Shown here: one piece after another, positions 1-42,736 of the stretch | Numbering within the stretch: the first letter of the stretch is position 1 | Layout: each line of letters begins with the position of its first letter | UHGV virus genome: UHGV-0389216 | DNA from: a virus | Direction: 5' to 3' (one strand) | Length of the DNA: 42,736 bases | Made by a program: the position numbers and the translations under genes | Notes under the pieces: model-generated | Databases searched by the model: none | Seen by the model: the letters and a program-made list of their open reading frames with translations, nothing else | Told to the model about the DNA's origin: nothing

Positions 1-1
1 T

Positions 2-169
2 AAGGCTGCCGTGGCAGGAATTAGTGGCAAAGTGACAGAGGTTAACCAGCAAAATACCTACCACATTTACGGTGGCGGAGATCCGCACGCTGTCGGTAAT
101 GAGGTTGCACGTCGGCAACAGTCTGCAAATGCTCAGGTCATGCGAAGTAATCAGGTGAGGGTGGGTTAG
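2..169 (+). CDS. 3' end of an upstream tail-module gene (partial, start lies outside window)
   Basis: Frame is open from the window edge to TAG at 167-169, and the stop overlaps the GTG start of the next ORF (TAGTG coupling). No start codon in window. Confidence 0.35.
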   Translation, partial: KAAVAGISGKVTEVNQQNTYHIYGGGDPHAVGNEVARRQQSANAQVMRSNQVRVG

Positions 170-756
170 TGGATATTCTCTCTACACTTTTTCATCAGCA
201 GAGCAGAAAAATAGGAATGATTGTTCCCAGTGTTGTTATTTCAGAGAAGCATACAGATATGCTTGAAATAACAGAGCATCCGGTAGAGGTCGGGGCTGCT
301 GTCGCTGATCATGCCTATAAAAAACCGTCAGAAGTGGTGATGGAGGTTGGTTTCGCCGGTGGCGGCGCATTGCTGGATTTTGCCAGTAACCTGACGGCTA
401 CCAGCCTGCTCGGCCTGAGTCCTCAGCAGACGTATCAGGAGCTACTGGATCTGCAGGAAAGCCGTATCCCCTTCGATGTGGTAACCGGTAAACGGCTGTA
501 CAGCAACATGTTGATCCGGGCGCTGGAAGTGACGACGGACAAGACAACCGAAAACGTCCTGTCCGCCGTCCTCACCCTGAGGGAGGTCCTTATCTCCCGG
601 ACACAGCAGATCACCGTCGCTGATAAAACCAACATGAAGGAAGGGGCCAGCACGTCGGCGGTACAGAACAGCGGCAACAAAACCACAAAGCCTCCAGATA
701 CTTCACTGCTGAAAAGCATCACGGGTAACGTGGTGTCATTACTGGGAGGCGGATAA
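169..756 (+). CDS. phage tail/baseplate-module protein, function unknown
   Basis: 195-aa ORF with GTG start preceded by GAGGGTGGG; translationally coupled to flanking ORFs in a tail gene block. Confidence 0.45.
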   Translation: MDILSTLFHQQSRKIGMIVPSVVISEKHTDMLEITEHPVEVGAAVADHAYKKPSEVVMEVGFAGGGALLDFASNLTATSLLGLSPQQTYQELLDLQESRIPFDVVTGKRLYSNMLIRALEVTTDKTTENVLSAVLTLREVLISRTQQITVADKTNMKEGASTSAVQNSGNKTTKPPDTSLLKSITGNVVSLLGGG

Positions 757-1058
757 TGACAATTCAGGAAATTCCGCTGACAGCGGACAACCAGCAGTTC
801 AGCATCGTCCTGGGTGGTGTCACCTGGCGGATTAGCATCATATGGCGCGATCCTTACTGGATTATGGACCTGCAGAACGACAGAGGGGAGCCGGTAATCT
901 CCGGTATACCTCTCGTCACTGGCGCTGACCTGCTGGCGCAGTACGCCTGTATGGGACTTGGTTTTAAGCTGTTGGTGGTCTGCGATGACAACACACAGGA
1001 TTATCCCACGAAAACTGACCTGGGCGGGCGCAGTCATTTACTGGTATCAACGGAGTAA
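756..1058 (+). CDS. small tail/baseplate-module protein
   Basis: 100-aa ORF; ATG at 756 overlaps previous stop (TAATG); position in baseplate block. Confidence 0.4.
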   Translation: MTIQEIPLTADNQQFSIVLGGVTWRISIIWRDPYWIMDLQNDRGEPVISGIPLVTGADLLAQYACMGLGFKLLVVCDDNTQDYPTKTDLGGRSHLLVSTE

Positions 1059-1060
1059 GC

Positions 1061-2122
1061 ATGACACAGAACTGGATGAGACATTTCGAGCTGCAGCTTG
1101 TGGACGGGAACGGTCAGGGAATTGAGCTAAGTGATTTCAAAGTCACCTTTACGATCGACTGGTTCAACATCAGCAGCGCGTCCCGGGTAGGGACTATCAA
1201 AATTTATAACCTCTCGGCAGATACTGTGAACCGAATTACCGGGCAGGAGTTTTCGAAAGTGCGTCTGATTGCGGGTTACGATGGTATCGCGCCGGAGGTG
1301 TCGGCAAGCGATGTCGGGACCGTGCGGGAGGTTGATGCGGCGGACGTGGGCCAGAGTGATGGCCGCAACTACGGACTGATTTTCAGCGGTGAAATTCGCT
1401 ACTCGGTCACAGGAAAAGACAGCCCGGTTGATTCCTACGTCCTGATTCAGGCAGCCGATACAGATCTGGCTTTTGCCACCAGCATAACTTCGCAGACGCT
1501 GGCGGCCGGTTATACGGTCGCAGACGTGAATCGCGCGCTGATGAAAGACTTCGAGGCCAAAGGCGCGACTGAAGGTCTGACGCCTGAAATGCCTGCTACC
1601 GTTTTCCCCCGGGGCCGGGTGCTATTCGGCATGACACGTCATCTTATGGATAACGTGGCCGGACAATGTGGCGCAACATGGCAGTTCGTGGATGGTCAGC
1701 GCCAGATGGTGGCGAATAACGAATATGTTCACGACGCGATTGTGCTCAGCAGTGCCACGGGGCTTATCGGTATGCCACAGCAGACTATCGGCAACGGCGT
1801 AAACGTCCGCGCGCTGATTAACCCGAACATCCGGGTTAACGGGCTCATTCAGCTGGATCAGGCTTCAGTATTCCGCACCGCGCTGTCGAACAACGATATC
1901 GCGATGGCCGGCGGGCAGATCACCGACCAGAACACGGACGGAAATATCACGCTCAGCGGCACCACATCGCAGCCTGCCAGCATCGCAACGGATGGCGTTT
2001 ATATTGTGCGCGGGATTATGTACAGTGGCGATACAAGGGGCCAGGCGTGGTACATGGATATGATGTGCGAAGCGCGTGGCGCGGCGGATCTGTATACGCA
2101 ATCGGCTTTGCAAAGGGGATGA
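1061..2122 (+). CDS. baseplate hub-like tail protein (putative)
   Basis: 353-aa ORF, ATG 1061 with GGAG upstream; size and position upstream of spike/J-like genes. Assignment is positional. Confidence 0.45.
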   Translation: MTQNWMRHFELQLVDGNGQGIELSDFKVTFTIDWFNISSASRVGTIKIYNLSADTVNRITGQEFSKVRLIAGYDGIAPEVSASDVGTVREVDAADVGQSDGRNYGLIFSGEIRYSVTGKDSPVDSYVLIQAADTDLAFATSITSQTLAAGYTVADVNRALMKDFEAKGATEGLTPEMPATVFPRGRVLFGMTRHLMDNVAGQCGATWQFVDGQRQMVANNEYVHDAIVLSSATGLIGMPQQTIGNGVNVRALINPNIRVNGLIQLDQASVFRTALSNNDIAMAGGQITDQNTDGNITLSGTTSQPASIATDGVYIVRGIMYSGDTRGQAWYMDMMCEARGAADLYTQSALQRG

Positions 2123-2125
2123 GCA

Positions 2126-2467
2126 ATGAGGGGTATTATTTTTCTGTTAGCTGTCTTTTCTGCGTGCAGCGCGTGGGCGGATGGCTTCACGGTTAAATGC
2201 GGTGGCTACACTATGGTTGCAAACCAGGGCGAGTTATCGACAATCAACGGTGAAAGAGTTACCTCTCAAAAAATCACCGAACTGGGTACCAATGGTTTGA
2301 AAGTAGACATGGGGCTTATGCCTGCCAAAGACGGTAACAACTACGGCTTTGAATACATTCGTCGCCCTGGTACCGAAACGCGATTCCTGAATGTCCAACT
2401 GCTGCAGAACAGCATGGATGCGCCGAAAATCATCGGTTCCTTTCCATGCAAAAAGATTGTTGATTAA
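2126..2467 (+). CDS. small secreted protein / possible lipoprotein (moron)
   Basis: 113 aa; N-terminal signal peptide MRGIIFLLAVFSACSAW with lipobox-like FSAC; inserted between baseplate genes. Confidence 0.5.
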   Translation: MRGIIFLLAVFSACSAWADGFTVKCGGYTMVANQGELSTINGERVTSQKITELGTNGLKVDMGLMPAKDGNNYGFEYIRRPGTETRFLNVQLLQNSMDAPKIIGSFPCKKIVD

Positions 2468-2520
2468 TCACTCGTAATTATAATGTGATACTTCTACTTT
2501 CACGATAAGGAATTTGTCGC

Positions 2521-2760
2521 ATGTTCGGATTTGATAAATTAATAACTCCAAAAATCATCAACGTTCTGTATGGCATCACAATGTTACTTCTGGTTGTTGC
2601 CGCCATTATAACGTTTGTTAATGGGAAGGCTGCTGGCGCTTTAGTGCTTTTGTTATGTGCTGTATTTTGCCGAATATTCTTTGAGTGCATCATGGTTTCA
2701 TTTAAAAACAATGAGTATCTTCGCCGAATAGCTGAAGCGTTAGAAGCAAACAAGCAGTAA
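2521..2760 (+). CDS. small two-helix membrane protein (moron)
   Basis: 79 aa with two hydrophobic segments (ITMLLLVVAAIITFV; ALVLLLCAVFCRIFF); AT-rich upstream region; followed by terminator. Confidence 0.45.
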   Translation: MFGFDKLITPKIINVLYGITMLLLVVAAIITFVNGKAAGALVLLLCAVFCRIFFECIMVSFKNNEYLRRIAEALEANKQ

Positions 2761-2778
2761 TGAAACTTCAATAATGAA

Positions 2779-2800
2779 CCCGCCACCCGGCGGGTTTTTT
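2779..2800 (+). terminator. rho-independent terminator
   Basis: CCCGCC-ACCC-GGCGGG hairpin followed by TTTTTT. Confidence 0.7.
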
Positions 2801-2819
2801 GCTTTCTGGAGCCTACTAA

Positions 2820-3572
2820 ATGGCAGTATCTGACCAGACCCGCAGCGGCGACCTTGCTGAAACATTCAAATCTGAACGGGAAACAACAAAGAACCAGATC
2901 CGTGTCGCCTTGCCTGGCATTGTTCAGTCATTCGATCCCGACGCGGTGACGGCGGTTGTGCAGCCAGCTATCCGTTCGGTTGAAAAGGATAACGACGGTA
3001 ACCGCATTACCAAAAATTACCCGTTGCTGGTGGATGTGCCAGTGGTATTTCCGCGCGGCGGAGGCTGTACGTTGACTTTTCCGGTTAAAGCCGGGGATGA
3101 GTGTCTTGTCGTTTTTGCCGATCGTTGTATTGATTTCTGGTGGCAGAGCGGTGGGATACAGGAGCCGGTCGATGACAGAATGCATGATTTATCGGATGCG
3201 TTTTGTATTGTCGGTCCCCAGTCGCAGGCGAGGAAGATTAGCGGTATTAATACCAGTGCTACACAGTTGCGTAGTGACGACGGCAGCACCTATTTTGAGC
3301 TTAATCCTGATACCAGGAAAATTAAAATTGTCGCTCCGGGGGGCCTTGATGTGGTTGCCCCTCTGGCTGATTTTTCTGAGAAAGTAACCATTCATGGCCT
3401 GTTAACCTGGATGGGGGGCATGGTGGGGTCTGTTGTTTCTGGTGTAGCTTCAAAAATCACTGGTGCTGTTGAGTTTTTGGGTAGCGTGAAGGCTAACGGC
3501 AAGCCAATCGATGATACGCACACTCATGGCGGTGTTCAGCGCGGTGGAAGCAATACCGATGGGGTAAACTGA
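2820..3572 (+). CDS. baseplate assembly/spike protein (gpV-like, putative)
   Basis: 250-aa ORF, ATG 2820 after CTGGAG; position before small baseplate protein and J-like gene; Gly-rich C-terminus. Confidence 0.5.
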   Translation: MAVSDQTRSGDLAETFKSERETTKNQIRVALPGIVQSFDPDAVTAVVQPAIRSVEKDNDGNRITKNYPLLVDVPVVFPRGGGCTLTFPVKAGDECLVVFADRCIDFWWQSGGIQEPVDDRMHDLSDAFCIVGPQSQARKISGINTSATQLRSDDGSTYFELNPDTRKIKIVAPGGLDVVAPLADFSEKVTIHGLLTWMGGMVGSVVSGVASKITGAVEFLGSVKANGKPIDDTHTHGGVQRGGSNTDGVN

Positions 3573-3925
3573 TGCGATACAGACGTGAAGACGCCGATGG
3601 CGATTACACCTTTGGCAGCGGTGATGACACCTGGCTGATTAACTCACCGGAGGCCGTGGCGCAGGCGGTAAAAACGCGATTCGAATTGTGGTATGGGCAA
3701 TGGTTTCTCGACACCACCGAAGGGACTCCGTGGATCCAGTCCGTGCTCGGTAAGCAGAAGCCGGAAACCTACAACCTGGCGATCCGTAAGCGCATCCTCG
3801 AAACGCAGGGCGTTAAATCAATCCTCTCTTTCAATACGACGGTGGATACCACGACCCGACGTGTCATGTTTTCCGCTGAAATCGACACTCTTTATGGAAT
3901 AACGACTGTTACATCGGAGGCGTAA
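3572..3925 (+). CDS. small baseplate protein (gpW/gp25-like, putative)
   Basis: 117 aa; start overlaps previous stop (TGATG); conserved V-W-J-I type order. Confidence 0.45.
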   Translation: MRYRREDADGDYTFGSGDDTWLINSPEAVAQAVKTRFELWYGQWFLDTTEGTPWIQSVLGKQKPETYNLAIRKRILETQGVKSILSFNTTVDTTTRRVMFSAEIDTLYGITTVTSEA

Positions 3926-5124
3926 TGGCTCTGAACCTTGATTCTCTCGGTTTATCTGCAAAGGTAACCGCGGAGGGGATCAGTGCGCCTGATTATCAGA
4001 CGATACTCAGCACCCTGATTAGCTATTTTCAGCAGATTTATGGCAGTGATGCCTACCTCGAACCGGACAGCAAAGACGGCCAGATGGTGGCTCTGATGGC
4101 GCTGGCGATTCATGATGCCAATAATATGGCGATAACTGTCTACAACTGTTTTTCACCGGCAACCGGCTATGGGGCCGCACTGACCAGTAACGTGAAAATA
4201 AATGGTATTTCACGTAAAGGCGCGACGAATTCTACGGTTGATTTGCTTCTTACAGGAACTGCCGGAACAACCATCATTAATGGCAGCGTGAAAGACAGTA
4301 ATAATGTGATATGGCGTTTGCCTGTTTCAGTGGTGGTCGGCGTGGATGGTACAGTGATGGTGACCGCAACATGTTCCGTCAGTGGTGCAGTGGCGGCGCT
4401 GGCTGGAACAATCACTGAAATTAATACGCCAACCCGTGGCTGGGTTTCGGTAACTAATCCTGCTGCGGCTACTGTTGGCTCTCCGGCAGAAACTGATGCT
4501 GAGTTACGTATCCGCCAGTCGCAAAGTGTTGCGTTGCCATCAATAACCCCATTTGAAGCACTGGATGGTGCTGTTTCTAATGTTGTCGGTGTAACCCGCC
4601 ACAAACTCTATGAAAACGATACTGGTTCGGAGGACGGTAACGGGTTACCGCCACACTCTGTTGCTGTAATTGTGGATGGTGGTGATGTGACGGATATTGC
4701 TCAGGCTATCAGAGGGAATAAAGGCCAGGGGACAGCCACTCACGGTACAACATCCGTTACGGTTCCGGATAAATACGGCAATCCCCATGTAATCAAATTC
4801 TCGCGTTCCAGTGATGTGCCTGTTTATGCCCGGATTAAATTAAAAGTTTTTACGGGTTATACCTCACAGATAGGGCAGCAGATCCAGCAGGCTATTTCCG
4901 ACTATATCAATAGTCTGATGATTGGTGATTCGGTCCTTTTAAGTCGCATTTACTCACCGGCGAATCTTGGCGTGGTGAGTGGCGGGAATGCACGCTATTA
5001 CGATATTCAGGAACTGACGATTGGTAAATCCCCGGGGGCTTTGTCGTCATCAAACATTGATATCAGATACAACGAATCTGCGTCCTGTACCCCGGAAAAT
5101 ATCGTTATAACGGTGGAGTCATGA
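3925..5124 (+). CDS. baseplate J-like protein
   Basis: 399 aa; ATG 3925 after GGAGG, overlaps previous stop; size and order typical of baseplate J. Confidence 0.55.
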   Translation: MALNLDSLGLSAKVTAEGISAPDYQTILSTLISYFQQIYGSDAYLEPDSKDGQMVALMALAIHDANNMAITVYNCFSPATGYGAALTSNVKINGISRKGATNSTVDLLLTGTAGTTIINGSVKDSNNVIWRLPVSVVVGVDGTVMVTATCSVSGAVAALAGTITEINTPTRGWVSVTNPAAATVGSPAETDAELRIRQSQSVALPSITPFEALDGAVSNVVGVTRHKLYENDTGSEDGNGLPPHSVAVIVDGGDVTDIAQAIRGNKGQGTATHGTTSVTVPDKYGNPHVIKFSRSSDVPVYARIKLKVFTGYTSQIGQQIQQAISDYINSLMIGDSVLLSRIYSPANLGVVSGGNARYYDIQELTIGKSPGALSSSNIDIRYNESASCTPENIVITVES

Positions 5125-5801
5125 GCAAATACACCGAACTAATCACGAACTACCACGCCACCAAACCTAAATTTCTTGCACATGTTGATCTGATGACCCG
5201 GCCGCTTATTGATGTTGCGGCTGCCACCAGAGGGCTGATTACTGCATTTGATATTGACTCTGCGGTTGGTGTGCAACTTGACATTCTGGGATTGTGGATC
5301 GGACGTAGCCGTGTTGTCAGCCAGCCTATCTCAGGTGTCTATTTCAGCTGGGATACCGACGGGCTTGGATATGATCAGGGTGTATGGCAGGGACCATACG
5401 ATCCTGATTTAGGATACATGTATCTCAGCGATGAAACTTATCGTGTCATTCTTAAAGCGAAGATTGCGATTAATAACTGGGACGGACGGAATGATTCGCT
5501 TCCGGCAATTCTTGACGCGGCAACAGCAGGATCCGGGCTGCGAATGCAGATAGTCGATAACCAGGACATGACGATATCGGTCTGGGTCTTTCCTGATACT
5601 GATATTTCAGATGTATCGCGTGAGTTAATTGCGGCAATTAAACAGGGGTATCTCACAGTAAAAGCCGCCGGGGTATGGGCGGGTGGCATTGAAACACCTT
5701 CTGTGGAAACCCCATCGGAAGGTTCAAAATTTTTTGGTTTTGATATGGATAACGAATTCATCAGTGGTTTTGATGTAGGGGCATGGGGAGTATTACTCTG
5801 A
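5121..5801 (+). CDS. baseplate/tail protein I-like
   Basis: 226 aa; ATGA overlap with J-like gene; precedes tail fibre gene. Confidence 0.45.
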   Translation: MSKYTELITNYHATKPKFLAHVDLMTRPLIDVAAATRGLITAFDIDSAVGVQLDILGLWIGRSRVVSQPISGVYFSWDTDGLGYDQGVWQGPYDPDLGYMYLSDETYRVILKAKIAINNWDGRNDSLPAILDAATAGSGLRMQIVDNQDMTISVWVFPDTDISDVSRELIAAIKQGYLTVKAAGVWAGGIETPSVETPSEGSKFFGFDMDNEFISGFDVGAWGVLL

Positions 5802-6868
5802 TGGCAAAAAATGACTTTAAAGCATTCGCAACGGGTAAAAATGCCAATGTTATGCCGCAGGAGGAATGGGAAGCGTTGCCTGCGCTTTTATCCGGATTTA
5901 CAGCAGGGAAAGCATCCAGTGCGCAGGTGAACAAAGCCATTCGACAGGCCAGCTTTATTACGGCAGCGCTTGCACAGTACACAGCTAATAAAAGTGGGCT
6001 GGATGTGCTTGATGATGGTGACCTGAACGGGTTTATCTCCAAAATGGAAGCGGCTTTGGGGAAGGATTTCCAGGCGCTTGACGCCACGCTCACTGCACTG
6101 GCAGGCCTTGCCACTGCGGCAGACAAACTTCCGTATTTTACGGGGAATGATACAGCCAGCCTGACAACCCTGACTAACGTTGGACGGAATATTCTGGATA
6201 AAGCAAGCACACAGGCGGTTATTCAATATCTTGGTCTGAGCGATGCAAGTGGATACGTTGGACGCTGGCTGAATACCCGGGTTTTCACCTCATCAGGTAC
6301 GTACACCCCGACGCCAGGAACAAAACGGATCAGGGTCACAATAACGGGCGGCGGTGGCGGAGGGGGCGGCTGCAAGGCTACATCCAATAATGAAACGTTT
6401 TTCGGTGCTGGCGGTGGGGCCGGTGGAACAATAATTTCAATAATGACCCCGACACAGAATAGTTATCCAGTCACTATCGGCGCAGGTGGGGCCGGTGGTG
6501 TTAGTGCAACGTACGGCATCAATGGCGGTAATAGCTTATTCGCATCGTTAATTGCTCCTGGTGGCGCAGGCGGCGGAAAGTCAGGAGTCACAAACACAAA
6601 TGGTGGTAACGGAGGTGTGCCGAGTACTGGCAATATCAATATCATTGGTGGATGTGGAGGCGACGGTCAGTCCGGAAATATCGGCGTCAGCGGTGAAGGC
6701 GGAACATCGTACTGGGGAGGTGGTGGACGCGCAGGCGCTGGCGGTGGCGTTAGCGGTAAGGCATATGGTTCAGGCGGAGGTGGTGCATACGATGCTGGTT
6801 ATAGCGGAACCAGTATGACGGGCGGGAAAGGCGCTTCAGGGATTTGTATTATCGAGGAGTTTGCATAA
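5801..6868 (+). CDS. tail fibre protein with glycine-rich C-terminal domain
   Basis: ATG at 5801 overlaps previous stop (TGATG). N-terminus MAKNDFKAF...; C-terminal half is GGxGG-rich (TGGGGGGGGC...GAGGAGG...GGNGG). Confidence 0.6.
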   Translation: MAKNDFKAFATGKNANVMPQEEWEALPALLSGFTAGKASSAQVNKAIRQASFITAALAQYTANKSGLDVLDDGDLNGFISKMEAALGKDFQALDATLTALAGLATAADKLPYFTGNDTASLTTLTNVGRNILDKASTQAVIQYLGLSDASGYVGRWLNTRVFTSSGTYTPTPGTKRIRVTITGGGGGGGGCKATSNNETFFGAGGGAGGTIISIMTPTQNSYPVTIGAGGAGGVSATYGINGGNSLFASLIAPGGAGGGKSGVTNTNGGNGGVPSTGNINIIGGCGGDGQSGNIGVSGEGGTSYWGGGGRAGAGGGVSGKAYGSGGGGAYDAGYSGTSMTGGKGASGICIIEEFA

Positions 6869-7284
6869 TGAATGCGTCATATGCAGTTATTGAAAATGGG
6901 ATGGTTGTGAATGTCATTGTCTGGGATGGCGAGGCTGAATTCACAGTGCCGGATAATCAGCAGCTCATTGATATTTCTGATATCAGTGAGCATCCCGGAA
7001 TCGGCTGGGCGTATTCAGACGGGGGATTTACTGCGCCGCTCCCTCCGGAACGTTCTCATGATGAACTGGTAGCTGACGCTGAACAGAAAAAACAGTCGTT
7101 GGTAGACGCAGCAATGGTCAATATCAGCGTGATTCAGTTAAAGCTGCAGGCCGGGCGCAAACTGACGCAAGAAGAAACTACCCGACTTAACGTTGTGCTG
7201 GATTATATCGACGCTGTGACGGCAACAGATACCAGCACTGCACCGGATATTGAGTGGCCGGATGAACCGTGCTTCGCTGAATAA
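6868..7284 (+). CDS. tail fibre assembly protein (Tfa-like)
   Basis: 138 aa from ATG 6868 (TAATG overlap with fibre gene); C-terminal ...DIEWPDEP resembles Tfa chaperones; last gene of tail block. Confidence 0.5.
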   Translation: MNASYAVIENGMVVNVIVWDGEAEFTVPDNQQLIDISDISEHPGIGWAYSDGGFTAPLPPERSHDELVADAEQKKQSLVDAAMVNISVIQLKLQAGRKLTQEETTRLNVVLDYIDAVTATDTSTAPDIEWPDEPCFAE

Positions 7285-7539
7285 AATCTGTTGAGAAGTG
7301 GTTTAATTGTATCTCAATTCTTTTTGAGTAATAAAAGTAGGACAAAGCTGAGACAAATAAAGCCTCGCAATGGTTGCAGGCTTTGAACACTTCTATATTG
7401 AGTATGTGACGAGGTTTTGTTTATTTACATTCTATATATTGATCTCAATTTTTATGAATGTAGAGCATACGGATAAACCGCAGTGTGATTAGAGTCAAGG
7501 TAATAACTGTTGACTCTAATCATTGCAAAGTAACTTTAT

Positions 7540-8607
7540 TTATTGAAATTTATCTCGGATGAATTGCTGCGATGGTTTTTCAATGAATATATATGACATA
7601 TAGCTAATTGCCATTAATGTAAGCATGAATAAAATGAATACATTGGAGCTGTAAAAAAGATCGCGTCCATAGCCAATCCTGTCAGCTAAATAAACAGCAA
7701 TGATTTGCAAAGGAAAATGTAAAAGATAAGATGAATAACTGATATCACCCAACCATTCAATTTTCTTCCCAAAGTCGTTTCGCATTGCGCTAATTGATAC
7801 AAGGAAAAATATTATGGAGGTAAATCCAAATAAAATAATTGAGAATATATCTGCTACTTGCAGGATAAAAATAACTCCCCACGAGATTAATAGAAAAACA
7901 CAAGCGAAAATAAAAAATGATTTTGTGCCAATATTTTTTATGAACGCAATCGTAATTTTATAGGTCAGACCACCAATAAAGAAAGAGAATGCGCCGATCA
8001 TTATGGGATTGTTAATTTTGAAAAAGTAGTACGACAATGCAACTATTAAAATTGATATGAATGTTGTTTTTGATGTGAACTTGCATAATATAAAAAATAT
8101 CATGTACATAAGTACTTCAATCGACACGGACCATGTCGGTGCGTTGAAGGACCAACCTCGCTCAAATCCCCATGATTGAATCATCAATAAATTCAGAATG
8201 GCATGGTAAATGTCATTCATAGGATAAACAAAAAAATAATTATAACTTTTAAAGAAAATAATTTGTAATATTACCACGACAGCAAATGTAAATATATAAA
8301 GTGGATATAATCTACTGACACGGTTAACTATAAAAGTTTTTGCTGAGGTTTTATTGCTGTGTATATTGTCAGCGTATAGATAAAAAAATATGAATCCAGA
8401 AATCATAAAAAACAATTCGACAGCATATAAACCGTAATGATAAAAGACGGAAAAAAATTCATAAAAAGGTTGGCGGTTTATGATTATGTCAGATGCAGCA
8501 TTCTTTTTCATAAAAAAATGTTGCCAATGCCATAACACAACTGAAAGTGCGGCAAATCCTCTCAGAACATCTAGGGTATATATTCTTTTCCCAAAAACAT
8601 TCGTCAC
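7540..8607 (-). CDS. acyltransferase family 3 membrane protein, O-antigen acetylase-like
   Basis: 355 aa, GTG start. N-terminal LDVLRGFAALSVVLWHWQHFF motif and about 10 hydrophobic helices as in Oac/OafA-type acyltransferases; strongly AT-rich; opposite strand to tail genes. Confidence 0.75.
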   Translation of the reverse strand: MTNVFGKRIYTLDVLRGFAALSVVLWHWQHFFMKKNAASDIIINRQPFYEFFSVFYHYGLYAVELFFMISGFIFFYLYADNIHSNKTSAKTFIVNRVSRLYPLYIFTFAVVVILQIIFFKSYNYFFVYPMNDIYHAILNLLMIQSWGFERGWSFNAPTWSVSIEVLMYMIFFILCKFTSKTTFISILIVALSYYFFKINNPIMIGAFSFFIGGLTYKITIAFIKNIGTKSFFIFACVFLLISWGVIFILQVADIFSIILFGFTSIIFFLVSISAMRNDFGKKIEWLGDISYSSYLLHFPLQIIAVYLADRIGYGRDLFYSSNVFILFMLTLMAISYMSYIFIEKPSQQFIRDKFQ

Positions 8608-8849
8608 AACGAACCTCTTTTAATAAAGTCAAGTGATAATGAAAAGTAAATATTGTAAACGAAAAAACACTGGACTGGAACATATATCTCTGCCTGTAAT
8701 TTAACCAAGATAGTTTTACTAACATAATCATAATTCGTTTATATGAACACATCCCGTTTGCAAGGCATCCATTGTTATGACATTGACGGTAGGTTGCAGC
8801 TTTATATCCGGCTTTTTGCAGCCGCAAAGCTGCTAGCCCCTATGTAATT

Positions 8850-10260
8850 CGCTGACTCACACCTCATTTCCTGTGCGGGCTTTAAGCTCAAAGAATTATT
8901 CAGGTTTAGCGAGTCACGGTCTTACCTGTCGTTGTCATCACTCTGGCCGCCAGAGCAACCTTTCAGTATTCACCCTTTCATTAAAAGTTAATATTTATCG
9001 GTATCAGCGATTAATATGGTCTGATACTGACATGATTCTTGTCGTATTTACTTCCATGAGCTGCTATCGCCCATACTGTTCGTGCCAGTTTGTTTGCCAT
9101 GGCGACGATTGCCACGCTGGCTGGACGACGTTTTTTCAGTTCGGTTATCCACGGACCAGGTTCTTTGGTCAGTAATGCTGCCGCCCTTGCGCCATGAATA
9201 AACAAGGCTCGCAGATATGTATCACCACGTTTGCTTATCCCCAGCAGGCGGATTTTCCCTCCTGAGCCAGTCTGTTTGGGCACCAGACCAACATAAGCCG
9301 CGAACTCTCGCCCTGATTTAAACGCTGATGCTTCCCCCATGGTGGCCACCGCTGCCGTCGCAATAAGTGGCCCAACGCCGGGAATATCCAGCAACCGCTT
9401 ACAGGTTTCATTCTGTTTCGCCACGCTGGTAAGCTGTTTTTCAATATCCTCTATCAGTGAGTCCAGCTCATTCAGCCGGTTGTACTGGTTTTCCAGCACA
9501 GTAATGAGATACGGTGGCAGTCTCTCTTTCATCCGCTCCAGTGCTTCAGGGAACTCCCGCTCCATTGCTGCCCGACCTTTGTGAATTGTTTCACCAAATT
9601 CCAGGAGCGTGCCGTGCAGGGAGTTAATCTGCATGGTGCGGAACTTCACCAGTTGTCTGCGGGAACGATGCAGAACCAGTACCGACTGCTGTTCTTCTGT
9701 TTTGACAGCGATTTCCTTGCCGGGCTGTTGTACTGCCATCCAGATAGCCCGGGCATCCATAACATCGTTTTTATTACCCATGACGAACGCTTTAACGAAG
9801 CGGGCCTGCAACAACCGGACTTTATGACCCAGCTTTGTCAGTTCACGTGCCCAGTGCTGCGAGCCTCCACAGGCCTCCATACCAATCAGGCAGGGTTCCC
9901 GATTACAGAAGAACATCAGAAAATCCTGACGACGCAACTGCTTATCAATCACTTCACCTGTGTGCTCGTCGATGAAGTGAACCTGAATGACATGTTTTGC
10001 GATATCAACGCCAACCGGTGTATATTTCATTTGTGGAGTCTCCAGTCTGAAGGAGCTTTATGCATCCCGTATTGGGCACTATGATGCCGGAAATCTGCGA
10101 GGCTCCACACCTTCCTGTATTTCCCTTCATCTATCACTGTGCACCTTACTTAATGGGGGGGATGTGTTCATTACATTTCATGTATACCAGATGAAAGTGC
10201 ATGTTCTATGAAACAGGGTTTTGCCTGGAGTTTGAAGGGTTTTAAAGATTATACCTGTTT
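8850..10260 (-). mobile_element. IS110-family insertion sequence (boundaries approximate)
   Basis: Contains a single IS110-type transposase ORF with about 160 bp 3' and about 230 bp 5' non-coding flank. Exact ends not determinable by eye. Confidence 0.5.
9011..10030 (-). CDS. IS110-family transposase (DEDD-type)
   Basis: 339 aa starting MKYTPVGVDIAKHVIQVHFIDEHTGEV with ...GMEACGG...NDVMDARA..., the N-terminal DEDD fold pattern of IS110/IS1111 transposases; C-terminal domain follows. Confidence 0.85.
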   Translation of the reverse strand: MKYTPVGVDIAKHVIQVHFIDEHTGEVIDKQLRRQDFLMFFCNREPCLIGMEACGGSQHWARELTKLGHKVRLLQARFVKAFVMGNKNDVMDARAIWMAVQQPGKEIAVKTEEQQSVLVLHRSRRQLVKFRTMQINSLHGTLLEFGETIHKGRAAMEREFPEALERMKERLPPYLITVLENQYNRLNELDSLIEDIEKQLTSVAKQNETCKRLLDIPGVGPLIATAAVATMGEASAFKSGREFAAYVGLVPKQTGSGGKIRLLGISKRGDTYLRALFIHGARAAALLTKEPGPWITELKKRRPASVAIVAMANKLARTVWAIAAHGSKYDKNHVSIRPY

Positions 10261-10628
10261 AATCTGCTACCCATGTTTTTTGATATTATCCACCGCACAC
10301 GATACCGGATGCCAGGTAAACTGATTTGCTGGCACAAAGTCGCTGAGAATTCTTTACCAACAATATATTACCACATCTTTTCCCGCACAGTTTCGGCAAC
10401 AGAATCAGCGGGCGGCGGTCATCAATATTCACTAGACATTGATCTGCCGTACTATCTGACCTGTATTTTGCTGAGACTGCTTATTTCCAGTTTTTACTAG
10501 TGCTGTACTGGTACTGCCCAATCATGATTGGTGGGGGCGGAGTTGAGACCGCAGCCACGTCGTATGCAAGAACGTGCCACGGCTGGCTGATAAGCTTGTA
10601 AAAATCTTGAACAGGGAGTGGAGCATTT

Positions 10629-11276
10629 CTATGAAGCTAATTTGTTTAATTTCATTTGTAGCGACTTTACTTCTTGGTCGATAATGTTGAATCCCTTATT
10701 GACTGCATCTCTTAGCTCTGCATCAATATTTTTTATCCCTTGAGCATAATCTACCATTACATCTATTTTTGCATCATGTAATCTTTTATACATGGTTTTA
10801 TCTTTGTTATTGTCAGCCATACCAATAAGGATTTTTTCATAATCCTCAATGAGTTTGTTGTTTCCTTTAAATGATTGTATTAATGACCGTGAATATGTGT
10901 AGATATTAATTATTGAGTCTCTGGCAGAATCATTTAGTTTTGCAATGACATTCGCATTTTGCTCATAGAATGTGAAATTATCATCCCCTACAGGGAAAGT
11001 GAGAATTAACATCTGTCCGGGTTTGATATTATCAATGTGTGTTTTCATCCTTTTATTATATAAATTGATTAGGGTGAAAACTTCTCCCTTAACACCTTTT
11101 AATACTGAAAGTTGCAATTCAAGGGATTCTCTTTCTGTCTCTACTTTAGACAGCTTAGCTTGTTGGGTAACTCCTTTTAGGGTAAACCATCCGCCAATAA
11201 GAGTACCAACTAGAGCAGTGAGGGAGGAGGATAACCATCCAGGAATGCTATTTAAAAGATTACTAAATTCACTCAT
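10629..11276 (-). CDS. hypothetical membrane-anchored coiled-coil protein
   Basis: 215 aa; N-terminal hydrophobic helix (LSSSLTALVGTLIGGWFTL) then Lys/Glu-rich helical region; AT-rich; no family recognised. Confidence 0.45.
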   Translation of the reverse strand: MSEFSNLLNSIPGWLSSSLTALVGTLIGGWFTLKGVTQQAKLSKVETERESLELQLSVLKGVKGEVFTLINLYNKRMKTHIDNIKPGQMLILTFPVGDDNFTFYEQNANVIAKLNDSARDSIINIYTYSRSLIQSFKGNNKLIEDYEKILIGMADNNKDKTMYKRLHDAKIDVMVDYAQGIKNIDAELRDAVNKGFNIIDQEVKSLQMKLNKLAS

Positions 11277-11334
11277 TATAAGTACTCGCTAATATTGAAC
11301 GATATATATATCAAATTATTATGAAACTCGTCAG

Positions 11335-11613
11335 CTACTGGAGAAGGCTACCTGAACTTCGAGCTATTCCTGCATCCATATAGTTGATGGTCTTCTGGAG
11401 CTCTTCGATTAGGGCAACAGCTTTTGCTCGAGAAATGCATATTAGTTGATCCGGAAATTCTTGTAAGGGCCAGTTTGGTATACAGGCCATGTTATCAGTG
11501 AAGGATGCAGACAAGTAAACTTCATTGGTAACCAGAGAATAGCTTACCTCAAAATTGGTGAGTTCCGGCAAACTGCTAACGTTTGACTCTTTTCTGCGCA
11601 TAATATTATCCAT
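11335..11613 (-). CDS. hypothetical protein (start uncertain)
   Basis: Open frame runs to 11778, but the first 55 codons translate the tandem 12-mer repeat (LLNVLLNVLL). ATG at 11613 (MDNIMRRK...) is proposed as start; no clear SD. Confidence 0.35.
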   Translation of the reverse strand: MDNIMRRKESNVSSLPELTNFEVSYSLVTNEVYLSASFTDNMACIPNWPLQEFPDQLICISRAKAVALIEELQKTINYMDAGIARSSGSLLQ

Positions 11614-11750
11614 GACTGTAATTATATACAGGTGATGGTCTTCAATTTCGAAGAGGGAGTCAAGGGGAGTCTCAAATGAACCGTTATAGAAAGGGGGGGA
11701 TCTTTGTGTTGCTGAACTTATGCAAAATTTTTCGCACCATAAATCCAACA

Positions 11751-11782
11751 ACACATTCAATAACACATTCAATAACACATTA
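11751..11782. repeat. tandem direct repeat, 12-bp unit ACACATTCAATA (2.7 copies)
   Basis: ACACATTCAATA ACACATTCAATA ACACATTA read directly, in the AT-rich region upstream of int. Confidence 0.7.
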
Positions 11783-12081
11783 CCGTATCATCATGAAAAT
11801 AAATATATTTTTATTTAATTTCACACATATCACAATTAATACAGCGTTTAGTAATTAGTAAAGACATTTCAATGGATTACCGTTAAATCATTTTAAAATC
11901 AGTAAGTTGTATCGAGTTTGTATGCTTTACTGTCATTAACTTACTGTATGTTGATCCAGTGTATTTAACCTTGATAAACTCAGTCCAGCAACACAAAACC
12001 GCAACACATTGCATTTTGTCCCGTAGAAAAGACTTGTATGTGTGAGCTTGTTTTCTGCGCCTACGCAGATAAGGATTGAGA

Positions 12082-13479
12082 ATGCCGCGCACTGTAACAC
12101 ATAATCCGGATAGCCCCAATAATGACGATGTTTTAGCCGCATCTGAAAAATGGGACGCCTGTAAACCCCCCTATACCAGCGCACACATGAAAATCTGTGT
12201 TGCTGCCGCCAAAATCATCCTCGCTGCTTCCGGCGTGGCTCGCCGTTCCAAATACGAAAAAGAGAACTATCTCCGTATCGATTTCAGCAAAGCCGGTAAG
12301 GTTACATTTTACGCCGAGTTTCCAAAAAAGATGGGCCTCAAGGGTAAAAAGCTCGGCGAGTGGCCGGAGCTCGCTATCCAGCTGGCGCGCGAAAAAGCGC
12401 TAGGTATGGCTGACTGTGGCCTGCGGGCAGAGTCCGTACATGCAGCGCTGGAAATGTACCGGGATGACCTCAAAGCCAAAGTCGCCCGGCAGAAGCTGAG
12501 CCCGGACAGTTTCACAACCTACGGGGTGCGTATCGACCGGATTAAAGCAACGTTCGGCGAGCGCGAGGTGTTCAGCGACGTAACATACAATCGGCTGGTG
12601 GAAGTGCTGGACGAGTGGATCGCTACTCGCTCGAACAATAACGCCCTGGAGTTGTTTGCCGAGCTCCGTCGGTTCTGGAAGTTCTGCGCACCTACTCTTT
12701 GCAACGGCCGCAATGTTGCCGCCAGTCTGCCAGATGATTATGTTTCCTCCCGCGTACAGAAACCTACCCCCACACGGCTTTTTACCGATATTGAATCAAT
12801 CGCCCGACTCTGGCTCAATGTTGCTGCCTGCACCTCTGTACACCAGAAGAATGCTGTTCGCTTCATGATCATCACTGGCGTTCGTCCGATTAATGTCCAT
12901 AACCTGCGCTGGGACTACGTTCACGAGGAGGCTGGTGAAATTGTTTATCCGGAAGGGGTTATCGGCATGCGAGGGGCTATGAAAACACAAAAGGCTTTCC
13001 GCCTGCCGATAACGCCTGAGATCCGGCGGATTATCGACGAGCAGAAAGCCTGGCGTGATTCAGTTCCTGAGTGCAACAGGGATTATGTATTTTTGCAGCC
13101 ACGTGATCCAATGCAGCCATTTTCAAAACGATCACTGGATAAGCTGGTGAAAACATACAGCCCGGACGGGGCTGTAAAAGGAATAAAACATGATGGGACT
13201 GTTAAAGGGAAAGACGGTGCATTTAATACGATGTGCCGTAAATTCCTTAAGAGCAATGTTATTGCCTTGATGAAGGAAAGAGGCTATTCCCGATCAGACC
13301 GAAGGGAAATCAGCCTCCTTTGCCTTCACCACTCCAGTAAGTCAGATGACCCGATGGCAGAACATTACGACTTTTCTGATGAGATTTTACAGGAAGAGAT
13401 TGCGTTAAAGCGCGAAGCTTTCGAGGCTCACGAGCGGAGCATACTTGCGCAGGTGGCATTGCTACGGCGGCGAGGTTAA
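12082..13479 (+). CDS. int: tyrosine-type site-specific integrase
   Basis: ATG 12082 preceded by AAGGA. Contains ...MIITGVRPINVHNLRW... and C-terminal ...LCLHHSSKSD...AEHY consistent with R/H/Y catalytic boxes; adjacent convergent AlpA/Xis-like gene. Confidence 0.7.
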   Translation: MPRTVTHNPDSPNNDDVLAASEKWDACKPPYTSAHMKICVAAAKIILAASGVARRSKYEKENYLRIDFSKAGKVTFYAEFPKKMGLKGKKLGEWPELAIQLAREKALGMADCGLRAESVHAALEMYRDDLKAKVARQKLSPDSFTTYGVRIDRIKATFGEREVFSDVTYNRLVEVLDEWIATRSNNNALELFAELRRFWKFCAPTLCNGRNVAASLPDDYVSSRVQKPTPTRLFTDIESIARLWLNVAACTSVHQKNAVRFMIITGVRPINVHNLRWDYVHEEAGEIVYPEGVIGMRGAMKTQKAFRLPITPEIRRIIDEQKAWRDSVPECNRDYVFLQPRDPMQPFSKRSLDKLVKTYSPDGAVKGIKHDGTVKGKDGAFNTMCRKFLKSNVIALMKERGYSRSDRREISLLCLHHSSKSDDPMAEHYDFSDEILQEEIALKREAFEAHERSILAQVALLRRRG

Positions 13480-13676
13480 TACCGGCTGCGACACTTTTGA
13501 ATAAAAGCATCGACATTGCGGCGCTCATAACGAACTACTTTTGCACTGAAACGAATTGGTGCCAGGATAGCCCGATGACGATGCTTAATATTCCACTCAC
13601 ATAGCGTTTTCTGTGTAATACCTAACTTTTGGCATACTTCATCCGGGGTGAGTAAATCGTCGGGTTTCTCGCTCAT
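13476..13676 (-). CDS. AlpA/Xis-family small DNA-binding protein (putative excisionase)
   Basis: 66 aa; ...LLTPDEVCQKLGITQKTLCEW... is a MerR/AlpA-like helix-turn-helix; last gene of early-left operon, abutting int. Confidence 0.65.
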   Translation of the reverse strand: MSEKPDDLLTPDEVCQKLGITQKTLCEWNIKHRHRAILAPIRFSAKVVRYERRNVDAFIQKCRSRY

Positions 13677-15067
13677 GCTATACCTCTCTTTTTCATGGCA
13701 TCGAGCAGGATGTCCTGCACTGTTCGTTTTGAGTTGCGCCGTTCCATCACCATTTCGTCCATAGTGTCGGCGGCGATAATGTGGTGAATGAACACCGGGC
13801 GGTTGTGTCCGGCCTGTATCTGCCTGGTGGGGCCGATACGTTCAATAATTTGCTGATATTGCTCCAGGTCCCACCAGTGTGAGAAAAATACCAGTATATT
13901 TCCGCCGTCCTGCATGTTCAGACCGTGGCCCGCGCTGGCTGGGTGTGCAAAGAGAACAGGAATCTTTCCGGAATTCCAGTCGCGCAGTGTCTGTGGATCC
14001 TGGTCGAGGTGACGACCGCGAGGGAATGCTTTAAGCAAGCGTTCAAGATCGTGTTTCCAGTGATAAGCAACCAGCACAGGTGCGCCAGCTGCTTCGGTCA
14101 GTATGCTGTCCAGCGCCTGCAGTTTGGTGTCATGCAGTTCTGACCAACTTCCGGTGTCGTCTGTGTATACTGCGCCACTGGCGATTTGCAGACACTTCAG
14201 TGTCTTTGCCGCGGCGTTCGGTGCTTCGATGCCTTCGCCATTCAGCTCGAGGAACATTTCCTTTTCCATTTCACGATACTGCTGACGGGCCTTCGGCGGC
14301 ATATCCACGCGGATTACGTTATGGATGGGGTCTTTGATATCGAACCAGTCGGCCGCATCCAGCGATAGGGTCACATCGGCTAACGCTCGCTGTATTTCAC
14401 CCTGTGAGTGAGCAAACGGCTCCAGTTTGGTCCAGCTCTGCCCCGGAAACTGTATCGAGTTGAACCAGCGTGAGGTAAACGCGCCGTAAGTGCGTCCGAG
14501 ACGTTGCCCCTGGTCCACAAACCACGCTTGTCCCCACAAATCTACCAGGCCGTTCGGTGCTGGCGTACCAGTGAGATTTATCCAGCGCCGGACATACTTA
14601 TGCGCCACTTTGCCCAGCGCCGCCGCGCGCTTACCACCACCTCGCAGCCGGAAGGATTTTAGCCGGGTGCTTTCATCTGGAATGACAGTACCGAACGGCC
14701 ATCGTTCTCCCAATTCCTCAACCAGCCAGACAAGGTTATCGTAGTTGATGGTGAACACGCTCGCGTTGCTGTTCGCCAGCGCTGCAGAGCGCGCTTTGGC
14801 GTTACCAACAATAGGCTGCACCTCGATATTGCGCAGATGCCCCCATTTTAGCGCTTCATCCGGCCATGTGCTTGCTGCAACGCGTAGCGGCGCGAGGACC
14901 AGTGCGGGGCGTGTTTCTGCCCCTGCCATAAAGAGATTTTCCAGCGCAGTGAGCGTTGCCACGGTTTTACCCATTCCCATACCTGCCCAGATGTTGCCGC
15001 GCAGGGTTTCGGTTTCGTGGTTGATAATGAGATCTTGGTAGGGGCGAGGTATATATTTTGGGGGCAT
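13673..15067 (-). CDS. SNF2/DEAD-like superfamily 2 helicase
   Basis: 464 aa; Walker A GMGMGKT, Walker B/DEAD-like VIPDESTRLK, C-terminal helicase motifs; coupled to downstream gene. Confidence 0.8.
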   Translation of the reverse strand: MPPKYIPRPYQDLIINHETETLRGNIWAGMGMGKTVATLTALENLFMAGAETRPALVLAPLRVAASTWPDEALKWGHLRNIEVQPIVGNAKARSAALANSNASVFTINYDNLVWLVEELGERWPFGTVIPDESTRLKSFRLRGGGKRAAALGKVAHKYVRRWINLTGTPAPNGLVDLWGQAWFVDQGQRLGRTYGAFTSRWFNSIQFPGQSWTKLEPFAHSQGEIQRALADVTLSLDAADWFDIKDPIHNVIRVDMPPKARQQYREMEKEMFLELNGEGIEAPNAAAKTLKCLQIASGAVYTDDTGSWSELHDTKLQALDSILTEAAGAPVLVAYHWKHDLERLLKAFPRGRHLDQDPQTLRDWNSGKIPVLFAHPASAGHGLNMQDGGNILVFFSHWWDLEQYQQIIERIGPTRQIQAGHNRPVFIHHIIAADTMDEMVMERRNSKRTVQDILLDAMKKRGIA

Positions 15068-15081
15068 ATAATATGGCTCCT

Positions 15082-15117
15082 AAACAACAAAAGGCCAATT
15101 TAGGCCTTTTGTTGTTT
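15082..15117. terminator. long perfect hairpin, probable terminator for the 305-aa accessory gene
   Basis: AAACAACAAAAGGCC-AATTTA-GGCCTTTTGTTGTTT, 15-bp stem with U-rich 3' arm on either strand. Confidence 0.5.
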
Positions 15118-15129
15118 TAAAAATGTTAT

Positions 15130-16047
15130 TTATAATAGTGCTGTTACTATTGCATCTTTAAAAATATTTTCTTCTTCATTTATTAAAGGTGATGACAGAT
15201 GAATAATTACTTCTTTTCCTGTCAATACTATTTGCTCGACTTGAAATCCTGCGTTGTGTAGTCTTTGGCGTAACTTTTCTAGTGCTGATTTTGATATACT
15301 AAATCCTTCACTCCTTATAGTATAACTGGCAACTCCATTTTTAATAATATCTACAGAGTTGTCAATTTCCTGCTGCGAGTAATTTTTCGGTGAGTCGAAA
15401 AATCTGGATTTTGTCGTTGCTGTTGCCCTAAGAGATATCAATAATGATTTGATATCTTTAATCTCAGATGCCAGATACTCAGTTTCTGATACTTCTTTCT
15501 GGTCTAGTTGTGCAACTTTGAAAGTGCCAAAATGTTTGAGGAATGTTGTGTATTCAGGATCAGTTACTGACTTTAAATATGTTTCTTTTATCTTGCTCGC
15601 AAGTCTTTCTTTGAATAAATTGATTGATTGGTATCTTAAATCCGAAGGGTACTCTAAATGTTCAATTGATGAAATGTCAAAGCTATAAGGAGTGCGCTCG
15701 TCCTTAATAATTACGGTCGGTTTGTCAAATGCGAGACGCATTCCTAATTCAAACATTACATTAGCGTTTCGAGCACTTATATCGCAAACAACTATGGGGT
15801 TTTCATAAAGATTTTGAACAATTCGTTTTTGTATTACTGCAACATCATCATCTGAACTTACCAAATTTGCCTTGAATCCGGCATCATTTGATGCTTCACA
15901 AATAATGTCATGAACATTTCTCCAATGTCCAGTGGGATAACCTTCTATGTCCGCAATTGGCATAATAATGCCGCATATATGAGGTGGCATATTTTTGTTG
16001 TCTTTTACATCATCTTGGTTTATTTCTTTCGTTTGTTGCTTAGCCAT
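15130..16047 (-). CDS. accessory protein with N-terminal Rossmann-like TIR/NDT-like domain and unknown C-terminal domain
   Basis: 305 aa. Residues about 20-140 show alternating hydrophobic strand/helix pattern with ...PIVVCDISARNANVMFELGMRLAFDKPTVII..., the NV-x-x-E-x-G motif class seen in nucleoside 2-deoxyribosyltransferase-like and TIR-like folds; AT-rich; hairpin terminator downstream. Confidence 0.45.
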   Translation of the reverse strand: MAKQQTKEINQDDVKDNKNMPPHICGIIMPIADIEGYPTGHWRNVHDIICEASNDAGFKANLVSSDDDVAVIQKRIVQNLYENPIVVCDISARNANVMFELGMRLAFDKPTVIIKDERTPYSFDISSIEHLEYPSDLRYQSINLFKERLASKIKETYLKSVTDPEYTTFLKHFGTFKVAQLDQKEVSETEYLASEIKDIKSLLISLRATATTKSRFFDSPKNYSQQEIDNSVDIIKNGVASYTIRSEGFSISKSALEKLRQRLHNAGFQVEQIVLTGKEVIIHLSSPLINEEENIFKDAIVTALL

Positions 16048-16062
16048 AGCTTACACAGACTC

Positions 16063-16347
16063 CTATTGTAATTTTTTGCCTAATATACATGAAAGCTCCT
16101 TACTATCCAGTACTACCACGGTAAAGCCCAGTTTTCGCAGACGTTCATGCTCGCGCAACTGATCAGGTCGTGGTGGTTTGCCTGGTGCTTTGCATTCGAC
16201 AAAGACGATGCGACCGCCGGGTAGCAGAACAATGCGATCTGGTACCGAGCGGAGACCGGGAGATACGAACTTAAAGGCAACCCCGCCAGCCTTTTTTACT
16301 TCAGCGACGAGGTGCTTTTCGATTAGGTTTTCACGTTCATAGGCCAT
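16063..16347 (-). CDS. VRR-NUC domain nuclease
   Basis: 94 aa with ...RIVFVECKAPGKPPRPDQLREHERLRKLGFTVVVL..., characteristic of VRR-NUC (PD-(D/E)XK) proteins. Confidence 0.7.
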   Translation of the reverse strand: MAYERENLIEKHLVAEVKKAGGVAFKFVSPGLRSVPDRIVLLPGGRIVFVECKAPGKPPRPDQLREHERLRKLGFTVVVLDSKELSCILGKKLQ

Positions 16348-16541
16348 TAGCTTTCGCCTTCCTGCTTTTTGCGTTTCTTCATGCAGATAGCGCAGTTCTC
16401 AGGATGGTCATGCCATTCGTCAATCCTGATACCTGTGAACATCCATTTTCCGCATAGTGATATGGCTTCCCCCGAATTAAAGAAATGTGCTTTTTTCGAC
16501 AGGGCGGGGAACCCCCAACCTTTATTATCGATATTAGACAT
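16347..16541 (-). CDS. small Cys/His-containing protein, function unknown
   Basis: 64 aa; stop overlaps VRR-NUC start (ATGA); AAGGAGGTGGACG precedes ATG 16541; C/H cluster WHDHPENCAIC. Confidence 0.4.
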   Translation of the reverse strand: MSNIDNKGWGFPALSKKAHFFNSGEAISLCGKWMFTGIRIDEWHDHPENCAICMKKRKKQEGES

Positions 16542-16730
16542 CGTCCACCTCCTTACGCTTTTCGCGCATGTTCTGCATCAGACAAAAATCAAACCGACGT
16601 TCGCTTTGGCCCAGACCTGCATCGCCCGGTCGTACCCGCTGGACTGTTCAAGGCGCAAAGCCTCCCGCGCAGTCCGGTAATAAAGCGGACTGTCCCGGTA
16701 TTTAAATGACATAGGGTTTTTATTCCCAAA

Positions 16731-16753
16731 TAAAAAACCCCGCAATGCAGGGT
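16731..16753 (-). terminator. rho-independent terminator (minus strand) after TIR-like gene
   Basis: Minus-strand CCCTGC-ATT-GCGGGG hairpin followed by TTTTTT. Confidence 0.55.
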
Positions 16754-16776
16754 TGTAATCAACAATAAGGGGGTAA

Positions 16777-17538
16777 TTACGAGGAAGCGTTAGCTATTTG
16801 AGCTTGTGTAAATTCGAAACCAGAATTTTGTAACCGTTGCACTAGACGAGGAACTGTTTCACGTACATGGTCGTTGAAATTCAGATACAAAATCCCGTTA
16901 GCATCAGAAGGCTGTTCTAGGTGCTGTTTCTGAAGGATTGCTACATTGCTGCGCCCTAAGGACGAAAGAAGCATACCCATCTCGAGTACAACGTTCTGTC
17001 TTGCGCGGGGTTGGATTTCTGCTTCACCGGCGCGCTTTGAGTATCCCATATCATCAGGTGTCAAAAGAACAATCCCGAAACGGGTAGCAGTTTGTCCTTG
17101 CCCAATTTCACGTTCAAGCTCTTCAATAATGGTGAGTCCAGTCCCTCCCGTATTCTGCAAAATGAAATGGTCTGGTAATCCAAGTTTATGAAGGATTAGC
17201 TCAAGTTGTTCCTTTGCAGTATGGTCATGGCCGTGAACAATGAATATCTTTTTGGGAAGCTCAGATGGCTGTTCTACGGCTAGTGGTGTTGCCGTGGGGG
17301 GCGTTCCTAAATGGGACATTATTGCAGTTTCAACATTGGGACGTTCTTGAGGGTTACCTTGAAACTGAATGGTCCGGGTGGTGTAAAGGTTAACAATTAC
17401 GCCATTCGTTAAACGATAGCAGTCATAAGTCTCACGCTGTTCGTGGGAAAAATTGGTGAACCCACACTCCCTCAAAAAGTCAGGAAAAGATTCTCTCGGG
17501 TATGGATAGGTGATCGGCATTTCAGTTAGTTCCTGCAT
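16777..17538 (-). CDS. TIR-like (Cap12/PycTIR-type) nucleotide-binding domain protein with unassigned N-terminal domain
   Basis: 253 aa; C-terminal domain KKIFIVHGHDH...GIVLLTPDD...RQNVVLEMGMLLSSLGRSNVAIL matches the TIR-like predicted nucleotide-binding fold signature as I recall it; N-terminal 85 aa unassigned. Confidence 0.5.
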   Translation of the reverse strand: MQELTEMPITYPYPRESFPDFLRECGFTNFSHEQRETYDCYRLTNGVIVNLYTTRTIQFQGNPQERPNVETAIMSHLGTPPTATPLAVEQPSELPKKIFIVHGHDHTAKEQLELILHKLGLPDHFILQNTGGTGLTIIEELEREIGQGQTATRFGIVLLTPDDMGYSKRAGEAEIQPRARQNVVLEMGMLLSSLGRSNVAILQKQHLEQPSDANGILYLNFNDHVRETVPRLVQRLQNSGFEFTQAQIANASS

Positions 17539-17602
17539 AAGTATTGTTCCTTTAATTTACTCGAATTCAGCATGTCGCCATAGCTCGATAAGGTGAGTTA
17601 TA

Positions 17603-19699
17603 TCAATCTTTTTTGTAGTGGTACGCCTCAAAGCCGCCAGCGTTCAGCGGAATATCGGGTGCCCATTCGGGGTTAGTGGAGAGAAGCGCGGAAAGCGCTT
17701 TATCGTTGAAATCTTCTGTGTCTGGTGCTTCGGTGATCACCTCGTCGTGTACCGTTAGCACAATGCTGTAACCGGCACCCTCGATCAGCGGCATGTTTCT
17801 GGCCAGAACGTCGCGGGCGGCCGCCTGGGTGACGTTCTCCACCAGCTTTCCGCCGTAGGTTTTGAGTCGTTGCCATTTACGCGAATAAGAGTTAACACCC
17901 ATGTAGGTGATATTCCCTTGTTCGATAACCGGAGACGGGTAGCATACAGCGCGTCCGGATGGTAGCTGTATGCGCAGCCACGCGCCATCACGTCGGATTT
18001 TAAGATAGCCGCAATACAATGTTTTTTGCGGTGTGGCGATTGCTGTGCGGACAGTGCGCTCCAGCTCGTACCAGAAATCGCAGGTCGCCGGGTGCGCCCT
18101 GCGCCACAGGCGCTTGAGCGAGTCACATGCGATGAATACACGCTCGGACAGGCCAAAGGTCGACTTACGCTTAACCGATTCGTCGTACCAGCTTTTTGCC
18201 TCGCGGATAACATCGCGGGGAATGTTTGGCAGTGCGGCGTTCGCCAGCTCGTCGAGATCGAGACCGTAAACCAGAGCAAAAGTGATGAAAGCCGATACAC
18301 CACCTCCATAACCCAGACCGAGTTCCATGACTTTACCGATCTGACGCATGTGTTTATCAACATCATCTGGTGCAATATCGAAAGCTTTTGCATACGCCAG
18401 TTTATATAAGTCCGGACCCGTTCCAGCGTCATACTCTCTGAATGCATTCAGTTTCCATTCTTCTCCCGCCAGCCATGCCAGCATACGGCCTTCAATGTTT
18501 GACAAGTCACTTACCACTAGTTTTTTGCCTGTTGGCGCGATAATGCAGCCACGTAACGCTGAACTGGTTAGTTCCATGATATTGTCAAACAGCAGGTCTG
18601 CACATCCGGCTTTCAGTGCTTCGATGCCTTCGTCTATTTGTTCCTGTTTTAGTGAAGGGCGGGGAAGGTTCTGGGGCTGGAATAGCCGTCCGGCCCAACG
18701 ACCGGTACGTGATGCCCCGCAGAACTGTAGCGTACCGCGTAAGCGCCCGTCGTGGCTTACGCCTTTCATCAGTGCCTTGTATTTACTGGTGCTGGTAGTA
18801 CTGGCTTGCAGGCGGATAGCCAGCAGTTCTTTCACGGCAGATGATAAATCGGGGTCGGCCATACGACGTTCCAGGGTACTGCGTTGCATGTCTGGTAGCT
18901 CCACACCGTAGGATTCAACGATGTGCTTAATCAACGCGTCCCGTTGTGTGGCTGCCTGCACTTCGCCATCAGTCATTTCCTGTGTACGCTTTGCCAGGCG
19001 CTTTTGCTCCTGGTCTACCGCTTCGATCGCAGCGCGCGCGAGTTGCATGTCCATGCAGACGCCCCGGTCGTTGATCTGCTGATCACGATGCCAGAGCGCC
19101 AGCTCTGTCCCCTGATAATTCCACTTCGGCAGACGTTTATAGACTTCGCGCATTGCTTCGATATCCAGTCCGGCGTAAGCAACAAAGCGCCGCCATTCTT
19201 CCGGATGGGTTTTACTGGTGGCCCGACGCAGTTTGCTGTTTTTCGGACGTGGCTTACAGAACAGCTGGATCAGCGCTTTACCTTCTTTGTCCTTCGCTTT
19301 GTCTTGCGGGACGCCTAGTACTTCGCAGAGTTCCCCCAGAGACCCCGGGAGACCGTGCGCCAGCGCCTGCACCATCGTGTCGCGCCAACGTTCGACTGGC
19401 GGTGCCAGTCGCGGCATTGCATAACGCAGAACGGTGCGGTCGAAGTGAGAGTTATGGAAATAAAGCAGGGTTTCAGGGTCTGCGATTGCTTCGTATAAGC
19501 CGTGTGGAATACCACCACCGGCAGTGATATCCCACACGTTTACTGGCCCGTCGTTGATAGCCCATGCGAAAAGCATCACTTCAACGCCTTCGGCATACGC
19601 ATGGGTACCGTTCGTAATAGGGATTTCGCAATAGGTTTCCAGGTCGCCCCAGAGAATACTTTGATGTTGTTTATTTGAGGGGACTATATTATTTTTCAT
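17603..19699 (-). CDS. family A DNA polymerase with 3'-5' exonuclease domain
   Basis: 698 aa; Exo [10 protein letters not shown]; Pol motif A DLSNIEGR, motif [17 protein letters not shown], motif C VHDEV. Confidence 0.85.
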
Positions 19700-19733
19700 A
19701 TGGGCAAACTAGCTAATAAAGTTGAGGAAAAAA

Positions 19734-19937
19734 ATGTCTGAATCTAAGTTCAAACCTGGAGACCGCGTACAACATCTTTCTGGTGGGCCTGTTCTTGTGG
19801 TTGTTAGCACAGGATATATTCCTGCAACAGCTTTTAATGGCGACTTCATTCGCGTAACTTGTGAATTTTGGGATGAATCTAAAAAAGCTTTCGTAAAACA
19901 GGATTTTGTTGAAACTTCTCTTGAAGATTACGAATAA
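19734..19937 (+). CDS. DUF2158/YodC-like small protein
   Basis: ATG 19734 preceded by GAGG; KPGDRVQHLSGGPVLVVVS motif; only plus-strand gene inside the minus-strand operon. Confidence 0.55.
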   Translation: MSESKFKPGDRVQHLSGGPVLVVVSTGYIPATAFNGDFIRVTCEFWDESKKAFVKQDFVETSLEDYE

Positions 19938-19954
19938 CTCATAACACAATCCTC

Positions 19955-19976
19955 AAAGCGCCCCTAAGGGCGCTTT
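19955..19976. terminator. bidirectional hairpin terminator
   Basis: AAAGCGCCC-CTAA-GGGCGCTTT perfect 9-bp stem between convergent gene ends. Confidence 0.55.
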
Positions 19977-19981
19977 GGCGT

Positions 19982-20530
19982 TTAAATCAGTGCTTCAGCA
20001 TCAGCACCTTCGCTGATATCGTCGAAATCGTCAGCGCTTGCCACTCCGCCGCCAGCGAATGCATCGCCGTCTCGCAGGAACTGGACTCCGCCGAGTGAGG
20101 CATTAATGCGTTTACCGAAATTATTGTCCTGTGCCCAGATATCGATAACGGCGTTTACATAGCACCCTGCATAGGGACGTCCATCAGCCTGAATTAGTGG
20201 CGAACGATCACGATCAAGAACAGCTGGGCGCGCTTTGTTAGCAGCATTCAGGAAGAAATTACCGGGAAAGCCTTCATACTCTGCTTTTTCATCACCATCA
20301 TGCAGGCACAGATTGAGTTTTTTCTCCAGCTGGTTATAAATGGACTCCCACTTCTCCCCCCATTTTTCCTTCGCTACCTGCTTCATAGCTTTACGGATTT
20401 CTTCCAGTTGTGGGTGTTTGGGAGACATTAAAAATACTGCGGAGAAACGCGGATCGCCTTCGCCGTTTACAGTTTTAGCTTCAAACAGAGACGGGAAGGC
20501 CAGACGAACATTGTTCAGCTTCAGTTTCAT
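19982..20530 (-). CDS. phage replication-module protein (DUF2815-like, possible ssDNA-binding)
   Basis: 182 aa with acidic C-terminal tail (DDFDDISEGADAEALI) as in SSB-like proteins; sits between polymerase and nuclease. Confidence 0.5.
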   Translation of the reverse strand: MKLKLNNVRLAFPSLFEAKTVNGEGDPRFSAVFLMSPKHPQLEEIRKAMKQVAKEKWGEKWESIYNQLEKKLNLCLHDGDEKAEYEGFPGNFFLNAANKARPAVLDRDRSPLIQADGRPYAGCYVNAVIDIWAQDNNFGKRINASLGGVQFLRDGDAFAGGGVASADDFDDISEGADAEALI

Positions 20531-20545
20531 GGGGATTTCCTTAAA

Positions 20546-21847
20546 TCAGATGAGGTCTGCGGTTAGTGTATCGTCGGATACGTCGTCGAAATCATTTACA
20601 GGGTTGATATTGAGTGCGGGGCGTGGGTCTGACTCGGGAACGATGGTGGGTTTACCATCAGCTCGTGTTATCAGTGCCTCGACTTTTGACCAACGGCGCG
20701 GACTGGCCTTTTTGATAAGTTTTTCGGCTTTTGTGGGGCTAATAAGTTTAAAGTCGAATACTTCTTCAGTTTTGTACCTGAACTGGTCCTTCAGAAGTGC
20801 GCGAGCTGCCTCTTCATCACTCCAGGCCCGGTTACCTTGTTTTCCTGTTACCAGTTTAAACCCCGGTACCGGATGTCCGGCATTGAGTTCATTGTGAACC
20901 CGGTCTCGTACTGCCTTTAGCCAGGATTCAATAAAGTCGGCCTGGCTATAGATCTCCGCAAGCTGCTCAATGGTTAACAGAGGTACACGTGCGCTGGCAT
21001 TGGTGATTATTTCGCTGACAGGCTTTGTCAGATCTTCAAAATCGCTGGCCGCTGTTTGTAAATGCTGCATTTTCTGGGCAGTGCAAATAGCTTTTGCTTT
21101 ACAGAAGCGGCACTGTTTTTCTCCAGGTATGAAGTTTTCCAGCGGTAGTGTCTCAATGCCTTCGCATTCAGCAATATTGAGAACAAGGATCGCACTGGTT
21201 GCGGCCTCCTGTGCCCGTTCACCGAACGCCTGGAGCTCTTCCACCGTCAGAGCCCACTCTGAAACGTGGTTAAGCCGCGGCTGGTGGATGAACAGGCGCA
21301 CCGTCTCGAAGTCGTACAGCATGCTGAATTGTTCGAGCGCACCCAGAGCATACAGTTGTAGTTGCTCATTTTGTTCTGCATCAATGCGGACGCCTTTGCC
21401 ATATTTCAGGTCGTGGATTTGTAATTCGTTACCCGCGATGATTATGCCGTCGGCAGTTCCGAAAGATTCTTCCACACCCGTTATATGTGAGAAATCAACA
21501 CGTTGTTCAACCAATAGTTCATTATTCTTTGCAAGAGTCCAGACCGTATCAACATACCGGCCGACGGCTTCGACCATTTCATCATCCACCTGTGGGCCAG
21601 ATGTATCATCAGGATTTTCGCGAAGGGGGTATGAGCCGAGAAACATAGAAACATTGCATCCGGCGTAGTGTTCCGGGTGGCTTTGCCTGTTTCGTAGAAC
21701 TTTTTCAGCAAGCGCGTGCGCTGCAGTGCCCTCGATTGCAAAAGTTGTTTCTTTATCCGGTTGTGTGGCCTCCAGCGCCAGACTTCCTGGGCAGCGCATC
21801 CATCGATGCGCTGATGATGGCGAAAGTTGTGCGTGAACGTCTGGCAT
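20546..21847 (-). CDS. PD-(D/E)XK Cas4/RecB-like nuclease (DUF2800-like)
   Basis: 433 aa; N-terminal [14 protein letters not shown]; ...IHDLKYGKG... nuclease core; C-terminal Cys cluster [12 protein letters not shown]. Confidence 0.65.
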
Positions 21848-21849
21848 GA

Positions 21850-22752
21850 TTAACCCTCCAGTGCTTTTTCAGCTAGGGTGATTACTTCAGCGAGATTTTC
21901 ATCCGTTACTTCACCAAGTTTCCTGGCTCCCTGTTTTTCCAGAATTGCAATAGCTTCTGCCCGGTAGCCCCCTTTTGCTAACTGGAGGATCAACCCTTCA
22001 GCTTGTTTGCGTAGTGCCGCGAAATCAATTGTATGGTCATCTTTTGCGTCATTATTCTGGCTGGAATTTGCTGCGTCTCTGCGTGCAAATTCTTCCTGCA
22101 GCTGAAGGTACTCAACACGGTTGATCTCGATATGGCCTTTTTTCAGCATCTCGTTCAACTTGCGTAAGGTGTGGAGTTCACTGGCTGCTGTGCCGGATAC
22201 ATTTTTGACGTAAAACGGCCCCGTGCGTTCTCCATCTTTGTTACTGGCCTTTTTCGGCTTAACTTCATCACGCCCATCCGCAGGTGCATCAAGTAGCTGC
22301 TCGGCAAAAGCACGTCGCTCGCCGATGGTTGGCAGGTCGTCCCAGAACTTAAGGATGTTACGGGACAGGTCCAGGAGAGCAGGTTTAAGCAGCGCCCTGG
22401 CTCGTTTGACGCCCTGCAATGCGCTGTCGAGAGCATCAATCTGAACTACTCGTTTATCGCCTTCAGCATCACGGTAGGCAACAGCACGTTGCAGCATGTC
22501 TTCTGTGATAGGGGTGGCTACCGGGTAGAAACCAGCCAGTGCGATAACGTCGCTGAACTCCAGATCATCCAGTGTCATTGCCGCTGACATATTTTCAGTT
22601 TCAGTTGCTGTATCCCGACATTCCTGCACTCGTGAAATCGTGTCAGGATGCATAACAATGCCTGATGCCATTGTGCAGATAAGACGTTCAAGCAGCGCAT
22701 TATGTTGTGCCAGAAGTTGATTATTAAGTTCTAGACTGGTTTCTAAACTCAT
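21850..22752 (-). CDS. hypothetical early-operon protein
   Basis: 300-aa ORF coupled to flanking genes; no family recognised. Confidence 0.45.
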
Positions 22753-22931
22753 ACTGTGGTCCTCGCTACAAGGAGAATGAAAGTGATGATCAGACCGAGC
22801 GCAGTGGCAACGGCCAGACCGGTCATCAAATCGAAGTTTTTACGGCGATAACGGAGAACATCGCGCCCCGTCAGTCGATGGATGTGTTCAGGTTTCATCG
22901 GTTGTATTCCTTTTTTCATATCGGGGAGCAC
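22749..22931 (-). CDS. small C-terminally membrane-anchored protein
   Basis: 60 aa; basic N-terminus, C-terminal helix LAVATALGLIITFILLV; first ORF of early-left operon. Confidence 0.35.
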   Translation of the reverse strand: MLPDMKKGIQPMKPEHIHRLTGRDVLRYRRKNFDLMTGLAVATALGLIITFILLVARTTV

Positions 22932-22956
22932 GCTGTTGCGAGTGCGCTTTCAGACA

Positions 22957-22984
22957 TAAAAAAGCCCGTCACTTGAGGCGGGCA
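22957..22984 (-). terminator. rho-independent terminator (minus strand), tL1-like position
   Basis: Minus-strand GCCCGCC...GGCGGGC hairpin followed by TTTTTT, between the zinc-ribbon gene and the early-left operon. Confidence 0.55.
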
Positions 22985-23014
22985 AAGACTACACACAGCA
23001 ATTACATGGATGAT

Positions 23015-23209
23015 TCAGTTGGTATTGTGCGTACGTGGTACCACAAGGTTGAAGCGGACACGCCAGTGCGTTGCAATGGTATGCAGGAAAGCACCACATC
23101 CAGGGCAGTGCTCATAACATTCGTTGATTTGGTATCGTTTTGGCTTTGGTGTCAGAAGCTGTGTTTGGCAAGCAGGGCATTCACCTTTGAGCGGTTTATA
23201 CGTTTTCAC
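23015..23209 (-). CDS. zinc-ribbon protein in the lambda N position
   Basis: 64 aa; CPAC...CYEHCPGC four-Cys ribbon; located between the CI-like gene and the terminator. Confidence 0.4.
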   Translation of the reverse strand: MKTYKPLKGECPACQTQLLTPKPKRYQINECYEHCPGCGAFLHTIATHWRVRFNLVVPRTHNTN

Positions 23210-23531
23210 GCCGTTTCCTCATTCAGTTCACTTTGGTGGTTCGGCGGCTTCGACTTGTATCAGTAGACAGTGCTTCGCCGCACCCCAAAGGGAACTTACT
23301 GACCCGTATTGCCGACATCCTGTCCCGCCACGGTCCCGACGCATGGTTTAGAGTCGCGCCGTTCGACTTGTGGCTAAAGATACAATTTGAGTTGTATTAT
23401 GTAAACCACAAATGTGGTATTTTGTGGGGTGTTAATACTACTTTATTGATATTTAAGTGAATTTAATTTGTAAGACTTTACAAATGGGGTAAGGGAGGCT
23501 GTTACACCTCCCGATATTTACGGTGGGAATA

Positions 23532-24155
23532 CTAACGTTTACGGCGGTAAATACGGTGTTCGATCATTACACCTATGATCTGTAAGTTCATATCTGCACT
23601 ACGAAAAATAGGGTAATCAGGATTTAGGGGGATTAATTCAAAGTCGTCGATGCCGATTCCTAATGGACGGTATTTTTTAAATGTAGCTTCGTGACCGTCG
23701 TTTTTGGCGACAACAAACTCCCCTGGTGCAGGACATAGATCAGGATCGATGATAACAATGTCTCCTTCTTTAAACTCTGGTTGCATGCTGTCGCCATCGA
23801 TACGTAATGCGAAGCATGTTTCTGGAATGTCAGAGTCTGCCAAAATATATTCAAATTCCCCTGTCAGATCTGTTATGTCTCTTGCTTCTGTAAGCTCTCC
23901 TGCCTGAACGTAACTTAATATAGGTATGCGTCTGGTACTTATCTCCGCGAGAGGCATAATATTTTTACCGTTCAGTAGCCAGTCTGGGCTACATTTCAAG
24001 GCCTTAGCCAGATCCAGAAGATTGCGTGGCTTTCTGGTTCGTCCACTTTCGATGGATTCTATGGATTGTTGGCTAACCCCTGCAGAATTCGCTACTTCCA
24101 CTTGAGTCATTCCTAATTCCAAACGACGTGCTTTAAAACGGGCTGCGAGAGACAT
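23532..24155 (-). CDS. CI-like repressor (HTH plus S24 LexA-like peptidase domain)
   Basis: ATG 24155 with AGGA upstream; HTH MTQVEVANSAGVSQQSIESIESG; peptidase motif RIDGDSMQPEF; divergent from Cro-like gene. Confidence 0.85.
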   Translation of the reverse strand: MSLAARFKARRLELGMTQVEVANSAGVSQQSIESIESGRTRKPRNLLDLAKALKCSPDWLLNGKNIMPLAEISTRRIPILSYVQAGELTEARDITDLTGEFEYILADSDIPETCFALRIDGDSMQPEFKEGDIVIIDPDLCPAPGEFVVAKNDGHEATFKKYRPLGIGIDDFELIPLNPDYPIFRSADMNLQIIGVMIEHRIYRRKR

Positions 24156-24178
24156 GGGATTAGTCCTTCTGGGTTGTA

Positions 24179-24256
24179 TTAATGTGTATCCCCACATTAA
24201 AAACAATTTTTGTTGTATTTGACAAACCTCGTTTGTTGTTGCTAAATACCACTAAA
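24179..24256. promoter_or_regulatory. operator palindrome plus PR-like promoter of the immunity switch
   Basis: Perfect inverted repeat TTAATGTG-N6-CACATTAA (24179-24200); TTGACA (24219-24224), 18-bp spacer, TAAATA (24243-24248), then Cro start. Confidence 0.5.
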
Positions 24257-24275
24257 ATTGTATGAGGTGAAAGCA

Positions 24276-24488
24276 ATGACCTTAGCGACCCGAGTAAAAG
24301 AACGACGTAAAGAACTCAAAATGACGCAAGTTACGTTGGCTGAGCTCACAGGAGTGAGCCAGCAGGCAATAAACAGAATTGAAAGTGGTGTTATTGCTCG
24401 GCCACGTTATCTTCTTGAAATGTCTATAGCATTGGATTGCGACCCTAATTGGCTGTTGTATGGCTCACAAAACGATAAAAAGGCTTAA
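24276..24488 (+). CDS. Cro-like HTH regulator
   Basis: ATG 24276 preceded by GAGGTG; HTH MTQVTLAELTGVSQQAINRIESG; 71 aa. Confidence 0.7.
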   Translation: MTLATRVKERRKELKMTQVTLAELTGVSQQAINRIESGVIARPRYLLEMSIALDCDPNWLLYGSQNDKKA

Positions 24489-24491
24489 CCC

Positions 24492-26684
24492 ATGTCCGAT
24501 AGCAAACCATGGGGAGCTACGCCTGATGAGTGGTTTCATTTCGACCTGGTATTGGGGAGAACTGATCATCTTCTCCCAGTTGTATGTAACCCCAGTGCGA
24601 CCATATCCCCTGATAGTAAACTGAAAGCGTTGGGTAAGACGCCGAGTCGCTATAACCGGGACCGCCAGGTCACCGGTATTGCTCAATGGACTGGGCATGT
24701 TGTTACTGAGCATGATTTTGCCCGCTGGTCGAATGAACCGGATTATGGCATCTGCGTGCGTACAGGCCATGGCTGGCTGGCGCTGGACTGCGATAGCGAA
24801 GATGAAGACATTCAGGCAGATATTCGCAAAACGCTTGTGCAACTTCTGGGGGAGTTGCCGCCGCGACGCTGGCGAGCAAACAGTAATAAGTGTCTGTATC
24901 TGCTGGCCGTTGATGGTGATTTCCGTAAACGTATCCATCGCCTGGCGGGGGATATGGGCATTATCGAGTTGCTGGCGAACGGGCAGCAGTTCGTTGCCTG
25001 CGGTACGCACAGCAGCGGCGCGCGTATTGAATGGGACGGCGGTTTGCCGGATGAACCTCCGGCTATTACTGGTGAGCAGCTTGAAACGCTGTGGCAGCGC
25101 CTGGCTGAACAACTCCCTGTGTCGGTAACCACCGAAGCGGGCAACACGAAGATGCGCGACCGATCAGCATTCACGCCCGGCGCGACGGATGATACAGCTG
25201 AATATCTTGATGCCAATGGCTGGACGCTGCTGGATGGCGCAAATGGTGAACGATATATCCGCTGTCCGTTTGAAGACGGCCACAGTAGCGGGGGCGATCC
25301 AACAAGCACAGTTTATTTTCCTGCGGGAACCGCGGGCTTTGAGCAGGGGCATTTTAAATGCCTGCATGCCAGTTGTGCGCATCGTGATGACGGAGATTTC
25401 CTTAATGCCATCGGGATCCGCAACGACGATTTCGAAGATCTGACCAGCATCGAAGTGGCGGAACCTTTACCGCTGCCTGCTTTCGAGCGTGATAAATGGG
25501 GGCGTATCGAGGCAACCATCAGCAACGCAGCCAAAGCAGTAGTACGCCCTGATTTTGTGGACATCGATATTCGCTTTGACCAGTTCCGCGACGAAATCAT
25601 GTTTGCCCCTGCAGGATCCGGACAATGGCGGGCATTCACCGATGCGGATTATGCGCGCCTGCGCATCACGATGGAAAAGCGGGGATTTAAACCTGTTGGC
25701 CGTGAACTTATTCGCGATGTGGTGTTACTTGCAGCCGATGAACAACCATTCGATTCAGCGATCACCTGGCTGAACGGACTGGAGTGGGATGGCGTGCCGC
25801 GCATCGAATGTTTCTACCATACGCACTTCGGTACCGCCGACACGCCTTATACCCGTGCGGTGTCTATGTACATGTGGACCGCGTTGGCGGGGCGAGTACT
25901 GGAGCCAGGCATCAAAGCGGATATGGTGCCGATCCTCGTTGGTCCGCAGGGCTGCGGTAAGTCTTCCGGAGTGGAGGCACTGAGCCCTGATCCTGCGTTT
26001 TTTACTGAAATCTCTTTTGCCGAAAAAGACGATGATCTCGCTCGAAAAATGCGTGGTCGGCTGGTGGCAGAGATTGGTGAACTGCGCGGACTTAATACCA
26101 AAGAGCTGGAGTCAATCAAAGCGTTTGTGACGCGTACTCACGAAAACTGGATCCCGAAATACCGGGAGTTCGCCACCCAGTTTCCTCGTCGCCTGGTGTT
26201 CGTTGGTACCACCAATGAGGACGAATTCCTTGCGGACAAGACTGGTAACCGTCGCTGGCTCCCCGTGGAAGTGTCGAAAGTCGACGTGAAAGCGATAAAA
26301 AGAGATCTCCTTTTACTTTGGGCTGAGGCTCGTGAGGTGTTTCAGCGTCTGGGGGGTATCCAGTTCCGTGAGGCTGAACAACTGGCAGCGAGTGTCCATG
26401 AACAGTACACCATCAAGGATGCTTGGCTTGAAACGGTAGAGAAATGGCTCGACACGCCAGACCTGATGACTAATGAACTTCCGCGAAATTGCGAATTTTT
26501 ACGCGCAAGTGATGTTTTGCGTGATGCGATTGGGCTAAATCCTGACCGCATCGGAAAACGCGAAGAAATGCGAATTAGTAATGTTTTGCAAAATTGCGGG
26601 TATAAGCGTGTTCAACGTCGTGTTGACGGAAAAATGACTCGAATTTTTGAGGCGGTGTCCCAACCTGTACCAGCCTCAAAATAG
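24492..26684 (+). CDS. bifunctional primase / P-loop NTPase (primase-helicase, P4 alpha-like)
   Basis: 730 aa; N-terminal prim-pol-like region, Cys/His cluster; C-terminal Walker A VGPQGCGKSS with downstream NTPase motifs. Confidence 0.8.
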   Translation: MSDSKPWGATPDEWFHFDLVLGRTDHLLPVVCNPSATISPDSKLKALGKTPSRYNRDRQVTGIAQWTGHVVTEHDFARWSNEPDYGICVRTGHGWLALDCDSEDEDIQADIRKTLVQLLGELPPRRWRANSNKCLYLLAVDGDFRKRIHRLAGDMGIIELLANGQQFVACGTHSSGARIEWDGGLPDEPPAITGEQLETLWQRLAEQLPVSVTTEAGNTKMRDRSAFTPGATDDTAEYLDANGWTLLDGANGERYIRCPFEDGHSSGGDPTSTVYFPAGTAGFEQGHFKCLHASCAHRDDGDFLNAIGIRNDDFEDLTSIEVAEPLPLPAFERDKWGRIEATISNAAKAVVRPDFVDIDIRFDQFRDEIMFAPAGSGQWRAFTDADYARLRITMEKRGFKPVGRELIRDVVLLAADEQPFDSAITWLNGLEWDGVPRIECFYHTHFGTADTPYTRAVSMYMWTALAGRVLEPGIKADMVPILVGPQGCGKSSGVEALSPDPAFFTEISFAEKDDDLARKMRGRLVAEIGELRGLNTKELESIKAFVTRTHENWIPKYREFATQFPRRLVFVGTTNEDEFLADKTGNRRWLPVEVSKVDVKAIKRDLLLLWAEAREVFQRLGGIQFREAEQLAASVHEQYTIKDAWLETVEKWLDTPDLMTNELPRNCEFLRASDVLRDAIGLNPDRIGKREEMRISNVLQNCGYKRVQRRVDGKMTRIFEAVSQPVPASK

Positions 26685-26836
26685 AGGTTGGTACATTTAA
26701 CTAATTGAATTTAAAGGCCAGTACCAACTGTACCAACTGTACCAACCTAATTACTAAGAACCCCATATATATATATAAGTCGCTTGGGGAAAAGGTTTGA
26801 AAAGAGCTGGTACAGGTGGGTACAGGCTGGTACAGG
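26664..26836. repeat. iteron cluster with AT-rich spacer (candidate replication origin)
   Basis: GTACCAAC three times at 9-bp spacing (26721, 26730, 26739), inverted copy GGTTGGTAC (26686-26694), (TA)n tract 26765-26777, GGTACAGG three times at 10-bp spacing (26809, 26819, 26829), inverted copy CCTGTACCA (26664-26672). Confidence 0.6.
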
Positions 26837-26964
26837 CCGAACAAGGAATTTTTTGCACATAACAGCGTGTAATAAGCGAATCGAAACTGCGTTATCCACA
26901 CCCACGGATAAACAGACGTAGTTCTCAGAAAATTTTTTCGTAGCAAAACGTAGAGGTCAGAGCT

Positions 26965-27387
26965 ATGCGTAATATTCAACAGGTTTTAGAGCGCTGGGGT
27001 GGCTGGGCAGCGAGTGAAGGTGGTAGCGTCTACTTTCCTCCTGTTGCAGCTGGGTTTAAGAATCTGCTACCCGCGACGCACTCTGGAAGGCTGAAATGCA
27101 GTGACAATGACGGTCTTATCATCAACTCCGCTATGAGCTGCCTGAAGAAAAAAGATCCGTATCTGTGCACGCTCCTTGAGTGGCATTACGTCCAGGCCAT
27201 GCCCGTGCGGACGATGGGTGAGAAGCTCGGCGTATCTCACACCCACGTTCTGAAGAGGCTTCAGGCGGCAGAGGGATTTATTGACGGTTGCTTAGCCATG
27301 CTGGATGTGGTGCTCGAAATGGATCAGTCGGTTCAGTCAAAGCCTCAGGCTATCAGGACATTGCGTAGGAGCTGCTCGGCGGCATAA
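26965..27387 (+). CDS. late-gene antiterminator Q-like protein
   Basis: 140 aa starting MRNIQQVLERWGGWAASEGG, similar as I recall to Q-type antiterminator N-termini; upstream of the lysis cassette. Confidence 0.55.
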   Translation: MRNIQQVLERWGGWAASEGGSVYFPPVAAGFKNLLPATHSGRLKCSDNDGLIINSAMSCLKKKDPYLCTLLEWHYVQAMPVRTMGEKLGVSHTHVLKRLQAAEGFIDGCLAMLDVVLEMDQSVQSKPQAIRTLRRSCSAA

Positions 27388-27418
27388 TATCCAGCAATCA
27401 ATCACGTAAGGGAACCAG

Positions 27419-27760
27419 ATGGCTCTGATCAGCGTTCGCAACAGATTTGAAAGCTTCATGGAACAGAGGTATCCAGACTTGTCGTTGCAGGTCAAAGGTA
27501 ATATTGGCGCATCAATGAAGGCTCAACTTGGCATCAGGATTGAACGAGAATTGTACAGTGAAGATGTTACTTATTGTGATTCAGCAGTTCAGTTGATGTG
27601 GACACTCTTTCAGGCAGGTGTTCTGGCCGAACGAAGAGCTACCAGCGTTACGCTTCCTGCGCTGAAGGCAAAGCCGGATAGCTTCTACGATGCGGGTTAT
27701 AACGAAGGTATTCAGGACTGTCGTAAACATCTGACGGCATCAGGCATCAAGGTAAGATAA
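27419..27760 (+). CDS. hypothetical protein
   Basis: 113-aa ORF between Q-like gene and first late-region terminator. Confidence 0.4.
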   Translation: MALISVRNRFESFMEQRYPDLSLQVKGNIGASMKAQLGIRIERELYSEDVTYCDSAVQLMWTLFQAGVLAERRATSVTLPALKAKPDSFYDAGYNEGIQDCRKHLTASGIKVR

Positions 27761-27828
27761 AAAATAGTTGTGGAATTCCAAAAAGCCGATTAGCCTAATA
27801 TCTGTTGAAAACAGTTCATCACGAAGAG

Positions 27829-27850
27829 GCTCCCGCAAGGGGGCTTTTTT
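27829..27850 (+). terminator. rho-independent terminator
   Basis: GCTCCC-GCAA-GGGGGC hairpin followed by TTTTTT. Confidence 0.6.
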
Positions 27851-28080
27851 AATGCTCTATTCTCAGTAAAAGTTAATAAAACAGGGTTTTCGTCGCGAAA
27901 AAACGCTATGCAGTTTTTGCCCTTTTTTATGCACCTTTTATTCACTCGAATTTCGCCATTCTGGACCACTTAAGTTGATTAAATAGGCCTTTCATCGCAA
28001 ATCTATTGCGAGCGGGGATCGTGTGGTTCCTATAACGTACATTATGTTAAATAACCTTCTTTTTTAACAAATTTAACAAG

Positions 28081-28103
28081 GTTCGCTATGGCGAACTTTT
28101 TTT
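28081..28103 (+). terminator. rho-independent terminator (tR'-like, before lysis genes)
   Basis: GTTCGC-TATG-GCGAAC hairpin followed by TTTTTTT, about 100 bp upstream of the holin start. Confidence 0.6.
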
Positions 28104-28204
28104 GTATTCAGGGCCCACCGAAGGACGGCTCATAACCCAATTCTACGGGCGTATACGCAGGGCCCGCCTTTCAACAACACCCCGTAATGGCGGAGGTGGG
28201 AAGT

Positions 28205-28546
28205 ATGAAAATGCACAATGCTCCTCATTCCTGGCCTGACTTACTGGAACTCTTACAAAGTTGGTGGCGTGGAGATACGCCGTTGGGCGCAGTGGTTATG
28301 TCAATTGTTATGGCTGGTTTGCGCATTGCCTATTTTGGCGGTGGCGGCGGCTGGAAACGAAAAACGCTTGAGATTTTGCTCTGTGGTGCTCTGACGCTGA
28401 CCTTTGCATCCGCTCTTGAGTATGTTGGATGGCCTAAATCGCTTTCTGTTGCCATTGGTGGTGGTGTTGGGCTGATCGGTGTCGATGCTATTCGTGGGGC
28501 TGCAATGCGAGTAATCGGTAACAAGTTTGGTGGCTCTAAGGAGTAA
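28205..28546 (+). CDS. holin (three predicted TM segments, dual-start MKM)
   Basis: GGAGG 9 nt upstream of ATG 28205; Met-Lys-Met dual start; three hydrophobic helices; immediately upstream of endolysin. The ORF-track start at 28187 has no SD. Confidence 0.7.
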   Translation: MKMHNAPHSWPDLLELLQSWWRGDTPLGAVVMSIVMAGLRIAYFGGGGGWKRKTLEILLCGALTLTFASALEYVGWPKSLSVAIGGGVGLIGVDAIRGAAMRVIGNKFGGSKE

Positions 28547-28549
28547 TTC

Positions 28550-29026
28550 ATGCAGACACTAAATTCCCAACGTAAAGCTTTCCTGGATATGGTGGCATGG
28601 TCAGAAGGAACGGATAACGGGCGACAACCAACACGTAATCACGGTTATGACGTTATCGTCGGAGGTGAGTTGTTCACTGATTACTCCGATCACCCTCGCA
28701 AACTTGTCACGCTAAACCCGAAGCTTAAATCAACAGCTGCAGGCCGGTATCAGCTTCTTTCACGCTGGTGGGATGCCTACCGCAAGCAGCTTGGCCTGAA
28801 AGATTTTTCGCCAGAAAGTCAGGACGCTGTGGCGCTGCAGCAGATTAAAGAGCGTGGCGCTTTACCGATGATTGAACGTGGCGATATTCGTCAGGCAATC
28901 GACCGTTGCAGCAATATCTGGGCGTCGTTACCTGGTGCAGGTTACGGTCAGTATGAACATAAAATCGGTGACCTGATTTCCAAGTTTAAAGATGCTGGTG
29001 GGGTGGTAAATGAAGCTGACTTATAA
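28550..29026 (+). CDS. R: endolysin, lambda R-type lytic transglycosylase
   Basis: 158 aa; ...NQRKAFLDM.AWSEGTDNGRQ.TRNHGYDVIVGGELFTDYSDHPRKLVTLNPKLKST.AGRYQLLSRWWDAYRKQLGLKDFSP... is near-identical over long stretches to lambda R as I remember it. Confidence 0.9.
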   Translation: MQTLNSQRKAFLDMVAWSEGTDNGRQPTRNHGYDVIVGGELFTDYSDHPRKLVTLNPKLKSTAAGRYQLLSRWWDAYRKQLGLKDFSPESQDAVALQQIKERGALPMIERGDIRQAIDRCSNIWASLPGAGYGQYEHKIGDLISKFKDAGGVVNEADL

Positions 29027-29534
29027 GATTGTCATCGCGGCACTTTTCTTCTCTGCCCTTGGGGCGCTCGTCTGGTCTGCAAACCATTACCACAGCAAGT
29101 ATCAGGCAGAAAAGTTGCGGGCTGATAAAGCGGAAGGTGAAGCTGAATATCAAGGGAAAGTGATAGTTAATCAGGCATTAAACTTCAATCGTTTTAACCA
29201 GATAGCAGAAAACGCAAGCCGATTAAATTCTCTGGTCGACATCGGTCACGAGAAGACAGTCATCAAATACCGTGAGGTTCTGCTCCGTGAAAAGAACTGT
29301 GATTTCCCTGTTCCTGCTGATATTGCTGTCGGGTTGCTCAACTACGCGAACCGTTTACGCGCCAGCGCATTGCACGCCGATTCCGGGGACATTGACTCAG
29401 CCAGTGATCGTGCCACTACCACCAGAACGTTGACATATTGCCAGGCTGTTCTGTGGATTAACCCACTGTTGGCAGCCATCGAGAAGGCGAATAACCAGTT
29501 GGCTGGTGTCCGACAAATAGAACAATCCCGGTAA
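29010..29534 (+). CDS. Rz: Rz-like inner-membrane spanin (i-spanin)
   Basis: 174 aa; N-terminal TM helix IVIAALFFSALGALVW then coiled-coil periplasmic domain; overlaps endolysin end; contains embedded +1-frame lipoprotein ORF. Confidence 0.65.
   Translation: MKLTYKIVIAALFFSALGALVWSANHYHSKYQAEKLRADKAEGEAEYQGKVIVNQALNFNRFNQIAENASRLNSLVDIGHEKTVIKYREVLLREKNCDFPVPADIAVGLLNYANRLRASALHADSGDIDSASDRATTTRTLTYCQAVLWINPLLAAIEKANNQLAGVRQIEQSR
29287..29433 (+). CDS. Rz1: Rz1-like outer-membrane lipoprotein spanin (o-spanin), embedded, GTG start
   Basis: +1 frame inside Rz: GAGG then GTG 29287; translation MKRTVISLFLLILLSGC STTRTVYAPAHCTPIPGTLTQPVIVPLPPER gives a signal peptide, LSGC lipobox and Pro-rich mature part. 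Confidence 0.6.
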   Translation: MKRTVISLFLLILLSGCSTTRTVYAPAHCTPIPGTLTQPVIVPLPPER

Positions 29535-29595
29535 TAGCATTACAGAAGCTCTTCCAGGAGGGGCTTCGATAATGACCTGATAACTGGAAAATAAA

Positions 29596-30168
29596 ATGAC
29601 TAAGAAGCTGAAAGCAAAACACGAGGTGTTTTGTCGCGAGTTTCTTGTCGATCTTAATGCTACACAAGCAGCTATTCGCGCAGGCTACGCCTCCAGGCGA
29701 GCACATGTTACGGGGGCTGAACTATACGGTAAACCTGAGATACGCGCCCGCATCAACGAGCTAAAGCAGGAGCGTATTGATCAACTGGGCATTGATGCGA
29801 ATTATGTGCTGATGCGACTGGTTGAGATCGACAGGCTCGATGTGGCTGACATCCTGGAGGACGATTTAAGTATTAAGCCTCTGTCTGCGTGGCCGGAATC
29901 GTGGCGTCGGTACCTGAGTGGATTTAACCTCGCTGAAATGTTTGAGGGGCGAGGAGATGACAGAGAAATGGTCGGGATCCTTAAAAAGATTAAGTGGCCT
30001 GATAAGGTTAAAAACCTTGAGTTGCTTGGGCGTCATGTTTCTGTTCAGGCGTTTAAAGACAACGTCAAAAATGAAGTGACTGGCGCTGATGGAGGACCAG
30101 TCAGAACAGAAATTACCAACTTAACGCCGGAGCAGGTTGCAGAAGCGTATAGAAAAATGATGGGCTAA
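29596..30168 (+). CDS. terminase small subunit
   Basis: 190 aa; N-terminal DNA-binding-like region [25 protein letters not shown]; immediately precedes large terminase. Confidence 0.65.
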
Positions 30169-30170
30169 GT

Positions 30171-31793
30171 ATGCCGTTACCATTCCCCTTCGATTTTAAA
30201 CATCCTGATTACCAGATGGTTTTTGAATGGCGGATGGAACGCCTACAGCGCATTCGCCAGAATCCTGAAATATTGCCTGCACTAAAACAGTTTTACCGAA
30301 CCAATCCGGCTCAGTTCATCATCGACTGGGGCATGACAACGGACCCGCGTAATATTGATTATGGCCTGCCGGTGACCATTCCGTTTTTACTCTTCCCTAA
30401 GCAGGAGGAGTGGATCCACTGGATTATGGAACGCTGGAGCAATCGGGAGAATGGTATTACCGAAAAATCCCGTGAAATGGGGCTCAGTTGGACCGCGATC
30501 GGACTGGCATGCTCGCTTTGTCTCTTCAACAAAGAAATGGTTATCGGTTTTGGCTCCCGTAAAGAGGAATACGTCGACAGCACTGGTGACCCGAAAGCAT
30601 TGTTCTGGAAGGCGCGCAAGTTCGTGGAAACGCTACCTGTAGAGTTTCGCGGTTCGTGGAGTGAGAAGAAGCACGCGCCATATATGCGTGTTGAGTTTCC
30701 TGAAACTGGTGCCGTTATCAAAGGCGAGGCTGGCGATAATATTGGTCGTGGTGACCGTACCACGCTTTATCTGGTTGATGAGGCTGCATTCCTTCAGCGT
30801 CCTCTGCTGATTGATGCGGCGTTGTCACAAACGACGCGTTGCCGTATCGACCTGAGTTCAGTTAACGGCATGGCTAACCCGTTCGCTCAGAAGCGTCATG
30901 GCGGGAAGATACCGGTATTCACATTCCACTGGCGGGATGATCCTCGCAAGGATGAAGAGTGGTATCGCAGGGAATGCGAGAAAATCGATAATCCGGTGGT
31001 GGTGGCACAGGAACTTGATCTGAACTACAGCGCATCAGCGGAAGGCGTCCTGATTCCATCCGAATGGGTACAGGCTGCCGTTGATGCGCATATCAAACTG
31101 GGTATCCAGCCAACAGGCAAACGACTTGGCGCGATGGATGTCGCCGACGAAGGCAGGGACAAAAATGCCTTTTCCACCCGTCATGGCTTCCTCCTGGAAA
31201 ATGTGCGGGAATGGTCCGGTGTGGGCAGCGACATTTATCAGTCCGTCGAGAAGGTTTTCGGCTTTTGCGAACAGGATAACCTCGAAGAGTTTCGCTTTGA
31301 CGAGGACGGACTGGGCGCTGGCGTTCGCGGCGATGCACGCGCTATCAACGAACTGCGTAACGCTGCGCGTCGACCGTCAATACTCGCCACACCGTTTCGA
31401 GGTAGTGGCGCGGTATTTGATCCGGATGATGAAGCTGTTCGCGGGGACAACGGGCAAGCCGCACGTCTTAACAAGGACTTCTTCGCTAACGCCAAAGCCC
31501 AGAGCTGGTGGCGGTTACGTAAACTTTTTCAGAATACCTGGCGCGCCGTGGTTGAAGGTATGGCTTACAACCCGGACGAAATCATCTCAATCAGCAGTAG
31601 CATGGCACTCAAAGATAAACTCATCATCGAGCTTTCGCAGCCGACCTATTCCATTAATAGTGTGGGAAAAATCGTTATTGATAAACAGCCTGATGGAACC
31701 CGGTCGCCAAACCTTGCCGACTCGGTGATGATCAACTATGCCCCAATGAATTCAGCCCTGAACATCTGGGAGCTGCTAGGGAGACAGGCCTGA
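30171..31793 (+). CDS. terminase large subunit
   Basis: 540 aa; Walker B-like [11 protein letters not shown] in N-terminal ATPase part, C-terminal nuclease-like region; order small terminase, large terminase, portal. Confidence 0.8.
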
Positions 31794-33259
31794 TGGCACG
31801 AAACAAACGAGCCCTGCGGCGAACTGCGCAGGCCACAGCTGATGGTTATGAGAATTTTATTGCCCGCGTAGGGATGCAGACACCTAACCAGCACTCAGCA
31901 TCCACCTACCGGGCTAATTTCACCAGTCGTAACCGCATGCTGGTGGAATGGTCCTATCGTTCATCCTGGATCATCGGCGAAGCAGTCGATGCTATCCCGG
32001 ATGATATGACCCGCAAAGGCATTCGCATCACTTCGGAAATTGATGCAAAAGATCGTGGCATTCTCGAATCACAACTGGATGAGTTGCAAATCTGGGATGC
32101 GCTGAATGACGTGCTGAAATGGTCGCGCCTCTACGGCGGCGCGGTGGGTTTCATCATGATTGAGGGGCAGGCACCAATGACCCCGCTGCGACCCGAAACC
32201 ATCGGTAAGGGCAAGTTTAAGGGGATTCTCCCGCTCGACCGCTGGATGATTGACCCGGTACTGACCCGCCGCATTAAAGATATGGGGCCGGACCTGGGTA
32301 AACCTGAGTTTTACGATGTGGTGACCACAGCAACGGGAATTCCTGCCTGGCGCATTCATCACAGTCGACTGATTCGCTTTGATGGCGTCACGCTGCCATT
32401 TCAGCAGAAGATGACCGAGAACGAATGGGGAATGTCGGTTGTAGAGCGTATCTGGGATCGTCTTACCGCGTTCGACAGCGCTACTGTCGGCGCGGCGCAG
32501 CTGGTCTACAAAGCGCATTTGCGTACCTACAGCGTGGAGAAGCTACGCGAGCTTATCGCACTTGGTGGTCCTGCGTATGAAGCGTTGCTGAAGAATATCG
32601 ACCTGATTCGACAGTTCCAGAGCAATGAAGGCATGACGCTCATGGACTCGCGGGATAAGTTTGAAACCCATCAGTACAGCTTCAGTGGTCTGGATGACAT
32701 CCTTTCACAGTTTGCAGAACAGATTAGTGGCGCTGTTGGTATCCCACTGGTGCGGTTGTTCGGACAGTCCCCGAAGGGATTTTCTACCGGCGATGCAGAC
32801 CTTGCCAACTATTACGACCGGGTAAGCTCGTTGCAGGAGAGGCGTTTACGTCTTCCGGTGCGGCGGATACTGGACATCATGCATCGTTCGGAACTTGGCA
32901 AGCCGCTCCCGGATGATTTCACGTTTGAGTTTAACCCGCTCTGGCAAATGTCTGATGTCGATCGTTCAACGGTGGCGTTAAATACCACCAACGCAATCAG
33001 TACAGCGCTGGGTGATGGTCTGATGACACTGAAAGCCGCTATGACTGATTTGCGCGAAAATTCTGACGTAACCGGCATCGGGGCATCCATTACCGACGAG
33101 GACATCGAGAATGCCGAAGATGAAGCGCCGCCCGGCATCGGCGAACCTGATGACGAACCGCAGGAACCGTCAGGCGGAAATCCGCTATCGAACCAGCCTA
33201 CGCAGGATAGCGCGGGCGGTCGGAGACATCGTAAATGGTCGCTACGATGGTTCAAATGA
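31793..33259 (+). CDS. portal protein
   Basis: 488 aa; ATGA overlap with terminase; acidic C-terminus; position. Confidence 0.7.
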   Translation: MARNKRALRRTAQATADGYENFIARVGMQTPNQHSASTYRANFTSRNRMLVEWSYRSSWIIGEAVDAIPDDMTRKGIRITSEIDAKDRGILESQLDELQIWDALNDVLKWSRLYGGAVGFIMIEGQAPMTPLRPETIGKGKFKGILPLDRWMIDPVLTRRIKDMGPDLGKPEFYDVVTTATGIPAWRIHHSRLIRFDGVTLPFQQKMTENEWGMSVVERIWDRLTAFDSATVGAAQLVYKAHLRTYSVEKLRELIALGGPAYEALLKNIDLIRQFQSNEGMTLMDSRDKFETHQYSFSGLDDILSQFAEQISGAVGIPLVRLFGQSPKGFSTGDADLANYYDRVSSLQERRLRLPVRRILDIMHRSELGKPLPDDFTFEFNPLWQMSDVDRSTVALNTTNAISTALGDGLMTLKAAMTDLRENSDVTGIGASITDEDIENAEDEAPPGIGEPDDEPQEPSGGNPLSNQPTQDSAGGRRHRKWSLRWFK

Positions 33260-33884
33260 CAGTATCACGGAAATTATTGAGGTGCTGGAACGCTACAGTG
33301 AAATCATCACCCCCTGGGCGACAAAGGTCGCGGAAAACTTTACTGCGGACCTGACCCGGCAGAACGAGAAAGTTTGGCGGCAACACAGCAAGAACATCAG
33401 TCGCGAGCTCCGCAATCTTGTGGAAAGCGCTCCTGTGGGCCAGGTGATGCAATCCATCATCGCCGAACAGGTCAAGTACATCAAATCGCTCCCCCTCGAG
33501 GCGGCTGACAGGGTGTACGACATCCAGAATCGGGCGATAGAAGCTGTTGTGACCGGTGGGAGAGCAGAACATTTTGCTAAAGAAATTGCAGCATCGGGTG
33601 ATATAGCAAAGTCCAGAGCTGACCTGATTGCCCGTACTGAACTTGGACGTGCAACCGGCGCGCTGGATCAGGCACGTGCGCTGTCAATTGGTTCGAATGG
33701 TTATATCTGGCGTACAGCCGAAGATGGTGACGTCAGGCATTCTCATCGGGAAATGGAAGGTAAATTTGTCGAATGGGGCAAACCTCCAACGCTTGACGGC
33801 ATGACCGGTCACGCTGGCGAGCTCCCGAATTGTCGCTGTTATAAAGAAATCGTTTTTCCCACCTCCCATTCTTATCCCGCCTGA
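33111..33884 (+). CDS. head morphogenesis protein (Mu F-like / SPP1 gp7-like); start uncertain
   Basis: C-terminal ...HSHREMEGKFVEWGKPP...ELPNCRCYKE as in F-like minor head proteins. The ORF overlaps the portal 3' end by about 150 nt, so the true start is probably internal or non-ATG. Confidence 0.55.
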   Translation: MPKMKRRPASANLMTNRRNRQAEIRYRTSLRRIARAVGDIVNGRYDGSNDSITEIIEVLERYSEIITPWATKVAENFTADLTRQNEKVWRQHSKNISRELRNLVESAPVGQVMQSIIAEQVKYIKSLPLEAADRVYDIQNRAIEAVVTGGRAEHFAKEIAASGDIAKSRADLIARTELGRATGALDQARALSIGSNGYIWRTAEDGDVRHSHREMEGKFVEWGKPPTLDGMTGHAGELPNCRCYKEIVFPTSHSYPA

Positions 33885-33898
33885 ATCGCAGGTAACAC

Positions 33899-35119
33899 AT
33901 GAAATATTTTTTCAATACCCGGCTGGGGGAAACCCGCTATCAGCTGGCTGACGGCTCGTTGCTGTGCAAAGACGTGCCGATAGGACGAACAGGTAAGCAG
34001 CTCTATGGTGCTGATGACCTGCCAAAACTGAAACCCGATAAGTTCGGTGAAATAGTCGTCACGCGTTCTCCTGAGCAGGTATTCCATCCCGCCACGCTTG
34101 CCTCATTCGAAGGAATGAGTATCACGGTGTTGCATCCCGAGGATGAAAACGGGGATGTGCGGCTGGTGAATCCAGAGAACTGGAAAGAGCTCGCGGTCGG
34201 GCATCTTCAGAATGTCCGGCGCGGGGCGGGTGTGCAGTCTGATTTGATGCTGGCTGACCTTATCGTCAAAGACGAAAACGCCATTCAGCTGATCGAAGAT
34301 GGCCTGCGCGAAGTGTCGTGTGGCTATGACGCGGAATATAAACAGGCTGAGCCGGGTAAGGCTCAGCAGGTCGATATTACCGGAAACCATGTGGCTCTTG
34401 TCCCTAAAGGCAGAGCCGGAAATCGTTGTGCAATTGGAGACAGAGACACAATGGCAAATCAAAAGAAAAGCTGGTGGACCCGCATGCGCACGGCCATCAA
34501 AACGGGTGACGCTGACACCATGAACGAACTGGTGGAGTCGGCTCCCGCATCGGTTACAGGAGATGAGGGGGATTTGCCGCAGGGCGTTAATCTCAACATC
34601 AACCTGTCCCCGCAGCAACCGCTACCGGACAAAGCACCAGAGATGGGCGGAGGTCCAACCGGCGACAGTGATGATGACCTCAAAACATTACTGAAAGCCC
34701 TGCTGGCTAAGCTGGAAGGAAATGCGACGGGCGATAACGACAATAAGCCTGACGATAATCCGACCGGTGACGGCGAGGACGATGAAGAGGAAACCACGAT
34801 TACTGGTGACTCAGCCTGGCGTGCCGAAGTTATCGTTCCGGGTATCGATCTGAGCCGTAAGATGAAACCGACCGCGTTCAAACGTGAGGTTCTGGCTTCT
34901 GCTGACAAAACGCTGGTTCGCCAGATAGTCGGTGATGCGGATATCCGCAAATTACCGAAACAATCGGTCGACATGGCGTTTAATGCCGTGTCTGAGATTG
35001 CCAAAGGGCGAAACACCCGCGCCACCACCGGCGATGCACAGCGCCCAAACATGGGCATGACCAGTATCGCTTCCCTGAACAAACAAAACGCTGAATTCTG
35101 GGCAAACCGTAAAGGGTAA
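33899..35119 (+). CDS. putative scaffold/prohead-protease-like head protein
   Basis: 406 aa; acidic, low-complexity middle (GDSDDDL...GDGEDDEEE); position between F-like and major capsid genes. Confidence 0.45.
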   Translation: MKYFFNTRLGETRYQLADGSLLCKDVPIGRTGKQLYGADDLPKLKPDKFGEIVVTRSPEQVFHPATLASFEGMSITVLHPEDENGDVRLVNPENWKELAVGHLQNVRRGAGVQSDLMLADLIVKDENAIQLIEDGLREVSCGYDAEYKQAEPGKAQQVDITGNHVALVPKGRAGNRCAIGDRDTMANQKKSWWTRMRTAIKTGDADTMNELVESAPASVTGDEGDLPQGVNLNINLSPQQPLPDKAPEMGGGPTGDSDDDLKTLLKALLAKLEGNATGDNDNKPDDNPTGDGEDDEEETTITGDSAWRAEVIVPGIDLSRKMKPTAFKREVLASADKTLVRQIVGDADIRKLPKQSVDMAFNAVSEIAKGRNTRATTGDAQRPNMGMTSIASLNKQNAEFWANRKG

Positions 35120-35122
35120 AAA

Positions 35123-35629
35123 ATGAATAATGTATTTCTGTACCGGATGCCTGTTGGCATTGCCGGGGCCGTCTCTCGCCCGCAGGACTTAACCGTCGAA
35201 CCGGTGGTCCTTAAATCCGATAACGCCTTCGCTGCCTATGGCCTGGCTGGTAAATACGATGATGACGGTTTTTTCGTGCCGCTGGCAGATGGTGATACCG
35301 CAGACAAGGTGAAGGGGATCTACGTGCGCCCTTATCCGACCACTTCGCAGCCGGACATGGTTCGCCAGGTGGGGACTGGCAAGAACTTCCCGGGCGACGC
35401 CATGAAGCGTGGCTACGTGACCGTTAATCTCGGTTCTGATTTTGATGCCAGCACCATCAAAAAAGGCGACCCGGTATACGTTGTCGTCTCCACTGATGAA
35501 TCCATCAAAGTGCCGCTGGGTGGATTCATGGCCACGTCAGTCAGTGGCAAAAACGTGGTGCTGACCAACGCTGAATTCACAGGTGCCGGAGATGCTGACG
35601 GCAATGCAGAAATTTCCTGGAAGATTTAA
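35123..35629 (+). CDS. head structural/decoration-like protein
   Basis: 168-aa ORF immediately upstream of major capsid gene. Confidence 0.4.
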   Translation: MNNVFLYRMPVGIAGAVSRPQDLTVEPVVLKSDNAFAAYGLAGKYDDDGFFVPLADGDTADKVKGIYVRPYPTTSQPDMVRQVGTGKNFPGDAMKRGYVTVNLGSDFDASTIKKGDPVYVVVSTDESIKVPLGGFMATSVSGKNVVLTNAEFTGAGDADGNAEISWKI

Positions 35630-35640
35630 GGAACAGACGA

Positions 35641-36582
35641 ATGATTACTTTTGATCAGGCAACCGTTGACAGCTCTGGTGCCTTTCTCATCGGGGAGCTG
35701 GAGCGACTCGACCAGACGCTGAACCTGCCACTGGTGGGGTACACCTGGACCCGCGATATTCAGTTGCGTGAAGATGTCTCCATCGCAGATGACATTTCCA
35801 GCTGGACGAATACCAGCTTCGCCGCTGCGGGTACTGGTGCAAATCCGAATGGCAAAAACTGGGTAGGCAAAGACTCAACCGCTATTGCTGGCGTGAACGT
35901 GGATATCGGCAAATCCGGTAACCCGATGAACCTGTGGGGGATGGAACTTGGCTGGACGGTCATAGAATTGCAGGCTGCTCAGCAGGTCGGACGCCCGATT
36001 GATACGCAGAAGTATGACGGGATGCAACTGAAATGGCAGATGGATAACGATGAACAGGTATATGTTGGCGATTCCGCATTAAACCTGAAAGGTCTTGTTA
36101 CCCTGGACGGCGTGCCTGTCAACAACGCTGCCAAAACGTGGGCAACCTCAACACCGGACGAAATCCGCGCAAGCATTAACCAGGTGCTGTCTGATGCGTG
36201 GGCCGCTTCCGGTTACTCTGTGGTTCCGCGTGATTTGCTGATCCCGCCTGAGCAGTTTGCTCTGTTGTCCAGCATCATCGTTTCATCTGCGGGTAACCAG
36301 TCCCTGTTGACGTACCTTCAGACCAACACCATCAGCTATCACCAGAACGGTGTTCCGCTGAATATCCGCGCGGTTAAATGGCTGAAAGGCCGTGGTGTGG
36401 GGAATAAGGATCGCATGGTTGCGTACACCAACGATAAAAAATACGTCCGCTACCCGCTGGTTCCGCTTCAGAGCGTGCCGGTGCAGTATCGCGGTCTGTA
36501 TCAGATCGTCACTTACTACGGCAAGCTGGGTGCAGTCGAGTCAGTGTACAAAGAAACCATTTCGTACGTTGATGGCATTTAA
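35641..36582 (+). CDS. major capsid protein (putative)
   Basis: 313 aa; position after scaffold-like gene; size typical of Mu T-like major head proteins. Confidence 0.6.
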   Translation: MITFDQATVDSSGAFLIGELERLDQTLNLPLVGYTWTRDIQLREDVSIADDISSWTNTSFAAAGTGANPNGKNWVGKDSTAIAGVNVDIGKSGNPMNLWGMELGWTVIELQAAQQVGRPIDTQKYDGMQLKWQMDNDEQVYVGDSALNLKGLVTLDGVPVNNAAKTWATSTPDEIRASINQVLSDAWAASGYSVVPRDLLIPPEQFALLSSIIVSSAGNQSLLTYLQTNTISYHQNGVPLNIRAVKWLKGRGVGNKDRMVAYTNDKKYVRYPLVPLQSVPVQYRGLYQIVTYYGKLGAVESVYKETISYVDGI

Positions 36583-36623
36583 CAGCCACATGGCCCCCTG
36601 GCGGGGCCATTAAGGATGACCCG

Positions 36624-36845
36624 ATGGCAAAAAATAATGCAGTAATATACGTACATACCCCGTTTGTGCTCACGCTTCCCGACGGTTCACGGCGCGAGTT
36701 TGTTAAAGGCCGTCATGCTGTGGAGGAAGACGTTGCCACGCACTGGTTCACTCGTGCGCACGCGGAAGTATCCGTTGGCAAAGCCACAGACGCGCGTAAC
36801 GAGGTAAAAAATGCCAAAGAATCAAAGTCTGCCAGCGGTAAGTGA
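36624..36845 (+). CDS. small hypothetical head-module protein
   Basis: 73-aa ORF overlapping start of next gene. Confidence 0.3.
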
Positions 36846-37218
36846 TTTTCGCCGCGACTTCCCGCAGTTTGCTGACCCTGCCAAATATCCCGAAGCGCAA
36901 ATCCAGTTTCGTCTGAATCTGGCCGATGAACTGCTGAGCGAAAACGTCACCGGCAAAAAGTTGTTTCCGTACTTTGCCGGGTTGTTCGTTGCGCACTACA
37001 TGACGCTCTGGGCGGCAGACAGCCGGGCGATGCTGGCTGGCGAGCCGGGCGGTTCAACCAATGGTGTTCAGTCCTCAAAGTCCGTGGATAAGGTAAGCGT
37101 CAGTTATGACACCAGCGCGACGCTGAATCCTGATGCAGGTTTCTGGAATAACACCCGATATGGCGCTGAATTTTATCAGTTGATCACGATGTTCGGTGCA
37201 GGTGGTCGCCAGCTATGA
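36811..37218 (+). CDS. head-tail connector/neck protein (putative)
   Basis: 135 aa; GAGG then ATG 36811; position after capsid gene. Confidence 0.4.
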
Positions 37219-37769
37219 GTTTCAAAAGCGGTGTAACAACGAGGGTGGATAACGCTAAGGCTATTCTGGATGCGCTCAGGTCGTTAACCAAAAAAGATGT
37301 GCTGGTCGGCATCCCTTCGGAAGACAGCGAGCGGGATGATGTTCCGTTTGGTAATGCGGGCATCGGTTACCTCAACGAATACGGCTCACCAGAGCAGAAC
37401 ATCCCGCCACGACCTCACCTGGTCCCCGGCGTTAAATCGGCAGAAGAGCAGACGGTGCCGCAGCTCAAAGCCGCGGCGCAGGCTGCACTTGATGGTAATG
37501 CTGCGGGAGCAGAAAGCGCACTCAACCGTGCCGGAACACTGGCCGCTAATGGCGTCAGGCGTTACATGACCATTACCGGCTTTACGCCGCTTGCTGACAG
37601 TACTGTTGAAGCCCGGGCTCGTCGGGGGCGCAAGGGGGCAACACTGGAACTTGCCCGGCGTGCTGCTGGCGAATCCCCGGGAACCGAACTGGCGAAACCA
37701 TTAATTGACACCGGGCAATATCGCAGAGCGATTACCCATGTTGTGAGGGATAAAAATGCCGACTCTTGA
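37215..37769 (+). CDS. neck/head completion protein (putative)
   Basis: 184 aa; ATGA overlap with previous gene. Confidence 0.4.
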
Positions 37770-38145
37770 TGTAACAGATGTGCTTTTTGACCCCGATTTT
37801 TGCGACTTCAATTTGTGGGTAACACGCCGTGTGCAAACGGTGGATGAGGACGGGATCGGCAGCGACAGCGAAGTTAAAAAGCAGTTTGCCGGAGTCGTAA
37901 CTGTTGATCGCTCTCTGGAAAACCGTCGTATGCAGGCCGGGCAGGTAATCAGCGGTGCAATTCTGATTGTGACGACTGAGCGACTGACGCAGGGACAGAC
38001 TGGCCGTGATGCCGATATCGTGACGTATCAGGGCCGTGATTATCGTGTGACTTTCGTCGACCCGTATACAGCGTATGGTGCCGGATTCGTTCAGGCGCAT
38101 TGTGAGTTGCTGCCGTTTGATGGGGGAATTCCGGTTGAGCAATAA
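37756..38145 (+). CDS. neck/tail completion protein (putative)
   Basis: 129 aa; overlapping coupled ORF. Confidence 0.4.
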   Translation: MPTLDVTDVLFDPDFCDFNLWVTRRVQTVDEDGIGSDSEVKKQFAGVVTVDRSLENRRMQAGQVISGAILIVTTERLTQGQTGRDADIVTYQGRDYRVTFVDPYTAYGAGFVQAHCELLPFDGGIPVEQ

Positions 38146-38683
38146 CACCAGCACAGAGCGCGGATGGCTGATACCAACCAGTGGCGATCCGGATTATGAC
38201 GAAGCGCTCGACAGGCTGTTAAGCCAGTGGATGCGTAACGTTTCCGGTCTGTCTGCCGGGATGGTTCGCCCGCGCTGGCAGAAAGAGCAGCCGCCACTGC
38301 TACCGGCTGAAACGAACTGGTGTGCGTTTGGGGTTATCGGATGGTCAGGTGATGACAGTCCGGCATTCACCAGACAGACTGATGATGGCTCTCAGCTCTG
38401 GCGGCATGAAACGATTGAGTGTATGGCTTCGTTTTATGGTCCGGCGGGGATGGTGTATGCGTCCCGGTTTCGTGACGGTATATCTGTACCGCAGAACAAC
38501 GCAGCACTGAATGTGCTGGGGCTGTCTCTTGGCGATTACACAGGTCTGACTCCCTTCCCTGAACTTATTAATCAGCAATGGGTCCGCCGCTACGATATGA
38601 CGGTGCGTCTGCGCCGGAAGGTTGTGCGCGAGTACGGTATTAAATCGCTGGTGGAAGCACCAGTCATCTTTTTCGGAGATTAA
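38120..38683 (+). CDS. tail completion protein (putative)
   Basis: In-frame ATG at 38120 overlapping previous gene end; ORF ends 38683. Confidence 0.4.
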   Translation: MGEFRLSNNTSTERGWLIPTSGDPDYDEALDRLLSQWMRNVSGLSAGMVRPRWQKEQPPLLPAETNWCAFGVIGWSGDDSPAFTRQTDDGSQLWRHETIECMASFYGPAGMVYASRFRDGISVPQNNAALNVLGLSLGDYTGLTPFPELINQQWVRRYDMTVRLRRKVVREYGIKSLVEAPVIFFGD

Positions 38684-38686
38684 GCT

Positions 38687-39832
38687 ATGGCACAGGGCTT
38701 GCCTGTATCAAACGTTGTTAATGTTGATGTGATCATGTCGCCGCGTGCAGCATCAGGGCGAAATTTTGGTGCATTACTCATTCTCGGCCCGTCCACAATC
38801 ATTCCGGTAAGTGAGCGCATTCGCCGTTATTCTGCCGCGGAAGATATTGGAAAAGATTTTGGCGTGGAATCACCAGAATATAAGGCTGCGCAGGTGTTTT
38901 TCTCTCAATCACCGAAACCTCAGGAGGTTTTTGTTGGTCGTTGGGTGAAAACGAAGGGAGACAGCGAACAGGCCACGCCTGAGACGCTGGAGCAGGCTGT
39001 GAATGCCATGCTCGATTATACTTCATGGTATGGGCTGGGGATTGCAGACGATGCAGATATTCCGGATGCAGACTGGCTGAAAGTGGCTGCGGCGATCGAA
39101 TCCTCTTCTGTAAGCCGTATTCTGGCGATTACGACAAGCGATGAGAAATGCCTGCAGACTGCATCCAGCGATGATTTGGCATCAAAACTGAAAACCGCCG
39201 GATATTCACGCAGTTTTATTCAGTATTCATCGGGTAATAAATACGCTGCGTTATCTGCATTTGGCCGGGCATTCACGGTTAATTTCAATGGCAGTAATAC
39301 CGCGATTACGCTCAAGTTTAAGCAGGCGCCGGGCGTCGGGTATGAAACACTGACAGTCAGCCAGGCATCGGCACTTGATGCAAAAAACTGCAATGTATTC
39401 GTGTACTACCAGAATGATACGGCTATCCTCCAGCAGGGAGTGATGGCTAACGGCGATTTCTTTGATGAACGCCACGGCCTGGACTGGTTACAGAATTATG
39501 TGCAGACCAACCTCTATAACCTGCTTTATACCAGCACCACGAAAGTACCCCAGACTGAAGCCGGTATTACCAGACTGTTATCAAGTGTTGAAAAATCACT
39601 GGATCAGGCCGTTCAGAATGGACTGATTGCTCCGGGCGTATGGAACGGTGGCGACCTGGGTCAGTTGTCATCAGGTGACACGCTGCCCAAAGGTTATTAC
39701 GTATACGCCCAGCCACTGGATGAACAGGCACAATCAGAACGTGAAGCCCGTAAGGCTCCGGTGATTCAGGCTGCAATAAAACTTGCAGGCGCGGTTCATT
39801 ACGCTGACGTACAGATTAACGTTGTTCGCTAA
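38687..39832 (+). CDS. tail sheath protein (putative)
   Basis: 381 aa; first and largest of the sheath, tube, chaperone, tape-measure series. Confidence 0.55.
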
Positions 39833-39842
39833 GGGGAAGTGA

Positions 39843-40283
39843 ATGTCTACCTATTCTTTTATGGATGTCACTGCGACGCTGACCGGGCCGACCGGTTCGA
39901 TTGACCTCGGGTACGGTTCGGCAAGTTCTGAAGAGGGGATTGTGGTTGCGATGGGCGGTCCTAAAAACACCATGACCATCGGTGCTGATGGCGAAGTGAT
40001 GCACAGTCTCCATGCAGATAAAAGCGGGACGATTACCGTTAACCTTCTGAAGACATCACCGACAAATAAAAAATTGTCGCTGGCGTATAACGCACAGAGC
40101 CAGTCTTCTGCCACATGGGGGAATAACGTTATCGTGATCCGCAACAAGGTCAGCGGCGACATCATCACGGCACGCAGTGTTGCGTTCCAGAAACAACCGG
40201 ATAACGCCAACGCTAAAACCGGTAATACGATGCCGTGGGTGTTTGACTGCGGCAAGATTGACCAGGTTCTCGGGGAGTTTTAA
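39843..40283 (+). CDS. tail tube protein (putative)
   Basis: 146 aa; GGGGAAG upstream; between sheath-like gene and chaperone. Confidence 0.55.
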   Translation: MSTYSFMDVTATLTGPTGSIDLGYGSASSEEGIVVAMGGPKNTMTIGADGEVMHSLHADKSGTITVNLLKTSPTNKKLSLAYNAQSQSSATWGNNVIVIRNKVSGDIITARSVAFQKQPDNANAKTGNTMPWVFDCGKIDQVLGEF

Positions 40284-40286
40284 TAC

Positions 40287-40739
40287 ATGGAGTTCGAAAT
40301 CAAAGGCGTGAAATATCGCGTGGCAAAACTCAGCGTTTTTGACCAACTGAAAGTGACCCGCAAACTTCTGCCGGTGCTGGCAGGAATGATGTCAGATTTC
40401 GGGAGCATTCGCTCCCGTTTGCCTGCTGATGGCAAAATCGACACCGTGAAATTCGAGCAGTTAAAACCGGTGTTTGAAACCATGCTCCCGCGTATCGCTG
40501 AGGAACTGTCTTCCCTGACCGAAGATGACACCAGTGCGATTATTCATCCCTGTCTTGCGGTGGTATCGCGGCGTCATATGGACGGATGGGTTCCGGTATT
40601 TACCCAGGGCGAACTGATGTTTGATGATATTGACTTGCTGGTCATGCTGCAGCTGGTGGCGCGGGTGGTCGCCGATTCGCTGGGAAATTTTTTGCCTACA
40701 CCCCTTACCAGCACGACGCAGAGCCTGCAACAGGGCTGA
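40287..40739 (+). CDS. tail assembly chaperone (with candidate -1 frameshift extension to 40927)
   Basis: 150 aa immediately upstream of tape measure; slippery run GGGAAATTTTTTG near 3' end; -1 frame open from 40682 to TGA 40925-40927. Confidence 0.5.
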   Translation: MEFEIKGVKYRVAKLSVFDQLKVTRKLLPVLAGMMSDFGSIRSRLPADGKIDTVKFEQLKPVFETMLPRIAEELSSLTEDDTSAIIHPCLAVVSRRHMDGWVPVFTQGELMFDDIDLLVMLQLVARVVADSLGNFLPTPLTSTTQSLQQG

Positions 40740-40916
40740 CGTTTAACAGCCTGCCGGACGGGCTGTCCTACCTTCTCAATCCGGTTGACGCCGGGTTAAT
40801 TCCTTATACAGCACTTAAAGATGGCTCTGTCGATTTGTACGATATTGCTCTTTTGAATGACCATCTGGCGGTAAAAGCGGATAACCAGCGGCGCATTGAG
40901 AAATGGAGAGAGGATA

Positions 40917-42736
40917 ATGAACGCTGAAACTATTAAAGATTTCCTCGTCTCGCTTGGCTTCAGTGTGGATGATGCAGGAGCGAAAAAGTTCGGTTCTGTC
41001 CTCGCCGGTACAACTGCAAATGTCATCAAAATGGGGCTGGCCGTTGAAGGAGCCGCGCTGTCCGTGGTGGCCTTCACGGCTAAGATCGCCTCCGGTCTGG
41101 ATAATCTTTACTGGGCGTCACAGCGCACTGGAGCGACAGTCCAGGGAATTCAGTCTATTGGCTATGCGGTTTCGCAGGTTGGCGGCAGCGTGGACGCTGC
41201 GCGATCTTCTCTGGAAAGCCTCTCCCGGTTTATTCGTAATAATCCCGGTGCAGAGGGATTTCTGAATCGCCTGGGGGTACAGACACGGGATGCCAGCGGT
41301 AACATGCGTGACATGGCCGCTATTTTTACAGGTGTAGGCCAGAAGCTCAGCGGCATGCCGTATTACCGGGCTAACCAGTATGCGCAGATGCTGGGCATTG
41401 ACGAAAATACCCTTATGGCGATGCGTCGGGGTGTGGGTGGTTTCTCCGGGCAGTACAGCGCAATGGCGAAAGCTATCGGCTTCAATGCTGACGAGGCGGC
41501 CAGAAGCTCCAACAAATTTATGACCTCCCTGCGTGAGTTTAGCGCGATGGCAGGCATGGCCCGTGACAAAATCGGCTCTAATCTTGCGGGTGGGCTTGCG
41601 GGTTCGCTGGACACCCTGCGCCGCCATATCCTGGACAACTTCCCTCGTATCGAGCTGACCCTGACGAAAGCCATAAAAGGCATTCTGGCGCTCGGGGATA
41701 TTATCGGGCGGCTGTTCTTCAGACTGATTGAAGGAACATCAGGTCTCATCACCTGGTGGCAATCGCTGGATAAGCAAACGCGGCAGTTGATCTCGCTGTT
41801 TGGCGCACTGACGATTGCGCTGCGCATTCTGAACAGTACGTTCTGGATGTCGCCGATTGGCCTTATTACTGCGCTGGCGGCGGGGATTGCCCTTCTGTGG
41901 GAGGACTATCAGACCTGGAAGGAAGGCGGCGACAGCCTGATTGACTGGGGCAAGTGGAAACCGGAGGTCGATGCCGCGTTGAAGATGGTTCGTGACCTTA
42001 AAACAACCGTTAACGACCTGGCGAAAGCGCTGGCGAAACTGCTCAATATTGACCCCAAATCATGGTCCCTGAAGTGGGATTTCAGCAACTTCATCGACCA
42101 GATGGGCGAATTCAGCAAAATGCTGAACATGATCGCCGACCTGCTCAACGCTATCAAAGATGGCCGCTGGGCTGATGCCGTCAGCATCAGCAAACAGATA
42201 CTTAATCAGGGCAGTGAAAATCCGTCAGCGATGCCGATGGTTACAGACAGCGCTAACAGTACTGCCGACTGGATTAAAGAGCACTGGGGATTCGATCCTC
42301 GCAGCGTGGGCCGGACGGTACGCGGCTGGTTTGGTGATGATGAGCCGGAACAATATGCACAGGCTACGAAACGAGGAGAACGGAATAACAATCCGGGAAA
42401 CCTTAATTTTGCTGGTCAGGCAGGGGCTTCTCTTGAACGCCCGGGCGGGCGATTTGCCAGATTTGAAACTGCTTTTGATGGATTACGGGCTCTTGCTCGT
42501 CAGTTAATGCTGTACGCCGGACGGGGAATAAACAGTGTGGAGAAAATTATCTCTACCTGGGCACCTGCGTCTGATAATAACAACACAACTGCGTATATCA
42601 GGGCTGTATCGCAACGACTGGGAGTGGATCCCCGGGCTGCCCTGAATATGAGCGATCCGCAAACCATGTCAGCATTGATGAGCAGCATTATCCAGCATGA
42701 AAATGGAAGAAATATCTATTCCCGAGAGCTGATTAA
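40917..42736 (+). CDS. tail tape measure protein (partial, continues beyond window)
   Basis: ATG 40917 preceded by GGAGAGAGGA; 606 codons open to window end; Ala/Gly-rich helical N-terminus with hydrophobic segments. Not in ORF track because no stop in window. Confidence 0.7.
   Translation, partial: MNAETIKDFLVSLGFSVDDAGAKKFGSVLAGTTANVIKMGLAVEGAALSVVAFTAKIASGLDNLYWASQRTGATVQGIQSIGYAVSQVGGSVDAARSSLESLSRFIRNNPGAEGFLNRLGVQTRDASGNMRDMAAIFTGVGQKLSGMPYYRANQYAQMLGIDENTLMAMRRGVGGFSGQYSAMAKAIGFNADEAARSSNKFMTSLREFSAMAGMARDKIGSNLAGGLAGSLDTLRRHILDNFPRIELTLTKAIKGILALGDIIGRLFFRLIEGTSGLITWWQSLDKQTRQLISLFGALTIALRILNSTFWMSPIGLITALAAGIALLWEDYQTWKEGGDSLIDWGKWKPEVDAALKMVRDLKTTVNDLAKALAKLLNIDPKSWSLKWDFSNFIDQMGEFSKMLNMIADLLNAIKDGRWADAVSISKQILNQGSENPSAMPMVTDSANSTADWIKEHWGFDPRSVGRTVRGWFGDDEPEQYAQATKRGERNNNPGNLNFAGQAGASLERPGGRFARFETAFDGLRALARQLMLYAGRGINSVEKIISTWAPASDNNNTTAYIRAVSQRLGVDPRAALNMSDPQTMSALMSSIIQHENGRNIYSRELI

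What the first reader, a model, noticed from the sequence alone, without database searches (positions are those of the whole stretch)
11751..12081. Tandem 12-mer repeats and AT-rich tract upstream of int: candidate attP / arm-type binding sites
ACACATTCAATA occurs 2.7 times in tandem about 300 bp upstream of the integrase start, inside a roughly 300-bp AT-rich gene-free stretch. Tyrosine integrases bind repeated arm-type sites flanking the attP core. Because int sits in the middle of the phage map here, attP is expected in this interval.
Basis: inference. Interest (0 to 1): 0.45.

Follow-up and report, generated by a model that had tools for sequence, protein, structure and literature searches.

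The report
Phage attachment site with integrase arm repeats
The AT-rich stretch upstream of the integrase gene is this phage's chromosomal attachment site, which targets the start of the bacterial ferredoxin gene yfhL, and the tandem 12-base repeats are most likely docking sites for the integrase; it is an ordinary kind of site, mapped here in more detail.

Summary
A 12-nt unit is repeated 3.0 times at 11746-11781, 300 bp upstream of int.

Aligning the window (attP) with attL, attR and the empty K-12 site gives an 18-bp crossover core, TTCACACATATCACAATT (11820-11837), 39 bp right of the repeats. The target is codons 11-16 of the ferredoxin gene yfhL, not a tRNA. The phage carries a replacement yfhL 5' end, so the gene stays intact in lysogens.

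The repeat motif (y)AACACAww also occurs inverted at 11703-11711 and twice directly on the int-proximal arm (11989-11997, 12002-12010). In relatives whose integrases are only 43-79% identical, the arm sequence is otherwise unalignable. Direct copies still sit exactly 59 and 47 nt left of the core in five lineages, and the inverted copy at -105/-106 in four. The int-side pair lies at about +169/+182. Two lineages use a variant motif (AACGCA, ACCACA) at all arm sites.

The integrase shows sub-threshold matches to an N-terminal arm-binding domain, and its model best matches full-length lambda Int. Binding is inferred, not shown.

The third repeat copy is a private 12-bp duplication; relatives have two. 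This is a new, well-defined member of a known kind.

The parts
11703..11711 (-). Distal P-arm site, an inverted copy of the motif (CAACACAAA on the minus strand). It marks the left edge of the att module.
   Evidence: It forms a 16-nt inverted repeat, 94% complementary, with 11982-11997 (I1). Unrelated phages that share this int, the Stx2b prophage L103 and L104, become homologous to the window only from about 11700. An inverted copy lies at -105/-106 from the core in the E. coli type, L117, OS31 and L151. In the window it lies at -116 because of the extra 12-mer.
11746..11781 (+). Tandem 12-mer array, read as three direct arm-type sites: CAACACATT at 11749-11757, TAACACATT at 11761-11769 and TAACACATT at 11773-11781. 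They lie at -71, -59 and -47 from the core.
   Evidence: TRF and the repeat finder D1/D2 report the array. The -59 and -47 copies are conserved in position in five lineages. The -71 copy was absent from all twelve best E. coli genome matches listed, which span 64 nt against the 76-nt query, and from the attP contigs L012 and L036.
11782..11819 (.). A/T-rich spacer between the P-arm sites and the core. It is a possible site for bending or for an accessory factor (Xis, IHF or Fis).
   Evidence: It is A/T-rich with A- and T-tracts in the window, L117, OS31 and L149. The function is inferred only.
11820..11837 (.). attP core (common core O), TTCACACATATCACAATT. It is identical to attB inside yfhL codons 11-16, and strand exchange occurs within it.
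   Evidence: Four-way alignment of attP, attL (IAI1), attR (H10407) and attB (K-12). Lysogen matches start exactly at 11820, and attR matches end at 11857. In the Thalassotalea element the attL/attR identity shrinks to TCGCACATATC, which points to the left part, 11821-11831, as the crossover region.
11838..11867 (-). Phage-borne replacement of the yfhL 5' end (codons 1-10; ATG at 11867-11865 on the minus strand).
   Evidence: The sequence is diverged but homologous to native yfhL. In the IAI1 lysogen the yfhL CDS across attL is intact, 86 aa, 84/86 identical to K-12 with A2S and K8R. In free phage it is an 18-codon stub.
11897..11909 (+). IHF-like site AATCAGTAAGTTG (consensus WATCAANNNNTTR) between the core and the P' sites.
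   Evidence: It is the only match to WATCANNNNNTTR in the att region. In 24 relatives the ATCA and TTR positions are kept while the N positions vary, and AATCA is at least 97% conserved in 64 unique sequences. Binding was not tested.
11943..11960 (.). LexA-box-like palindrome ACTGTATGTTGATCCAGT in the divergent yfhL'/int control region.
   Evidence: It is the only ACTGT-N9-CAGT in the window, against 0.16 expected. CTG and CAGT are at least 97% conserved. The left half varies (CTGT, GTGT, TTGT) in distant relatives. The function is inferred.
11989..12010 (+). P'-arm pair of direct arm-type sites, CAACACAAA (11989-11997) and CAACACATT (12002-12010), at +169 and +182 from the core and 13 nt apart.
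   Evidence: AACACA and GCAACACA are at least 97% conserved over 64 unique upstream regions whose Int identity ranges from 50 to 100%. The offsets are the same in OS31 (+169/+182), L144, L145 and L148 (+170/+183), and are shifted in L143 (+180/+193) and L151 (+157/+170).
12038..12048 (.). Conserved block ATGTGTGAGCT of unknown role. It contains an inverted copy of the left half of the core.
   Evidence: Inverted repeat I5, TCACACATA / TATGTGTGA. It is at least 97% conserved and stays unchanged in L151, where the arm motif has changed. No sigma-70 consensus lies there.
12082..13479 (+). int, a 465-aa tyrosine integrase. Codons 5-7 (12094-12102, GTAACACAT) carry another copy of the motif.
   Evidence: PF00589 at 30.4 bits. 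PF13356 Arm-DNA-bind_3 matches weakly at residues 58-107 and in 26 of 31 homologs. The AF2 model has pLDDT 84.8, and its best fold matches are full-length lambda Int. The motif in codons 5-7 is at least 97% conserved, but its covariation with the arms is inconsistent.
13476..13676 (-). 66-aa HTH_17 protein, a candidate excisionase (recombination directionality factor).
   Evidence: PF12728 at E 1.3e-5 (25.8 bits, just under the 27-bit cut-off), TIGR01764 excisionase domain weakly, and PHROG excisionase families. The homolog in phage OS31 is annotated as excisionase.

Best explanation
Window 11700-12050 is the attP of a temperate SEN34-like myovirus. Its tyrosine integrase (12082-13479) recombines an 18-bp core (11820-11837) with the identical sequence in codons 11-16 of the host ferredoxin gene yfhL. 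The phage supplies a replacement yfhL 5' end, so the gene is rebuilt at attL.

The tandem 12-mers are arm-type sites of the P arm. Each carries (C/T)AACACATT, which the N-terminal arm-binding domain of Int would bind while the central and catalytic domains hold the core, as in lambda and P4. The full set of sites is:
- one inverted distal site (11703-11711);
- two canonical direct sites at -59 and -47, plus a private duplicated third at -71;
- two direct sites at +169 and +182 on the int-proximal arm. A conserved IHF-like bend site lies between these and the core.

Shown here: the core, both junctions, the rebuilt yfhL, the motif distribution, its positional conservation, and the lineage-specific motif variants. 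Inferred: that Int, rather than the 66-aa excisionase-like protein, is the binder; the IHF bending; and any autoregulation of int by the P' sites.
For: Core and junctions. The match to 835 of 5426 E. coli genomes begins exactly at 11820, next to yfhL. The other prophage end matches up to 11857. The four-way alignment gives 18 identical bases.

Intact yfhL. The gene at attL is intact and 84/86 identical to K-12.

Motif distribution. All four AACACATT in 42.7 kb lie at 11750-12010, on one strand and flanking the core. The repeat finder groups the P-arm and P'-arm copies and finds the 16-nt inverted pair 11703-11718 / 11982-11997.

P'-arm footprint. The P'-arm AACACA hexamers are at least 97% conserved in 64 unique sequences with Int identity 50-100%, while the surrounding sequence diverges.

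P-arm geometry. Direct sites lie at exactly -59 and -47 in five lineages: the E. coli type, L117 (79% Int), Serratia phage OS31 (76.5%), L151 (62%) and a 7.5-kb Thalassotalea element (43%). An inverted site lies at -105/-106 in the first four. The arms are otherwise only 36-42% identical in register.

Lineage-specific variants. All arm sites are AACGCA in L151. The P'-arm sites, the only arm recovered, are ACCACA in L147/L148.

Module boundary. The att module travels with int into unrelated phages, and its boundary lies just outside the inverted site.

The integrase. It has Arm-DNA-bind_3-like residues 58-107 (26 of 31 homologs hit, best E 1.7e-6). The model has a beta-sheet plus helix N-domain. 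Its best fold matches are full-length lambda Int.

Literature. The OS31 authors reported a 23-bp att in the ferredoxin gene and pfam13356 in Int (PMC7556043). Five arm-type sites are required in the P4-family IntS attP (PMC11963761).
Against: No binding data exist. The excisionase-like HTH_17 gene accompanies int in the window, OS31 and the four more distant loci where neighbouring genes were checked, so conservation and covariation cannot by themselves tell an Int site from an RDF site.

The PF13356 match of this particular protein is below threshold (13.6 bits against a cut-off of 27).

The P' sites lie unusually far from the core (about 170-180 nt).

The arm motif (AACACA) resembles the left half of the core (CACACA), so binding by the core-binding domain is not excluded.

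The motif copy inside int codons 5-7 does not covary with the arms in L151.
Confidence: 0.78

Rival explanations
1. attP is here, but the tandem 12-mers are binding sites for the recombination directionality factor (the 66-aa HTH_17 excisionase-like protein) or another accessory protein, not for Int. Head-to-tail sites about one helical turn apart, lying between a distal arm site and the core, are how lambda Xis and several winged-helix RDFs bind.
For: The sites are tandem and direct with a 12-nt period, 47-59 nt from the core. An HTH_17 gene accompanies int in every element examined. RDFs of this fold bind attP and oligomerise head to tail (PMC11963761).
Against: The same motif, including its lineage-specific variants, occurs on both arms and in both orientations, whereas RDF sites are usually confined to one arm (general knowledge of lambda, L5 and P2). 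Int has an arm-binding domain that needs cognate sites, and no other repeated motif in the arms could serve. RdfS shows no clear consensus motif (PMC11963761), unlike the sharp motif seen here.
Confidence: 0.13
2. The array is a functionless slippage duplication, or a regulatory element of the neighbouring 92-aa ORF (11335-11613, minus strand), that happens to lie near attP.
For: The third copy is a recent 12-bp duplication, absent from the best-matching relatives. The array lies upstream of the minus-strand ORF.
Against: The two canonical copies are fixed at -59 and -47 in five lineages whose arms are otherwise unalignable. The module is retained in phages that lack the 92-aa ORF (L103, L104). 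No promoter-like site was found there.
Confidence: 0.05
3. The true attachment core lies elsewhere, for example downstream of xis or at a tRNA. This is the refutation condition the first reader stated.
For: None found.
Against: Both prophage junctions map to 11820-11837 in many genomes. There is no tRNA in the window. The same arrangement is annotated independently for phage OS31 (PMC7556043).
Confidence: 0.01

Closest known systems
Bacteriophage lambda attP (P-O-P' with arm-type sites P1, P2, P'1-P'3, and IHF, Xis and Fis sites) and lambda Int
   Same: A heterobivalent tyrosine integrase. The modelled fold matches full-length lambda Int best. A short core is flanked by two arms carrying repeated motifs. 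Tandem sites sit on one arm and separated sites on the other. An IHF-like site lies between the core and the arm sites. The int gene is next to the P' arm, and a small excisionase-like gene is next to int.
   Different: Only 14% sequence identity. The arm-binding domain is of the Arm-DNA-bind_3 (P4) type and is preceded by an extra two-helix N-terminal extension. The motif is AACACA, not the lambda arm consensus. The P' sites lie about 170-180 nt from the core. The target is the 5' coding end of a gene, which the phage rebuilds.
P4-family integrases and their attP sites: satellite phage P4 (Int and Vis) and ICEMlSymR7A IntS, whose 283-bp attP has five arm-type motifs TGKTGGTATC
   Same: The same type of arm-binding domain (PF13356). 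Several arm-type repeats lie on both arms, in both orientations. attP lies immediately upstream of int, so arm sites overlap the int control region. In P4, PAI I536 and ICEMlSymR7A, Int represses its own promoter (PMC7286903, PMC11963761). The ACCACA variant in L147, read on the other strand (TTGTGGTAT), matches the IntS motif at 8 of 10 positions.
   Different: P4-family elements usually target tRNA 3' ends, whereas this family targets yfhL. The PF13356 match is sub-threshold for this protein. No autoregulation has been shown here.
Serratia phage vB_SspS_OS31 (MT843276; PMC7556043)
   Same: A homologous system. Int is 76.5% identical. The att is a 23-bp direct repeat in the host 2x[4Fe-4S] ferredoxin gene. 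The excisionase gene is adjacent. Arm sites lie at the same offsets, -106, -59, -47, +169 and +182.
   Different: It is a siphovirus of a different lineage with unrelated arm sequence outside the sites. It has two, not three, tandem copies. The published description stops at the 23-bp repeat and the Int domains; none of the passages retrieved from the paper describes arm-type sites.
yfhL-integrated prophages of E. coli (Bobay et al. 2013, PMC3603311; Stx2b prophages, PMC10675304 and PMC12029490)
   Same: The same integration locus. The Stx2b prophage of STEC1590 carries the same att module as the window, from the inverted site to the core (L103).
   Different: Those papers list yfhL as an insertion site, and one lists it among genes 'disrupted' by integration. 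Here the gene is shown to be rebuilt intact, and the attP anatomy is resolved.

Membership tests
attP of a heterobivalent (lambda/P4-type) tyrosine integrase | A short core sequence identical in attP and attB, at which both prophage-host junctions lie | tested here: met
   18-bp identity at 11820-11837 in attP, attL, attR and attB. Junction coordinates come from 835 and 160 genomes.
attP of a heterobivalent (lambda/P4-type) tyrosine integrase | An adjacent gene for a tyrosine recombinase with the catalytic R-K-H/x-R-H-Y residues | tested here: met
   PF00589 at 30.4 bits, above the cut-off of 27.1. R268, K301, R386 and H417 are invariant and Y429 nearly invariant in 31 homologs. The fold matches lambda Int, XerA and Cre.
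attP of a heterobivalent (lambda/P4-type) tyrosine integrase | An additional N-terminal arm-binding DNA-binding domain in the integrase | tested here: inconclusive
   PF13356 matches residues 58-107 of this protein only at E 0.075 (13.6 bits, below the cut-off of 27). It matches 26 of 31 homologs, best E 1.7e-6. The model shows four strands plus a helix at 54-112. Full-length lambda Int chains align over more columns (382-403) than Int(75-356) chains (314-330). The domain was not searched on its own. The OS31 authors report pfam13356 in the homolog (PMC7556043).
attP of a heterobivalent (lambda/P4-type) tyrosine integrase | Repeated arm-type motifs on both arms, outside the core | tested here: met
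   for the window. Positions are conserved in five lineages, and lineage-specific motif variants occur.
attP of a heterobivalent (lambda/P4-type) tyrosine integrase | Int physically binds the arm motifs, and they are required for recombination | not testable with these tools
   This needs EMSA or footprinting, plus integration assays with mutated sites.
attP of a heterobivalent (lambda/P4-type) tyrosine integrase | Sites for a DNA-bending host factor (IHF) between the arm sites and the core | tested here: inconclusive
   AATCAGTAAGTTG at 11897-11909 fits WATCANNNNNTTR and is conserved at the consensus positions only. The pattern is not enriched window-wide (9 matches against 7.2 expected). No site was identified on the P arm.
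   No tRNA or tmRNA in the window and no Rfam hit. The core lies in the yfhL coding sequence.
LexA (SOS) operator | A CTGT-N8-ACAG palindrome close to the consensus TACTGTATATATATACAGTA, located at a promoter | tested here: inconclusive
   11941-11960 matches 15 of 20 consensus positions, with CTG...CAG kept. It is unique in the window. The right half is conserved in all relatives and the left half is variable. No promoter was identified.

The most novel reading that the evidence does not exclude
This integrase family keeps a rigid attP geometry from Enterobacterales to Alteromonadales: an inverted site at -106, direct sites at -59 and -47, and a direct pair near +170/+183. Meanwhile it switches the arm-site word in a lineage-specific way (AACACA, AACGCA, ACCACA). 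That would make it a natural experiment in co-evolution of an arm-binding domain with its sites. In addition, the P' arm may double as a control region in which Int, IHF and possibly LexA jointly govern both int and the rebuilt host gene yfhL, whose native promoter the prophage displaces.
Probability: 0.3. Interest if true: 0.5.

Novelty: new member of a known kind. Interest (0 to 1): 0.35.

Why it matters
It turns a listed insertion locus (yfhL) into a fully mapped attP with a core, both arms, candidate Int and IHF sites, and a module boundary. The integrase concerned is present in about 15% of complete E. coli genomes (835 of 5426), including Stx2b prophages.

The map gives exact prophage boundaries. 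Several deposited 'phage genomes' of this group include host genes.

It shows that yfhL is rebuilt rather than disrupted.

It provides a compact int-attP cassette of about 350 bp plus int, with a defined single-copy target, that could be tested as an integration tool.

The lineage-specific motif variants offer a simple system for studying arm-site specificity.

Tried and rejected
- A tRNA/tmRNA target was rejected: ARAGORN found nothing and Rfam found nothing at 11300-12300.
- A promoter scan of 11550-12150 gave only two weak plus-strand hits, both at or inside the int 5' end, fewer than in shuffles. No promoter is therefore claimed for int or for the rebuilt yfhL.
- A sequence search of the PDB and NCBIfam gave nothing for Int.
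- A degenerate IMG/VR scan meant to collect attR ends returned mostly ferredoxin-side junctions (attL or empty sites). Only 2 of 35 hits were attR, L115 and L117.
- A tblastn search of phage records found only one homologous Int, in OS31.
- I looked for attR within 10 kb of int in L148 and L150 and found none. Only the small Thalassotalea element, L149, had one.
- I first read the AACACA inside int codons 5-7 as a further arm site that covaries with the arms (ACCACA in L147/L148). I rejected this as proven, because L151 has ACCACA there while its arms are AACGCA.
- The window-wide count of AACACATT is not significant on its own (4 against 1.9 expected). The argument rests on clustering and on conservation in relatives.
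- The conserved CATGTGTGAGC block was considered as an inverted arm-type site. This was rejected because it does not change where the arm motif changes.

Full report
OBSERVATION. The tandem repeat is real. TRF finds a single array at 11746-11781 with period 12, 3.0 copies and 95% matches, and it is the best-scoring array in the window. The sequence reads CAACACATT-CAA-TAACACATT-CAA-TAACACATT. It lies 300-336 nt upstream of the int ATG at 12082, in a stretch with GC 0.338. Exact 12+12 tandem duplications appear in only 2 of 200 shuffles of the window.

WHERE THE WINDOW COMES FROM. The window is a temperate myovirus genome of the SEN34-like group. Over 79% of its right half it is 97.5% identical to 'Escherichia phage vB_EcoM-606R2' and its relatives. 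Those records are in fact prophage cut-outs that still carry the host genes yfhH, pgpC and tadA. The int region occurs in 835 of 5426 complete E. coli genomes, always next to yfhL, and the match begins exactly at window 11820. The sequence to the left of that point, 11300-11857, is found at the other prophage end, next to yfhH, in 160 genomes.

THE CORE.
- I aligned the window (attP) with attL of IAI1, attR of H10407 and the empty site of K-12. Exactly 18 bases are common to all four: TTCACACATATCACAATT, at 11820-11837.
- The core lies in codons 11-16 of yfhL, a small 2x[4Fe-4S] ferredoxin gene.
- To the right of the core the phage carries a diverged copy of yfhL codons 1-10 and its own upstream region (11838-11867 and beyond). 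At attL the gene is therefore rebuilt. RefSeq annotates it as intact, and it is 84/86 identical to K-12 YfhL, with A2S and K8R.
- In the free phage the fragment is an 18-codon stub.
- yfhL is already listed as a prophage site (PMC3603311, PMC10675304, PMC12029490). A homologous 23-bp att in the Serratia ferredoxin gene was reported for phage OS31 (PMC7556043).
The suggested tRNA target is not.

THE REPEATED MOTIF IN THE WINDOW.
- All four AACACATT in the 42.7-kb window lie between 11750 and 12010, on the same strand: three in the array and one at 12003.
- The repeat finder puts TCCAGCAACACA (11984-11995) in the same family as the array units. It also finds a 16-nt inverted repeat, 11703-11718 / 11982-11997, that brackets the core.
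- Relative to the first base of TCACACAT, the sites are an inverted one at -116, direct ones at -71, -59 and -47, and direct ones at +169 and +182.

THE INT-PROXIMAL ARM IN RELATIVES. I collected int loci from IMG/VR, GTDB genomes and the protein collection. In 64 unique upstream regions, with Int identity from 50 to 100%, the two AACACA words are at least 97% conserved while the neighbouring intergenic sequence diverges. Their offsets are +169/+182 in Serratia OS31. They are +170/+183 in Psychrobium, Pseudoalteromonas and Celerinatantimonas, +180/+193 in Thalassotalea, and +157/+170 in L151. The two words are always 13 nt apart.

THE FAR (P) ARM IN RELATIVES. The far arm could be recovered in five lineages:
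- the E. coli type (H10407, IAI1, the Stx2b prophage of STEC1590, L104, L012, L036, L115);
- L117 (Int 79% identical);
- phage OS31 (76.5%);
- the phage contig L151 (62%);
- a 7.5-kb integrative element of Thalassotalea (43%).

The arms are only 36-42% identical in register. Yet direct sites lie at exactly -59 and -47 in all five, and an inverted site at -105/-106 in four. In unrelated phages that share this int, homology to the window begins just outside the inverted site, at about 11700. That marks the left edge of the att module.

MOTIF VARIANTS. Two lineages use a different word. L151 has AACGCA at its eight sites on both arms. L147/L148 has ACCACA at its P'-arm sites, the only arm recovered. 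One word per attP is what a single sequence-specific binder would produce.

THE PROTEIN. Int (465 aa) passes PF00589. It has the invariant R, K, R and H and the nearly invariant Y of tyrosine recombinases. Residues 58-107 match the Arm DNA-binding domain PF13356 weakly. The match is below threshold for this protein, but 26 of 31 homologs hit it, with a best E of 1.7e-6. An AlphaFold model (pLDDT 84.8) shows two N-terminal helices and then a four-strand sheet plus helix, ahead of the core-binding and catalytic domains. The best structural matches are full-length lambda Int chains. A 66-aa HTH_17 protein with weak, near- or sub-threshold matches to excisionase families is encoded next to int.

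MECHANISM. The most likely reading, with confidence about 0.78, is a lambda/P4-style intasome. Int would bridge arm-type sites (the 12-mers, the distal inverted site and the P' pair) and the core. A bend at the conserved IHF-like site at 11897-11909 would help bring them together. Crossover would occur in the left part of the core, because attL/attR identity narrows to TCGCACATATC in Thalassotalea.

What is shown is the anatomy, the junctions and the conservation. What is inferred is who binds. The main rival (about 0.13) is that the tandem pair is bound by the excisionase-like protein, which accompanies int in every element checked. The presence of the motif on both arms and in both orientations argues against this but does not exclude it.

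THE THIRD COPY. The relatives examined have two tandem copies. These are the E. coli prophage ends read directly, the attP contigs L012 and L036, and the best-matching complete E. coli genomes. Among the 5426 genomes the twelve best matches listed each span 64 nt against the 76-nt query. The '2.7-3 copies' are therefore two canonical sites plus a private 12-bp duplication, which also moves the inverted site from -105 to -116. Its consequence is unknown. L151 shows that extra direct sites are tolerated.

OTHER CONSERVED ELEMENTS IN THE INTERVAL.
- A LexA-box-like palindrome, ACTGTATGTTGATCCAGT (11943-11960), is unique in the window. Its right half is conserved in all relatives.
- A block CATGTGTGAGC lies at 12038-12048. 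It contains an inverted copy of the left half of the core and does not change where the arm word changes.
- An AACACA sits in int codons 5-7. It is conserved at synonymous positions, but its covariation with the arms is inconsistent.

Because the prophage replaces the native yfhL promoter region, these elements may control both int and yfhL. That is inference only. The P4-family precedent is that Int represses its own promoter from attP (PMC7286903, PMC11963761).

COMPARISON AND NOVELTY. The system works like lambda attP and, more closely, like the P4-family attP sites. One example is ICEMlSymR7A IntS, whose 283-bp attP has five required arm-type motifs (PMC11963761). The integration locus and the 23-bp att of a homolog were already published. 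In the passages I retrieved, those papers did not describe the arm-site set, its geometry, the module boundary or the rebuilt yfhL. I file it as a new member of a known kind, of moderate interest.

Noticed in passing
window 11746-11757 (extra unit), compared with L002, L012, L036, L102, L103, L104 and L115: The window carries a third 12-mer copy. None of the twelve best matches listed among 5426 complete E. coli genomes has it, and neither do the attP contigs from IMG/VR. It shifts the distal inverted site from -105 to -116.
   Followed up: yes
window 11838-11867 (minus strand); L001 3788-4048: Integration replaces the first 10 codons and the promoter region of yfhL with phage sequence and leaves an intact 86-aa ORF (A2S, K8R). 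One survey (PMC3603311) lists yfhL among genes disrupted by prophages.
   Followed up: yes
window 11943-11960: A LexA-box-like palindrome, ACTGTATGTTGATCCAGT, lies between the rebuilt yfhL start and int. It is unique in the window, and its right half is conserved in all relatives. This raises possible SOS control of int and/or yfhL in lysogens.
   Followed up: partly
window 12038-12048: A strongly conserved block, CATGTGTGAGC, lies 35-44 nt upstream of the int ATG. It contains an inverted copy of the left half of the core and stays unchanged where the arm motif changes. Its role is unknown.
   Followed up: partly
window 12094-12102 (int codons 5-7): GTAACACAT keeps AACACA across 64 unique sequences. 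The third-position A is kept while the residue before Thr varies (V, A or I). Two lineages have GTACCACAA (Val-Pro-Gln). It is undecided whether this is a DNA site or a coding constraint.
   Followed up: partly
L074 (IMGVR_UViG_2554235145_000004), about 2400-2760: The host yfhL 3' part is joined to a 57-nt remnant of a P arm carrying one TAACACATAAC site, followed by the core and a P' arm. It looks like a deletion product of an earlier or tandem integration.
   Followed up: no
L004 (ON470579.1 vB_EcoM-606R2, record 1-2254): Deposited 'complete phage genomes' of this group (606R2; likely also 611R5 and 683R1) are prophage cut-outs. The 606R2 record includes the host genes tadA, pgpC and yfhH beyond attR.
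   Followed up: partly
L149 9619-17180 (Thalassotalea nanhaiensis CP134146.1): A 7.5-kb non-phage integrative element (int, Replic_Relax, AAA_25, HTH_17) uses the same integrase family, the same ferredoxin-gene target and the same -59/-47 arm sites. The att/int module is therefore not restricted to phages.
   Followed up: partly
window 9011-10030 (minus strand): An IS110-family transposase gene (PF01548 and PF02371) sits in the cargo region between the tail genes and attP. The corresponding interval of the IAI1 prophage has no IS annotated and is about 1.4 kb shorter.
   Followed up: partly
window 7540-8607 and 16777-17538 (both minus strand): Two low-GC cargo genes were noted. One is an Acyl_transf_3 acyltransferase, possibly for O-antigen modification. 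The other is a protein with a CAP12/Pycsar-type TIR effector domain (108 bits), a candidate anti-phage defence gene among the early genes.
   Followed up: no

What the first reader, a model, noticed from the sequence alone, without database searches (positions are those of the whole stretch)
13673..22931. Self-contained replisome/recombination module in a lambdoid-regulated phage
Instead of lambda O/P, the phage encodes a family A DNA polymerase with proofreading domain, primase-helicase, SNF2-like helicase, VRR-NUC nuclease, a Cas4-like nuclease with a Cys cluster, and an acidic-tailed SSB-like protein, in one leftward operon. The combination with lambda-type lysis and Q and Mu-like morphogenesis illustrates extreme mosaicism, and autonomy from the host replisome may help evade host-encoded replication-targeting defences.
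Basis: partly seen in the sequence, partly recalled or inferred. Interest (0 to 1): 0.4.

Follow-up and report, generated by a model that had tools for sequence, protein, structure and literature searches.

The report
Known phage replication module with defence cargo

Summary
The primase-helicase is not in the leftward operon or inside the given coordinates. It lies at 24492-26684 on the + strand, directly after cro. The leftward operon encodes a DUF2800 Cas4-like nuclease, an Enc34/T7 gp2.5-type SSB, a family A polymerase with exonuclease motifs, VRR-NUC and an SNF2 helicase.

This is the Enc34/Jersey/Chi-type replication module. Polymerase and nuclease homologues occur in about 1,650-1,700 of 50,697 phage records, with gene order matching Serratia phage Scapp and Salmonella phage Jersey. 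Three deposited E. coli phage records are 98.6-98.7% identical, and 161 of 5,426 complete E. coli genomes carry the backbone.

Here they hold a TIR-like protein (PADLOC candidate PDC-S35) and a 34%-GC, 305-aa protein with a TIR/nucleoside-deoxyribosyltransferase-like domain and no Pfam family. Each is followed by a terminator-like hairpin. Sibling prophages carry BstA, a SIR2 candidate (PDC-S25), methyltransferases or Nmad5 in the same slots.

"Self-contained" overstates it: I recognised no clamp, ligase or 5'-nuclease. "Mu-like morphogenesis" is not supported for the head genes. The idea that autonomy evades defences is untested. Interest is low.

The parts
23377..23418 (-). Leftward early promoter and operator region (PL/OL-like)
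   Evidence: The 37-nt block 23382-23418 is repeated at 24203-24239 next to cro (70% identity) and contains the palindromes ACAAnnnnnnTTGT and ACCACAnnTGTGGT. A -35/-10-like site lies at 23405-23377 on the - strand. Function is inferred.
23015..23209 (-). First gene of the leftward transcript: a 64-aa zinc-ribbon protein of unknown role
   Evidence: ORF list. CPAC...CPGC motifs are visible in the sequence. Weak Pfam zinc-ribbon hits: zf-IS66 1.4e-5 and Zn_ribbon_TFIIB 1.3e-3, both below cutoff.
22957..22983 (-). Terminator-like hairpin plus U-run between the first small gene and the replication genes
   Evidence: GCCCGCC-loop-GACGGGC followed by UUUUUUA. The energy is -9.8 kcal/mol with z -1.1, so this is weak evidence.
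22749..22931 (-). Small protein, 49-60 aa depending on the start codon, with a hydrophobic C-terminal segment
   Evidence: PHROG 11981 3e-36 over residues 12-60. RefSeq siblings annotate a 150-nt gene here. Function unknown.
21850..22752 (-). 300-aa backbone protein of unknown function
   Evidence: PHROG 6784 3.1e-179. No Pfam, NCBIfam, PADLOC or PDB match. 588 homologues were found; every named source among the 120 listed is Enterobacteriaceae.
20546..21847 (-). DUF2800 / PD-(D/E)XK Cas4-like nuclease with a 4-Cys cluster and an acidic tail
   Evidence: Pfam DUF2800 2.5e-110, PDDEXK_1 1.5e-10 and PHROG 69 exonuclease 3.9e-136. Cysteines at C19, C246, C249 and C255; D-x-K at 146-148. The tail is ...[16 protein letters not shown].
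19982..20530 (-). [quoted passage not shown]
   Evidence: Pfam PF10991 2.4e-44, PHROG 112 2.4e-56, PDB 4jg2 1.1e-16 and 5odj 4.2e-16. The tail is ...ADDFDDISEGADAEALI.
19659..19981 (.). Cargo slot A (SSB | polymerase): empty here except a low-GC remnant and a strong hairpin at about 19944-19977
   Evidence: The similarity breakpoints 19658 and 19982 recur in 9 sibling loci. Hairpin energy is -19.9 kcal/mol, z -3.8. Siblings carry SIR2/PDC-S25, Nmad5, HNH, AntA, BRO-N or a reverse-strand ORF here.
17603..19699 (-). Family A DNA polymerase with a 3'-5' exonuclease domain and no 5'-nuclease domain
   Evidence: PHROG 17 4.8e-127, Pfam DNA_pol_A 2.5e-14 and PDB Pol I hits covering motifs A and B. 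All exonuclease and polymerase motifs are present.
16777..17538 (-). Cargo slot B gene: TIR-like protein (PADLOC candidate PDC-S35) with a small N-terminal domain
   Evidence: Pfam CAP12-PCTIR_TIR 2.9e-31 and PADLOC PDC-S35 1.3e-108. The Cap12 alignment keeps the glutamate motif QNVVLEMG, E186. Foldseek top hit is Cap12 TIR-STING at 1.6e-5. The N-terminal domain gives weak RnlA_toxin hits in 11 of 40 members, best 8.5e-4.
16736..16754 (-). Intrinsic-terminator-like hairpin directly after the TIR-like gene
   Evidence: An 8-bp stem with 5 GC pairs followed by UUUUUUAUUU. Energy is -11.3 kcal/mol, z -2.1.
16578..16765 (-). Remnant of an ANR-family regulator gene (frameshifted)
   Evidence: RefSeq annotates the homologous stretch in strain Rb-50 as a frameshifted ANR-family regulator. 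Positions 16599-16715 align to intact ANR genes in siblings at 84-85%.
16347..16541 (-). 64-aa Cys/His-rich small protein upstream of VRR-NUC
   Evidence: PHROG 2358 2.6e-25. A small hypothetical gene also precedes the endonuclease gene in Scapp; I did not test whether the two are homologous.
16063..16347 (-). VRR-NUC nuclease
   Evidence: PHROG 93 3.4e-31. Pfam VRR_NUC 2.1e-3 is below cutoff. D37 and E52-x-K54 are present.
15130..16047 (-). Cargo slot C gene: 305-aa, 34%-GC protein with a TIR/nucleoside-deoxyribosyltransferase-like N-domain and a variable C-domain
15077..15122 (-). Strong hairpin between the 305-aa gene and the SNF2 gene
   Evidence: Energy is -23.5 kcal/mol, z -5.6, with none of 200 shuffles as stable.
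13673..15067 (-). SNF2-family helicase
   Evidence: Pfam SNF2-rel_dom 3.8e-12 and PHROG 62 2.3e-157. Walker A GMGKT at 31 and DEST at 131.
13476..13676 (-). Excisionase-like HTH protein, the last gene of the leftward operon
   Evidence: Pfam HTH_17 1.3e-5 (below cutoff), PHROG 4745 4e-27 and PHROG 66 excisionase 9.8e-6.
12082..13479 (+). Tyrosine integrase, convergent with the operon
   Evidence: Pfam Phage_integrase 3.9e-7 and PHROG 1 2.2e-26. RefSeq siblings annotate a 465-aa integrase.
23532..24206 (-). CI-type repressor (HTH plus S24 peptidase)
   Evidence: Pfam Peptidase_S24 2.3e-21 and HTH_3 1.2e-12.
24258..24488 (+). Cro-type regulator
   Evidence: Pfam HTH_3 2.1e-14.
24492..26684 (+). 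Primase-helicase (Prim-Pol AEP domain plus VapE/D5-type helicase), the missing component of the module
   Evidence: Pfam VapE-like 2.3e-60. Prim-Pol PF09250 3e-10 on residues 53-185. PHROG 1156 primase 4e-40 and PHROG 256 helicase 1.8e-146. PDB 7pds 8e-34. Walker A GPQGCGKS at 484.
26965..27387 (+). Q-type antiterminator
   Evidence: Pfam Phage_antitermQ 7.9e-42.

Best explanation
The region is an intact Enc34/Jersey/Chi-type phage replication-recombination module in a temperate E. coli myovirus with CI/Cro/Q control. The module is split over the two divergent early operons.

**Rightward operon:** cro is followed directly by a Prim-Pol + VapE primase-helicase, in the position where lambda has O/P.

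**Leftward operon, in order:** a small zinc-ribbon gene and a hairpin, a small membrane protein, a 300-aa protein of unknown function, a DUF2800 Cas4-like exonuclease, a T7 gp2.5-type SSB, a proofreading family A polymerase, VRR-NUC, an SNF2 helicase, and an excisionase-like gene.

**Likely mechanism (inferred by analogy with T7).** The primase-helicase unwinds and primes. The polymerase copies both strands without a clamp. The SSB coats single-stranded DNA and recruits partners through its acidic tail. The nuclease together with the annealing-capable SSB, VRR-NUC and SNF2 process ends, forks and junctions for recombination-dependent replication and concatemer resolution. Host ligase, topoisomerases and primer-removal enzymes are still needed.

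**Cargo slots.** Three backbone junctions (SSB|polymerase, polymerase|VRR-NUC, VRR-NUC|SNF2) are recurrent insertion slots. In this window two of them carry terminator-flanked accessory genes with TIR-like glycosidase cores. These are most likely prophage-borne anti-phage or exclusion genes rather than replication factors.
For: **Shown**
- Family assignments and intact catalytic motifs for every component.
- The same gene order in Serratia phage Scapp, including the divergent regulator plus primase and an annotated terminator between SSB and polymerase, and in Salmonella phage Jersey.
- The polymerase is found in 1,697 phage records and the DUF2800 nuclease in 1,654, with near-identical genus counts (Salmonella 451/452, Escherichia 259/260, Streptococcus 130/130, Bacteroides 105/105). 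This indicates co-inheritance.
- The Enc34 module is described in the literature, and its DUF2815 protein has been shown to be a T7-type SSB (PMC5686142).
- The backbone is at 95-99% nucleotide identity in 161 of 5,426 complete E. coli genomes.
- Breakpoints recur at 15053/15072, 16100, 16347, 17602/17615, 19658 and 19982.
- Slot contents differ between siblings and include BstA at 2.5e-110 and SIR2/PDC-S25 at 3.9e-157.
- This TIR-like allele is in only 37 genomes and the 305-aa gene in only 24.
- Hairpins follow both cargo genes.
- The cargo genes have lower GC than the 49-55% of the five named backbone replication genes: 34% for the 305-aa gene, and 45% for the TIR-like gene, a value that two backbone ORFs share (xis-like 44%, 64-aa ORF 45%).

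**Inferred**
- The division of labour at the fork.
- The defence role of the cargo genes.
Against: - There is no experimental evidence for this phage lineage, and I found no paper on it.
- I recognised no processivity factor, so bulk synthesis by the phage polymerase is an assumption.
- The 300-aa and small backbone proteins are unexplained.
- The defence reading of the cargo rests on association and domain type. PDC-S35 and PDC-S25 are only candidates in PADLOC.
- The cargo genes sit in a lytic-phase operon, and no convincing promoter of their own was found. Expression in lysogens is therefore unshown.
Confidence: 0.8

Rival explanations
1. The module does not replace the host replisome. The phage polymerase, nucleases and SNF2 helicase serve initiation, repair and recombination, while host Pol III holoenzyme carries out bulk synthesis.
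For: I recognised no clamp, clamp loader or other processivity factor in the window. The gene set is rich in recombination-type nucleases.
Against: The polymerase keeps all proofreading and polymerase motifs. It travels with a primase-helicase and an SSB in about 1,650 phages, including virulent ones such as the Jersey and Chi groups. T7 shows that a family A polymerase, primase-helicase and gp2.5-type SSB can form a replisome (established knowledge).
Confidence: 0.2
2. The two TIR/deoxyribosyltransferase-like proteins are nucleotide-metabolism enzymes that serve the phage's own replication rather than defence. For example, they could be N-glycosidases acting on nucleotides or modified bases.
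Against: Both genes are present in only 15-23% of prophages that share the backbone. The 305-aa gene is split or IS1-disrupted in some copies. Homologues occur outside replication modules: in a Vibrio island, an e14-like prophage and a Pseudomonas integrative element. PDC-S35 was defined from defence-island association (PADLOC). The hypervariable C-domain resembles a specificity or sensor module.
Confidence: 0.2
3. The cargo genes are counter-defence factors used by the phage during lytic growth, for example to destroy or sequester host immune signals or cofactors.
For: The genes are co-oriented in the early lytic operon, and no promoter of their own was detected. Methyltransferases and Nmad5 in the sibling slots are plausibly anti-restriction cargo.
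Against: The TIR domain keeps the Cap12-type catalytic glutamate typical of NADase effectors. Siblings carry BstA and SIR2-type proteins in the same slots. Among phage records, 305-aa homologues are found in only 20, none from a classic virulent coliphage group and several from prophage collections.
Confidence: 0.12
4. One reading: the phage carries its own replisome mainly to escape host defences that target host-dependent replication.
For: None from these analyses. It is a general evolutionary argument.
Against: Phage-encoded T7-type SSB directly activates Retron-Eco8 (PMC13402713), so phage replication proteins are themselves sensed. The module is ancient and is spread across phages of Gram-positive and Gram-negative hosts, which fits vertical inheritance of a replication strategy better than a recent evasion trait.
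Confidence: 0.1

Closest known systems
Enc34 / Chi / Jersey / K1-ind / Scapp-type phage replication module
   Same: The same protein families in the same order: DUF2800 nuclease, DUF2815 SSB, family A polymerase, small protein, VRR-NUC, variable genes, SNF2 helicase. A large primase-helicase sits beside a transcription regulator (PMC5686142).
   Different: Here the module is in a temperate myovirus under CI/Cro/Q control with an integrase. The closest polymerase outside the lineage, in Scapp, is only 45% identical. The upstream 300-aa protein is known only from enterobacterial relatives. The slots hold TIR-like cargo.
Bacteriophage T7 replisome (gp5, gp4, gp2.5, with gp6 and gp3 nucleases)
   Same: A family A proofreading polymerase, a fused primase-helicase, a gp2.5-fold SSB with an acidic tail, and an exonuclease plus a junction nuclease (PMC5686142).
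   Different: The primase-helicase is Prim-Pol (AEP) plus an SF3 VapE/D5 type, not TOPRIM plus SF4. The nucleases belong to other families. There is an additional SNF2 helicase. Thioredoxin dependence was not tested.
Accessory-gene and defence hotspots of prophages (lambdoid morons, P2/P4 hotspots, BstA loci)
   Same: Fixed junctions in a conserved backbone hold interchangeable genes that are often terminator-flanked and differ in GC. These include validated BstA and SIR2/TIR candidates. Knowledge of the named hotspot systems is my own, not tested here.
   Different: The slots lie inside the replication operon between essential-looking replication genes, not at the genome ends or next to the repressor.
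Cap12 / PycTIR effector TIR domains (PF10137)
   Same: The 253-aa protein has this domain above the gathering score, and the conserved glutamate motif aligns.
   Different: There is no STING, SAVED or cyclic-nucleotide-binding sensor, and no cyclase gene nearby. Instead it has an 80-aa N-terminal alpha/beta domain that is weakly RnlA-N/RNase HIII-N-like.
Cas4 / AddB-type Fe-S PD-(D/E)XK nucleases
   Same: A PD-(D/E)XK core and the C...CxxCx5C cysteine pattern.
   Different: There is no CRISPR context. The best family is DUF2800, and PADLOC Cas4 scores only 3.1e-3. It is Cas4-like, not Cas4.

Membership tests
Enc34/Jersey-type phage replication module | DUF2815 (T7 gp2.5-fold) SSB with an acidic C-tail | tested here: met
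   PF10991 2.4e-44, PDB 5odj 4.2e-16, and 7 acidic residues in the last 25.
Enc34/Jersey-type phage replication module | DUF2800 PD-(D/E)XK nuclease immediately upstream of the SSB | tested here: met
   PF10926 2.5e-110, with a 15-nt gap to the SSB gene. The order is the same in Scapp and Jersey.
Enc34/Jersey-type phage replication module | Family A polymerase with a 3'-5' exonuclease domain downstream of the SSB | tested here: met
   PHROG 17 4.8e-127. Motifs Exo I-III and Pol A-C are present. The Pfam exonuclease domain is below cutoff at 17.3 against 23.6 bits.
Enc34/Jersey-type phage replication module | VRR-NUC nuclease and SNF2 helicase distal to the polymerase | tested here: met
   PHROG 93 3.4e-31, SNF2-rel_dom 3.8e-12 and PHROG 62 2.3e-157.
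Enc34/Jersey-type phage replication module | Large primase or primase-helicase encoded nearby beside a transcription regulator | tested here: met
   Prim-Pol plus VapE at 24492-26684, directly after cro. Scapp has a repressor-like gene followed by a primase, divergent from the module.
Lambdoid regulatory architecture | Divergent CI (HTH + S24) and Cro with repeated operator sets left and right, plus a late antiterminator Q | tested here: met
   Q PF06530 7.9e-42.
Lambdoid regulatory architecture | N-type early antiterminator acting at terminators in the early operons | tested here: inconclusive
   Terminator-like hairpins lie in the leftward operon. No N homologue was recognised. The first leftward gene is a zinc-ribbon protein of unknown role.
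Lambda O/P-type replication | Origin-binding O and DnaB-loader P genes after cro | tested here: not met
   The gene after cro is the Prim-Pol/VapE protein, followed by a 92-aa ORF on the opposite strand that I did not assign to a family, then Q.
Cas4 | RecB-like PD-(D/E)XK nuclease with a 4-Cys Fe-S cluster | tested here: met
   PDDEXK_1 1.5e-10, with C19, C246, C249 and C255. Metal-cluster binding cannot be tested here.
Cas4 | Association with CRISPR-cas adaptation genes | tested here: not met
   No cas genes among the ORFs of the window. I did not run a repeat search over the whole window, so CRISPR arrays were not looked for directly.
Cap12/Pycsar-type TIR effectors | PF10137 TIR domain with the conserved catalytic glutamate | tested here: met
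   108.4 bits against a cutoff of 24.7. E186 in QNVVLEMG aligns to NVVFEFG of Cap12 and is invariant in 40 homologues.
Cap12/Pycsar-type TIR effectors | Cyclic-nucleotide sensor domain and a partner cyclase gene | tested here: not met
   The N-terminal domain is a different small fold. The neighbouring genes are the polymerase and VRR-NUC.
PADLOC candidate system PDC-S35 | Full-length match to the PDC-S35 profile | tested here: met
   1.3e-108 over residues 10-253. Anti-phage activity of the candidate system cannot be tested here, and I found no paper on it.
Mu-like head morphogenesis | Mu-type portal, Mu F-like and Mu gpT-type capsid families | tested here: not met
   The head genes hit Phage_portal_3, DUF2213, PF09950, XM1 gp53 and DUF3383 instead. 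The tail and baseplate were not examined.

The most novel reading that the evidence does not exclude
The 305-aa protein (15130-16047) may represent a large family with no curated Pfam, NCBIfam or PADLOC family match above threshold and only 'hypothetical' or stray 'RNA helicase' names in its sources. At least 4,466 sequence clusters were found, on prophages and integrative elements. It would be a single-gene anti-phage system, with a TIR/nucleoside-deoxyribosyltransferase-like N-glycosidase core fused to a hypervariable C-terminal specificity domain. More generally, the junctions inside this replication operon would act as a defence and counter-defence exchange hotspot in about 3% of E. coli genomes.
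Probability: 0.4. Interest if true: 0.5.

Novelty: new member of a known kind. Interest (0 to 1): 0.25.

Why it matters
As a replication module it adds little. The type is described, is very common in phages, and near-identical E. coli phage genomes are already deposited with polymerase and helicase annotated.

The practical value lies in two points. First, the record is corrected: the module is split over two operons, is not self-sufficient, and the head genes are not Mu-like. Second, three fixed junctions in a conserved backbone present in 161 complete E. coli genomes act as a natural library of swappable accessory genes. That library includes validated BstA, the candidates PDC-S25 and PDC-S35, and a large TIR/NDT-like family with no curated family assignment. 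These give cheap, well-controlled candidates for defence screens, because the backbones are isogenic and only the cargo differs.

Tried and rejected
- **300-aa backbone protein:** Pfam at E up to 5 and PDB phmmer at E up to 10 gave nothing. Its homologues are too similar to build a useful profile.
- **N-terminal domain of the TIR-like protein:** Foldseek against PDB gave only marginal hits, IntS9/11 CTD at 1e-2 and RNase H3 at 2.5e-2. The RnlA-N/RNase HIII-N similarity therefore stays a weak sequence hint.
- **AlphaFold database fold library:** it was unavailable.
- **Non-coding RNA:** Rfam and tRNA scans of the whole window found nothing.
- **Promoters:** the scan found no more sites than in shuffled sequence (13 against 13.8). 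No convincing promoter precedes the TIR-like gene.
- **Literature:** searches for PDC-S35, for the sibling phage names and for the RefSeq protein accessions returned no papers.
- **Primase-helicase inside the stated interval:** considered and rejected. No ORF there matches a primase or a replicative helicase other than SNF2.
- **Chance ORFs:** I considered that the cargo genes might be chance ORFs and rejected it. They have 2,700 and 4,466 homologues with strongly conserved cores.

Full report
**1. What is in the interval**

The - strand of 13476-23209 carries a tightly packed gene string. Gaps are -4 to +15 nt, except at the three cargo junctions (62, 235 plus 64, and 282 nt) and at the 116-nt gap that holds the hairpin after the first small gene. 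Read in the direction of transcription, the genes are:

| Coordinates | Product | Evidence |
|---|---|---|
| 23015-23209 | 64-aa zinc-ribbon protein | |
| 22749-22898/22931 | Small protein with a hydrophobic segment, PHROG 11981 | |
| 21850-22752 | 300-aa protein, PHROG 6784, no other match | |
| 20546-21847 | DUF2800/PD-(D/E)XK nuclease, 2.5e-110 | |
| 19982-20530 | Enc34-type SSB, 2.4e-44; PDB 5odj 4.2e-16 | |
| 17603-19699 | Family A polymerase, PHROG 17 4.8e-127 | |
| 16777-17538 | TIR-like protein, PF10137 2.9e-31 | |
| 16578-16765 | Frameshifted ANR-regulator remnant | |
| 16347-16541 | 64-aa Cys/His-rich protein, PHROG 2358 | |
| 16063-16347 | VRR-NUC, PHROG 93 3.4e-31 | |
| 15130-16047 | 305-aa protein at 34% GC | |
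| 13673-15067 | SNF2 helicase, PHROG 62 2.3e-157 | |
| 13476-13676 | Excisionase-like HTH protein | |

A 465-aa tyrosine integrase at 12082-13479 converges on the operon.

**2.

- The cysteine cluster of the nuclease is real: C19 plus C246-x2-C249-x5-C255.
- The SSB tail is acidic.
- The polymerase has Exo I (D19xE21), Exo II (N83...D87) and Exo III (Y175...D179). It also has motif A (D398 in SDLSNIEGR), motif B (R452...K456...Y464) and motif C (H651-D-E).
- The polymerase has no 5'-nuclease domain.
No ORF in 13673-22931 matches a primase.
- The only primase-helicase is the 730-aa product of 24492-26684 on the + strand, four bases after cro. It combines Prim-Pol PF09250 (3e-10, residues 53-185), VapE PF05272 (2.3e-60), PHROG primase and helicase families, and PDB 7pds (8e-34).

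Five of six components are in place. One lies outside the coordinates in the other early operon, and several genes went unmentioned.

**3. Regulation**

- CI (HTH plus S24 peptidase, 23532-24206) and Cro (24258-24488) are divergent.
- A 37-nt operator-containing block next to cro (24203-24239) is repeated at 23382-23418. That copy overlaps a -35/-10-like site pointing leftward.
- Q is at 26965-27387, and the holin is lambda S-type.

"Lambdoid-regulated" is therefore fair.

The leftward transcript has to pass several hairpins:

| Location | Energy and z-score | Note |
|---|---|---|
| After the zinc-ribbon gene | -9.8 kcal/mol, z -1.1 | Weak |
| After the SSB gene | -19.9 kcal/mol, z -3.8 | Scapp annotates a terminator at the same junction |
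| After the TIR-like gene | -11.3 kcal/mol, z -2.1 | Canonical stem plus U-tract |
| After the 305-aa gene | -23.5 kcal/mol, z -5.6 | Strongest |

No N homologue was recognised.

**4. What the module is**

- The polymerase has homologues in 1,697 of 50,697 phage records and the DUF2800 nuclease in 1,654. Their genus distributions are almost identical, so the genes travel together.
- Serratia phage Scapp shows the same layout. A repressor-like gene plus primase is divergent from two hypothetical genes, DUF2800, DUF2815, a terminator, the polymerase, a small protein, an endonuclease, variable genes and the helicase.
- Salmonella phage Jersey has the same order, with a Dcm methylase between VRR-NUC and the helicase.
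- The Enc34 paper describes the module as primase, transcription factor, polymerase, VRR-NUC, helicase and hypothetical proteins. It shows that the DUF2815 protein is a T7 gp2.5-like SSB whose acidic tail is expected to contact other replication proteins (PMC5686142). PMC7996906 describes a related cluster in a phage with a family B polymerase.
- Three deposited E. coli phage records are 98.6-98.7% identical over 96-97% of the region and already annotate polymerase, helicase, nuclease and a TIR-like protein.

The kind is known.

**5. Likely mechanism**

By composition this follows the logic of a T7-type minimal replisome. It has a family A proofreading polymerase, a fused primase-helicase and a gp2.5-fold SSB, together with end- and junction-processing enzymes (Cas4-like exonuclease, VRR-NUC, SNF2 translocase). 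This comparison uses established knowledge of T7. The roles in this phage are inferred.

The primase-helicase belongs to a different class (AEP plus SF3) from T7 gp4.

I noticed that the nuclease and the SSB end in nearly the same peptide: [16 protein letters not shown] and DDFDDISEGADAEALI. This is conserved in a Klebsiella sibling and is different in Scapp and Jersey. It suggests that both proteins dock on the same partner (inference).

I recognised no clamp, ligase, flap nuclease, RNase H or topoisomerase, so "self-contained" is too strong.

**6. The cargo slots**

Megablast of 13400-23500 against 5,426 complete E. coli genomes finds the backbone in 161, at 95-99% identity. Only 38 of these cover at least 80% of the query.

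Pairwise BLAST against ten sibling loci shows four conserved blocks with recurrent breakpoints: 13300-15053/72, 16100-16347, 17602/15-19658 and 19982-23011. Three variable junctions lie between them.

| Slot | Position | This window | Sibling prophages |
|---|---|---|---|
| A | SSB \| polymerase | 323 bp of low-GC remnant | A 493-aa SIR2 protein, Nmad5 plus a reverse-strand ORF, HNH, AntA or BRO-N genes |
| B | polymerase \| VRR-NUC | The TIR-like gene | ANR plus DUF4406, a SAM methyltransferase, Ant, or YfbU |
| C | VRR-NUC \| SNF2 | The 305-aa gene | Dcm, Dcm plus a reverse-strand gene annotated as PI-PLC, Rha plus Arc genes, or reverse-strand hypothetical genes |

PADLOC identifies the gene annotated as PI-PLC as BstA (2.5e-110) and the SIR2 protein as candidate PDC-S25 (3.9e-157). 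From my own knowledge, BstA is an experimentally validated prophage abortive-infection protein.

This TIR-like allele occurs in 37 genomes and the 305-aa gene in 24. One of those copies is IS1-disrupted, and the copy in phage 606R2 is split. The junctions therefore behave as accessory-gene hotspots holding a mix of defence, counter-defence and regulatory cargo.

**7. The two cargo genes here**

*The 253-aa protein.*
- It matches PADLOC PDC-S35 over its full length (1.3e-108).
- It has 2,700 homologues.
- It keeps the invariant motifs VHGHD and RARQNVVLEMG. The glutamate of the second motif aligns with the Cap12 TIR motif NVVFEFG.
- The model's best PDB match is Cap12 TIR-STING.
- Its N-terminal 80 residues form a confidently predicted alpha-beta4-alpha domain with pLDDT about 90. 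That domain has only weak RnlA_toxin and RNase HIII-N hits.
- A 71%-identical homologue sits in the same slot of other E. coli prophages. A 52-55%-identical one (one search gives 55, the alignment gives 52) sits in a Vibrio cholerae integrative island.

*The 305-aa protein.*
- No Pfam family scores above cutoff.
- It has 4,466 homologues, with a very conserved residue 25-195 core and a variable C-terminal third.
- Weak sequence links: PADLOC TIR effector 1.1e-6, PF10137 0.011 and Nuc_deoxyrib_tr 0.1.
- A profile-profile comparison aligns its NVMFELGM...EHLEYPSD with NVVLEMGM...QHLEQPSD of the PDC-S35 family (E 1.6e-4, probability 50%).
- Homologues occupy the same slot in Klebsiella prophages, an e14-like element in Enterobacter and an integrative element in Pseudomonas.
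- Among phage records it occurs in only 20, none from a classic virulent coliphage group and several from prophage collections.

I read both as prophage accessory genes, probably abortive-infection or exclusion effectors. A metabolic N-glycosidase role and a counter-defence role are not excluded. Expression in lysogens is unshown.

**8.

- The head genes hit Phage_portal_3, DUF2213, PF09950, XM1 gp53 and DUF3383, not Mu families.
- The evasion hypothesis cannot be tested here. It is weakened by the finding that a T7-type SSB directly triggers Retron-Eco8 (PMC13402713).

**9. Verdict**

The feature is real and well conserved, and it is ordinary as a replication module. It is a new member of a known kind, in a lineage already deposited but apparently not described in a paper.

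The modest added value is the hotspot architecture and a large TIR/NDT-like family with no curated family assignment in one of the slots.

Noticed in passing
It has a PF10137 domain and a full-length match to PADLOC candidate PDC-S35, and is followed by a canonical terminator at 16754-16736.
   Followed up: yes
window 15130-16047 (-): A 305-aa gene at 34% GC with no Pfam family. It belongs to a family of at least 4,466 clusters with an invariant TIR/NDT-like core and a hypervariable C-terminal domain. It lies in the slot where sibling prophages carry Dcm, alone or with BstA.
   Followed up: yes
window 20546-20593 and 19982-20029 (C-terminal codons of the nuclease and the SSB): The nuclease and the SSB end in nearly the same acidic peptide, DFDD[VI]S..A[DE]LI. 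It is conserved in a Klebsiella sibling and is different in Scapp and Jersey, which suggests a shared docking partner.
   Followed up: partly
window 21850-22752 (-): A 300-aa backbone protein with no match in Pfam, NCBIfam, PADLOC or PDB. 588 homologues were found; every named source among the 120 listed is Enterobacteriaceae. Function unknown.
   Followed up: partly
window 7540-11800: An accessory region lies between the tail-fibre genes and the integrase. It holds an acyltransferase (PF01757), an IS110-family transposase and two low-GC ORFs (10629-11276, 11335-11778) with no informative family.
   Followed up: no
window 23015-23209 (-) and 22957-22983: The first gene after the leftward promoter is a 64-aa zinc-ribbon protein followed by a hairpin plus U-run. 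This is where lambda has N and tL1, but no N homologue was recognised.
   Followed up: partly
L027 (E. coli VL7S7) 5710-8544: In this sibling the polymerase gene is 2,835 nt, against about 2,070-2,100 nt elsewhere. This is probably an intein or another insertion, as annotated for the intein-containing polymerase of Salmonella phage LP31.
   Followed up: no
window 29596-39832: The head and sheath genes hit Phage_portal_3, DUF2213, PF09950, XM1 gp53 and DUF3383 families rather than Mu-type families.
   Followed up: partly
L028 (E. coli L6-21) and L002 (ON470579.1) ends: Sibling prophages sit between yfhL and the tadA/pgpC/yfhH region. The deposited 'phage' records 606R2, 611R5 and 689R2 begin or end at the SNF2 helicase gene inside the prophage, and 606R2 also includes host genes (tadA, pgpC, yfhH). 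They therefore look like prophage-region predictions rather than packaged genomes.
   Followed up: no

What the first reader, a model, noticed from the sequence alone, without database searches (positions are those of the whole stretch)
15130..16047. Second AT-rich accessory gene sharing the NVxxExG motif, with a novel C-terminal domain
Residues about 20-140 of the 305-aa product read as a Rossmann-like domain ending in PIVVCDISARNANVMFELGMRLAFDKPTVII. The 253-aa protein two genes away carries the same R-x-NV-x-x-E-x-G-M pattern (RQNVVLEMGML), which is the catalytic-glutamate region of nucleoside 2-deoxyribosyltransferase-like and TIR-like enzymes. Here the domain is N-terminal and fused to an unassigned 160-aa C-terminal domain. 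The gene is visibly more AT-rich than its neighbours and is followed by a perfect 15-bp hairpin (15082-15117). Two differently arranged paralogous nucleotide-processing domains bracketing a VRR-NUC nuclease inside a replisome operon may form one functional system (sensor/effector pair, or a DNA/nucleotide modification pathway).
Basis: partly seen in the sequence, partly recalled or inferred. Interest (0 to 1): 0.75.

Follow-up and report, generated by a model that had tools for sequence, protein, structure and literature searches.

The report
Mobile TIR/NDT-like enzyme, hypervariable tail
This AT-rich prophage gene is a self-contained mobile cassette from a very large uncharacterised family that joins a conserved TIR/NDT-like nucleotide-cleaving domain to a hypervariable C-terminal domain, so it is most likely a single-protein anti-phage sensor-effector and not a partner of the nearby TIR and VRR-NUC genes.

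Summary
A 305-aa ORF lies at 15130-16047 (-), with GC 0.34 against about 0.50-0.55 in its flanks, and a perfect 15-bp hairpin follows it. The window is an E. coli temperate phage.

- **Sequence:** all 39 family members tested hit a PADLOC CBASS TIR-effector model (down to 1e-8). E100 in NVMFELG is invariant. No Pfam model reaches threshold.
- **Family:** about 9,700 clusters at 50% identity. N-domains are about 60% identical, and C-domains about 11% identical with a similar predicted topology.
- **Contexts:** prophage hot spots, a single-gene Vibrio integron cassette and small integrase islands. The gene is AT-richer than its flanks in 68 of 69 viral loci.
- **The proposed three-gene system is not supported.** TIR and target assort independently on this phage backbone. 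Only 4 of 80 viral loci (all this phage) carry the TIR within 10 kb. VRR-NUC is a backbone gene.

Best reading (about 0.45): a stand-alone abortive-infection protein with an N-glycosidase core, a stalk helix and a variable sensor domain. It is built like the DUF4062 systems Swarozyc and Evangelion but is not a DUF4062 member. No function was tested.

The parts
15073..16062 (-). Approximate extent of the inserted cargo module (ribosome-binding site, gene, hairpin) between the backbone genes VRR-NUC and SNF2 helicase
   Evidence: In E. coli genomes that lack the gene, homology to the window stops about 5 nt upstream of the helicase start and resumes at VRR-NUC. Other cargo occupies this slot in relatives: a 265-aa ORF on the other strand, Dcm plus PI-PLC, Rha plus Arc.
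15130..16047 (-). CDS of 305 aa (WP_001551510 in RefSeq, annotated as hypothetical protein)
   Evidence: ORF list. Annotation in E. coli Rb-50. 4,466 homologues at 90% clustering and 9,729 cluster representatives at 50%.
16060..16064 (-). AGGAG Shine-Dalgarno-like sequence overlapping the VRR-NUC stop codon, 12 nt before the ATG
   Evidence: Read directly from the sequence.
15529..15981 (-). N-terminal TIR/NDT-like flavodoxin-fold domain (residues 23-173), conserved across the family
15748..15750 (-). Codon of Glu100 in the NVMFELG motif, the putative catalytic glutamate
   Evidence: Invariant in A1 and A3, and retained in distant Gram-positive phage homologues and in the neighbouring TIR protein. 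It aligns with E186 of the PDC-S35 TIR family. Its catalytic role is inferred from TIR/NDT enzymology and was not tested.
15424..15486 (-). Long helix (residues 188-208) between two low-confidence linkers, a putative stalk or oligomerisation helix
   Evidence: AF2 models of the target and of P0035 both show it.
15133..15375 (-). Hypervariable C-terminal alpha/beta domain (residues 225-305, order beta-beta-alpha-beta-beta-alpha), the putative sensor
   Evidence: pLDDT is about 88-94. Only 21 of 266 family sequences share it detectably. Median identity is 11%. dN is 0.30 against 0.04 in the N-domain versus K. aerogenes. P0035 has a similar beta-alpha-beta-beta-alpha topology at pLDDT above 90.
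15082..15117 (-). Perfect 15-bp hairpin with a GGCC core and A-tract/U-tract arms, a likely intrinsic and possibly bidirectional terminator that travels with the cassette
   Evidence: Sequence. Fold z = -5.7. The K. aerogenes orthologue has A10GGCC-loop-GGCCT11, and the Providencia orthologue has a different stem plus TTTT. The hairpin is absent from relatives with other cargo in the slot.
15619..15630 (-). (CAAT)x3 tetranucleotide repeat inside the CDS (codons Q140-N143)
   Evidence: It is expanded to (CAAT)x4 in phage vB_EcoM-606R2, which frameshifts the gene.

Best explanation
The gene is an autonomous, horizontally mobile single-gene module and belongs to a very large uncharacterised family.

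**Architecture**
- A short disordered N-terminus.
- A strongly conserved TIR/NDT-superfamily domain with an invariant glutamate (E100).
- A stalk helix.
- A small C-terminal alpha/beta domain whose sequence is hypervariable.

**Proposed mechanism (inferred, not tested)**
- The protein is a prophage-borne abortive-infection or superinfection-exclusion factor.
- The variable C-domain recognises a component of an infecting phage.
- Binding relieves autoinhibition or drives oligomerisation through the stalk.
- The N-domain then cleaves an N-glycosidic bond of an essential nucleotide. NAD+ is the most likely substrate, as in TIR NADases. A (deoxy)nucleotide, as in NDT/DNPH1/MilB enzymes, is the alternative.
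- This stops phage replication.

**What is shown and what is inferred**
- Shown: the fold, superfamily-level homology, the conservation pattern, mobility, independence from neighbouring genes, and AT-richness.
- Inferred: enzymatic activity, the substrate, the sensor role of the C-domain, and the defence phenotype.
For: **Domain assignment**
- The AF2 model has pLDDT 75, with a flavodoxin-like N-domain.
- The BFVD top hits are roughly 300-aa phage proteins labelled CMP/hydroxymethyl-CMP hydrolase, then NDTs.
- PADLOC CBASS TIR-effector model PDLC00733 is hit by 39 of 39 members, E 1e-6 to 1e-8.
- Pfam NDT is hit weakly by 22 of 39 members and CAP12-TIR by 9 of 39.
- hhalign against the PDC-S35 TIR family gives E 1.5e-4 over NVxxExGM...HLExPSD.

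**Enzyme-like conservation**
- About 55 invariant positions include D89, N94, N96, E100, K109, D116, D124, E129, H130, D136 and R138.
- The family motif xNPNVxxELG survives in Streptococcus and Staphylococcus phage homologues.

**Conserved core with a variable tail**
- N-domain identity is 60% and C-domain identity 11%.
- dN is 0.04 in the N-domain and 0.30 in the C-domain.
- Two unrelated C-domain sequences have a similar predicted topology.

**Autonomy and mobility**
- A Vibrio homologue is a single-gene integron cassette bounded by attC-type repeats, in an array that also holds a BstA cassette.
- Klebsiella homologues sit in lambdoid nin regions.
- Pseudomonas and Serratia homologues sit in small integrase islands.
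- 159 IMG/VR contigs encode a relative.
- The gene is AT-richer than its flanks in 68 of 69 loci, median -0.11.
- In this E. coli prophage family it occupies a variable slot.
- In Streptococcus SM1 and Staphylococcus SA13, distant homologues lie antisense to the early genes, as prophage-expressed morons usually do.

**Precedent**
- Single proteins with a conserved TIR-like NADase core, a helical stalk and a diversified auxiliary region give abortive defence when a phage protein binds the auxiliary domain. These are Swarozyc (bioRxiv 10.64898/2026.05.01.722283) and Evangelion (bioRxiv 10.64898/2026.06.25.731849), read.

**Possible cost of the gene**
- There are two independent inactivations among near-identical copies: a (CAAT) repeat frameshift and an IS1 insertion.
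Against: - No experiment or published characterisation of this family was found.
- No curated model reaches threshold. PF10137 scores 16.2 bits against a cut-off of 24.7. PF05014 scores 13.2 against 28.8. NCBIfam finds nothing.
- In this phage the gene is co-oriented with, and translationally close to, the early replication operon. No promoter stands out above chance. Expression in the lysogen is therefore unproven.
- In 35 of 65 viral loci the gene is co-oriented with both neighbours. That would also fit a phage-benefit gene.
- Known defence genes were found near only one of the non-phage contexts sampled.
- The substrate (NAD+ or nucleotide) cannot be decided from sequence.
Confidence: 0.45

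Rival explanations
1. Phage-benefit counter-defence enzyme or decoy. The TIR/NDT-like core would degrade or sequester host immune nucleotide signals, or poison host TIR assemblies. The variable C-domain would target different host defence proteins. The gene would be expressed with the early operon.
For: - In this phage the gene sits in the early-left operon directly after VRR-NUC with a coupled ribosome-binding site.
- About half of viral loci have it co-oriented with both neighbours.
- Klebsiella prophages that carry it also carry Acb2/Tad1-like genes elsewhere.
- Fast-evolving interaction domains are also typical of anti-defence proteins (general knowledge).
Against: - The family also occurs as a chromosomal integron cassette and in small non-phage islands.
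- In Gram-positive phages it lies antisense to the early genes.
- Strong conservation of a full catalytic-looking core together with a stalk resembles characterised defence effectors.
Confidence: 0.15
2. Nucleotide-metabolism or DNA-modification enzyme of the phage replication module. It would act as an NDT- or DNPH1/MilB-like (deoxy)nucleotide hydrolase or transferase that reshapes nucleotide pools or supplies modified bases for phage DNA.
For: - Pfam NDT is weakly hit in 22 of 39 members.
- MilB, DNPH1 and NDT are among the fold hits.
- The gene lies among polA, helicase and nuclease genes.
- Many relatives of this prophage carry a DUF4406 gene next to VRR-NUC. DUF4406 being NDT-like is my own knowledge and was not tested here.
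Against: - A hypervariable C-domain is not expected for a housekeeping nucleotide enzyme.
- The gene is dispensable and replaceable on the same backbone.
- It occurs without any replication genes in integron and island contexts.
- No partner modification genes are conserved next to it.
Confidence: 0.1
3. The 305-aa protein, the VRR-NUC nuclease and the 253-aa TIR protein would form one sensor/effector or modification system.
For: - Both cargo genes are present in the same relative positions in 24 E. coli genomes.
- Both are also present in a Providencia prophage whose backbone is only 73-79% identical.
- The two domains share two short motifs.
Against: - Assortment on the same backbone is independent. 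There are 13 E. coli genomes with TIR only, a K. aerogenes prophage and three IMG/VR loci with the target only, and many with neither.
- 76 of 80 viral loci lack the TIR.
- The TIR gene has its own terminator (16754-16736) and matches a stand-alone PADLOC candidate system, PDC-S35 (E 1e-108).
- VRR-NUC is backbone.
Confidence: 0.05
4. Non-enzymatic nucleotide-binding or scaffold protein. The TIR/NDT-like fold would serve only as a ligand sensor or oligomerisation module, for instance as a regulator of prophage induction.
For: - Fold matches to receiver and LacI-type ligand-binding domains are nearly as strong as those to TIR/NDT.
- No curated enzyme family is matched above threshold.
Against: - Invariant acidic, polar and His residues cluster around the canonical catalytic Glu position.
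- All members hit a TIR effector model.
- No DNA-binding or output domain was detected.
Confidence: 0.1

Closest known systems
Swarozyc (KpSwz) and Evangelion (Eva01): single-gene DUF4062 TIR-like NADase defence systems (bioRxiv 10.64898/2026.05.01.722283; 10.64898/2026.06.25.731849)
   Same: - Both are proteins of about 300-325 aa.
- Both have a short N-terminal tail, a conserved TIR-like core with a catalytic Glu near residue 87-100, a helical stalk, and a diversified C-terminal auxiliary region.
- Both are single-gene, spread by mobile elements, and have a patchy distribution.
   Different: - The core is a different sequence family. PF13271 is not matched by the target or by any of 39 relatives, whereas Eva01 from pMW2 matches it at 3e-26.
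- hhalign of the family against Eva01 gives probability 1%.
- The motifs differ: CGxxMPI and NPNVMFELG here, against F11, acidic-SYT and Q/W/E in Evangelion.
- No NADase or defence data exist for this family.
CAP12/Pycsar-type bacterial TIR domains (PF10137: CBASS TIR-STING Cap12, PycTIR, and the neighbouring PDC-S35 protein)
   Same: - The NVxxExG(M) and (H)LExPSD motifs are shared.
- The best sequence-model hit is a CBASS TIR effector.
   Different: - The Pfam score is below the gathering cut-off (16.2 against 24.7 bits).
- The beta3-alphaC loop is much shorter.
- No cyclase partner and no STING, SAVED or other cyclic-nucleotide sensor domain is present.
- The C-terminal domain is unrelated.
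Nucleoside 2-deoxyribosyltransferase-like N-glycosidases (PF05014 NDT, DNPH1/Rcl, MilB)
   Same: - The segment VVCDISxxNxNVMFELGxxLAxxKPxxII follows the NDT/DNPH1 pattern of strand, loop, x-E-L/I-G-x-A-x-x-x-G-K-P and strand. The DNPH1/NDT pattern is recalled from my own knowledge.
- PF05014 is weakly hit by 22 of 39 members.
   Different: - All hits are sub-threshold (best E 0.0037).
- The first-strand nucleotide-binding motif differs.
- The protein is twice as long, with a stalk and a variable domain that those enzymes lack.
CapRel(SJ46)-type fused toxin-sensor defence proteins (recalled from my own knowledge, not tested here)
   Same: - Both are prophage-encoded single proteins.
- Both pair a conserved enzymatic N-terminal part with a rapidly diverging C-terminal domain, which in CapRel directly binds a phage structural protein.
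   Different: The enzymatic domain is unrelated: a RelA/SpoT-like tRNA pyrophosphokinase there, a TIR/NDT-like fold here.

Membership tests
CAP12/Pycsar TIR (Pfam PF10137) | Match to the family HMM at or above the gathering score (24.7 bits) | tested here: not met
   The target scores 16.2 bits, E 0.011, over residues 44-112. Only 9 of 39 relatives hit at all, and all are sub-threshold. The neighbouring 253-aa protein scores 108 bits.
CAP12/Pycsar TIR (Pfam PF10137) | Conserved glutamate in the NVxxExG helix after strand C, and a TIR-like fold | tested here: met
   [not shown]
CBASS / Pycsar effector | Operon partner cyclase (CD-NTase or pyrimidine cyclase), or a fused cyclic-nucleotide sensor domain | tested here: not met
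   No such domain is in the protein. None is among the called neighbours in six independent contexts.
Nucleoside 2-deoxyribosyltransferase (Pfam PF05014) | Match to the family HMM at or above the gathering score (28.8 bits) | tested here: not met
   The target scores 13.2 bits, E 0.1. 22 of 39 relatives hit, with best E 0.0037.
Nucleoside 2-deoxyribosyltransferase-like N-glycosidases | N-glycosidic bond cleavage through the conserved Glu nucleophile | not testable with these tools
   Only the position and invariance of E100 are shown. Activity needs biochemistry.
DUF4062 defence proteins (Swarozyc / Evangelion) | DUF4062 (PF13271) core domain | tested here: not met
   There is no PF13271 hit for the target at E<=1 or for 39 relatives at E<=0.1. 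The positive control Eva01 (pMW2, L104:3863-4837) hits at 3.1e-26. hhalign of A1 against Eva01 gives probability 1.1%.
DUF4062 defence proteins (Swarozyc / Evangelion) | Architecture of a conserved TIR-like core, a helical stalk and a diversified auxiliary region in one mobile gene | tested here: met
   AF2 models. Identity is 60% in the N-domain and 11% in the C-domain. Single-gene cassette contexts.
DUF4062 defence proteins (Swarozyc / Evangelion) | Phage-triggered NAD+ depletion and abortive infection | not testable with these tools
   This requires infection assays and NAD+ measurement.
PADLOC candidate system PDC-S35 | Match to the PDC-S35 HMMs | tested here: not met
   The target has no PDC-S35 hit. 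The neighbour at 16777-17538 hits PDLC05003 at 1.3e-108.
Thoeris (ThsB TIR with a ThsA effector) | ThsB-type TIR model match and an adjacent ThsA | tested here: not met
   The PADLOC scan gives only PDLC00733, a CBASS TIR effector. No SIR2, SLOG or Macro neighbour is conserved. The SIR2 gene in the Rb-50 prophage variant lies in another slot and is absent from the window.
   4 of 80 viral loci have the TIR, and all four are this phage. 7 of 80 have VRR-NUC. All four presence/absence combinations occur on the backbone.

The most novel reading that the evidence does not exclude
This may be the founding example of a very large, unrecognised family of single-protein immune receptors, about 10,000 clusters at 50% identity, spanning Proteobacteria and possibly Firmicutes phages. 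In this reading the hypervariable C-domain directly binds phage proteins. The NDT-like core would not simply burn NAD+. It would instead cleave (modified) deoxynucleotides or make a base- or ribose-derived product, which would be a new effector chemistry for abortive infection.
Probability: 0.15. Interest if true: 0.75.

Novelty: new variant of a known kind. Interest (0 to 1): 0.5.

Why it matters
- **A candidate defence family.** If the family is defensive, it adds a third, sequence-distinct lineage of TIR-like core plus variable sensor proteins, beside canonical TIRs and DUF4062. It has thousands of members in prophages, integron cassettes and genomic islands of clinically important Enterobacterales, Vibrio and Pseudomonas.
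- **A missing entry in the tools tried.** PADLOC v2, Pfam and NCBIfam all fail to assign it.
- **A route to triggers.** The natural library of C-domains on a near-constant core is a ready-made system for mapping which phage proteins trigger immunity.
- **A correction for annotation.** Two TIR-superfamily genes that sit two genes apart in a replication operon need not form a system. Here they are independent cargo in two separate hot spots.

Tried and rejected
- **Direct paralogy with the TIR neighbour.** BLASTP finds only 14 of 42 identities around the motif, E 0.04. The profile against the single sequence gives probability 2.8%. Profile against profile gives 51%. I kept this only as remote superfamily homology.
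- **PDB sequence search.** Neither the single sequence nor the profile gave a meaningful hit.
- **Foldseek against PDB.** It returned only weak, generic flavodoxin-fold hits.
- **afdb50 fold library.** It was unavailable.
- **Homologue search with the C-domain alone.** It returned nothing, although identical full-length proteins are in the database. I treat this as a limit of the word index and not as evidence. A local phmmer run showed that 21 of 266 family sequences share the domain.
- **dN/dS.** dS was saturated, so only dN is reported and no claim of positive selection is made.
- **Promoter scan.** A TGGATA-16-TATATT site lies 35 nt upstream of the ATG (16109-16082). The number of promoter-like sites equals the shuffle expectation, and this site lies in conserved VRR-NUC coding sequence. 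It is not used as evidence.
- **Literature.** Searches for PDC-S35, the phage name, the RefSeq accession, NDT-like defence and integron defence papers found no characterisation of this family.
- **RNA genes.** Rfam and tRNA scans of the window found nothing.
- **DUF4062 membership.** Considered and rejected.
- **The 'RNA helicase' name.** Some database sources give relatives this name. No helicase domain was found, so I disregarded it.
Full report
**1. What is in the sequence.**

The ORF at 15130..16047 on the minus strand exists as described. It has an ATG start and encodes 305 aa. An AGGAG sequence overlaps the stop codon of the upstream VRR-NUC gene, 12 nt before the ATG.

The gene is strongly AT-rich, with GC 0.344 and GC3 0.258. 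The flanking genes are much higher: SNF2 helicase 0.553, VRR-NUC 0.491 and polA 0.537.

The hairpin at 15082-15117 is a perfect 15-bp stem with a 6-nt loop. As RNA on the coding strand it folds at -23.7 kcal/mol, z = -5.7, and none of 200 shuffles folds as well. It has a GGCC core with an A-tract and a U-tract as arms. The simple terminator scan did not call it. No Rfam family or tRNA lies in the window.

**2. Where the window comes from.**

The region is 99% identical to three induced E. coli phages: vB_EcoM-606R2, -689R2 and -611R5. It is also 99% identical to a prophage integrated next to yfhL in E. coli chromosomes.

The gene order on the minus strand is polA, a 253-aa TIR protein, a frameshifted ANR-family gene, a 64-aa ORF, VRR-NUC, the target, SNF2 helicase and an HTH gene. 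The integrase follows on the plus strand.

About 159 of 5,426 complete E. coli genomes carry this backbone. Only 24 carry the target. In the others the helicase|VRR-NUC slot holds different cargo in either orientation. Examples are a 265-aa ORF, Dcm plus a PI-PLC protein, Rha plus two Arc proteins, and a SAM methyltransferase.

The hairpin is absent from those variants. A similar A/T-armed GGCC hairpin follows the K. aerogenes orthologue, and a different stem plus T-run follows the Providencia orthologue. The mobile unit is therefore roughly 15073-16062, containing the ribosome-binding site, the gene and the hairpin.

**3. What the protein is.**

- **Curated families.** No curated family reaches threshold.
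  - Pfam gives CAP12/Pycsar TIR at E 0.011 and NDT at E 0.1.
  - NCBIfam gives nothing.
  - PHROGs gives two families of unknown function.
- **PADLOC.** The CBASS TIR-effector model PDLC00733 is hit at 1e-6 by the target, and by all 39 family members tested, down to 1e-8.
- **Structure model.** The AF2 model has pLDDT 75.
  - Residues 23-173 form a five-stranded parallel alpha/beta domain.
  - A low-confidence linker follows, then a long helix at 188-208, then a second linker.
  - A confident C-terminal domain (pLDDT about 90) has the order beta-beta-alpha-beta-beta-alpha over residues 232-304.
- **Fold searches.**
  - Foldseek against PDB is weak and generic, with DNPH1, NDT and PdTIR among the hits.
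  - In BFVD the best hits are roughly 300-aa phage proteins labelled CMP/hydroxymethyl-CMP hydrolase, followed by NDTs.
- **Catalytic position.** E100 in NVMFELG sits in the helix after the third strand. That is the position of the catalytic Glu in both TIR NADases and NDT-type glycosidases, by established knowledge. It is invariant in the family and in distant Gram-positive phage homologues.

I conclude, at about 0.8 confidence, that the N-domain is a distinct lineage of the TIR/NDT superfamily and probably an N-glycosidase.

**4. The family.**

There are 4,466 homologous clusters at 90% identity. At 50% identity there are 9,729 cluster representatives, 1,395 of them with E<=1e-30. Nearly all are about 300 aa.

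Median pairwise identity is 60% in the N-domain and 11% in the C-domain. Only 21 of 266 sampled members share the target's C-domain detectably. Against the K. aerogenes orthologue, dN is 0.04 in the N-domain and 0.30 in the C-domain. dS is saturated.

A model of a member with an unrelated C-terminal sequence (P0035) shows the same core, the same stalk helix and a confident beta-alpha-beta-beta-alpha C-domain. The fold therefore appears to be kept while the sequence diversifies.

**5. Contexts.**

| Host or source | Context |
|---|---|
| Klebsiella | nin region of lambdoid prophages |
| Pseudomonas | edge of a small integrase island |
| Serratia | next to an integrase remnant |
| Vibrio parahaemolyticus | single-gene cassette bounded by attC-type repeats, in an array of at least 24 repeats that also holds a BstA cassette |
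| Streptococcus SM1 and Staphylococcus SA13 | distant homologues antisense to the early or replication genes |
| IMG/VR | 159 contigs encode a relative |

In 68 of 69 distinct IMG/VR loci the gene is AT-richer than its flanks. The median difference is -0.11, across flank GC of 0.28-0.66.

**6. The proposed link to the TIR gene and VRR-NUC.**

The 253-aa neighbour is a bona fide PF10137 TIR (E 3e-31). It matches the stand-alone PADLOC candidate system PDC-S35 at E 1e-108. It has its own terminator-like site at 16754-16736.

Profile-profile comparison of the two families gives E 1.5e-4 and probability 51% over 32 columns. The shared motifs are NVxxExGM and HLExPSD. That is remote homology and not close paralogy.

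Co-occurrence favours independence.

- 37 E. coli genomes carry the TIR and 24 carry the target, so 13 have the TIR alone.
- The K. aerogenes prophage and three IMG/VR relatives of the backbone have the target without the TIR.
- Many backbones have neither gene.
- 76 of 80 viral loci with a family member lack the TIR.

One observation points the other way. A Providencia prophage whose backbone is 73-79% identical keeps both genes in the same slots. Its TIR is 65% identical, the target's N-domain is 67% identical, and the C-domain cannot be aligned. I read this as shared ancestry of the phage lineage, with later loss or replacement of either gene. VRR-NUC is a backbone gene.

**7. Mechanism and comparison with known systems.**

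The closest characterised analogues are the single-gene DUF4062 systems Swarozyc and Evangelion. Each has a conserved TIR-like NADase core, a helical stalk and a diversified auxiliary region. In Swarozyc the auxiliary domain binds the phage portal, and in Evangelion it depends on phage replication proteins. Activation depletes NAD+ and causes abortive infection.

The target has the same architecture but is not a DUF4062 protein.

- PF13271 is not matched by the target or by any of 39 relatives.
- The control Eva01 from pMW2 matches PF13271 at 3e-26.
- hhalign of the family against Eva01 gives probability 1%.

I therefore propose that it works like these systems, as a trigger-activated N-glycosidase with a variable sensor. 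I do not file it in their family. The substrate, the trigger and the phenotype are all inferred.

The rivals are a phage counter-defence enzyme, a nucleotide-metabolism enzyme, a non-catalytic binder and the three-gene system. They are scored in the Rival explanations section.

**8. Verdict.**

The domain assignment is supported at superfamily level. The multi-gene system is not supported.

The gene represents a large uncharacterised family, absent from the libraries searched here, that is a good candidate for a new variant of TIR-like single-protein immunity. I score interest as moderate (0.5). The architecture now has close precedents, but the family's size, its extreme split between a conserved N-domain and a variable C-domain, and its absence from the defence catalogue tried here make it worth testing.

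Noticed in passing
window 15619-15630 (-); phage ON470579.1 (L002 1458-2379): The target gene carries a (CAAT)x3 repeat. In phage vB_EcoM-606R2 it is (CAAT)x4, which frameshifts the gene into two annotated ORFs. This could reflect slipped-strand inactivation or a sequencing error.
   Followed up: partly
L103 (E. coli JNEC-KY203, NZ_AP045179.1 1259193-1261671): An IS1 element is inserted in the 5' part of the same gene. This is a second independent inactivation among near-identical copies and may hint at a fitness cost.
   Followed up: partly
window 16777-17538 (-), terminator-like site 16754-16736: The 253-aa neighbour is a PF10137 TIR protein that matches PADLOC candidate system PDC-S35 at E 1e-108. 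It has an uncharacterised N-terminal domain of about 95 aa and its own terminator. It is present in 37 E. coli genomes and absent from many relatives of the prophage. No paper mentioning PDC-S35 was found.
   Followed up: partly
window ~16534-16712 (-): An ANR-family regulator gene between the TIR gene and the 64-aa ORF is annotated as frameshifted in RefSeq copies (Rb-50 and strain 357900). It is intact in the O103:H2 relative.
   Followed up: no
window 19700-19981; L001 20756-22237: The polA|DUF2815 gap is a third variable slot. The window has only a 71-aa ORF (19722-19937, +). Phage 606R2 has a 209-aa ORF on the opposite strand. The Rb-50 prophage has a 493-aa SIR2-family gene there.
   Followed up: no
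L014 4580-4879 and many hits: Many relatives of this prophage encode a DUF4406 protein immediately next to VRR-NUC. I recall DUF4406 as an NDT-like family, which was not tested here. A nucleotide-glycosidase-like gene may therefore be a recurrent feature of this replication module.
   Followed up: no
window 7540-8607 (-), 9011-10030 (-), 10629-11276 (-), 11335-11778 (-): Low-GC cargo lies between the tail-fibre genes and the integrase.
- A membrane Acyl_transf_3 acyltransferase (GC about 0.30), possibly for O-antigen modification.
- An IS110-family transposase.
- Two ORFs of 215 aa and 147 aa with no Pfam or PADLOC hit.
   Followed up: partly
L021 4001-4660 (Streptococcus phage SM1 gp11); L022 3381-4031 (Staphylococcus phage SA13 gp16): Distant homologues of about 216-219 aa keep the xNPNVxxELG motif. 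They are encoded antisense to the surrounding early or replication genes in Gram-positive temperate phages.
   Followed up: partly
L009 (V. parahaemolyticus JANFTP010000010.1) 1-16822: This integron cassette array has at least 24 attC-type repeats. It carries the family member (8001-8822), a BstA cassette (12681-13553) and a protein with a weak HEPN-like PADLOC hit (11810-12475).
   Followed up: partly
L016 (Providencia alcalifaciens) 8658-10909: The TIR gene's GC follows the host (0.36 in Providencia, 0.45 in E. coli). The target gene stays at 0.34-0.35 in both. This suggests either recent transfer or a constraint that keeps the family AT-rich.
   Followed up: no
(tool behaviour): The word-indexed homologue search with the 106-aa C-domain returned no hit, although identical full-length proteins (P0001) are in the database. 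Negative results from that tool on short queries should not be trusted.
   Followed up: yes

What the first reader, a model, noticed from the sequence alone, without database searches (positions are those of the whole stretch)
16777..17538. TIR-like (Cap12/PycTIR-type) domain fusion protein embedded in the phage replication operon
The 253-aa product has a C-terminal domain with KKIFIVHGHDH ... GIVLLTPDD ... RQNVVLEMGMLLSSLGRSNVAIL, which I recognise as the signature of the TIR-like nucleotide-binding fold used by CBASS Cap12 / Pycsar PycTIR-type effectors. The N-terminal 85 aa (MQELTEMPITYPYPRESFPDFLRECGFTNFSHEQRETYDCYRL...) is unassigned and could be a sensing or partner-binding module. The gene interrupts an otherwise coherent replisome operon (polymerase, this gene, Zn protein, VRR-NUC) and has its own hairpin plus U-run terminator (16731-16753), so it looks like an acquired moron. 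A phage-borne TIR-like protein could be an abortive-infection/exclusion effector or an anti-defence enzyme acting on nucleotide immune signals.
Basis: partly seen in the sequence, partly recalled or inferred. Interest (0 to 1): 0.8.

Follow-up and report, generated by a model that had tools for sequence, protein, structure and literature searches.

The report
Prophage TIR-type NADase defence cassette
A real 253-aa gene in a temperate E. coli phage joins a small, fast-evolving sensor-like domain to a Cap12-type TIR domain that probably destroys NAD+; it sits in a swappable slot behind the phage DNA polymerase and is most likely an untested anti-phage gene, already catalogued as candidate PDC-S35.

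Summary
ORF 16777-17538 (minus strand, 253 aa) matches Pfam PF10137 (Cap12/Pycsar TIR) at E=2.9e-31. It keeps the SfSTING active-site residues: R180/N182/E186/D212 correspond to R78/N80/E84/D110. E186 is conserved in 145 of 149 distant representatives.

The moron reading is supported. Identity to sibling prophages is 88-100% in the polymerase, drops to 38-70% exactly between the polymerase stop and the next gene's start, then returns to 95%. One sibling has nothing there; others carry a different small gene. A hairpin terminator follows the gene in 18 of 19 distinct variants.

It is not a CBASS or Pycsar component: there is no STING or cNMP-binding domain and no cyclase.

The whole protein matches PADLOC candidate PDC-S35 (E=1e-108), a family nobody has tested. 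GenBank and RefSeq already annotate the gene as a TIR-domain protein.

Best reading (about 0.55): a prophage-borne, single-protein abortive-infection or exclusion NADase whose N-domain controls TIR assembly. The trigger is unknown, and expression in lysogens is unproven. This is a new member of a known kind, of moderate interest.

The parts
16777..17538 (-). Whole CDS, 253 aa plus stop: TBP-like N-domain, disordered linker, Cap12-type TIR domain. Identical to RefSeq WP_167788921.1 'TIR domain-containing protein'.
17305..17517 (-). N-terminal domain, residues 8-78. Topology is helix, four antiparallel strands, helix. TBP-like fold of the RNase HIII-N / RnlA NTD-NRD type, with a G46...T56-x3-Q60-G61 motif. 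It evolves fast.
17251..17304 (-). Linker, residues 79-96. Low confidence, not conserved, variable in length.
   Evidence: pLDDT below 50 for residues 80-93; 15% mean identity; indels in alignment A1
16780..17250 (-). TIR domain, residues 97-253 (PF10137). Invariant motifs: F-x-V-H-G-H-D (99-105), N-x2-G-x-G-L-T-I-x-E (129-139), T-P-D-D (160-163), R-x-R-Q-x-V-V-L-E-x-G (178-188), P-S-D (210-212).
16981..16983 (-). Codon GAG for Glu186, the predicted catalytic glutamate, equivalent to SfSTING E84.
   Evidence: Read directly from the sequence; alignment to 7un8; residue roles from PMC9402430; conserved in 145 of 149 representatives
16726..16754 (-). Intrinsic terminator-like hairpin (AACCCTGC-ATT-GCGGGGTT) plus T-run. 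It starts 23 nt after the stop codon and ends about 13 nt before the ANR start codon.
   Evidence: A comparable hairpin plus T-run, with different stem sequences, is present in 18 of 19 distinct downstream sequences of cassette variants.
17539..17602 (-). 64-nt upstream spacer of the cassette, with a Shine-Dalgarno AAAGGAAC at 17546-17553. It holds only a weak, positionally conserved -35/-10-like pair (ATGGCG-16-TAAATT), which lies too close to the ATG to be convincing.
16714..17602 (-). The exchangeable cassette (spacer, gene and terminator) between the PolA stop codon and the ANR start codon.
   Evidence: Alignment with siblings that have no insert or a different insert. Nucleotide identity steps from 88-100% to 38-70% and back to 95-97% at these edges. 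GC is about 45-47% against 52-58% in pol.
17603..19699 (-). Upstream flank: family-A DNA polymerase.
16534..16712 (-). Downstream flank: ANR-family regulator, frameshifted pseudogene in this lineage.

Best explanation
This is a self-contained accessory cassette (ribosome-binding site, gene, terminator) carried by a lambdoid-style temperate E. coli phage, in a cargo slot just after its DNA polymerase gene. The product is a single-polypeptide sensor-effector. A highly conserved Cap12/PycTIR-clade TIR domain most likely hydrolyses NAD+ once TIR domains pack against each other. As in TIR-STING, an Asp (D212) from a neighbouring TIR would complete the active site around Glu186. The small, fast-evolving TBP-like N-domain would keep the enzyme off until it meets a cue from an infecting phage. 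That cue could be a nucleic-acid structure such as an RNA:DNA hybrid, or a phage protein. NAD+ loss would then abort the infection, which protects the lysogen population and excludes competitor phages. Shown here: domain identities, conservation of the catalytic constellation, cassette boundaries, the terminator, purifying selection, and the distribution of the family. Inferred: NADase activity, activation by oligomerisation, the trigger, expression in the lysogen, and the anti-phage phenotype.
For: Evidence on the TIR domain:
- PF10137 matches at E=2.9e-31.
- The closest solved sequences and folds are the NADase effectors Cap12/TIR-STING and PycTIR.
- R180/N182/E186/D212 align with SfSTING R78/N80/E84/D110. 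In that protein, D110 acts in trans after filament formation.
- These residues are 87-99% conserved over 150 representatives at 50% identity clustering.

Evidence from defence catalogues and genomic context:
- The whole protein matches PADLOC PDC-S35 at E=1.3e-108. That family was nominated because members lie embedded in BREX, DISARM or type I RM loci.
- Distant homologues sit on integrase-bearing islands beside Mrr-type nuclease, PemK toxin and SMC-like ATPase genes.

Evidence for a sensor-effector architecture:
- The same TIR domain is fused to other N-terminal modules (YEATS, receiver domain, unknown). The TBP-like domain is found in 76 of 150 representatives.
- The N-domain diverges about ten times faster: dN/dS 0.13-0.32 against 0.00-0.05, and 35% against 73% identity.

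Evidence from the cassette and its carriers:
- Sibling prophages carry other defence-like cargo in neighbouring slots: SIR2, DUF4145/HEPN, Mrr.
- Two alleles, about 72% identical in protein, lie behind polymerases that are 97-98% identical.
- A terminator inside an operon, conserved as a feature across variants, makes most sense if the cassette is transcribed when the operon downstream, which ends in the excisionase gene, must stay silent.
- The family is seen in prophages and islands. In the 50,697 phage records it appears only in three near-identical temperate phages and one Salmonella fragment.
Against: - No member of this family has been tested. PDC systems are explicitly untested candidates, and no paper in the library names PDC-S35.
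- No convincing sigma-70 promoter precedes the gene. It lies on the same strand as an early replication operon downstream of the CI-type repressor, so it may be made only during lytic growth.
- The polymerase-TIR adjacency has co-diverged with core replication genes across genera: TIR 70% and 63% identity against pol 73% and 75%. That would also fit a role in the phage's own cycle.
- The N-domain is mildly acidic (pI 5.5 here, median 6.25), which argues against simple nucleic-acid binding of the RNase HIII type.
- The full-length model has only moderate confidence (pLDDT 75, pTM 0.52), and no oligomer model could be made.
Confidence: 0.55

Rival explanations
1. It is a counter-defence enzyme made early in the lytic cycle with the replisome. 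The TIR-fold N-glycosidase would destroy or pre-empt host immune nucleotides (cADPR isomers, other ADPR-derived signals), or lower NAD+ to disarm NAD-dependent defences.
For: The gene lies on the same strand as PolA, about 64 nt behind it, with no clear promoter of its own. The adjacency is conserved and has co-diverged with core genes in Serratia and Providencia prophages. Viral enzymes of the wider TIR/DrHyd/SLOG class have been proposed to degrade ADPR-derived signals (PMC9503650).
Against: Most of the family is chromosomal or island-borne in defence-like settings and is catalogued as a defence candidate. It was not seen in virulent phages. The residues kept are those of the NADase effectors, including the trans-acting Asp. 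A mid-operon terminator is awkward for a gene expressed only as part of the operon. TIR domains are under-represented in viruses in the published survey.
Confidence: 0.12
2. It is a signal-producing TIR of the Thoeris ThsB type, whose product activates an effector encoded elsewhere. One candidate is the neighbouring 305-aa protein with a TIR/NDT-like motif.
For: Many bacterial TIRs make cADPR-type signals. The 305-aa ORF two genes downstream has NV-x2-E-x-G and P-S-D motifs parallel to the TIR domain (hhalign E=1.4e-4; PADLOC TIR effector E=1.1e-6).
Against: PF10137 TIRs form the effector clade containing Cap12 and PycTIR. There is no hit to ThsB-type models. No gene partner is conserved across contexts. 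The 305-aa gene accompanies the TIR gene in only 4 of 39 polymerase-linked viral loci. PADLOC treats the family as single-gene.
Confidence: 0.08
3. It is a nucleotide or nucleic-acid N-glycosidase serving replication or DNA modification, rather than an NADase. The TBP-like domain would hold a nucleic acid or nucleotide substrate, and the TIR-fold domain would cleave a base-sugar bond, as nucleoside deoxyribosyltransferase-like enzymes do.
For: It sits in a replication operon whose sibling slots hold NDT-like DUF4406, Nmad5 nucleotide-modification genes and methyltransferases. The TIR, DrHyd and SLOG folds share N-glycosidic chemistry. Foldseek also lists the CMP N-glycosidase BcmB, weakly at E=0.022. 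The N-domain's best structural match is the hybrid-binding domain of RNase H3.
Against: The NDT family does not hit this protein in Pfam. All significant sequence and fold matches are TIR NADases. The N-domain is acidic. The gene is dispensable, being absent from 122 of 159 related E. coli prophages.
Confidence: 0.1
4. It is inert hitch-hiking cargo with no current function.
For: It is absent from most sibling prophages, and the adjacent ANR gene is a pseudogene.
Against: The ORF is intact in all 27 distinct alleles examined. The TIR domain has dN/dS of 0.00-0.05 even where synonymous sites are saturated. Catalytic residues are invariant.
Confidence: 0.02

Closest known systems
CBASS effector Cap12 (TIR-STING, e.g. 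SfSTING; PDB 7UN8/7UNA, 9LMQ/9LMR)
   Same: Same Pfam TIR family (PF10137). It is the best solved sequence and fold match. R/N/E of helix alpha-C and the trans-acting Asp are conserved. The likely chemistry (NAD+ hydrolysis) and likely activation by TIR-TIR packing are the same.
   Different: There is no STING domain, and the domain order is reversed (sensor at the N-terminus here, TIR at the N-terminus in Cap12). No CD-NTase gene is nearby. The NCBIfam Cap12 equivalog scores 35 bits against a cut-off of 450. The activating ligand therefore cannot be assumed to be a cyclic dinucleotide.
Pycsar effector PycTIR (PDB 8JSJ)
   Same: Same TIR family and the same helix alpha-C motif (ARDNVxLEFG compared with ARQNVVLEMG).
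   Different: Only the TIR part matches (PADLOC PycTIR positions 188-272 of 288, E=1e-8). There is no cNMP-sensing region and no pyrimidine cyclase neighbour.
PADLOC phage defence candidate PDC-S35
   Same: Full-length match including the N-domain (E=1.3e-108, profile positions 3-245 of 245). Single-gene architecture.
   Different: Nothing structural. PDC-S35 is only a bioinformatic nomination (guilt by embedding in BREX, DISARM or RM-I loci) with no published test, mechanism or domain description of the N-terminus.
[quoted passage not shown]
   Same: The fold and the G-x-[ILV]-x-[ILVF]-Q-G strand-turn motif of the N-domain. In RnlA/LsoA the same kind of domain is joined to a toxic effector (a HEPN RNase) in an anti-phage toxin.
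   Different: Sequence similarity is marginal: below Pfam gathering thresholds for the window protein. The domain is acidic, unlike a typical nucleic-acid binder. It is fused to a TIR domain instead of an RNase.
SPARTA / short pAgo TIR-APAZ systems
   Same: A TIR NADase switched on by a separate recognition module, leading to NAD+ depletion. These structures appear among the fold matches (8QLP, 8ISY, E about 7e-3).
   Different: There is no Argonaute, no APAZ and no guide. The protein is one 253-aa chain. Nucleic-acid sensing here is only a hypothesis.

Membership tests
Pfam PF10137 CAP12/Pycsar-type TIR domain | Profile HMM score above the curated gathering threshold | tested here: met
   108.4 bits against 24.7, E=2.9e-31, residues 97-222 covering profile positions 1-118 of 119
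Pfam PF10137 CAP12/Pycsar-type TIR domain | Catalytic glutamate on helix alpha-C with the R-x-N phosphate/ribose contacts | tested here: met
   R180, N182 and E186 align with SfSTING R78, N80 and E84. E186 is present in 145 of 149 representatives.
Pfam PF10137 CAP12/Pycsar-type TIR domain | TIR (flavodoxin-like) fold closest to solved Cap12 TIR domains | tested here: met
   The top nine Foldseek PDB hits are TIR-STING chains, E=1e-5 to 1e-3, probability 1.00. The TIR part of the model has only moderate confidence, pLDDT 65-85.
Pfam PF10137 CAP12/Pycsar-type TIR domain | NAD+ glycohydrolase activity | not testable with these tools
   Requires an enzyme assay
CBASS Cap12 (TIR-STING) effector | Cyclic-dinucleotide sensor domain (STING or SAVED) fused to the TIR | tested here: not met
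   The non-TIR part is an 80-aa TBP-like domain. NCBIfam Cap12 equivalogs score 34.8 and 30.5 bits against a cut-off of 450.
CBASS Cap12 (TIR-STING) effector | Operon with a CD-NTase | tested here: not met
   The neighbours are PolA and an ANR pseudogene. No homologue context showed a nucleotidyltransferase next to the gene. The rest of the window was not scanned with CD-NTase models.
Pycsar PycTIR effector | Full-length match including the cNMP-responsive region, and an adjacent PycC cyclase | tested here: not met
   Only profile positions 188-272 of 288 match. There is no cyclase neighbour.
PADLOC PDC-S35 (single-gene defence candidate) | Full-length HMM match | tested here: met
   PDLC05003 at E=1.3e-108, residues 10-253 on profile positions 3-245 of 245
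PADLOC PDC-S35 (single-gene defence candidate) | Acts alone, with no conserved partner gene | tested here: met
   The flanking genes differ among Vibrio, metagenomic, Serratia, Providencia and Salmonella contexts. The small upstream ORFs in two contexts are unrelated to each other.
PADLOC PDC-S35 (single-gene defence candidate) | Demonstrated protection against phage | not testable with these tools
   PDCs are described as untested. No paper in the library mentions PDC-S35.
Thoeris ThsB-type signalling TIR | Linked effector gene with a signal-sensing domain (SLOG, Macro and similar) | tested here: not met
   No conserved neighbour. The 305-aa TIR/NDT-like neighbour co-occurs in only 4 of 39 loci. 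No ThsB Pfam hit.
TBP-like domain of RNase HIII-N / RnlA type (N-terminal 80 aa) | Helix, four-stranded antiparallel sheet, helix fold closest to RNase H3 N-domains | tested here: met
TBP-like domain of RNase HIII-N / RnlA type (N-terminal 80 aa) | Sequence-profile membership (PF15935 or PF11858 above gathering score) | tested here: inconclusive
   The window protein scores 15.4 bits against 27. Nine of 29 family members hit PF15935 (best E=8.9e-5) and two hit PF11858. The profile against PDB gives LsoA at E=0.015 and RNase HIII at E=0.066.
TBP-like domain of RNase HIII-N / RnlA type (N-terminal 80 aa) | Binds RNA:DNA hybrid | tested here: inconclusive
   There is no assay. Charge argues against binding (pI 5.5; median 6.25; only three conserved basic positions).
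Phage moron (independently transcribed accessory cassette) | Present or absent between conserved flanks in sibling phages | tested here: met
   37 of 159 E. coli genomes with the flanks carry it. The slot is empty in L004 and holds a different gene in L002 and L003. The identity steps are sharp.
Phage moron (independently transcribed accessory cassette) | Own terminator | tested here: met
Phage moron (independently transcribed accessory cassette) | Own promoter / expression from the repressed prophage | tested here: inconclusive
   Only a 7-of-12 match, placed 15 nt from the ATG. Transcript mapping is needed.

The most novel reading that the evidence does not exclude
The 80-aa TBP-like domain is itself the receptor. 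It would recognise a replication-associated nucleic-acid structure (for example an RNA:DNA hybrid, as the RNase HIII N-domain does) or a specific phage protein, and so license TIR filament formation. That would make this the smallest known one-chain, ligand-to-NADase immune switch. The natural allele pairs, with nearly identical TIR domains and N-domains about 45% identical, would encode different phage specificities. Its fixed place behind the polymerase could mean the phage uses it during its own replication to eliminate co-infecting rivals.
Probability: 0.15. Interest if true: 0.7.

Novelty: new member of a known kind. Interest (0 to 1): 0.42.

Why it matters
If the function is confirmed, PDC-S35 would move from a computed candidate to a working defence system, with an unusually small protein (253 aa) that is easy to dissect. 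It would add a TBP-like module to the list of sensors that control TIR NADases. It also offers a ready-made natural experiment. Prophages with near-identical flanks carry alleles whose TIR domains are almost unchanged while the N-domains differ strongly, so domain swaps could map what sets phage specificity. The locus also documents several cargo slots inside a replication operon, holding TIR, SIR2, HEPN-like, Mrr and methyltransferase genes. Such slots are a useful place to look for further prophage-borne defence genes.

Tried and rejected
- **Literature on the family.** Searches for PDC-S35, Cap12 with 'TIR-like', and the vB_EcoM phage names found nothing. Searches for TBP-like/TIR fusions found only general papers.
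- **Two-gene, Thoeris-like system with the 305-aa neighbour.** Rejected, because the two genes co-occur in only 4 of 39 loci.
- **A conserved small upstream partner ORF in distant homologues.** Rejected, because the two ORFs are unrelated.
- **A promoter for the cassette.** Only weak matches were found, too close to the start codon. This remains unresolved.
- **Simple nucleic-acid binding by the N-domain.** Weakened by its acidic charge.
- **Recent one-off acquisition in E. coli.** Rejected, because the polymerase-TIR adjacency and comparable divergence are seen in Serratia and Providencia prophages.
- **Positive selection in the N-domain.** Not shown. dN/dS is 0.13-0.32, which is relaxed but below 1. 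The few near-identical alleles have 2-3 non-synonymous and 0 synonymous changes, too few to judge.
- **Structure searches.** The afdb50 fold library was unavailable. The viral structure library gave no close match.
- **One Pfam call failed** on wrong coordinates and was repeated.

Full report
**1. The observation**

It is preceded by a Shine-Dalgarno AAAGGAAC and a 64-nt spacer after the stop codon of a family-A DNA polymerase (17603..19699). It is followed, 23 nt after its stop, by an 8-bp GC-rich hairpin with a T-run (16754..16726, minus strand).

The window is about 99.7% identical over this region to three deposited temperate phages, Escherichia phages vB_EcoM-606R2, -689R2 and -611R5. Those records already label the gene "TIR-like domain-containing protein". 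RefSeq calls the same protein "TIR domain-containing protein", WP_167788921.1.

**2. The C-terminal domain**

- Pfam PF10137 (CAP12/Pycsar effector TIR) matches residues 97-222 at E=2.9e-31.
- Against all PDB sequences, the only hits are two Cap12 TIR-STING proteins and PycTIR.
- An AlphaFold2 model built on 57 homologues (pLDDT 75) finds TIR-STING chains as its nine best Foldseek matches, E=1e-5 to 1e-3.
- The HMMER alignment to 7UN8 has a constant offset of 8 from native SfSTING numbering. It places R180, N182, E186 and D212 on SfSTING R78, N80, E84 and D110.
- According to the cryo-EM paper, those are the phosphate/ribose contacts, the catalytic glutamate, and the Asp that enters the partner's active site only after filament packing (PMC9402430).
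- E186 is invariant in 57 close homologues and present in 145 of 149 aligned representatives of 50%-identity clusters. T-P-D-D, R-x-R-Q-N and P-S-D are conserved to a similar degree.

**3. The N-terminal domain**

It folds with high confidence (pLDDT about 90) as helix, four antiparallel strands, helix.

- A profile of 29 N-domains hits the LsoA NRD at E=0.015 and Aquifex RNase HIII at E=0.066, through the shared G-x-[ILV]-x-[ILVF]-Q-G motif.
- Nine of 29 members hit Pfam RnlA_toxin and two hit DUF3378.

It is therefore a TBP-like domain of the RNase HIII-N/RnlA type. In RNase HIII that domain helps bind RNA:DNA hybrids (PMC3710099, PMC3597702).

Here, however, the domain is mildly acidic (pI 5.5; family median 6.25) with only three conserved basic positions. 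Nucleic-acid binding therefore cannot be assumed.

**4. The family**

There are 2703 homologues at 90% clustering and 8421 clusters at 50% identity. The roughly 250-aa two-domain form is widespread in Proteobacteria and metagenomes.

- About half of the top 150 representatives carry the TBP-like domain. Others join the same TIR domain to YEATS, receiver or unknown N-terminal regions.
- The N-domain averages 35% pairwise identity and the TIR domain 73%.
- Among phage alleles, the TIR domain has dN/dS 0.00-0.05 and the N-domain 0.13-0.32.
- The whole protein matches PADLOC PDC-S35 at E=1.3e-108. PDC families were nominated because members lie embedded in BREX, DISARM or type I RM loci, and they are explicitly untested. 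No paper in the library names PDC-S35.
- Distant homologues lie on integrase-bearing islands next to Mrr-type nuclease, PemK toxin, SMC-like ATPase and relaxase genes, with no conserved partner.

**5. The cassette**

Of 5426 complete E. coli genomes, 159 carry the flanking polymerase/VRR-NUC DNA but only 37 carry the TIR gene. In sibling prophages the polymerase stop is followed either directly by an ANR-family regulator gene (L004) or by an unrelated 204-nt gene (L002, L003).

Against prophages whose polymerase is 97-98% identical, nucleotide identity behaves as follows:
- it is 88-100% up to the polymerase stop;
- it falls to 38-70% across 17606..16714;
- it returns to 95-97% at the ANR start.

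Those prophages carry a second allele of the same cassette that is about 72% identical in protein. GC content is 45-47% in the cassette against 52-58% in the polymerase.

Other findings on the cassette:
- In 39 of 80 IMG/VR loci the gene lies about 60-68 nt behind PolA.
- The same adjacency exists in Serratia and Providencia prophages, with TIR identity (70%, 63%) similar to polymerase identity (73%, 75%).
- A Salmonella relative keeps the gene in a different slot, upstream of the polymerase.
- A hairpin plus T-run follows the stop codon in 18 of 19 distinct downstream sequences, with different stem sequences.
- Neighbouring slots in sibling prophages hold SIR2, DUF4145 (HEPN-like), Mrr, Nmad5, DUF4406, methyltransferase, BRO-N and Rha/Arc genes.

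**6. Expression**

The replication genes form a minus-strand operon downstream of a CI-type repressor (23532..24206, HTH plus S24 peptidase). The operon ends at an excisionase-like gene and the integrase.

No convincing sigma-70 promoter precedes the TIR gene. A positionally conserved -35/-10-like pair scores only 7 of 12 in the window, and it lies so close to the ATG that the ribosome-binding site would be lost.

The conserved terminator suggests that the cassette is transcribed when downstream lytic genes must stay off. This is an inference only.

**7. Interpretation**

The best-supported reading is a prophage-borne, single-protein abortive-infection or exclusion effector. The TIR domain would be an NADase of the Cap12/PycTIR clade, activated by TIR-TIR packing. 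The TBP-like domain would be the variable regulatory or sensing part.

It is not a CBASS or Pycsar component:
- there is no STING, SAVED or cNMP domain;
- there is no cyclase gene;
- the Cap12 equivalog scores 35 bits against a cut-off of 450.

It is not a Thoeris pair either. The 305-aa neighbour with a parallel NV-x2-E-x-G / P-S-D motif accompanies it in only 4 of 39 loci.

Counter-defence, a replication-linked glycosidase role, and signalling remain possible but less supported. Decay is excluded by the selection data.

**8. Novelty**

The domain call and the defence-candidate status are already public. New here are:
- the assignment of the N-domain;
- the residue-level mapping to the SfSTING active site, including the trans Asp;
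- the exact cassette boundaries and the allele exchange behind conserved flanks;
- the contrast in evolutionary rate between the two domains.

Overall this is a new member of a known kind, of moderate interest, and readily testable.

Noticed in passing
window 15130-16047 (-): A 305-aa ORF in the next cargo slot (between VRR-NUC and the SNF2 helicase) is very AT-rich (GC 31-38%). It belongs to a large unannotated family (4466 homologues, no Pfam domain) with a conserved N-terminal part of about 200 aa and a variable C-terminus. Its motif NVMFELGM...EYPSDLR parallels the TIR motif NVVLEMGM...EQPSDAN (hhalign E=1.4e-4; PADLOC TIR effector E=1.1e-6; Pfam Cap12-TIR E=0.011, NDT E=0.1). It may be a second, divergent TIR/NDT-fold accessory protein.
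   Followed up: partly
window 16534-16712 (-): The gene just after the terminator is a frameshifted ANR-family regulator. It has lost about 40-55 nt relative to intact copies in sibling prophages, and RefSeq flags it as a pseudogene.
   Followed up: yes
L038, L048, L052 versus window 16714-17602: Two alleles of the TIR cassette, about 72% identical in protein, lie behind polymerases that are 97-98% identical. In allele L033 the TIR domain is almost identical in protein (dN 0.006) despite saturated synonymous change (dS about 1.5), while the N-domain differs strongly (dN 0.49).
   Followed up: partly
window 19700-19981; L003, L013, L015, L099: The slot between the ssDNA-binding protein gene (DUF2815) and the polymerase is also variable. 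Siblings carry SIR2, DUF4145 (HEPN-like), Mrr-type nuclease, Nmad5 or BRO-N genes, often on the opposite strand. This window has only a 71-aa plus-strand ORF (19722-19937) with no Pfam hit.
   Followed up: partly
window 7540-8607 (-) and 9011-10030 (-): An Acyl_transf_3 acyltransferase, possibly a surface-polysaccharide modification or lysogenic conversion gene, and an IS110-family transposase lie between the tail region and the integrase.
   Followed up: no
window 23532-24206 (-), 24492-26684 (+): A CI-like repressor (HTH plus S24 peptidase) and a divergent VapE-like primase/helicase mark the lysis-lysogeny switch. The replication operon containing the TIR gene runs leftward from there to the excisionase-like gene (13476-13676) and the integrase (12076-13479).
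   Followed up: no
window versus ON470588 / ON470579: The window is a circular permutation of these roughly 42.7-kb phage records (record position 1 corresponds to window 13673). It stops matching them just past the polymerase start, where they carry a different 630-nt gene.
   Followed up: no
L005 7716-7976; L009 7721-7933: In two distant bacterial contexts a small ORF (86 aa and 70 aa) lies 25-68 nt upstream of the TIR gene. The two ORFs are unrelated in sequence, and the phage cassette has no equivalent.
   Followed up: yes

What the first reader, a model, noticed from the sequence alone, without database searches (positions are those of the whole stretch)
19700..19980. Lone plus-strand DUF2158-like gene with a bidirectional terminator inside the minus-strand early operon
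A 67-aa YodC-like protein is encoded antisense to the surrounding operon, starting about 35 bp from the polymerase start and ending at a perfect 9-bp-stem hairpin that also abuts the end of the convergent DUF2815-like gene. Strand-switched small genes within operons are often independently regulated accessory functions.
Basis: seen in the sequence. Interest (0 to 1): 0.3.

Follow-up and report, generated by a model that had tools for sequence, protein, structure and literature searches.

The report
Small accessory gene cassette in prophage
A real 67-residue gene of the uncharacterised DUF2158/YodC type sits backwards, with its own hairpin terminator, in a swappable cargo slot between the DNA-binding-protein and polymerase genes of a common E. 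coli prophage; this is an ordinary "moron"-style accessory cassette whose target is unknown.

Summary
ORF 19734-19937 (+) encodes 67 aa. It starts 34 nt from the polymerase start and ends 16 nt before a 10-bp perfect hairpin (19954-19977). The hairpin lies 4 nt from the stop of the convergent DUF2815/Enc34-type SSB gene.

The ORF is a real gene: dN/dS is 0.11-0.16 across three lineages. It misses Pfam DUF2158 directly (12.6 vs 22.3 bits), but profile-profile comparison with bona fide members gives 99.7% probability. AlphaFold (pLDDT 90) shows a small SH3-like beta-barrel.

About 330 nt (19652-19981, GC 0.38) form a swappable cassette. In 159 of 5426 complete E. coli genomes the flanks are 97-98% identical, yet none carries this insert. 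Across 76 related viral contigs the slot is empty (10) or holds about 19 other contents: membrane proteins, Nmad5, Bro-N, SPFH, DUF4145 and a SIR2 defence candidate.

Divergent DUF2158-like alleles (35-40% identity) occupy the same slot, and lytic Klebsiella phage JD001 has a DUF2158 gene at the same SSB-polymerase junction in sense orientation.

"Bidirectional terminator" is only partly supported, because the U-tracts in this window are short. The promoter is plausible but unproven. Verdict: an ordinary moron-type cargo gene of unknown molecular function.

The parts
19652..19981 (.). Swappable cassette: the segment that differs from otherwise 97-98% identical prophages. It is about 330 nt and low in GC (0.38 over the 337-nt insert 19652-19988, against 0.47-0.59 in the flanks).
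   Evidence: Alignment with phage vB_EcoM-611R5. Anchor-based extraction from five alleles. Composition profile. 159 E. coli genomes match both flanks and none matches the insert.
19661..19695 (+). Candidate sigma-70 promoter(s) for the small gene: TTGATG-18-TATATT (19661-19690), or the overlapping TTGTTT-17-TATTTT (19667-19695). Both lie inside the first codons of the polymerase gene on the other strand.
   Evidence: Consensus scan gives 9 of 12 matches, but the number of sites in the region is no higher than in shuffles. Comparable weak sites lie 40-45 nt upstream of the ATG in 4 of 5 homologous cassettes. This part is inferred, not shown.
19724..19729 (+). Shine-Dalgarno sequence GAGGAA, 4 nt upstream of the ATG.
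   Evidence: Read from the sequence. GAGGAA is also present in L013 and GGAGAG in L016.
19734..19937 (+). Gene for a 67-aa, 7.5-kDa acidic (pI 4.8) soluble protein: a divergent DUF2158/YodC-type SH3-like beta-barrel.
19954..19977 (.). GC-rich hairpin (10 perfect pairs, loop CTAA). It is the terminator of the + strand gene and a possible attenuator of the - strand operon between the SSB and polymerase genes.
17603..19699 (-). Family A DNA polymerase. Codons 1-15 (about 19655-19699) are an N-terminal extension that always travels with this cassette type: [19 protein letters not shown], against MSNILWGD in relatives.
19982..20530 (-). Enc34/Gp2.5-like ssDNA-binding protein (DUF2815), convergent with the small gene.
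20546..21847 (-). DUF2800 PD-(D/E)XK exonuclease, the next gene upstream in the same - strand operon.

Best explanation
This is a moron-type accessory cassette: candidate promoter, ribosome-binding site, one small gene and a hairpin terminator. It sits in a recombinationally hypervariable cargo slot between the SSB and DNA polymerase genes of a widespread temperate E. coli myovirus-like prophage.

It is transcribed against the early-left replication operon. The inferred logic is as follows. In a lysogen the operon is repressed, so the cassette can be expressed alone, and the hairpin stops its transcript from running antisense into the SSB gene. After induction, operon transcription must cross the cassette to reach the polymerase gene, which would occlude or antagonise the cassette promoter.

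The product is a 7.5-kDa acidic, soluble DUF2158/YodC-type SH3-like beta-barrel with no catalytic motif. It most likely acts by stoichiometric binding to a partner, in a phage-host or phage-phage conflict role.

Shown here: the gene is real, it is homologous to DUF2158, and the cassette and slot have the described architecture and variability. Inferred: the promoter, the timing of expression and the binding mode. Unknown: the target.
For: The gene is real. dN/dS is 0.11-0.16, and third-position substitutions dominate (11 of 18, 24 of 37 and 21 of 31 in the three pairwise comparisons).

The segment is a cassette. Identity with phage 611R5-type prophages breaks at 19652 and resumes at the SSB stop codon. 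GC is 0.38 against 0.47-0.59 in the flanks.

The slot is variable.
- 159 of 5426 complete E. coli genomes carry the flanks at 97-98% identity, and none carries this insert.
- In 76 IMG/VR contigs the slot is 86-2568 nt long and falls into 20 content clusters, counting the window's own type. Ten loci are empty, 33 have their longest ORF antisense and 33 sense.
- Alternative cargo includes a SIR2_2 protein matching PADLOC PDC-S25 at 3.8e-158, plus DUF4145, SPFH, Bro-N and several membrane proteins.

Terminator. The stem is conserved and the loop varies. Canonical T5-6 tracts follow the stem in L013 and L016, and the L098 hairpin is followed by a T-rich tail that the consensus scan flags as terminator-like.

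Placement is constant. The identical protein is on record in 113 contigs, and in all seven places examined it lies between the polymerase and SSB genes, while the genes beyond the polymerase vary.

These features match the published definition of a moron: different GC content, own promoter and terminator, and presence in only some related genomes (PMC3594210).
Against: Promoter evidence is weak. Matches are 8-9 of 12, and the region has no more promoter-like sites than shuffled sequence.

In this window the terminator has only 3 U after the stem on either strand, because of a 7-column gap in the alignment relative to the relatives L013 and L016.

DUF2158 homologues also occur in strictly lytic phages, in sense orientation inside replication or early gene blocks. 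Examples are JD001 at the very same SSB-polymerase junction, and POP15. The family therefore does not require lysogeny.

There is no match to any PADLOC defence model. No expression data were available.
Confidence: 0.6

Rival explanations
1. Replication-module accessory factor. The DUF2158-like protein works with the neighbouring SSB, exonuclease or polymerase during lytic replication, for example by binding one of them. Its place at the SSB-polymerase junction would then be functional rather than incidental.
For: Lytic Klebsiella phage JD001 has the order exonuclease, Gp2.5-like SSB, gp53, DUF2158 (gp54), DNA polymerase, all on one strand. Its exonuclease is homologous to the window's DUF2800 protein (1.4e-16), and gp54 matches the query at 1.6e-7 in a pairwise comparison.

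Other DUF2158 homologues sit next to helicase or primase genes.

Divergent alleles (35-40% identity: L089, and P0009 in L098) occupy the same slot while the flanking SSB is 92-93% and the polymerase 91% identical. In IMG/VR this subfamily was found only at this slot.
Against: The slot is empty in 10 of 76 relatives and holds unrelated genes in most others, so the replication module works without the gene. Its antisense orientation uncouples it from the operon it would serve. The synteny rests on only two independent lineages.
Confidence: 0.15
2. Counter-defence (anti-defence) or host-takeover protein. It would be a small acidic binder that inhibits a host factor or defence system during infection or induction.
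For: The protein is small, acidic (pI 4.8, and 4.55-4.8 in homologues) and non-enzymatic. Alleles diverge much faster than the flanks (35-40% against 91-93%). Homologues occur in lytic phages among early genes.

There is a weak structural and motif resemblance to RNA-polymerase-binding Tudor-like domains (CarD, Mfd RID, UvrD/PcrA) and to the Lon specificity factor HspQ (5ycq, TM 0.65).
Against: Early anti-defence genes normally lie in sense orientation within early operons, and this one is antisense. All Foldseek hits are non-significant (E >= 0.05). The Tudor-like similarity covers only the first 22 residues. No anti-defence library was available to test against.
Confidence: 0.15
3. The + strand ORF is a chance ORF or annotation artefact, and the real coding or functional content is on the - strand: the 78-aa ORF 19713-19949, or merely an intergenic spacer with a terminator.
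For: A 78-aa - strand ORF overlaps the region in the operon's orientation.
Against: The - strand ORF is interrupted by stop codons in L016. The + frame shows purifying selection. The + frame product is homologous to a known protein family.
Confidence: 0.02

Closest known systems
Pfam PF09926 DUF2158 (E. coli/Salmonella YodC; phage family phrog_3261)
   Same: The size is similar: 54-73 aa in the homologues found here, and 61 aa for Salmonella YodC (PMC5437024). It shares the motif F-K-x-G-D-x-V-x-H-x-S-G-G-P-x-(M/L)-x-V ... C-x-(W/F)-W-D ... F. Profile-profile probability is 99.7%. The predicted fold is an SH3-like beta-barrel. The function of the family is equally unknown. YodC is reported only as a sigma-S-dependent small protein (PMC5437024).
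   Different: It falls below the Pfam gathering score (12.6 vs 22.3 bits). It has a longer beta2-beta3 connection of about 8-12 extra residues. It belongs to a narrow subfamily found only in this prophage slot.
Phage morons (HK97 gp15 type; 'The moron comes of age', PMC3594210)
   Same: It is a single extra gene between two conserved genes, absent from close relatives. It has deviating GC content and its own terminator, and it is positioned so that it can be expressed from a repressed prophage.
   Different: It lies in the early replication operon rather than the late or tail region, and is antisense to it. The promoter is unproven. Expression in lysogens and any host benefit were not tested.
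Prophage and satellite defence hotspots (P2/P4-type variable loci; from my own knowledge, Rousset et al. 2022)
   Same: The position is fixed between conserved core genes while the cargo is highly diverse, including candidate defence genes (SIR2 PDC-S25 in this slot, and TIR PDC-S35 next to the polymerase).
   Different: It belongs to a different phage family and a different position (the SSB-polymerase junction). To my knowledge, and in the searchable literature, this slot has not been described. The cargo here has no defence annotation.
Klebsiella phage JD001 gp54 (DUF2158 domain-containing protein)
   Same: It is a homologous small protein at the same junction between a Gp2.5-like SSB gene and a DNA polymerase gene.
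   Different: JD001 is a lytic phage. The gene is in sense orientation, has no terminator of its own directly after it, and encodes 54 aa. Its polymerase is not clearly homologous to the window's.

Membership tests
Pfam DUF2158 (PF09926) | Whole-protein score at or above the curated gathering score (22.3 bits). | tested here: not met
   12.6 bits, E 0.12. No hit at E <= 0.1.
Pfam DUF2158 (PF09926) | Demonstrable homology to proteins that do pass the threshold. | tested here: met
   An HMM built from the three close homologues finds 20 proteins at E < 1e-3 among 1.84 billion representatives. Of the 16 short ones, 13 pass the DUF2158 gathering score. hhalign against those 13 gives 99.7% probability, E 3.6e-26, over residues 2-67. 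One caveat: the 13 were selected by similarity to the query profile.
Pfam DUF2158 (PF09926) | Conserved motif G-D ... G-G-P-x-x-x-V ... C-x-W ... F in a single-domain protein of about 50-70 aa. | tested here: met
   Invariant G9, D10, G18, P19 and V23, and near-invariant V12 and F58, in the 19-sequence alignment.
Moron (independent prophage accessory transcription unit) | Present at a position where closely related genomes lack it or carry something else. | tested here: met
Moron (independent prophage accessory transcription unit) | Base composition differs from the neighbouring genes. | tested here: met
   GC 0.38-0.41 against 0.47-0.59.
Moron (independent prophage accessory transcription unit) | Own promoter. 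| tested here: inconclusive
   TTGATG-18-TATATT gives 9 of 12 matches, and similarly placed weak sites occur in 4 of 5 homologous cassettes. The count of such sites is not above shuffles.
Moron (independent prophage accessory transcription unit) | Own terminator. | tested here: met
   The hairpin has z-scores of -3.6 and -4.3. It is conserved and followed by T5-6 in relatives, and the L098 homologue is flagged on both strands. In this window the U-tract is reduced to 3 U.
Moron (independent prophage accessory transcription unit) | Expressed from the repressed prophage. | not testable with these tools
   No transcriptome data were available.
Bidirectional intrinsic terminator | GC-rich stem flanked by an A-tract upstream and a T-tract downstream, so that both transcripts end in a U-run. 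| tested here: inconclusive
   The stem is good. The flanks are AAA and TTT only, which are part of the 10-bp stem. The scan's criterion (at least 5 T in 8) is met only for an alternative - strand pairing and not on the + strand.
Known anti-phage defence proteins (PADLOC-DB v2) | Match to any defence or candidate-defence model. | tested here: not met
   No family at E <= 0.01.
CarD/TRCF-RID and PcrA/UvrD Tudor-like RNA-polymerase-interacting domains | Full-domain sequence or structure match. | tested here: not met
   Only residues 3-24 align (hhalign 97%, 22 columns). Foldseek gives TM 0.46-0.55 with E > 0.07. Pfam shows no hit for the query.

The most novel reading that the evidence does not exclude
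The SSB-polymerase junction of this common E. coli prophage family is an undescribed conflict-gene hotspot. Its DUF2158-like residents would then be a new class of tiny prophage-encoded effectors: stand-alone SH3/Tudor-like binders that target a central host or phage machine. Candidate targets are the RNA polymerase beta subunit (as CarD, Mfd RID and UvrD Tudor domains do), Lon (as HspQ does), or an incoming phage's replication proteins. The effect would be to exclude superinfecting phages or to counter host defence. Such a result would also give the first function for the DUF2158/YodC family.
Probability: 0.2. Interest if true: 0.55.

Novelty: new member of a known kind. Interest (0 to 1): 0.3.

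Why it matters
On its own this is a routine prophage accessory gene. There are two modest points of value.

First, it marks a hypervariable cargo slot in a prophage found in about 3% of complete E. coli genomes. The slot had about 20 different contents in 77 loci, including candidate defence genes, so it could be mined for new phage-conflict genes.

Second, DUF2158/YodC is a widespread family in bacteria and phages with no known function. This prophage offers natural 'with, without and swapped' variants in near-isogenic backgrounds, which makes a phenotype screen straightforward.

Tried and rejected
- Direct Pfam, NCBIfam and PADLOC assignment of the 67-aa protein gave nothing above threshold.
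- Foldseek of two AlphaFold models (pLDDT 81 and 90) against PDB and BFVD gave only generic SH3-like, KOW-like and Tudor-like barrels at E >= 0.01 (EF-P/eIF5A domain I, CarD, Mfd, HspQ 5ycq) and uncharacterised phage proteins. None is usable for function.
- A PDB sequence search with the family profile found no relative.
- A full-domain relationship to CarD/TRCF-RID/UvrD Tudor domains is rejected. Only a 22-residue N-terminal hairpin motif aligns.
- I looked for a repressor-operator-like motif near the cassette, using the palindrome ACCACAAATGTGGT that lies next to the leftward promoter-like site. There is no copy near 19600-19750 and the total count is not above chance. The true operator is undefined, so the test is uninformative.
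- The search for related loci with the broad DUF2158 alignment failed because no conserved stretch was available. A narrower alignment gave one locus. A scan of genome contigs found none.
- The - strand 78-aa ORF is rejected.
- Literature searches on the related phages (vB_EcoM-606R2, 611R5, 689R2), DUF2815/DUF2800 prophages and PDC-S25/S35 found nothing relevant to this locus.

Full report
**1. What is in the sequence**

The + strand ORF runs from ATG 19734 to TAA 19937 and encodes 67 aa. A GAGGAA Shine-Dalgarno lies at 19724-19729. The family A DNA polymerase gene (17603-19699, - strand; PF00476, phrog_17) starts 34 nt to its left and diverges from it. The Enc34/Gp2.5-like SSB gene (19982-20530, - strand; PF10991, formerly DUF2815, 2.4e-44; phrog_112) converges on it from the right.

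Sixteen nucleotides after the ORF stop lies the hairpin CAAAGCGCCC-CTAA-GGGCGCTTTG (19954-19977). It has 10 perfect pairs plus a U.G pair. It ends 4 nt before the SSB stop codon. It folds far better than shuffled sequence on both strands, with z-scores of -3.6 and -4.3. All other credible genes from the helicase (13673) to the small genes next to the repressor (about 22930) are on the - strand.

**2. Is it a real gene?**

The identical protein is on record in 113 contigs, and two further versions (91% and 81% identical) exist. Among the three DNA versions most substitutions fall at third codon positions, and dN/dS is 0.11-0.16. The overlapping 78-aa ORF on the - strand is broken by stop codons in one lineage. 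The + strand gene is real.

**3. What family?**

- Pfam DUF2158 scores only 12.6 bits (E 0.12) against a gathering score of 22.3. By Pfam's own criterion it is not a member.
- A profile of the three close homologues, searched against 1.84 billion representative proteins, finds 20 hits at E < 1e-3. Of the 16 short hits, 13 pass the DUF2158 gathering score themselves.
- hhalign between the two sets gives 99.7% probability (E 3.6e-26) over essentially the whole protein.
- The hallmark motif (F-K-x-G-D-x-V-x-H-x-S-G-G-P ... C-x-W-D ... F) is present.
- The phage counterpart, phrog_3261, is hit at 7.8e-5.
- AlphaFold with the 19-sequence alignment gives pLDDT 89.8 and a five-stranded small barrel.
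- Foldseek finds only generic SH3-like, KOW-like and Tudor-like barrels at non-significant E-values.
- The protein is acidic (pI 4.8), soluble and has no catalytic signature.

The family has no known function. In the searchable literature it appears only twice. One paper reports YodC as a sigma-S-dependent small protein in Salmonella. The other lists a weak DUF2158 match in a mycobacteriophage gene table.

**4. Context: a swappable cassette in a hypervariable slot**

Three E. coli phage records (vB_EcoM-606R2, 689R2, 611R5) and 159 of 5426 complete E. coli genomes match both flanks at 97-98% identity. None contains the insert.

Against 611R5, identity stops at 19651/19652, inside the 5' end of the polymerase gene, and resumes at the SSB stop codon. 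The intervening ~330 nt has GC 0.38, against 0.47-0.59 in the flanks.

The polymerase in the window has an N-terminus 11 codons longer ([19 protein letters not shown] against MSNILWGD). This extension always accompanies this cassette type.

Other alleles examined carry a + strand gene for a 166-, 199- or 209-aa membrane protein, or a 229-aa protein plus an Nmad5 gene.

A survey of 76 IMG/VR contigs encoding the same SSB shows:
- Slot lengths range from 86 to 2568 nt.
- There are 20 content clusters, counting the window's type.
- Ten loci are empty. In 33 the longest ORF is antisense and in 33 it is sense.
- Cargo includes a 500-aa SIR2_2 protein matching the PADLOC candidate system PDC-S25 (3.8e-158), plus DUF4145, SPFH/Band 7 and Bro-N proteins.

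The TIR-like gene just beyond the polymerase in the window (16777-17538) matches PDC-S35 (1.3e-108). It is itself variable among relatives.

These properties fit the published definition of a moron: presence in only some relatives, foreign GC content and own transcription signals (PMC3594210). They also resemble the variable defence loci described in other temperate phages; that comparison rests on my own knowledge, not on a test here.

**5. Transcription signals**

*Promoter.* The scan finds TTGATG-18-TATATT at 19661-19690, with 9 of 12 matches. The region as a whole has no more such sites than shuffles. Weak sites at a similar distance (40-45 nt before the ATG) occur in 4 of 5 homologous cassettes; one example is TTGTTA-17-TAATAT in L089. 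The promoter is plausible but unproven. In the window it would lie inside the first 15 polymerase codons on the opposite strand.

*Terminator.* The stem AAAGCGCCC/GGGCGCTTT is conserved in the 91% and 81% lineages while the loop differs (CTAA, TTCA, CAGC). In those relatives a T6 or T5 run follows on the + strand, which makes them canonical intrinsic terminators. The window has a 7-column gap in the alignment at this point, leaving TTTGGCGTTT. The 35%-identical allele in L089 carries almost the same hairpin (AAGCGCCC-TTAA-GGGCGCTT). The L098 allele has a different hairpin that the scan flags on both strands. In the window the scan flags only a - strand site.

*A position-conserved hairpin.* A GC-rich hairpin directly after the SSB stop is present in about 18 of 20 slot alleles. 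This includes the empty slot, where it is followed by UGUUUUG on the operon-sense strand. A hairpin at this position is therefore a conserved feature of the operon. It may attenuate transcription between the SSB and polymerase genes as well as end the convergent cargo transcript.

'Bidirectional terminator' is thus a reasonable but unproven reading, and in this window the U-tracts are weak in both directions. No - strand promoter-like site lies between the SSB and polymerase genes. The polymerase gene is therefore probably reached by read-through across the cassette, which sets up mutual interference with the + strand gene. This last step is inference.

**6. Is the gene just random cargo?**

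Three findings argue for a more specific association:
- Divergent alleles sit in the same slot and orientation although the flanking SSB and polymerase are 91-93% identical. These are a 60-aa protein in L089 (35% identity, pairwise E 3e-12) and the 69-aa P0009 in L098 (40% identity).
- In IMG/VR this subfamily was found only at this slot.
- In the lytic Klebsiella phage JD001 a DUF2158 gene lies between a Gp2.5-like SSB gene and the DNA polymerase gene, in sense orientation and downstream of a homologous exonuclease.

Other phage homologues lie among small early genes near a helicase or primase.

Against a core replication role, the slot is empty or differently filled in most relatives.

**7. 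Mechanism and rivals**

I rate 'independently transcribed moron-type cargo gene whose product is a small stoichiometric binder acting in phage-host or phage-phage conflict' as most likely (0.6). The rivals are a replication-module accessory factor (0.15) and an anti-defence or host-takeover protein (0.15). An artefact is essentially excluded.

A shared 22-residue N-terminal hairpin motif with CarD/TRCF-RID and PcrA/UvrD Tudor domains, and a TM 0.65 match to the Lon specificity factor HspQ, are leads for partner hunting. They are not evidence of membership.

**8. Verdict**

This is a new member of known kinds, namely a DUF2158-type small protein and a moron cassette, and of modest interest. The more useful by-product is the hypervariable SSB-polymerase slot itself.

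Noticed in passing
window 16777-17538 (-): A 253-aa TIR-like protein lies directly downstream of the polymerase gene. It matches PF10137 CAP12/Pycsar TIR (2.9e-31) and the PADLOC candidate defence system PDC-S35 (1.3e-108). Among relatives that carry the same 67-aa gene it is replaced by other gene sets (DUF4406/ANR/VRR-NUC, or a HATPase_c protein). This looks like a second variable cargo position.
   Followed up: partly
slot after the SSB stop in L017-L096 (e.g. L070, L062, L061, L078); window 19954-19977: A GC-rich hairpin immediately after the SSB stop codon is present in about 18 of 20 slot alleles, including the empty 92-nt slot. The common form is GCCCGG-N5-CCGGGC. In several alleles it is followed by UGUUUUG, UAUUUUC or UCUUUUC on the operon-sense strand. 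This suggests a built-in attenuator or terminator between the SSB and polymerase genes.
   Followed up: partly
L099 (Klebsiella phage JD001, NC_020204.1 34675-38769): This lytic Jedunavirus has the gene order exonuclease, Gp2.5-like SSB, gp53, DUF2158 (gp54), DNA polymerase on one strand. It is the same junction as in the window, but the small gene is in sense orientation.
   Followed up: partly
window 19655-19699 (-): The polymerase has an N-terminus 11 codons longer than in 611R5-type prophages. There is no obvious Shine-Dalgarno before its ATG. The extension overlaps the candidate promoter of the small gene and is inherited together with the cassette.
   Followed up: partly
L023 slot (IMG/VR UViG_2548876944_000020) and four similar loci: In these loci the same slot carries a 500-aa SIR2_2 protein in sense orientation. 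It matches the PADLOC candidate system PDC-S25 (3.8e-158) and, more weakly, ThsA.
   Followed up: partly
L079 slot (IMG/VR UViG_2868941310_000002): Another small antisense gene (58 aa, no family match) occupies the slot. Next to its hairpin is a run of CCA/GGT triplet repeats (CCACCACCACC...).
   Followed up: no
window 23405-23418 and 24203-24261: The perfect palindrome ACCACAAATGTGGT overlaps a leftward promoter-like site (23405..23377). A 23-nt imperfect inverted repeat lies in the repressor-cro intergenic region. Both are candidate operators of the immunity region.
   Followed up: partly
L103 (ON470588.1) 40486-42739: The phage record vB_EcoM-611R5, labelled a complete genome, ends in apparent host genes: a YfhH-like regulator, a pgpC-like phosphatase and tRNA adenosine-34 deaminase. 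The related records, and perhaps this window, may therefore be prophage excerpts that include host flank.
   Followed up: no

What the first reader, a model, noticed from the sequence alone, without database searches (positions are those of the whole stretch)
22957..23531. Zinc-ribbon protein occupying the lambda N position with a downstream terminator, plus palindromes in the putative PL/OL region
Gene order cro, operator, cI-like gene, 320-bp spacer, small gene, terminator, early-left operon mirrors lambda cro-cI-PL-N-tL1. Here the N-position gene encodes a four-Cys zinc ribbon (CPAC...CPGC) rather than an Arg-rich N protein, and the early operon begins just beyond an intrinsic terminator (22957-22984). 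The protein could be a non-canonical antiterminator or early regulator. The spacer contains palindromes CCACAAATGTGG (23408-23419) and GGGAGG-N8-CCTCCC (23493-23512).
Basis: inference. Interest (0 to 1): 0.5.

Follow-up and report, generated by a model that had tools for sequence, protein, structure and literature searches.

The report
Phage early-left switch: put RNA, RprA-mimic terminator
The small zinc-ribbon gene is real but is probably not the antiterminator: the phage has an HK022-type "put" antiterminator RNA just upstream of it, and the terminator just downstream is a copy of the mature form of the host regulatory RNA RprA, a module that also turns up in many unrelated phages.

Summary
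There is a cro / operators / LexA-type repressor / PL / 64-aa four-Cys ORF / intrinsic terminator / early-left operon layout on the minus strand. The ORF is a real gene: five diverged homologues keep all four Cys, and dN/dS is 0.16-0.45.

The interpretation that the protein is an antiterminator is not supported, for two reasons.
- Window 23299-23371(-), starting at the PL transcription start, is a homologue of phage HK022 putL, a cis-acting antiterminator RNA that needs no protein. It is 82% identical, scores 77.9 bits (E 1.5e-14) against a model built without it, and has compensatory stem changes.
- Sister phages with a 98% identical terminator and early-left operon lack the ORF. The slot is a variable cargo position, like nun in HK022.

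Unexpected result: the terminator RNA (23002->22958) equals mature, RNase E-processed RprA. It shares 23 nt with the host sRNA, starting exactly at the known cleavage site, and has a covarying hairpin and a U-tail. The same module occurs in at least 36 variants in unrelated phages. It usually sits just downstream of the repressor gene, and it also occurs in lytic Erwinia phages. I found no paper describing this.

That the module acts as an sRNA is inferred, not shown.

The parts
24276..24488 (+). cro-like HTH gene (70 aa), first gene of the rightward operon
   Evidence: Pfam HTH_3 E 1.7e-14; annotated in RefSeq relatives as helix-turn-helix protein
24201..24263 (.). OR: two operator-like sites, AAACAATTTTTGTTGTAT (24201-24218) and ATACCACTAAAATTGTAT (24246-24263)
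   Evidence: The window has only four such sites, and all four flank the repressor gene.
23532..24155 (-). cI-like LexA/S24 repressor (207 aa)
   Evidence: Pfam Peptidase_S24 1.8e-21 and HTH_3 1.1e-12; PGAP names it 'LexA family protein'
23493..23512 (-). hairpin GGGAGG-N8-CCUCCC 20 nt after the repressor stop; candidate 3' end or terminator of the repressor transcript (timm-like; weak U tail)
   Evidence: fold -13.8 kcal/mol, z -3.9. Other immunity types have other hairpins or a canonical terminator at the same place.
23377..23420 (-). PL/OL: -35 TTTACA (23405-23400), -10 TATCTT (23382-23377). OL1 is ATACAATTTGAGTTGTAT (23380-23397), in the spacer.
   Evidence: Same -35 and 17-nt spacing as HK022 PL.
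23299..23371 (-). putL-type cis-acting antiterminator RNA, starting at about the PL transcription start (A 23371). It has stem I (GUCG/CGAC), the -10-like pause element AACCAU, and stem II with an AGGAU loop.
   Evidence: 82% identical to HK022 putL. A covariance model built only from HK022-type puts gives 77.9 bits, E 1.5e-14, the only hit in the window. The structure is 96% paired with 5 compensatory pairs.
23015..23209 (-). 64-aa basic four-Cys zinc-ribbon protein in the N/nun slot; accessory early gene of unknown function
23003..23018 (-). conserved linker CUGAAUCAUCCAUGUA upstream of the RprA-like block. It is shared by phages of this family that carry different cargo. It ends with the A at position -1 of the putative RNase E site A|AUU.
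22958..23002 (-). mature-RprA-like module: AUUGCUGUGUGUAGUCUUUGCCC (identical to host RprA), terminator hairpin at 22964-22983, and U6 at 22958-22963. It is the first terminator of the early-left transcript.
   Evidence: Rfam RprA 49.7 bits, E 7e-5, below the gathering score because only the 3' half matches. Published RprA sequence. blastn hits annotated rprA in 5424 of 5426 E. coli genomes. Conservation starts at the RNase E cleavage site GA|AUU. Stem covariation.
22749..22898 (-). first gene of the early-left operon (49 aa, membrane-like). It is followed by a 300-aa protein, a DUF2800 nuclease, an Enc34-type SSB and DNA polymerase A.

Best explanation
This is the early-left control region of a temperate E. 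coli phage built on the HK022 plan, not the lambda N plan.

When the LexA-type repressor leaves OL1/OL2, RNA polymerase starts at PL and immediately transcribes a put RNA (23371->23299). By homology with HK022 putL, this RNA folds into two stem-loops, stays bound to the beta' zinc-binding domain of the transcribing polymerase and makes it terminator-resistant. No phage protein is needed.

The polymerase then transcribes a cargo gene in the N/nun slot. Here the cargo is a 64-aa basic zinc-ribbon protein. It is most likely an accessory early protein (exclusion, anti-defence or host take-over), and it is dispensable for operon expression.

Next comes an intrinsic terminator. Put-modified polymerase reads through it into the replication/recombination operon and through further terminators such as 16736-16754. 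Unmodified polymerase stops there.

The terminated or processed RNA 3' end is a copy of mature RprA. It has the same 23-nt single-stranded seed, starting at the RNase E site A|AUU, then a hairpin and a U tail, which is the usual Hfq-binding layout. I infer that the terminator has two jobs: it insulates the operon, and it releases an Hfq-dependent sRNA that imitates processed host RprA.

**Shown here:** sequence and structure homology of put and of the RprA-like module, the gene order, and the variability of the cargo slot.

**Inferred:** antitermination activity, RNase E processing, Hfq binding, any trans-acting effect, and the protein's role.
For: **put**
- Direct alignment with HK022 putL in the same position after the same kind of PL, 82% identity.
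- Compensatory changes in stem I (GAC/GUC <-> GUC/GAC) and stem II (G-C<->C-G, C-G<->U-A, GUUC/GAAC<->GAC/GUC<->GGC/GCC).
- The -10-like pause element AACCAU is conserved. Its role and the put mechanism are described in PMC9378689.
- An independent covariance model gives a single hit in the window, 77.9 bits.
- The same model family finds a divergent put 360 nt upstream of the RprA-like module in L012.

**Cargo slot**
- searches show at least six different inserts between the leader and the terminator.

**RprA module**
- establish the identity with RprA.
- The processed form is the last ~47 nt, coexists with full-length RprA and is active (PMC9262595).
- Cleavage is at GA|AUU and depends on Hfq (PMC5222698).
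- 64 IMG/VR contigs carry the 24-mer in at least 12 unrelated contexts.
- In many unrelated phages the module lies 300-1200 nt downstream of the repressor gene on the same strand.
- It is present in lytic Erwinia N4-like and jumbo phages. In the jumbo phages the seed is kept but the terminator is different.
- 7 of 11 loci fetched through put alone carry the seed with at most 2 mismatches.
- The hairpin covaries.

**Internal terminator**
- A terminator inside the operon fits a need for processive antitermination.
Against: - No expression data were available. Neither the 5' end, nor Hfq binding, nor any target of the RprA-like RNA is shown.
- If put works as efficiently as in HK022, most PL transcripts read through. 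The amount of terminated sRNA could then be small.
- The hairpin has a C.A mismatch and is moderately weak.
- More distant relatives have a truncated seed (L071), a diverged seed (L187) or none (L074; 4 of 11 unbiased loci). The module is therefore not essential to the phage family.
- The 24-mer search is biased towards exact copies.
- No putR was found on the rightward operon.
- The function of the zinc-ribbon protein remains unknown. A regulatory role cannot be excluded.
Confidence: 0.6

Rival explanations
1. The 64-aa zinc-ribbon protein is a non-canonical antiterminator, or is otherwise required for early-left expression. It would act at the terminator downstream of its own gene.
For: It is the first gene after PL and sits directly before the terminator. 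It is basic and could bind nucleic acid. It is conserved under purifying selection.
Against: A put antiterminator RNA is present upstream. Sister phages with a 98% identical terminator and operon lack the gene. It has no Arg-rich motif and no similarity to N, Q, Nun or other antiterminators. Its fold is a generic zinc ribbon close to LysW and to uncharacterised phage proteins. A distant homologue carries a precomputed Phage_Mu_gp6 hit and sits in a row of small early accessory genes.
Confidence: 0.07
2. The RprA-like block is only a terminator and has no trans-acting role. It would have been acquired from a host rprA gene or from another phage. Its sequence would be kept by frequent recombination between phage modules, as a short conserved 'linker' at the immunity / early-left boundary, or by a cis requirement for termination.
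For: It sits at a mosaic boundary: homology between phages starts or ends there. It often occupies the same position downstream of the repressor. Some relatives have degenerate seeds.
Against: The invariant part is the single-stranded seed, not the hairpin. The hairpin varies freely and covaries. Erwinia jumbo phages keep the seed with a completely different terminator. The module occurs in lytic phages, after thyA and after tRNA genes, where no immunity-module boundary exists. The conserved block starts exactly at the 5' end of the RNase E product of RprA.
Confidence: 0.28
3. The RprA-like block is a remnant or part of an attachment site for integration into the host rprA gene. Phages that integrate into tRNA or sRNA genes carry the 3' end of the target gene in this way.
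For: It has exact identity with the 3' part of a host RNA gene, followed by a phage-specific 3' end. This is the pattern seen at tRNA att sites.
Against: In integrated prophages the block is internal, between the repressor and the early-left operon. The integrase gene is about 10 kb away. The block is also found in lytic phages.
Confidence: 0.02

Closest known systems
Phage HK022 early-left region: PL - putL - nun
   Same: A LexA-type repressor, then PL with -35 TTTACA. A ~73-nt put RNA starts at the transcript 5' end (82% identical, same two stems, same AACCAU pause element). An accessory gene follows in the N slot, and downstream terminators must be read through.
   Different: The stem II sequence belongs to a distinct put sub-family, seen mostly in phages with a DUF2800 / Enc34-SSB / PolA replication module. 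The slot gene is a zinc-ribbon protein instead of the Arg-rich Nun. No putR was detected. The first terminator is RprA-like, which none of 62 HK022-type put loci show.
Lambda PL - nutL - N - tL1
   Same: Gene order and logic: a small first gene, then a terminator that gates the early-left operon.
   Different: There is no N-type Arg-rich protein. Antitermination is most likely RNA-only (put). I did not search for nut (boxA/boxB) sites.
Host sRNA RprA (Rfam RF00034), in particular its RNase E-processed ~47-nt form
   Same: 23 nt are identical from the cleavage site on (AUUGCUGUGUGUAGUCUUUGCCC). The small upstream hairpin and the terminator hairpin have the same architecture, and there is a U tail.
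   Different: It lacks the 5' 58 nt: the stem-loops, most of the rpoS/csgD/narP pairing region and the Rcs-dependent promoter. It would be made from the 3' end of a phage mRNA. The hairpin sequence differs (one compensatory pair, one mismatch, a different loop).
StxS (Stx phage PR'-tR' short transcript acting as an Hfq sRNA; PMC7547250)
   Same: The concept: a terminator that is under antitermination control yields a regulatory sRNA as a by-product.
   Different: A different promoter/terminator pair (late rather than early-left), no sequence relation, and StxS is not a copy of a host sRNA.
STnc100 / PasD prophage sRNAs (RF02076)
   Same: In Cronobacter phage phiES15 and the LLS-type phages, an STnc100-like 5' domain is fused to the RprA-like 3' module at the same genomic position.
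   Different: The window has no STnc100-like domain. The canonical STnc100 3' end is not RprA-like.
Phage Mu gp6 family (PF26833)
   Same: A 49%-identical homologue of the zinc-ribbon protein carries a precomputed hit to this family and lies among small early genes.
   Different: The model is not in the Pfam copy available here, so the window protein could not be scored. No function is known for gp6.

Membership tests
put antiterminator RNA (HK022 putL/putR) | Sequence homology to putL | tested here: met
   82% identity over 73 nt. A covariance model built from HK022-type puts only gives 77.9 bits, E 1.5e-14, the single hit in 42.7 kb.
put antiterminator RNA (HK022 putL/putR) | Two stem-loops with an unpaired wedge base in lower stem II, kept by compensatory changes | tested here: met
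   96% of cells paired, 5 pairs with changes on both sides, 0 of 500 shuffles as good. No non-canonical pair in the window copy.
put antiterminator RNA (HK022 putL/putR) | Position immediately downstream of the early promoter PL, with the -10-like pause element at +23 to +28 | tested here: met
   The predicted PL -10 ends at 23377 and put starts at 23371. AACCAU is conserved (PMC9378689). The transcription start is predicted, not mapped.
put antiterminator RNA (HK022 putL/putR) | Protein-independent read-through of terminators, dependent on the RNAP beta' zinc-binding domain | not testable with these tools
   Needs reporter or in vitro transcription assays.
RprA sRNA (RF00034) | Full-length ~105-nt RNA with three stem-loops that reaches the Rfam gathering score | tested here: not met
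   49.7 bits against a gathering score of 70. Only model positions ~60-108 align with high posterior probability. It is therefore not a full RprA gene.
RprA sRNA (RF00034) | Sequence of the mature (RNase E-processed) species: seed, terminator hairpin and U tail | tested here: met
   23 of 23 nt identical from the cleavage site on. The hairpin keeps 6 of 7 pairs and is followed by U6.
RprA sRNA (RF00034) | RNase E processing, Hfq binding and regulation of targets | not testable with these tools
   Only the sequence context A|AUU with U at +2 is present (for the rule).
Lambda N-type antiterminator protein | Arg-rich RNA-binding motif | tested here: not met
   The protein sequence has no Arg-rich motif. 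No N-like family hit in Pfam or PHROGs.
Lambda N-type antiterminator protein | Cognate nut (boxA/boxB) site in the PL leader | not tested
   I did not search the leader for boxA/boxB. The Rfam scan of 22800-24400 reported no such hit, but I did not check whether Rfam holds a nut family.
Zinc-ribbon fold | Two CxxC knuckles on beta hairpins, conserved across homologues | tested here: met
   Four invariant Cys. The AlphaFold model is all-beta with pLDDT 83.8. The best PDB match is the zinc ribbon LysW, probability 0.96. Pfam zinc-ribbon hits are all below their cut-offs.
Phage_Mu_gp6 (PF26833) | Match to the family model | tested here: inconclusive
   Only homologue P0005 has a precomputed hit. 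The model is absent from the Pfam copy searched.
LexA/CI-type S24 repressor with flanking operators | HTH plus S24 peptidase domains, and repeated palindromic sites at both divergent/early promoters | tested here: met
   Four ATACMA-N6-TKGTAT sites, found only at OL and OR.

The most novel reading that the evidence does not exclude
Phages of Enterobacterales, both temperate and lytic, carry a portable cassette that encodes exactly the RNase E-processed, active form of the host core sRNA RprA. The cassette is placed at the 3' end of early transcripts, very often as the first terminator after the immunity region. The phage would thereby inject a ready-made copy of a host stress sRNA into the Hfq network. 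Its output would be coupled to the antitermination state: it would be made when polymerase is not put-modified. This would be a virus-encoded copy of the mature form of a core bacterial sRNA. It would also imply that the poorly understood short form of RprA has a function important enough for many phages to copy.
Probability: 0.4. Interest if true: 0.85.

Novelty: new variant of a known kind. Interest (0 to 1): 0.7.

Why it matters
1. It replaces a speculative protein antiterminator with a testable RNA mechanism. It also shows that HK022-type put elements are far more widespread than the single model phage: more than 120 IMG/VR contigs carry one, in two sub-families. In this family put is coupled to a non-lambdoid replication module, in phages whose relatives carry Shiga toxin.

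2. The RprA-mimic terminator is, as far as the searchable literature shows, undescribed. If it is active, it adds a new way for phages to manipulate hosts, by copying the mature form of a core sRNA. It would also give a handle on what processed RprA does. That question is open: its repression of narP is unexplained in PMC9262595.

3. It identifies a hypervariable cargo slot between put and the terminator. That is a good place to look for exclusion or anti-defence genes.

Tried and rejected
- **Function of the zinc-ribbon protein.** Pfam, PHROGs and NCBI-style naming gave only sub-threshold generic zinc-finger hits (zf-IS66 25.9 bits against a cut-off of 27.3; a Lar-like PHROG at E 0.099).
- **Homologue searches.** Two large protein searches found only five clusters. 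tblastn against 50,697 phage records found nothing.
- **Fold searches.** They returned a generic zinc ribbon (LysW) and uncharacterised phage proteins.
- **putR.** No put element was found elsewhere in the window with filters off.
- **Type-B leader.** I tested whether the alternative leader of sister phages is a put. It is not detected by the model, though it is strongly structured.
- **attP idea for the RprA block.** Rejected, because the block is internal to prophages and also occurs in lytic phages.
- **Known phage sRNAs.** I checked whether the module corresponds to StxS, HnrS, Pas, AgvB/AsxR or STnc100. The papers read do not mention RprA similarity. Only an STnc100-like 5' domain is fused to it in some phages.
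- **Pairing with the rpoS leader.** By eye, the phage RNA keeps only AAUU of the RprA AACGAAUU pairing block, so rpoS activation of the RprA type is unlikely. This rests on my recollection of the rpoS-RprA duplex.
- **Targets within the window.** Apart from the self-antisense match, one 13-nt perfect complement lies at 15255-15267(-) inside a 305-aa ORF. Its duplex energy is within the range of shuffles. It remains a weak lead only.
- **Internal promoter.** I found no promoter for the RprA-like RNA inside the ORF.

Full report
**1. What is in the sequence**

On the minus strand the region reads as follows, from right to left on the + strand map:
- a cro-like HTH gene (24276-24488, + strand);
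- an intergenic OR;
- a LexA/S24-type repressor (23532-24155);
- a 320-bp spacer;
- a 64-aa ORF (23015-23209);
- an intrinsic terminator (hairpin 22964-22983, U6 22958-22963);
- an operon of a 49-aa protein, a 300-aa protein, a DUF2800 nuclease, an Enc34-type SSB and DNA polymerase A.

The window is a 42.7-kb temperate phage. The 1,351-bp immunity region (22950-24300) matches 151 of 5,426 complete E. coli genomes (43 with at least 80% coverage), and the neighbouring early-left block is 98% identical to phages vB_EcoM-606R2, 689R2 and 611R5.

**2. The ORF is a gene**

It has a GAGGA Shine-Dalgarno 6 nt before its GTG start. Two exhaustive protein searches found only five clusters, at 100, 88, 75, 60 and 49% identity. 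All keep the four Cys and the KPLKG...KP.RY...IATHW motifs. Pairwise dN/dS is 0.16-0.45. AlphaFold gives a confident all-beta zinc ribbon with pLDDT 83.8.

Nothing informative came from Pfam, PHROGs or fold searches. The best matches are the zinc ribbon LysW and uncharacterised phage proteins. One distant homologue carries a precomputed Phage_Mu_gp6 hit and lies among small early genes. RefSeq annotation omits the ORF.

**3. Operators and promoter**

The pattern ATACMA-N6-TKGTAT occurs four times in the window. All four sites flank the repressor gene: 23380 and 23403 at OL, 24201 and 24246 at OR. None of 100 shuffles reached four sites, but the pattern was refined after seeing the sites.

A sigma-70-like promoter (TTTACA-17-TATCTT, 23405-23377, minus strand) is bracketed by the two OL sites.

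The second palindrome (23493-23512) is a stable hairpin just after the repressor stop codon. Other immunity types have a different hairpin or a canonical terminator there. It is best read as the 3' end of the repressor transcript.

**4. The leader is a put RNA**

The 160-nt leader looked GC-rich. It was conserved independently of immunity type, even in a Limnobaculum prophage. Comparison with phage HK022 showed that 23371-23299 is a homologue of putL. It is 82% identical, has the same position relative to a PL with the same -35 and spacing, and has the same AACCAU pause element.

It also carries compensatory changes in both stems. On an alignment of 17 put sequences, 96% of cells pair and five pairs change on both sides. 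No shuffle or slid control comes close.

A covariance model built only from HK022-type puts finds exactly one hit in the window: 23299-23371(-), 77.9 bits, E 1.5e-14, with no non-canonical pair.

put RNAs act in cis on the transcribing polymerase through the beta' zinc-binding domain. They suppress intrinsic and Rho-dependent terminators over more than 10 kb and need no phage protein (PMC9378689). In HK022 the gene in the N slot, nun, is an exclusion factor and not the phage's antiterminator. No putR was found on the rightward operon, which has a Q-type antiterminator gene further on.

**5. The slot is variable**

Homology between the window and the 611R5-type phages begins exactly after the ORF stop codon. 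Those phages have the same terminator and early-left operon, but in the slot they carry two genes on the opposite strand.

Other relatives carry a 63-aa unrelated ORF (L071), a 117-aa ORF (L012) or other inserts. The distance from put to the terminator ranges from 250 to 895 nt. A gene that is freely exchanged while the terminator and operon stay the same is unlikely to be the factor that opens the terminator.

**6. The terminator is a copy of mature RprA**

Rfam matched 22954-23063(-) to RprA at 49.7 bits, E 7e-5. This is below the gathering score because only the 3' half aligns.

Compared with the published E. coli RprA sequence, 23 nt are identical (AUUGCUGUGUGUAGUCUUUGCCC). They are followed by a hairpin of the same design with one compensatory pair, one mismatch and another loop, and then a U tail. 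blastn of the stretch hits the annotated rprA gene in 5,424 of 5,426 E. coli genomes.

RprA is cut by RNase E at GA|AUU in an Hfq-dependent way. The product is a stable ~47-nt species that accumulates above the primary transcript and is active on its own (PMC5222698; PMC9262595). The phage-conserved block begins exactly at that +1 A. The base before it is A or C, and everything further upstream is unrelated.

**7. The module is widespread**

The 24-mer is present in 64 IMG/VR contigs in at least 12 unrelated upstream contexts. There are at least 36 distinct variants once near matches are included.

In many temperate phages unrelated to this one, the module lies 300-1200 nt downstream of a repressor gene on the same strand. 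That is the position of the first early-left terminator. Examples are Escherichia phage LLS (before yfdP/yfdQ) and Cronobacter phage phiES15 (before kil/gam).

It also follows tRNA genes, lies before a lysis cassette, and follows thyA in lytic Erwinia N4-like phages. In Erwinia jumbo phages the seed is kept with a wholly different terminator. The hairpin covaries: one pair is A-U in 15 variants, G-C in 9 and U-A in 1.

Among loci fetched through put alone, and so unbiased for the module, 7 of 11 window-type loci have the seed with at most 2 mismatches. None of 62 HK022-type loci do. Some distant relatives have truncated or diverged seeds, so the module is not indispensable.

**8. Mechanism proposed**

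PL fires, put modifies the polymerase, the cargo gene is transcribed and the terminator is read through into the replication operon. That operon contains at least one further strong terminator, at 16736-16754. Unmodified polymerase stops at the RprA-like terminator.

Termination, or RNase E cleavage at A|AUU, would release a ~45-nt RNA with the standard Hfq-binding layout and the seed of mature RprA. This parallels StxS, the sRNA made by early termination of the Stx-phage late transcript (PMC7547250, listed; reviewed in PMC7873438). Here, though, the RNA would be a copy of a host sRNA.

The homology, anatomy and distribution are shown. The activities are inferred.

**9. Literature**

Searches for RprA together with phage or prophage sRNAs, for the seed sequence itself and for 'RprA-like' found no description of a phage copy. 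The recent papers and the review of phage sRNAs that I read do not mention one.

Only open-access papers and bioRxiv were searchable, so prior description elsewhere cannot be excluded.

**10. Verdict**

- The antiterminator interpretation of the protein is not supported.
- The region is an HK022-type put-controlled early-left switch, which is a new member of a known kind.
- Its first terminator is an apparently undescribed mimic of mature RprA, which is a new variant of the kind 'phage-encoded sRNA / terminator-derived sRNA'.
- My confidence that put and RprA homology are real is above 0.9.
- My confidence that put rather than the protein mediates read-through is about 0.8.
- My confidence that the RprA-like RNA acts in trans is about 0.4-0.5.

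Noticed in passing
L004 5745-5925; L001 5040-5215 (minus); L071 2440-2615: Sister phages replace put with a conserved ~170-nt 'type-B' leader after PL. It is a multi-stem structure closed by GCGUGAC/GUCACGC, followed by the hairpin ACGCCCCGAUGAUGGGGCGU. It is conserved from E. coli to Pluralibacter and is not detected by the put models. It may be a second class of leader antiterminator RNA.
   Followed up: partly
L188 1201-1247 (Erwinia phage Ea9-2); L189 1201-1270 (Erwinia jumbo phage pEa_SNUABM_1): Lytic Erwinia phages carry the mature-RprA seed. In the N4-like phages it comes directly after the thymidylate synthase stop codon. In the jumbo phages the seed is followed by a different terminator.
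   Followed up: partly
L191 2363-2548 (Cronobacter phage phiES15); IMG/VR loci such as L027, L016, L190: An STnc100-like 5' domain (hairpin CACCGGGAGGCACCCGG) is fused to the RprA-like 3' module, downstream of the repressor. This suggests modular 3' ends among prophage leader sRNAs.
   Followed up: partly
window 15130-17538 (minus): A CAP12/Pycsar-type TIR-domain protein (16777-17538) and an AT-rich 305-aa ORF with no family (15130-16047) are inserted in the early-left operon. A strong minus-strand terminator lies between them at 16736-16754. This may be a defence moron.
   Followed up: partly
window 15255-15267 (minus): A 13-nt perfect complement (CAAAGACUACACA) to the RprA-like seed lies inside the 305-aa ORF. 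A naive chance expectation is about 0.01, but the duplex energy is within the range of shuffles.
   Followed up: partly
L005 11-970: A relative with the same zinc-ribbon gene and early-left operon carries a ribosome-inactivating-protein gene (Shiga-toxin A type) downstream of Q. The family therefore appears to include Stx-converting phages; only the A-subunit-type RIP hit was seen.
   Followed up: no
L001 4330-4993: In 611R5-type phages the cargo slot holds an opposite-strand 189-aa protein with a coiled coil and a CxxC...CxxC motif. It is preceded by two direct repeats ACTGTAGGGGT. PL transcription would run antisense through it.
   Followed up: no
L007, L028, L065 (directly upstream of the RprA-like module): A tRNA T-arm-like fragment (GGTTCGATTCCGG...) abuts the module, but ARAGORN calls no tRNA there. 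In L060, L052 and L043 a real tRNA gene lies 100-500 nt upstream.
   Followed up: partly
window 23415-23432 (minus) and 24190-24205 (plus): The motif CCCCACAWWAAA lies 20-30 bp upstream of the -35 of both PL and PR. Its function is unknown.
   Followed up: no
window 23015-23209; L002 5000-5580: RefSeq/PGAP leaves the 64-aa zinc-ribbon gene unannotated in E. coli genomes. This partly explains why the family looks so small.
   Followed up: yes
window 7540-13479: This stretch holds an acyltransferase (7540-8607, possible O-antigen modification), an IS110-family transposase (9011-10030) and the phage integrase (12076-13479). The integrase is about 10 kb from the RprA-like block.
   Followed up: no
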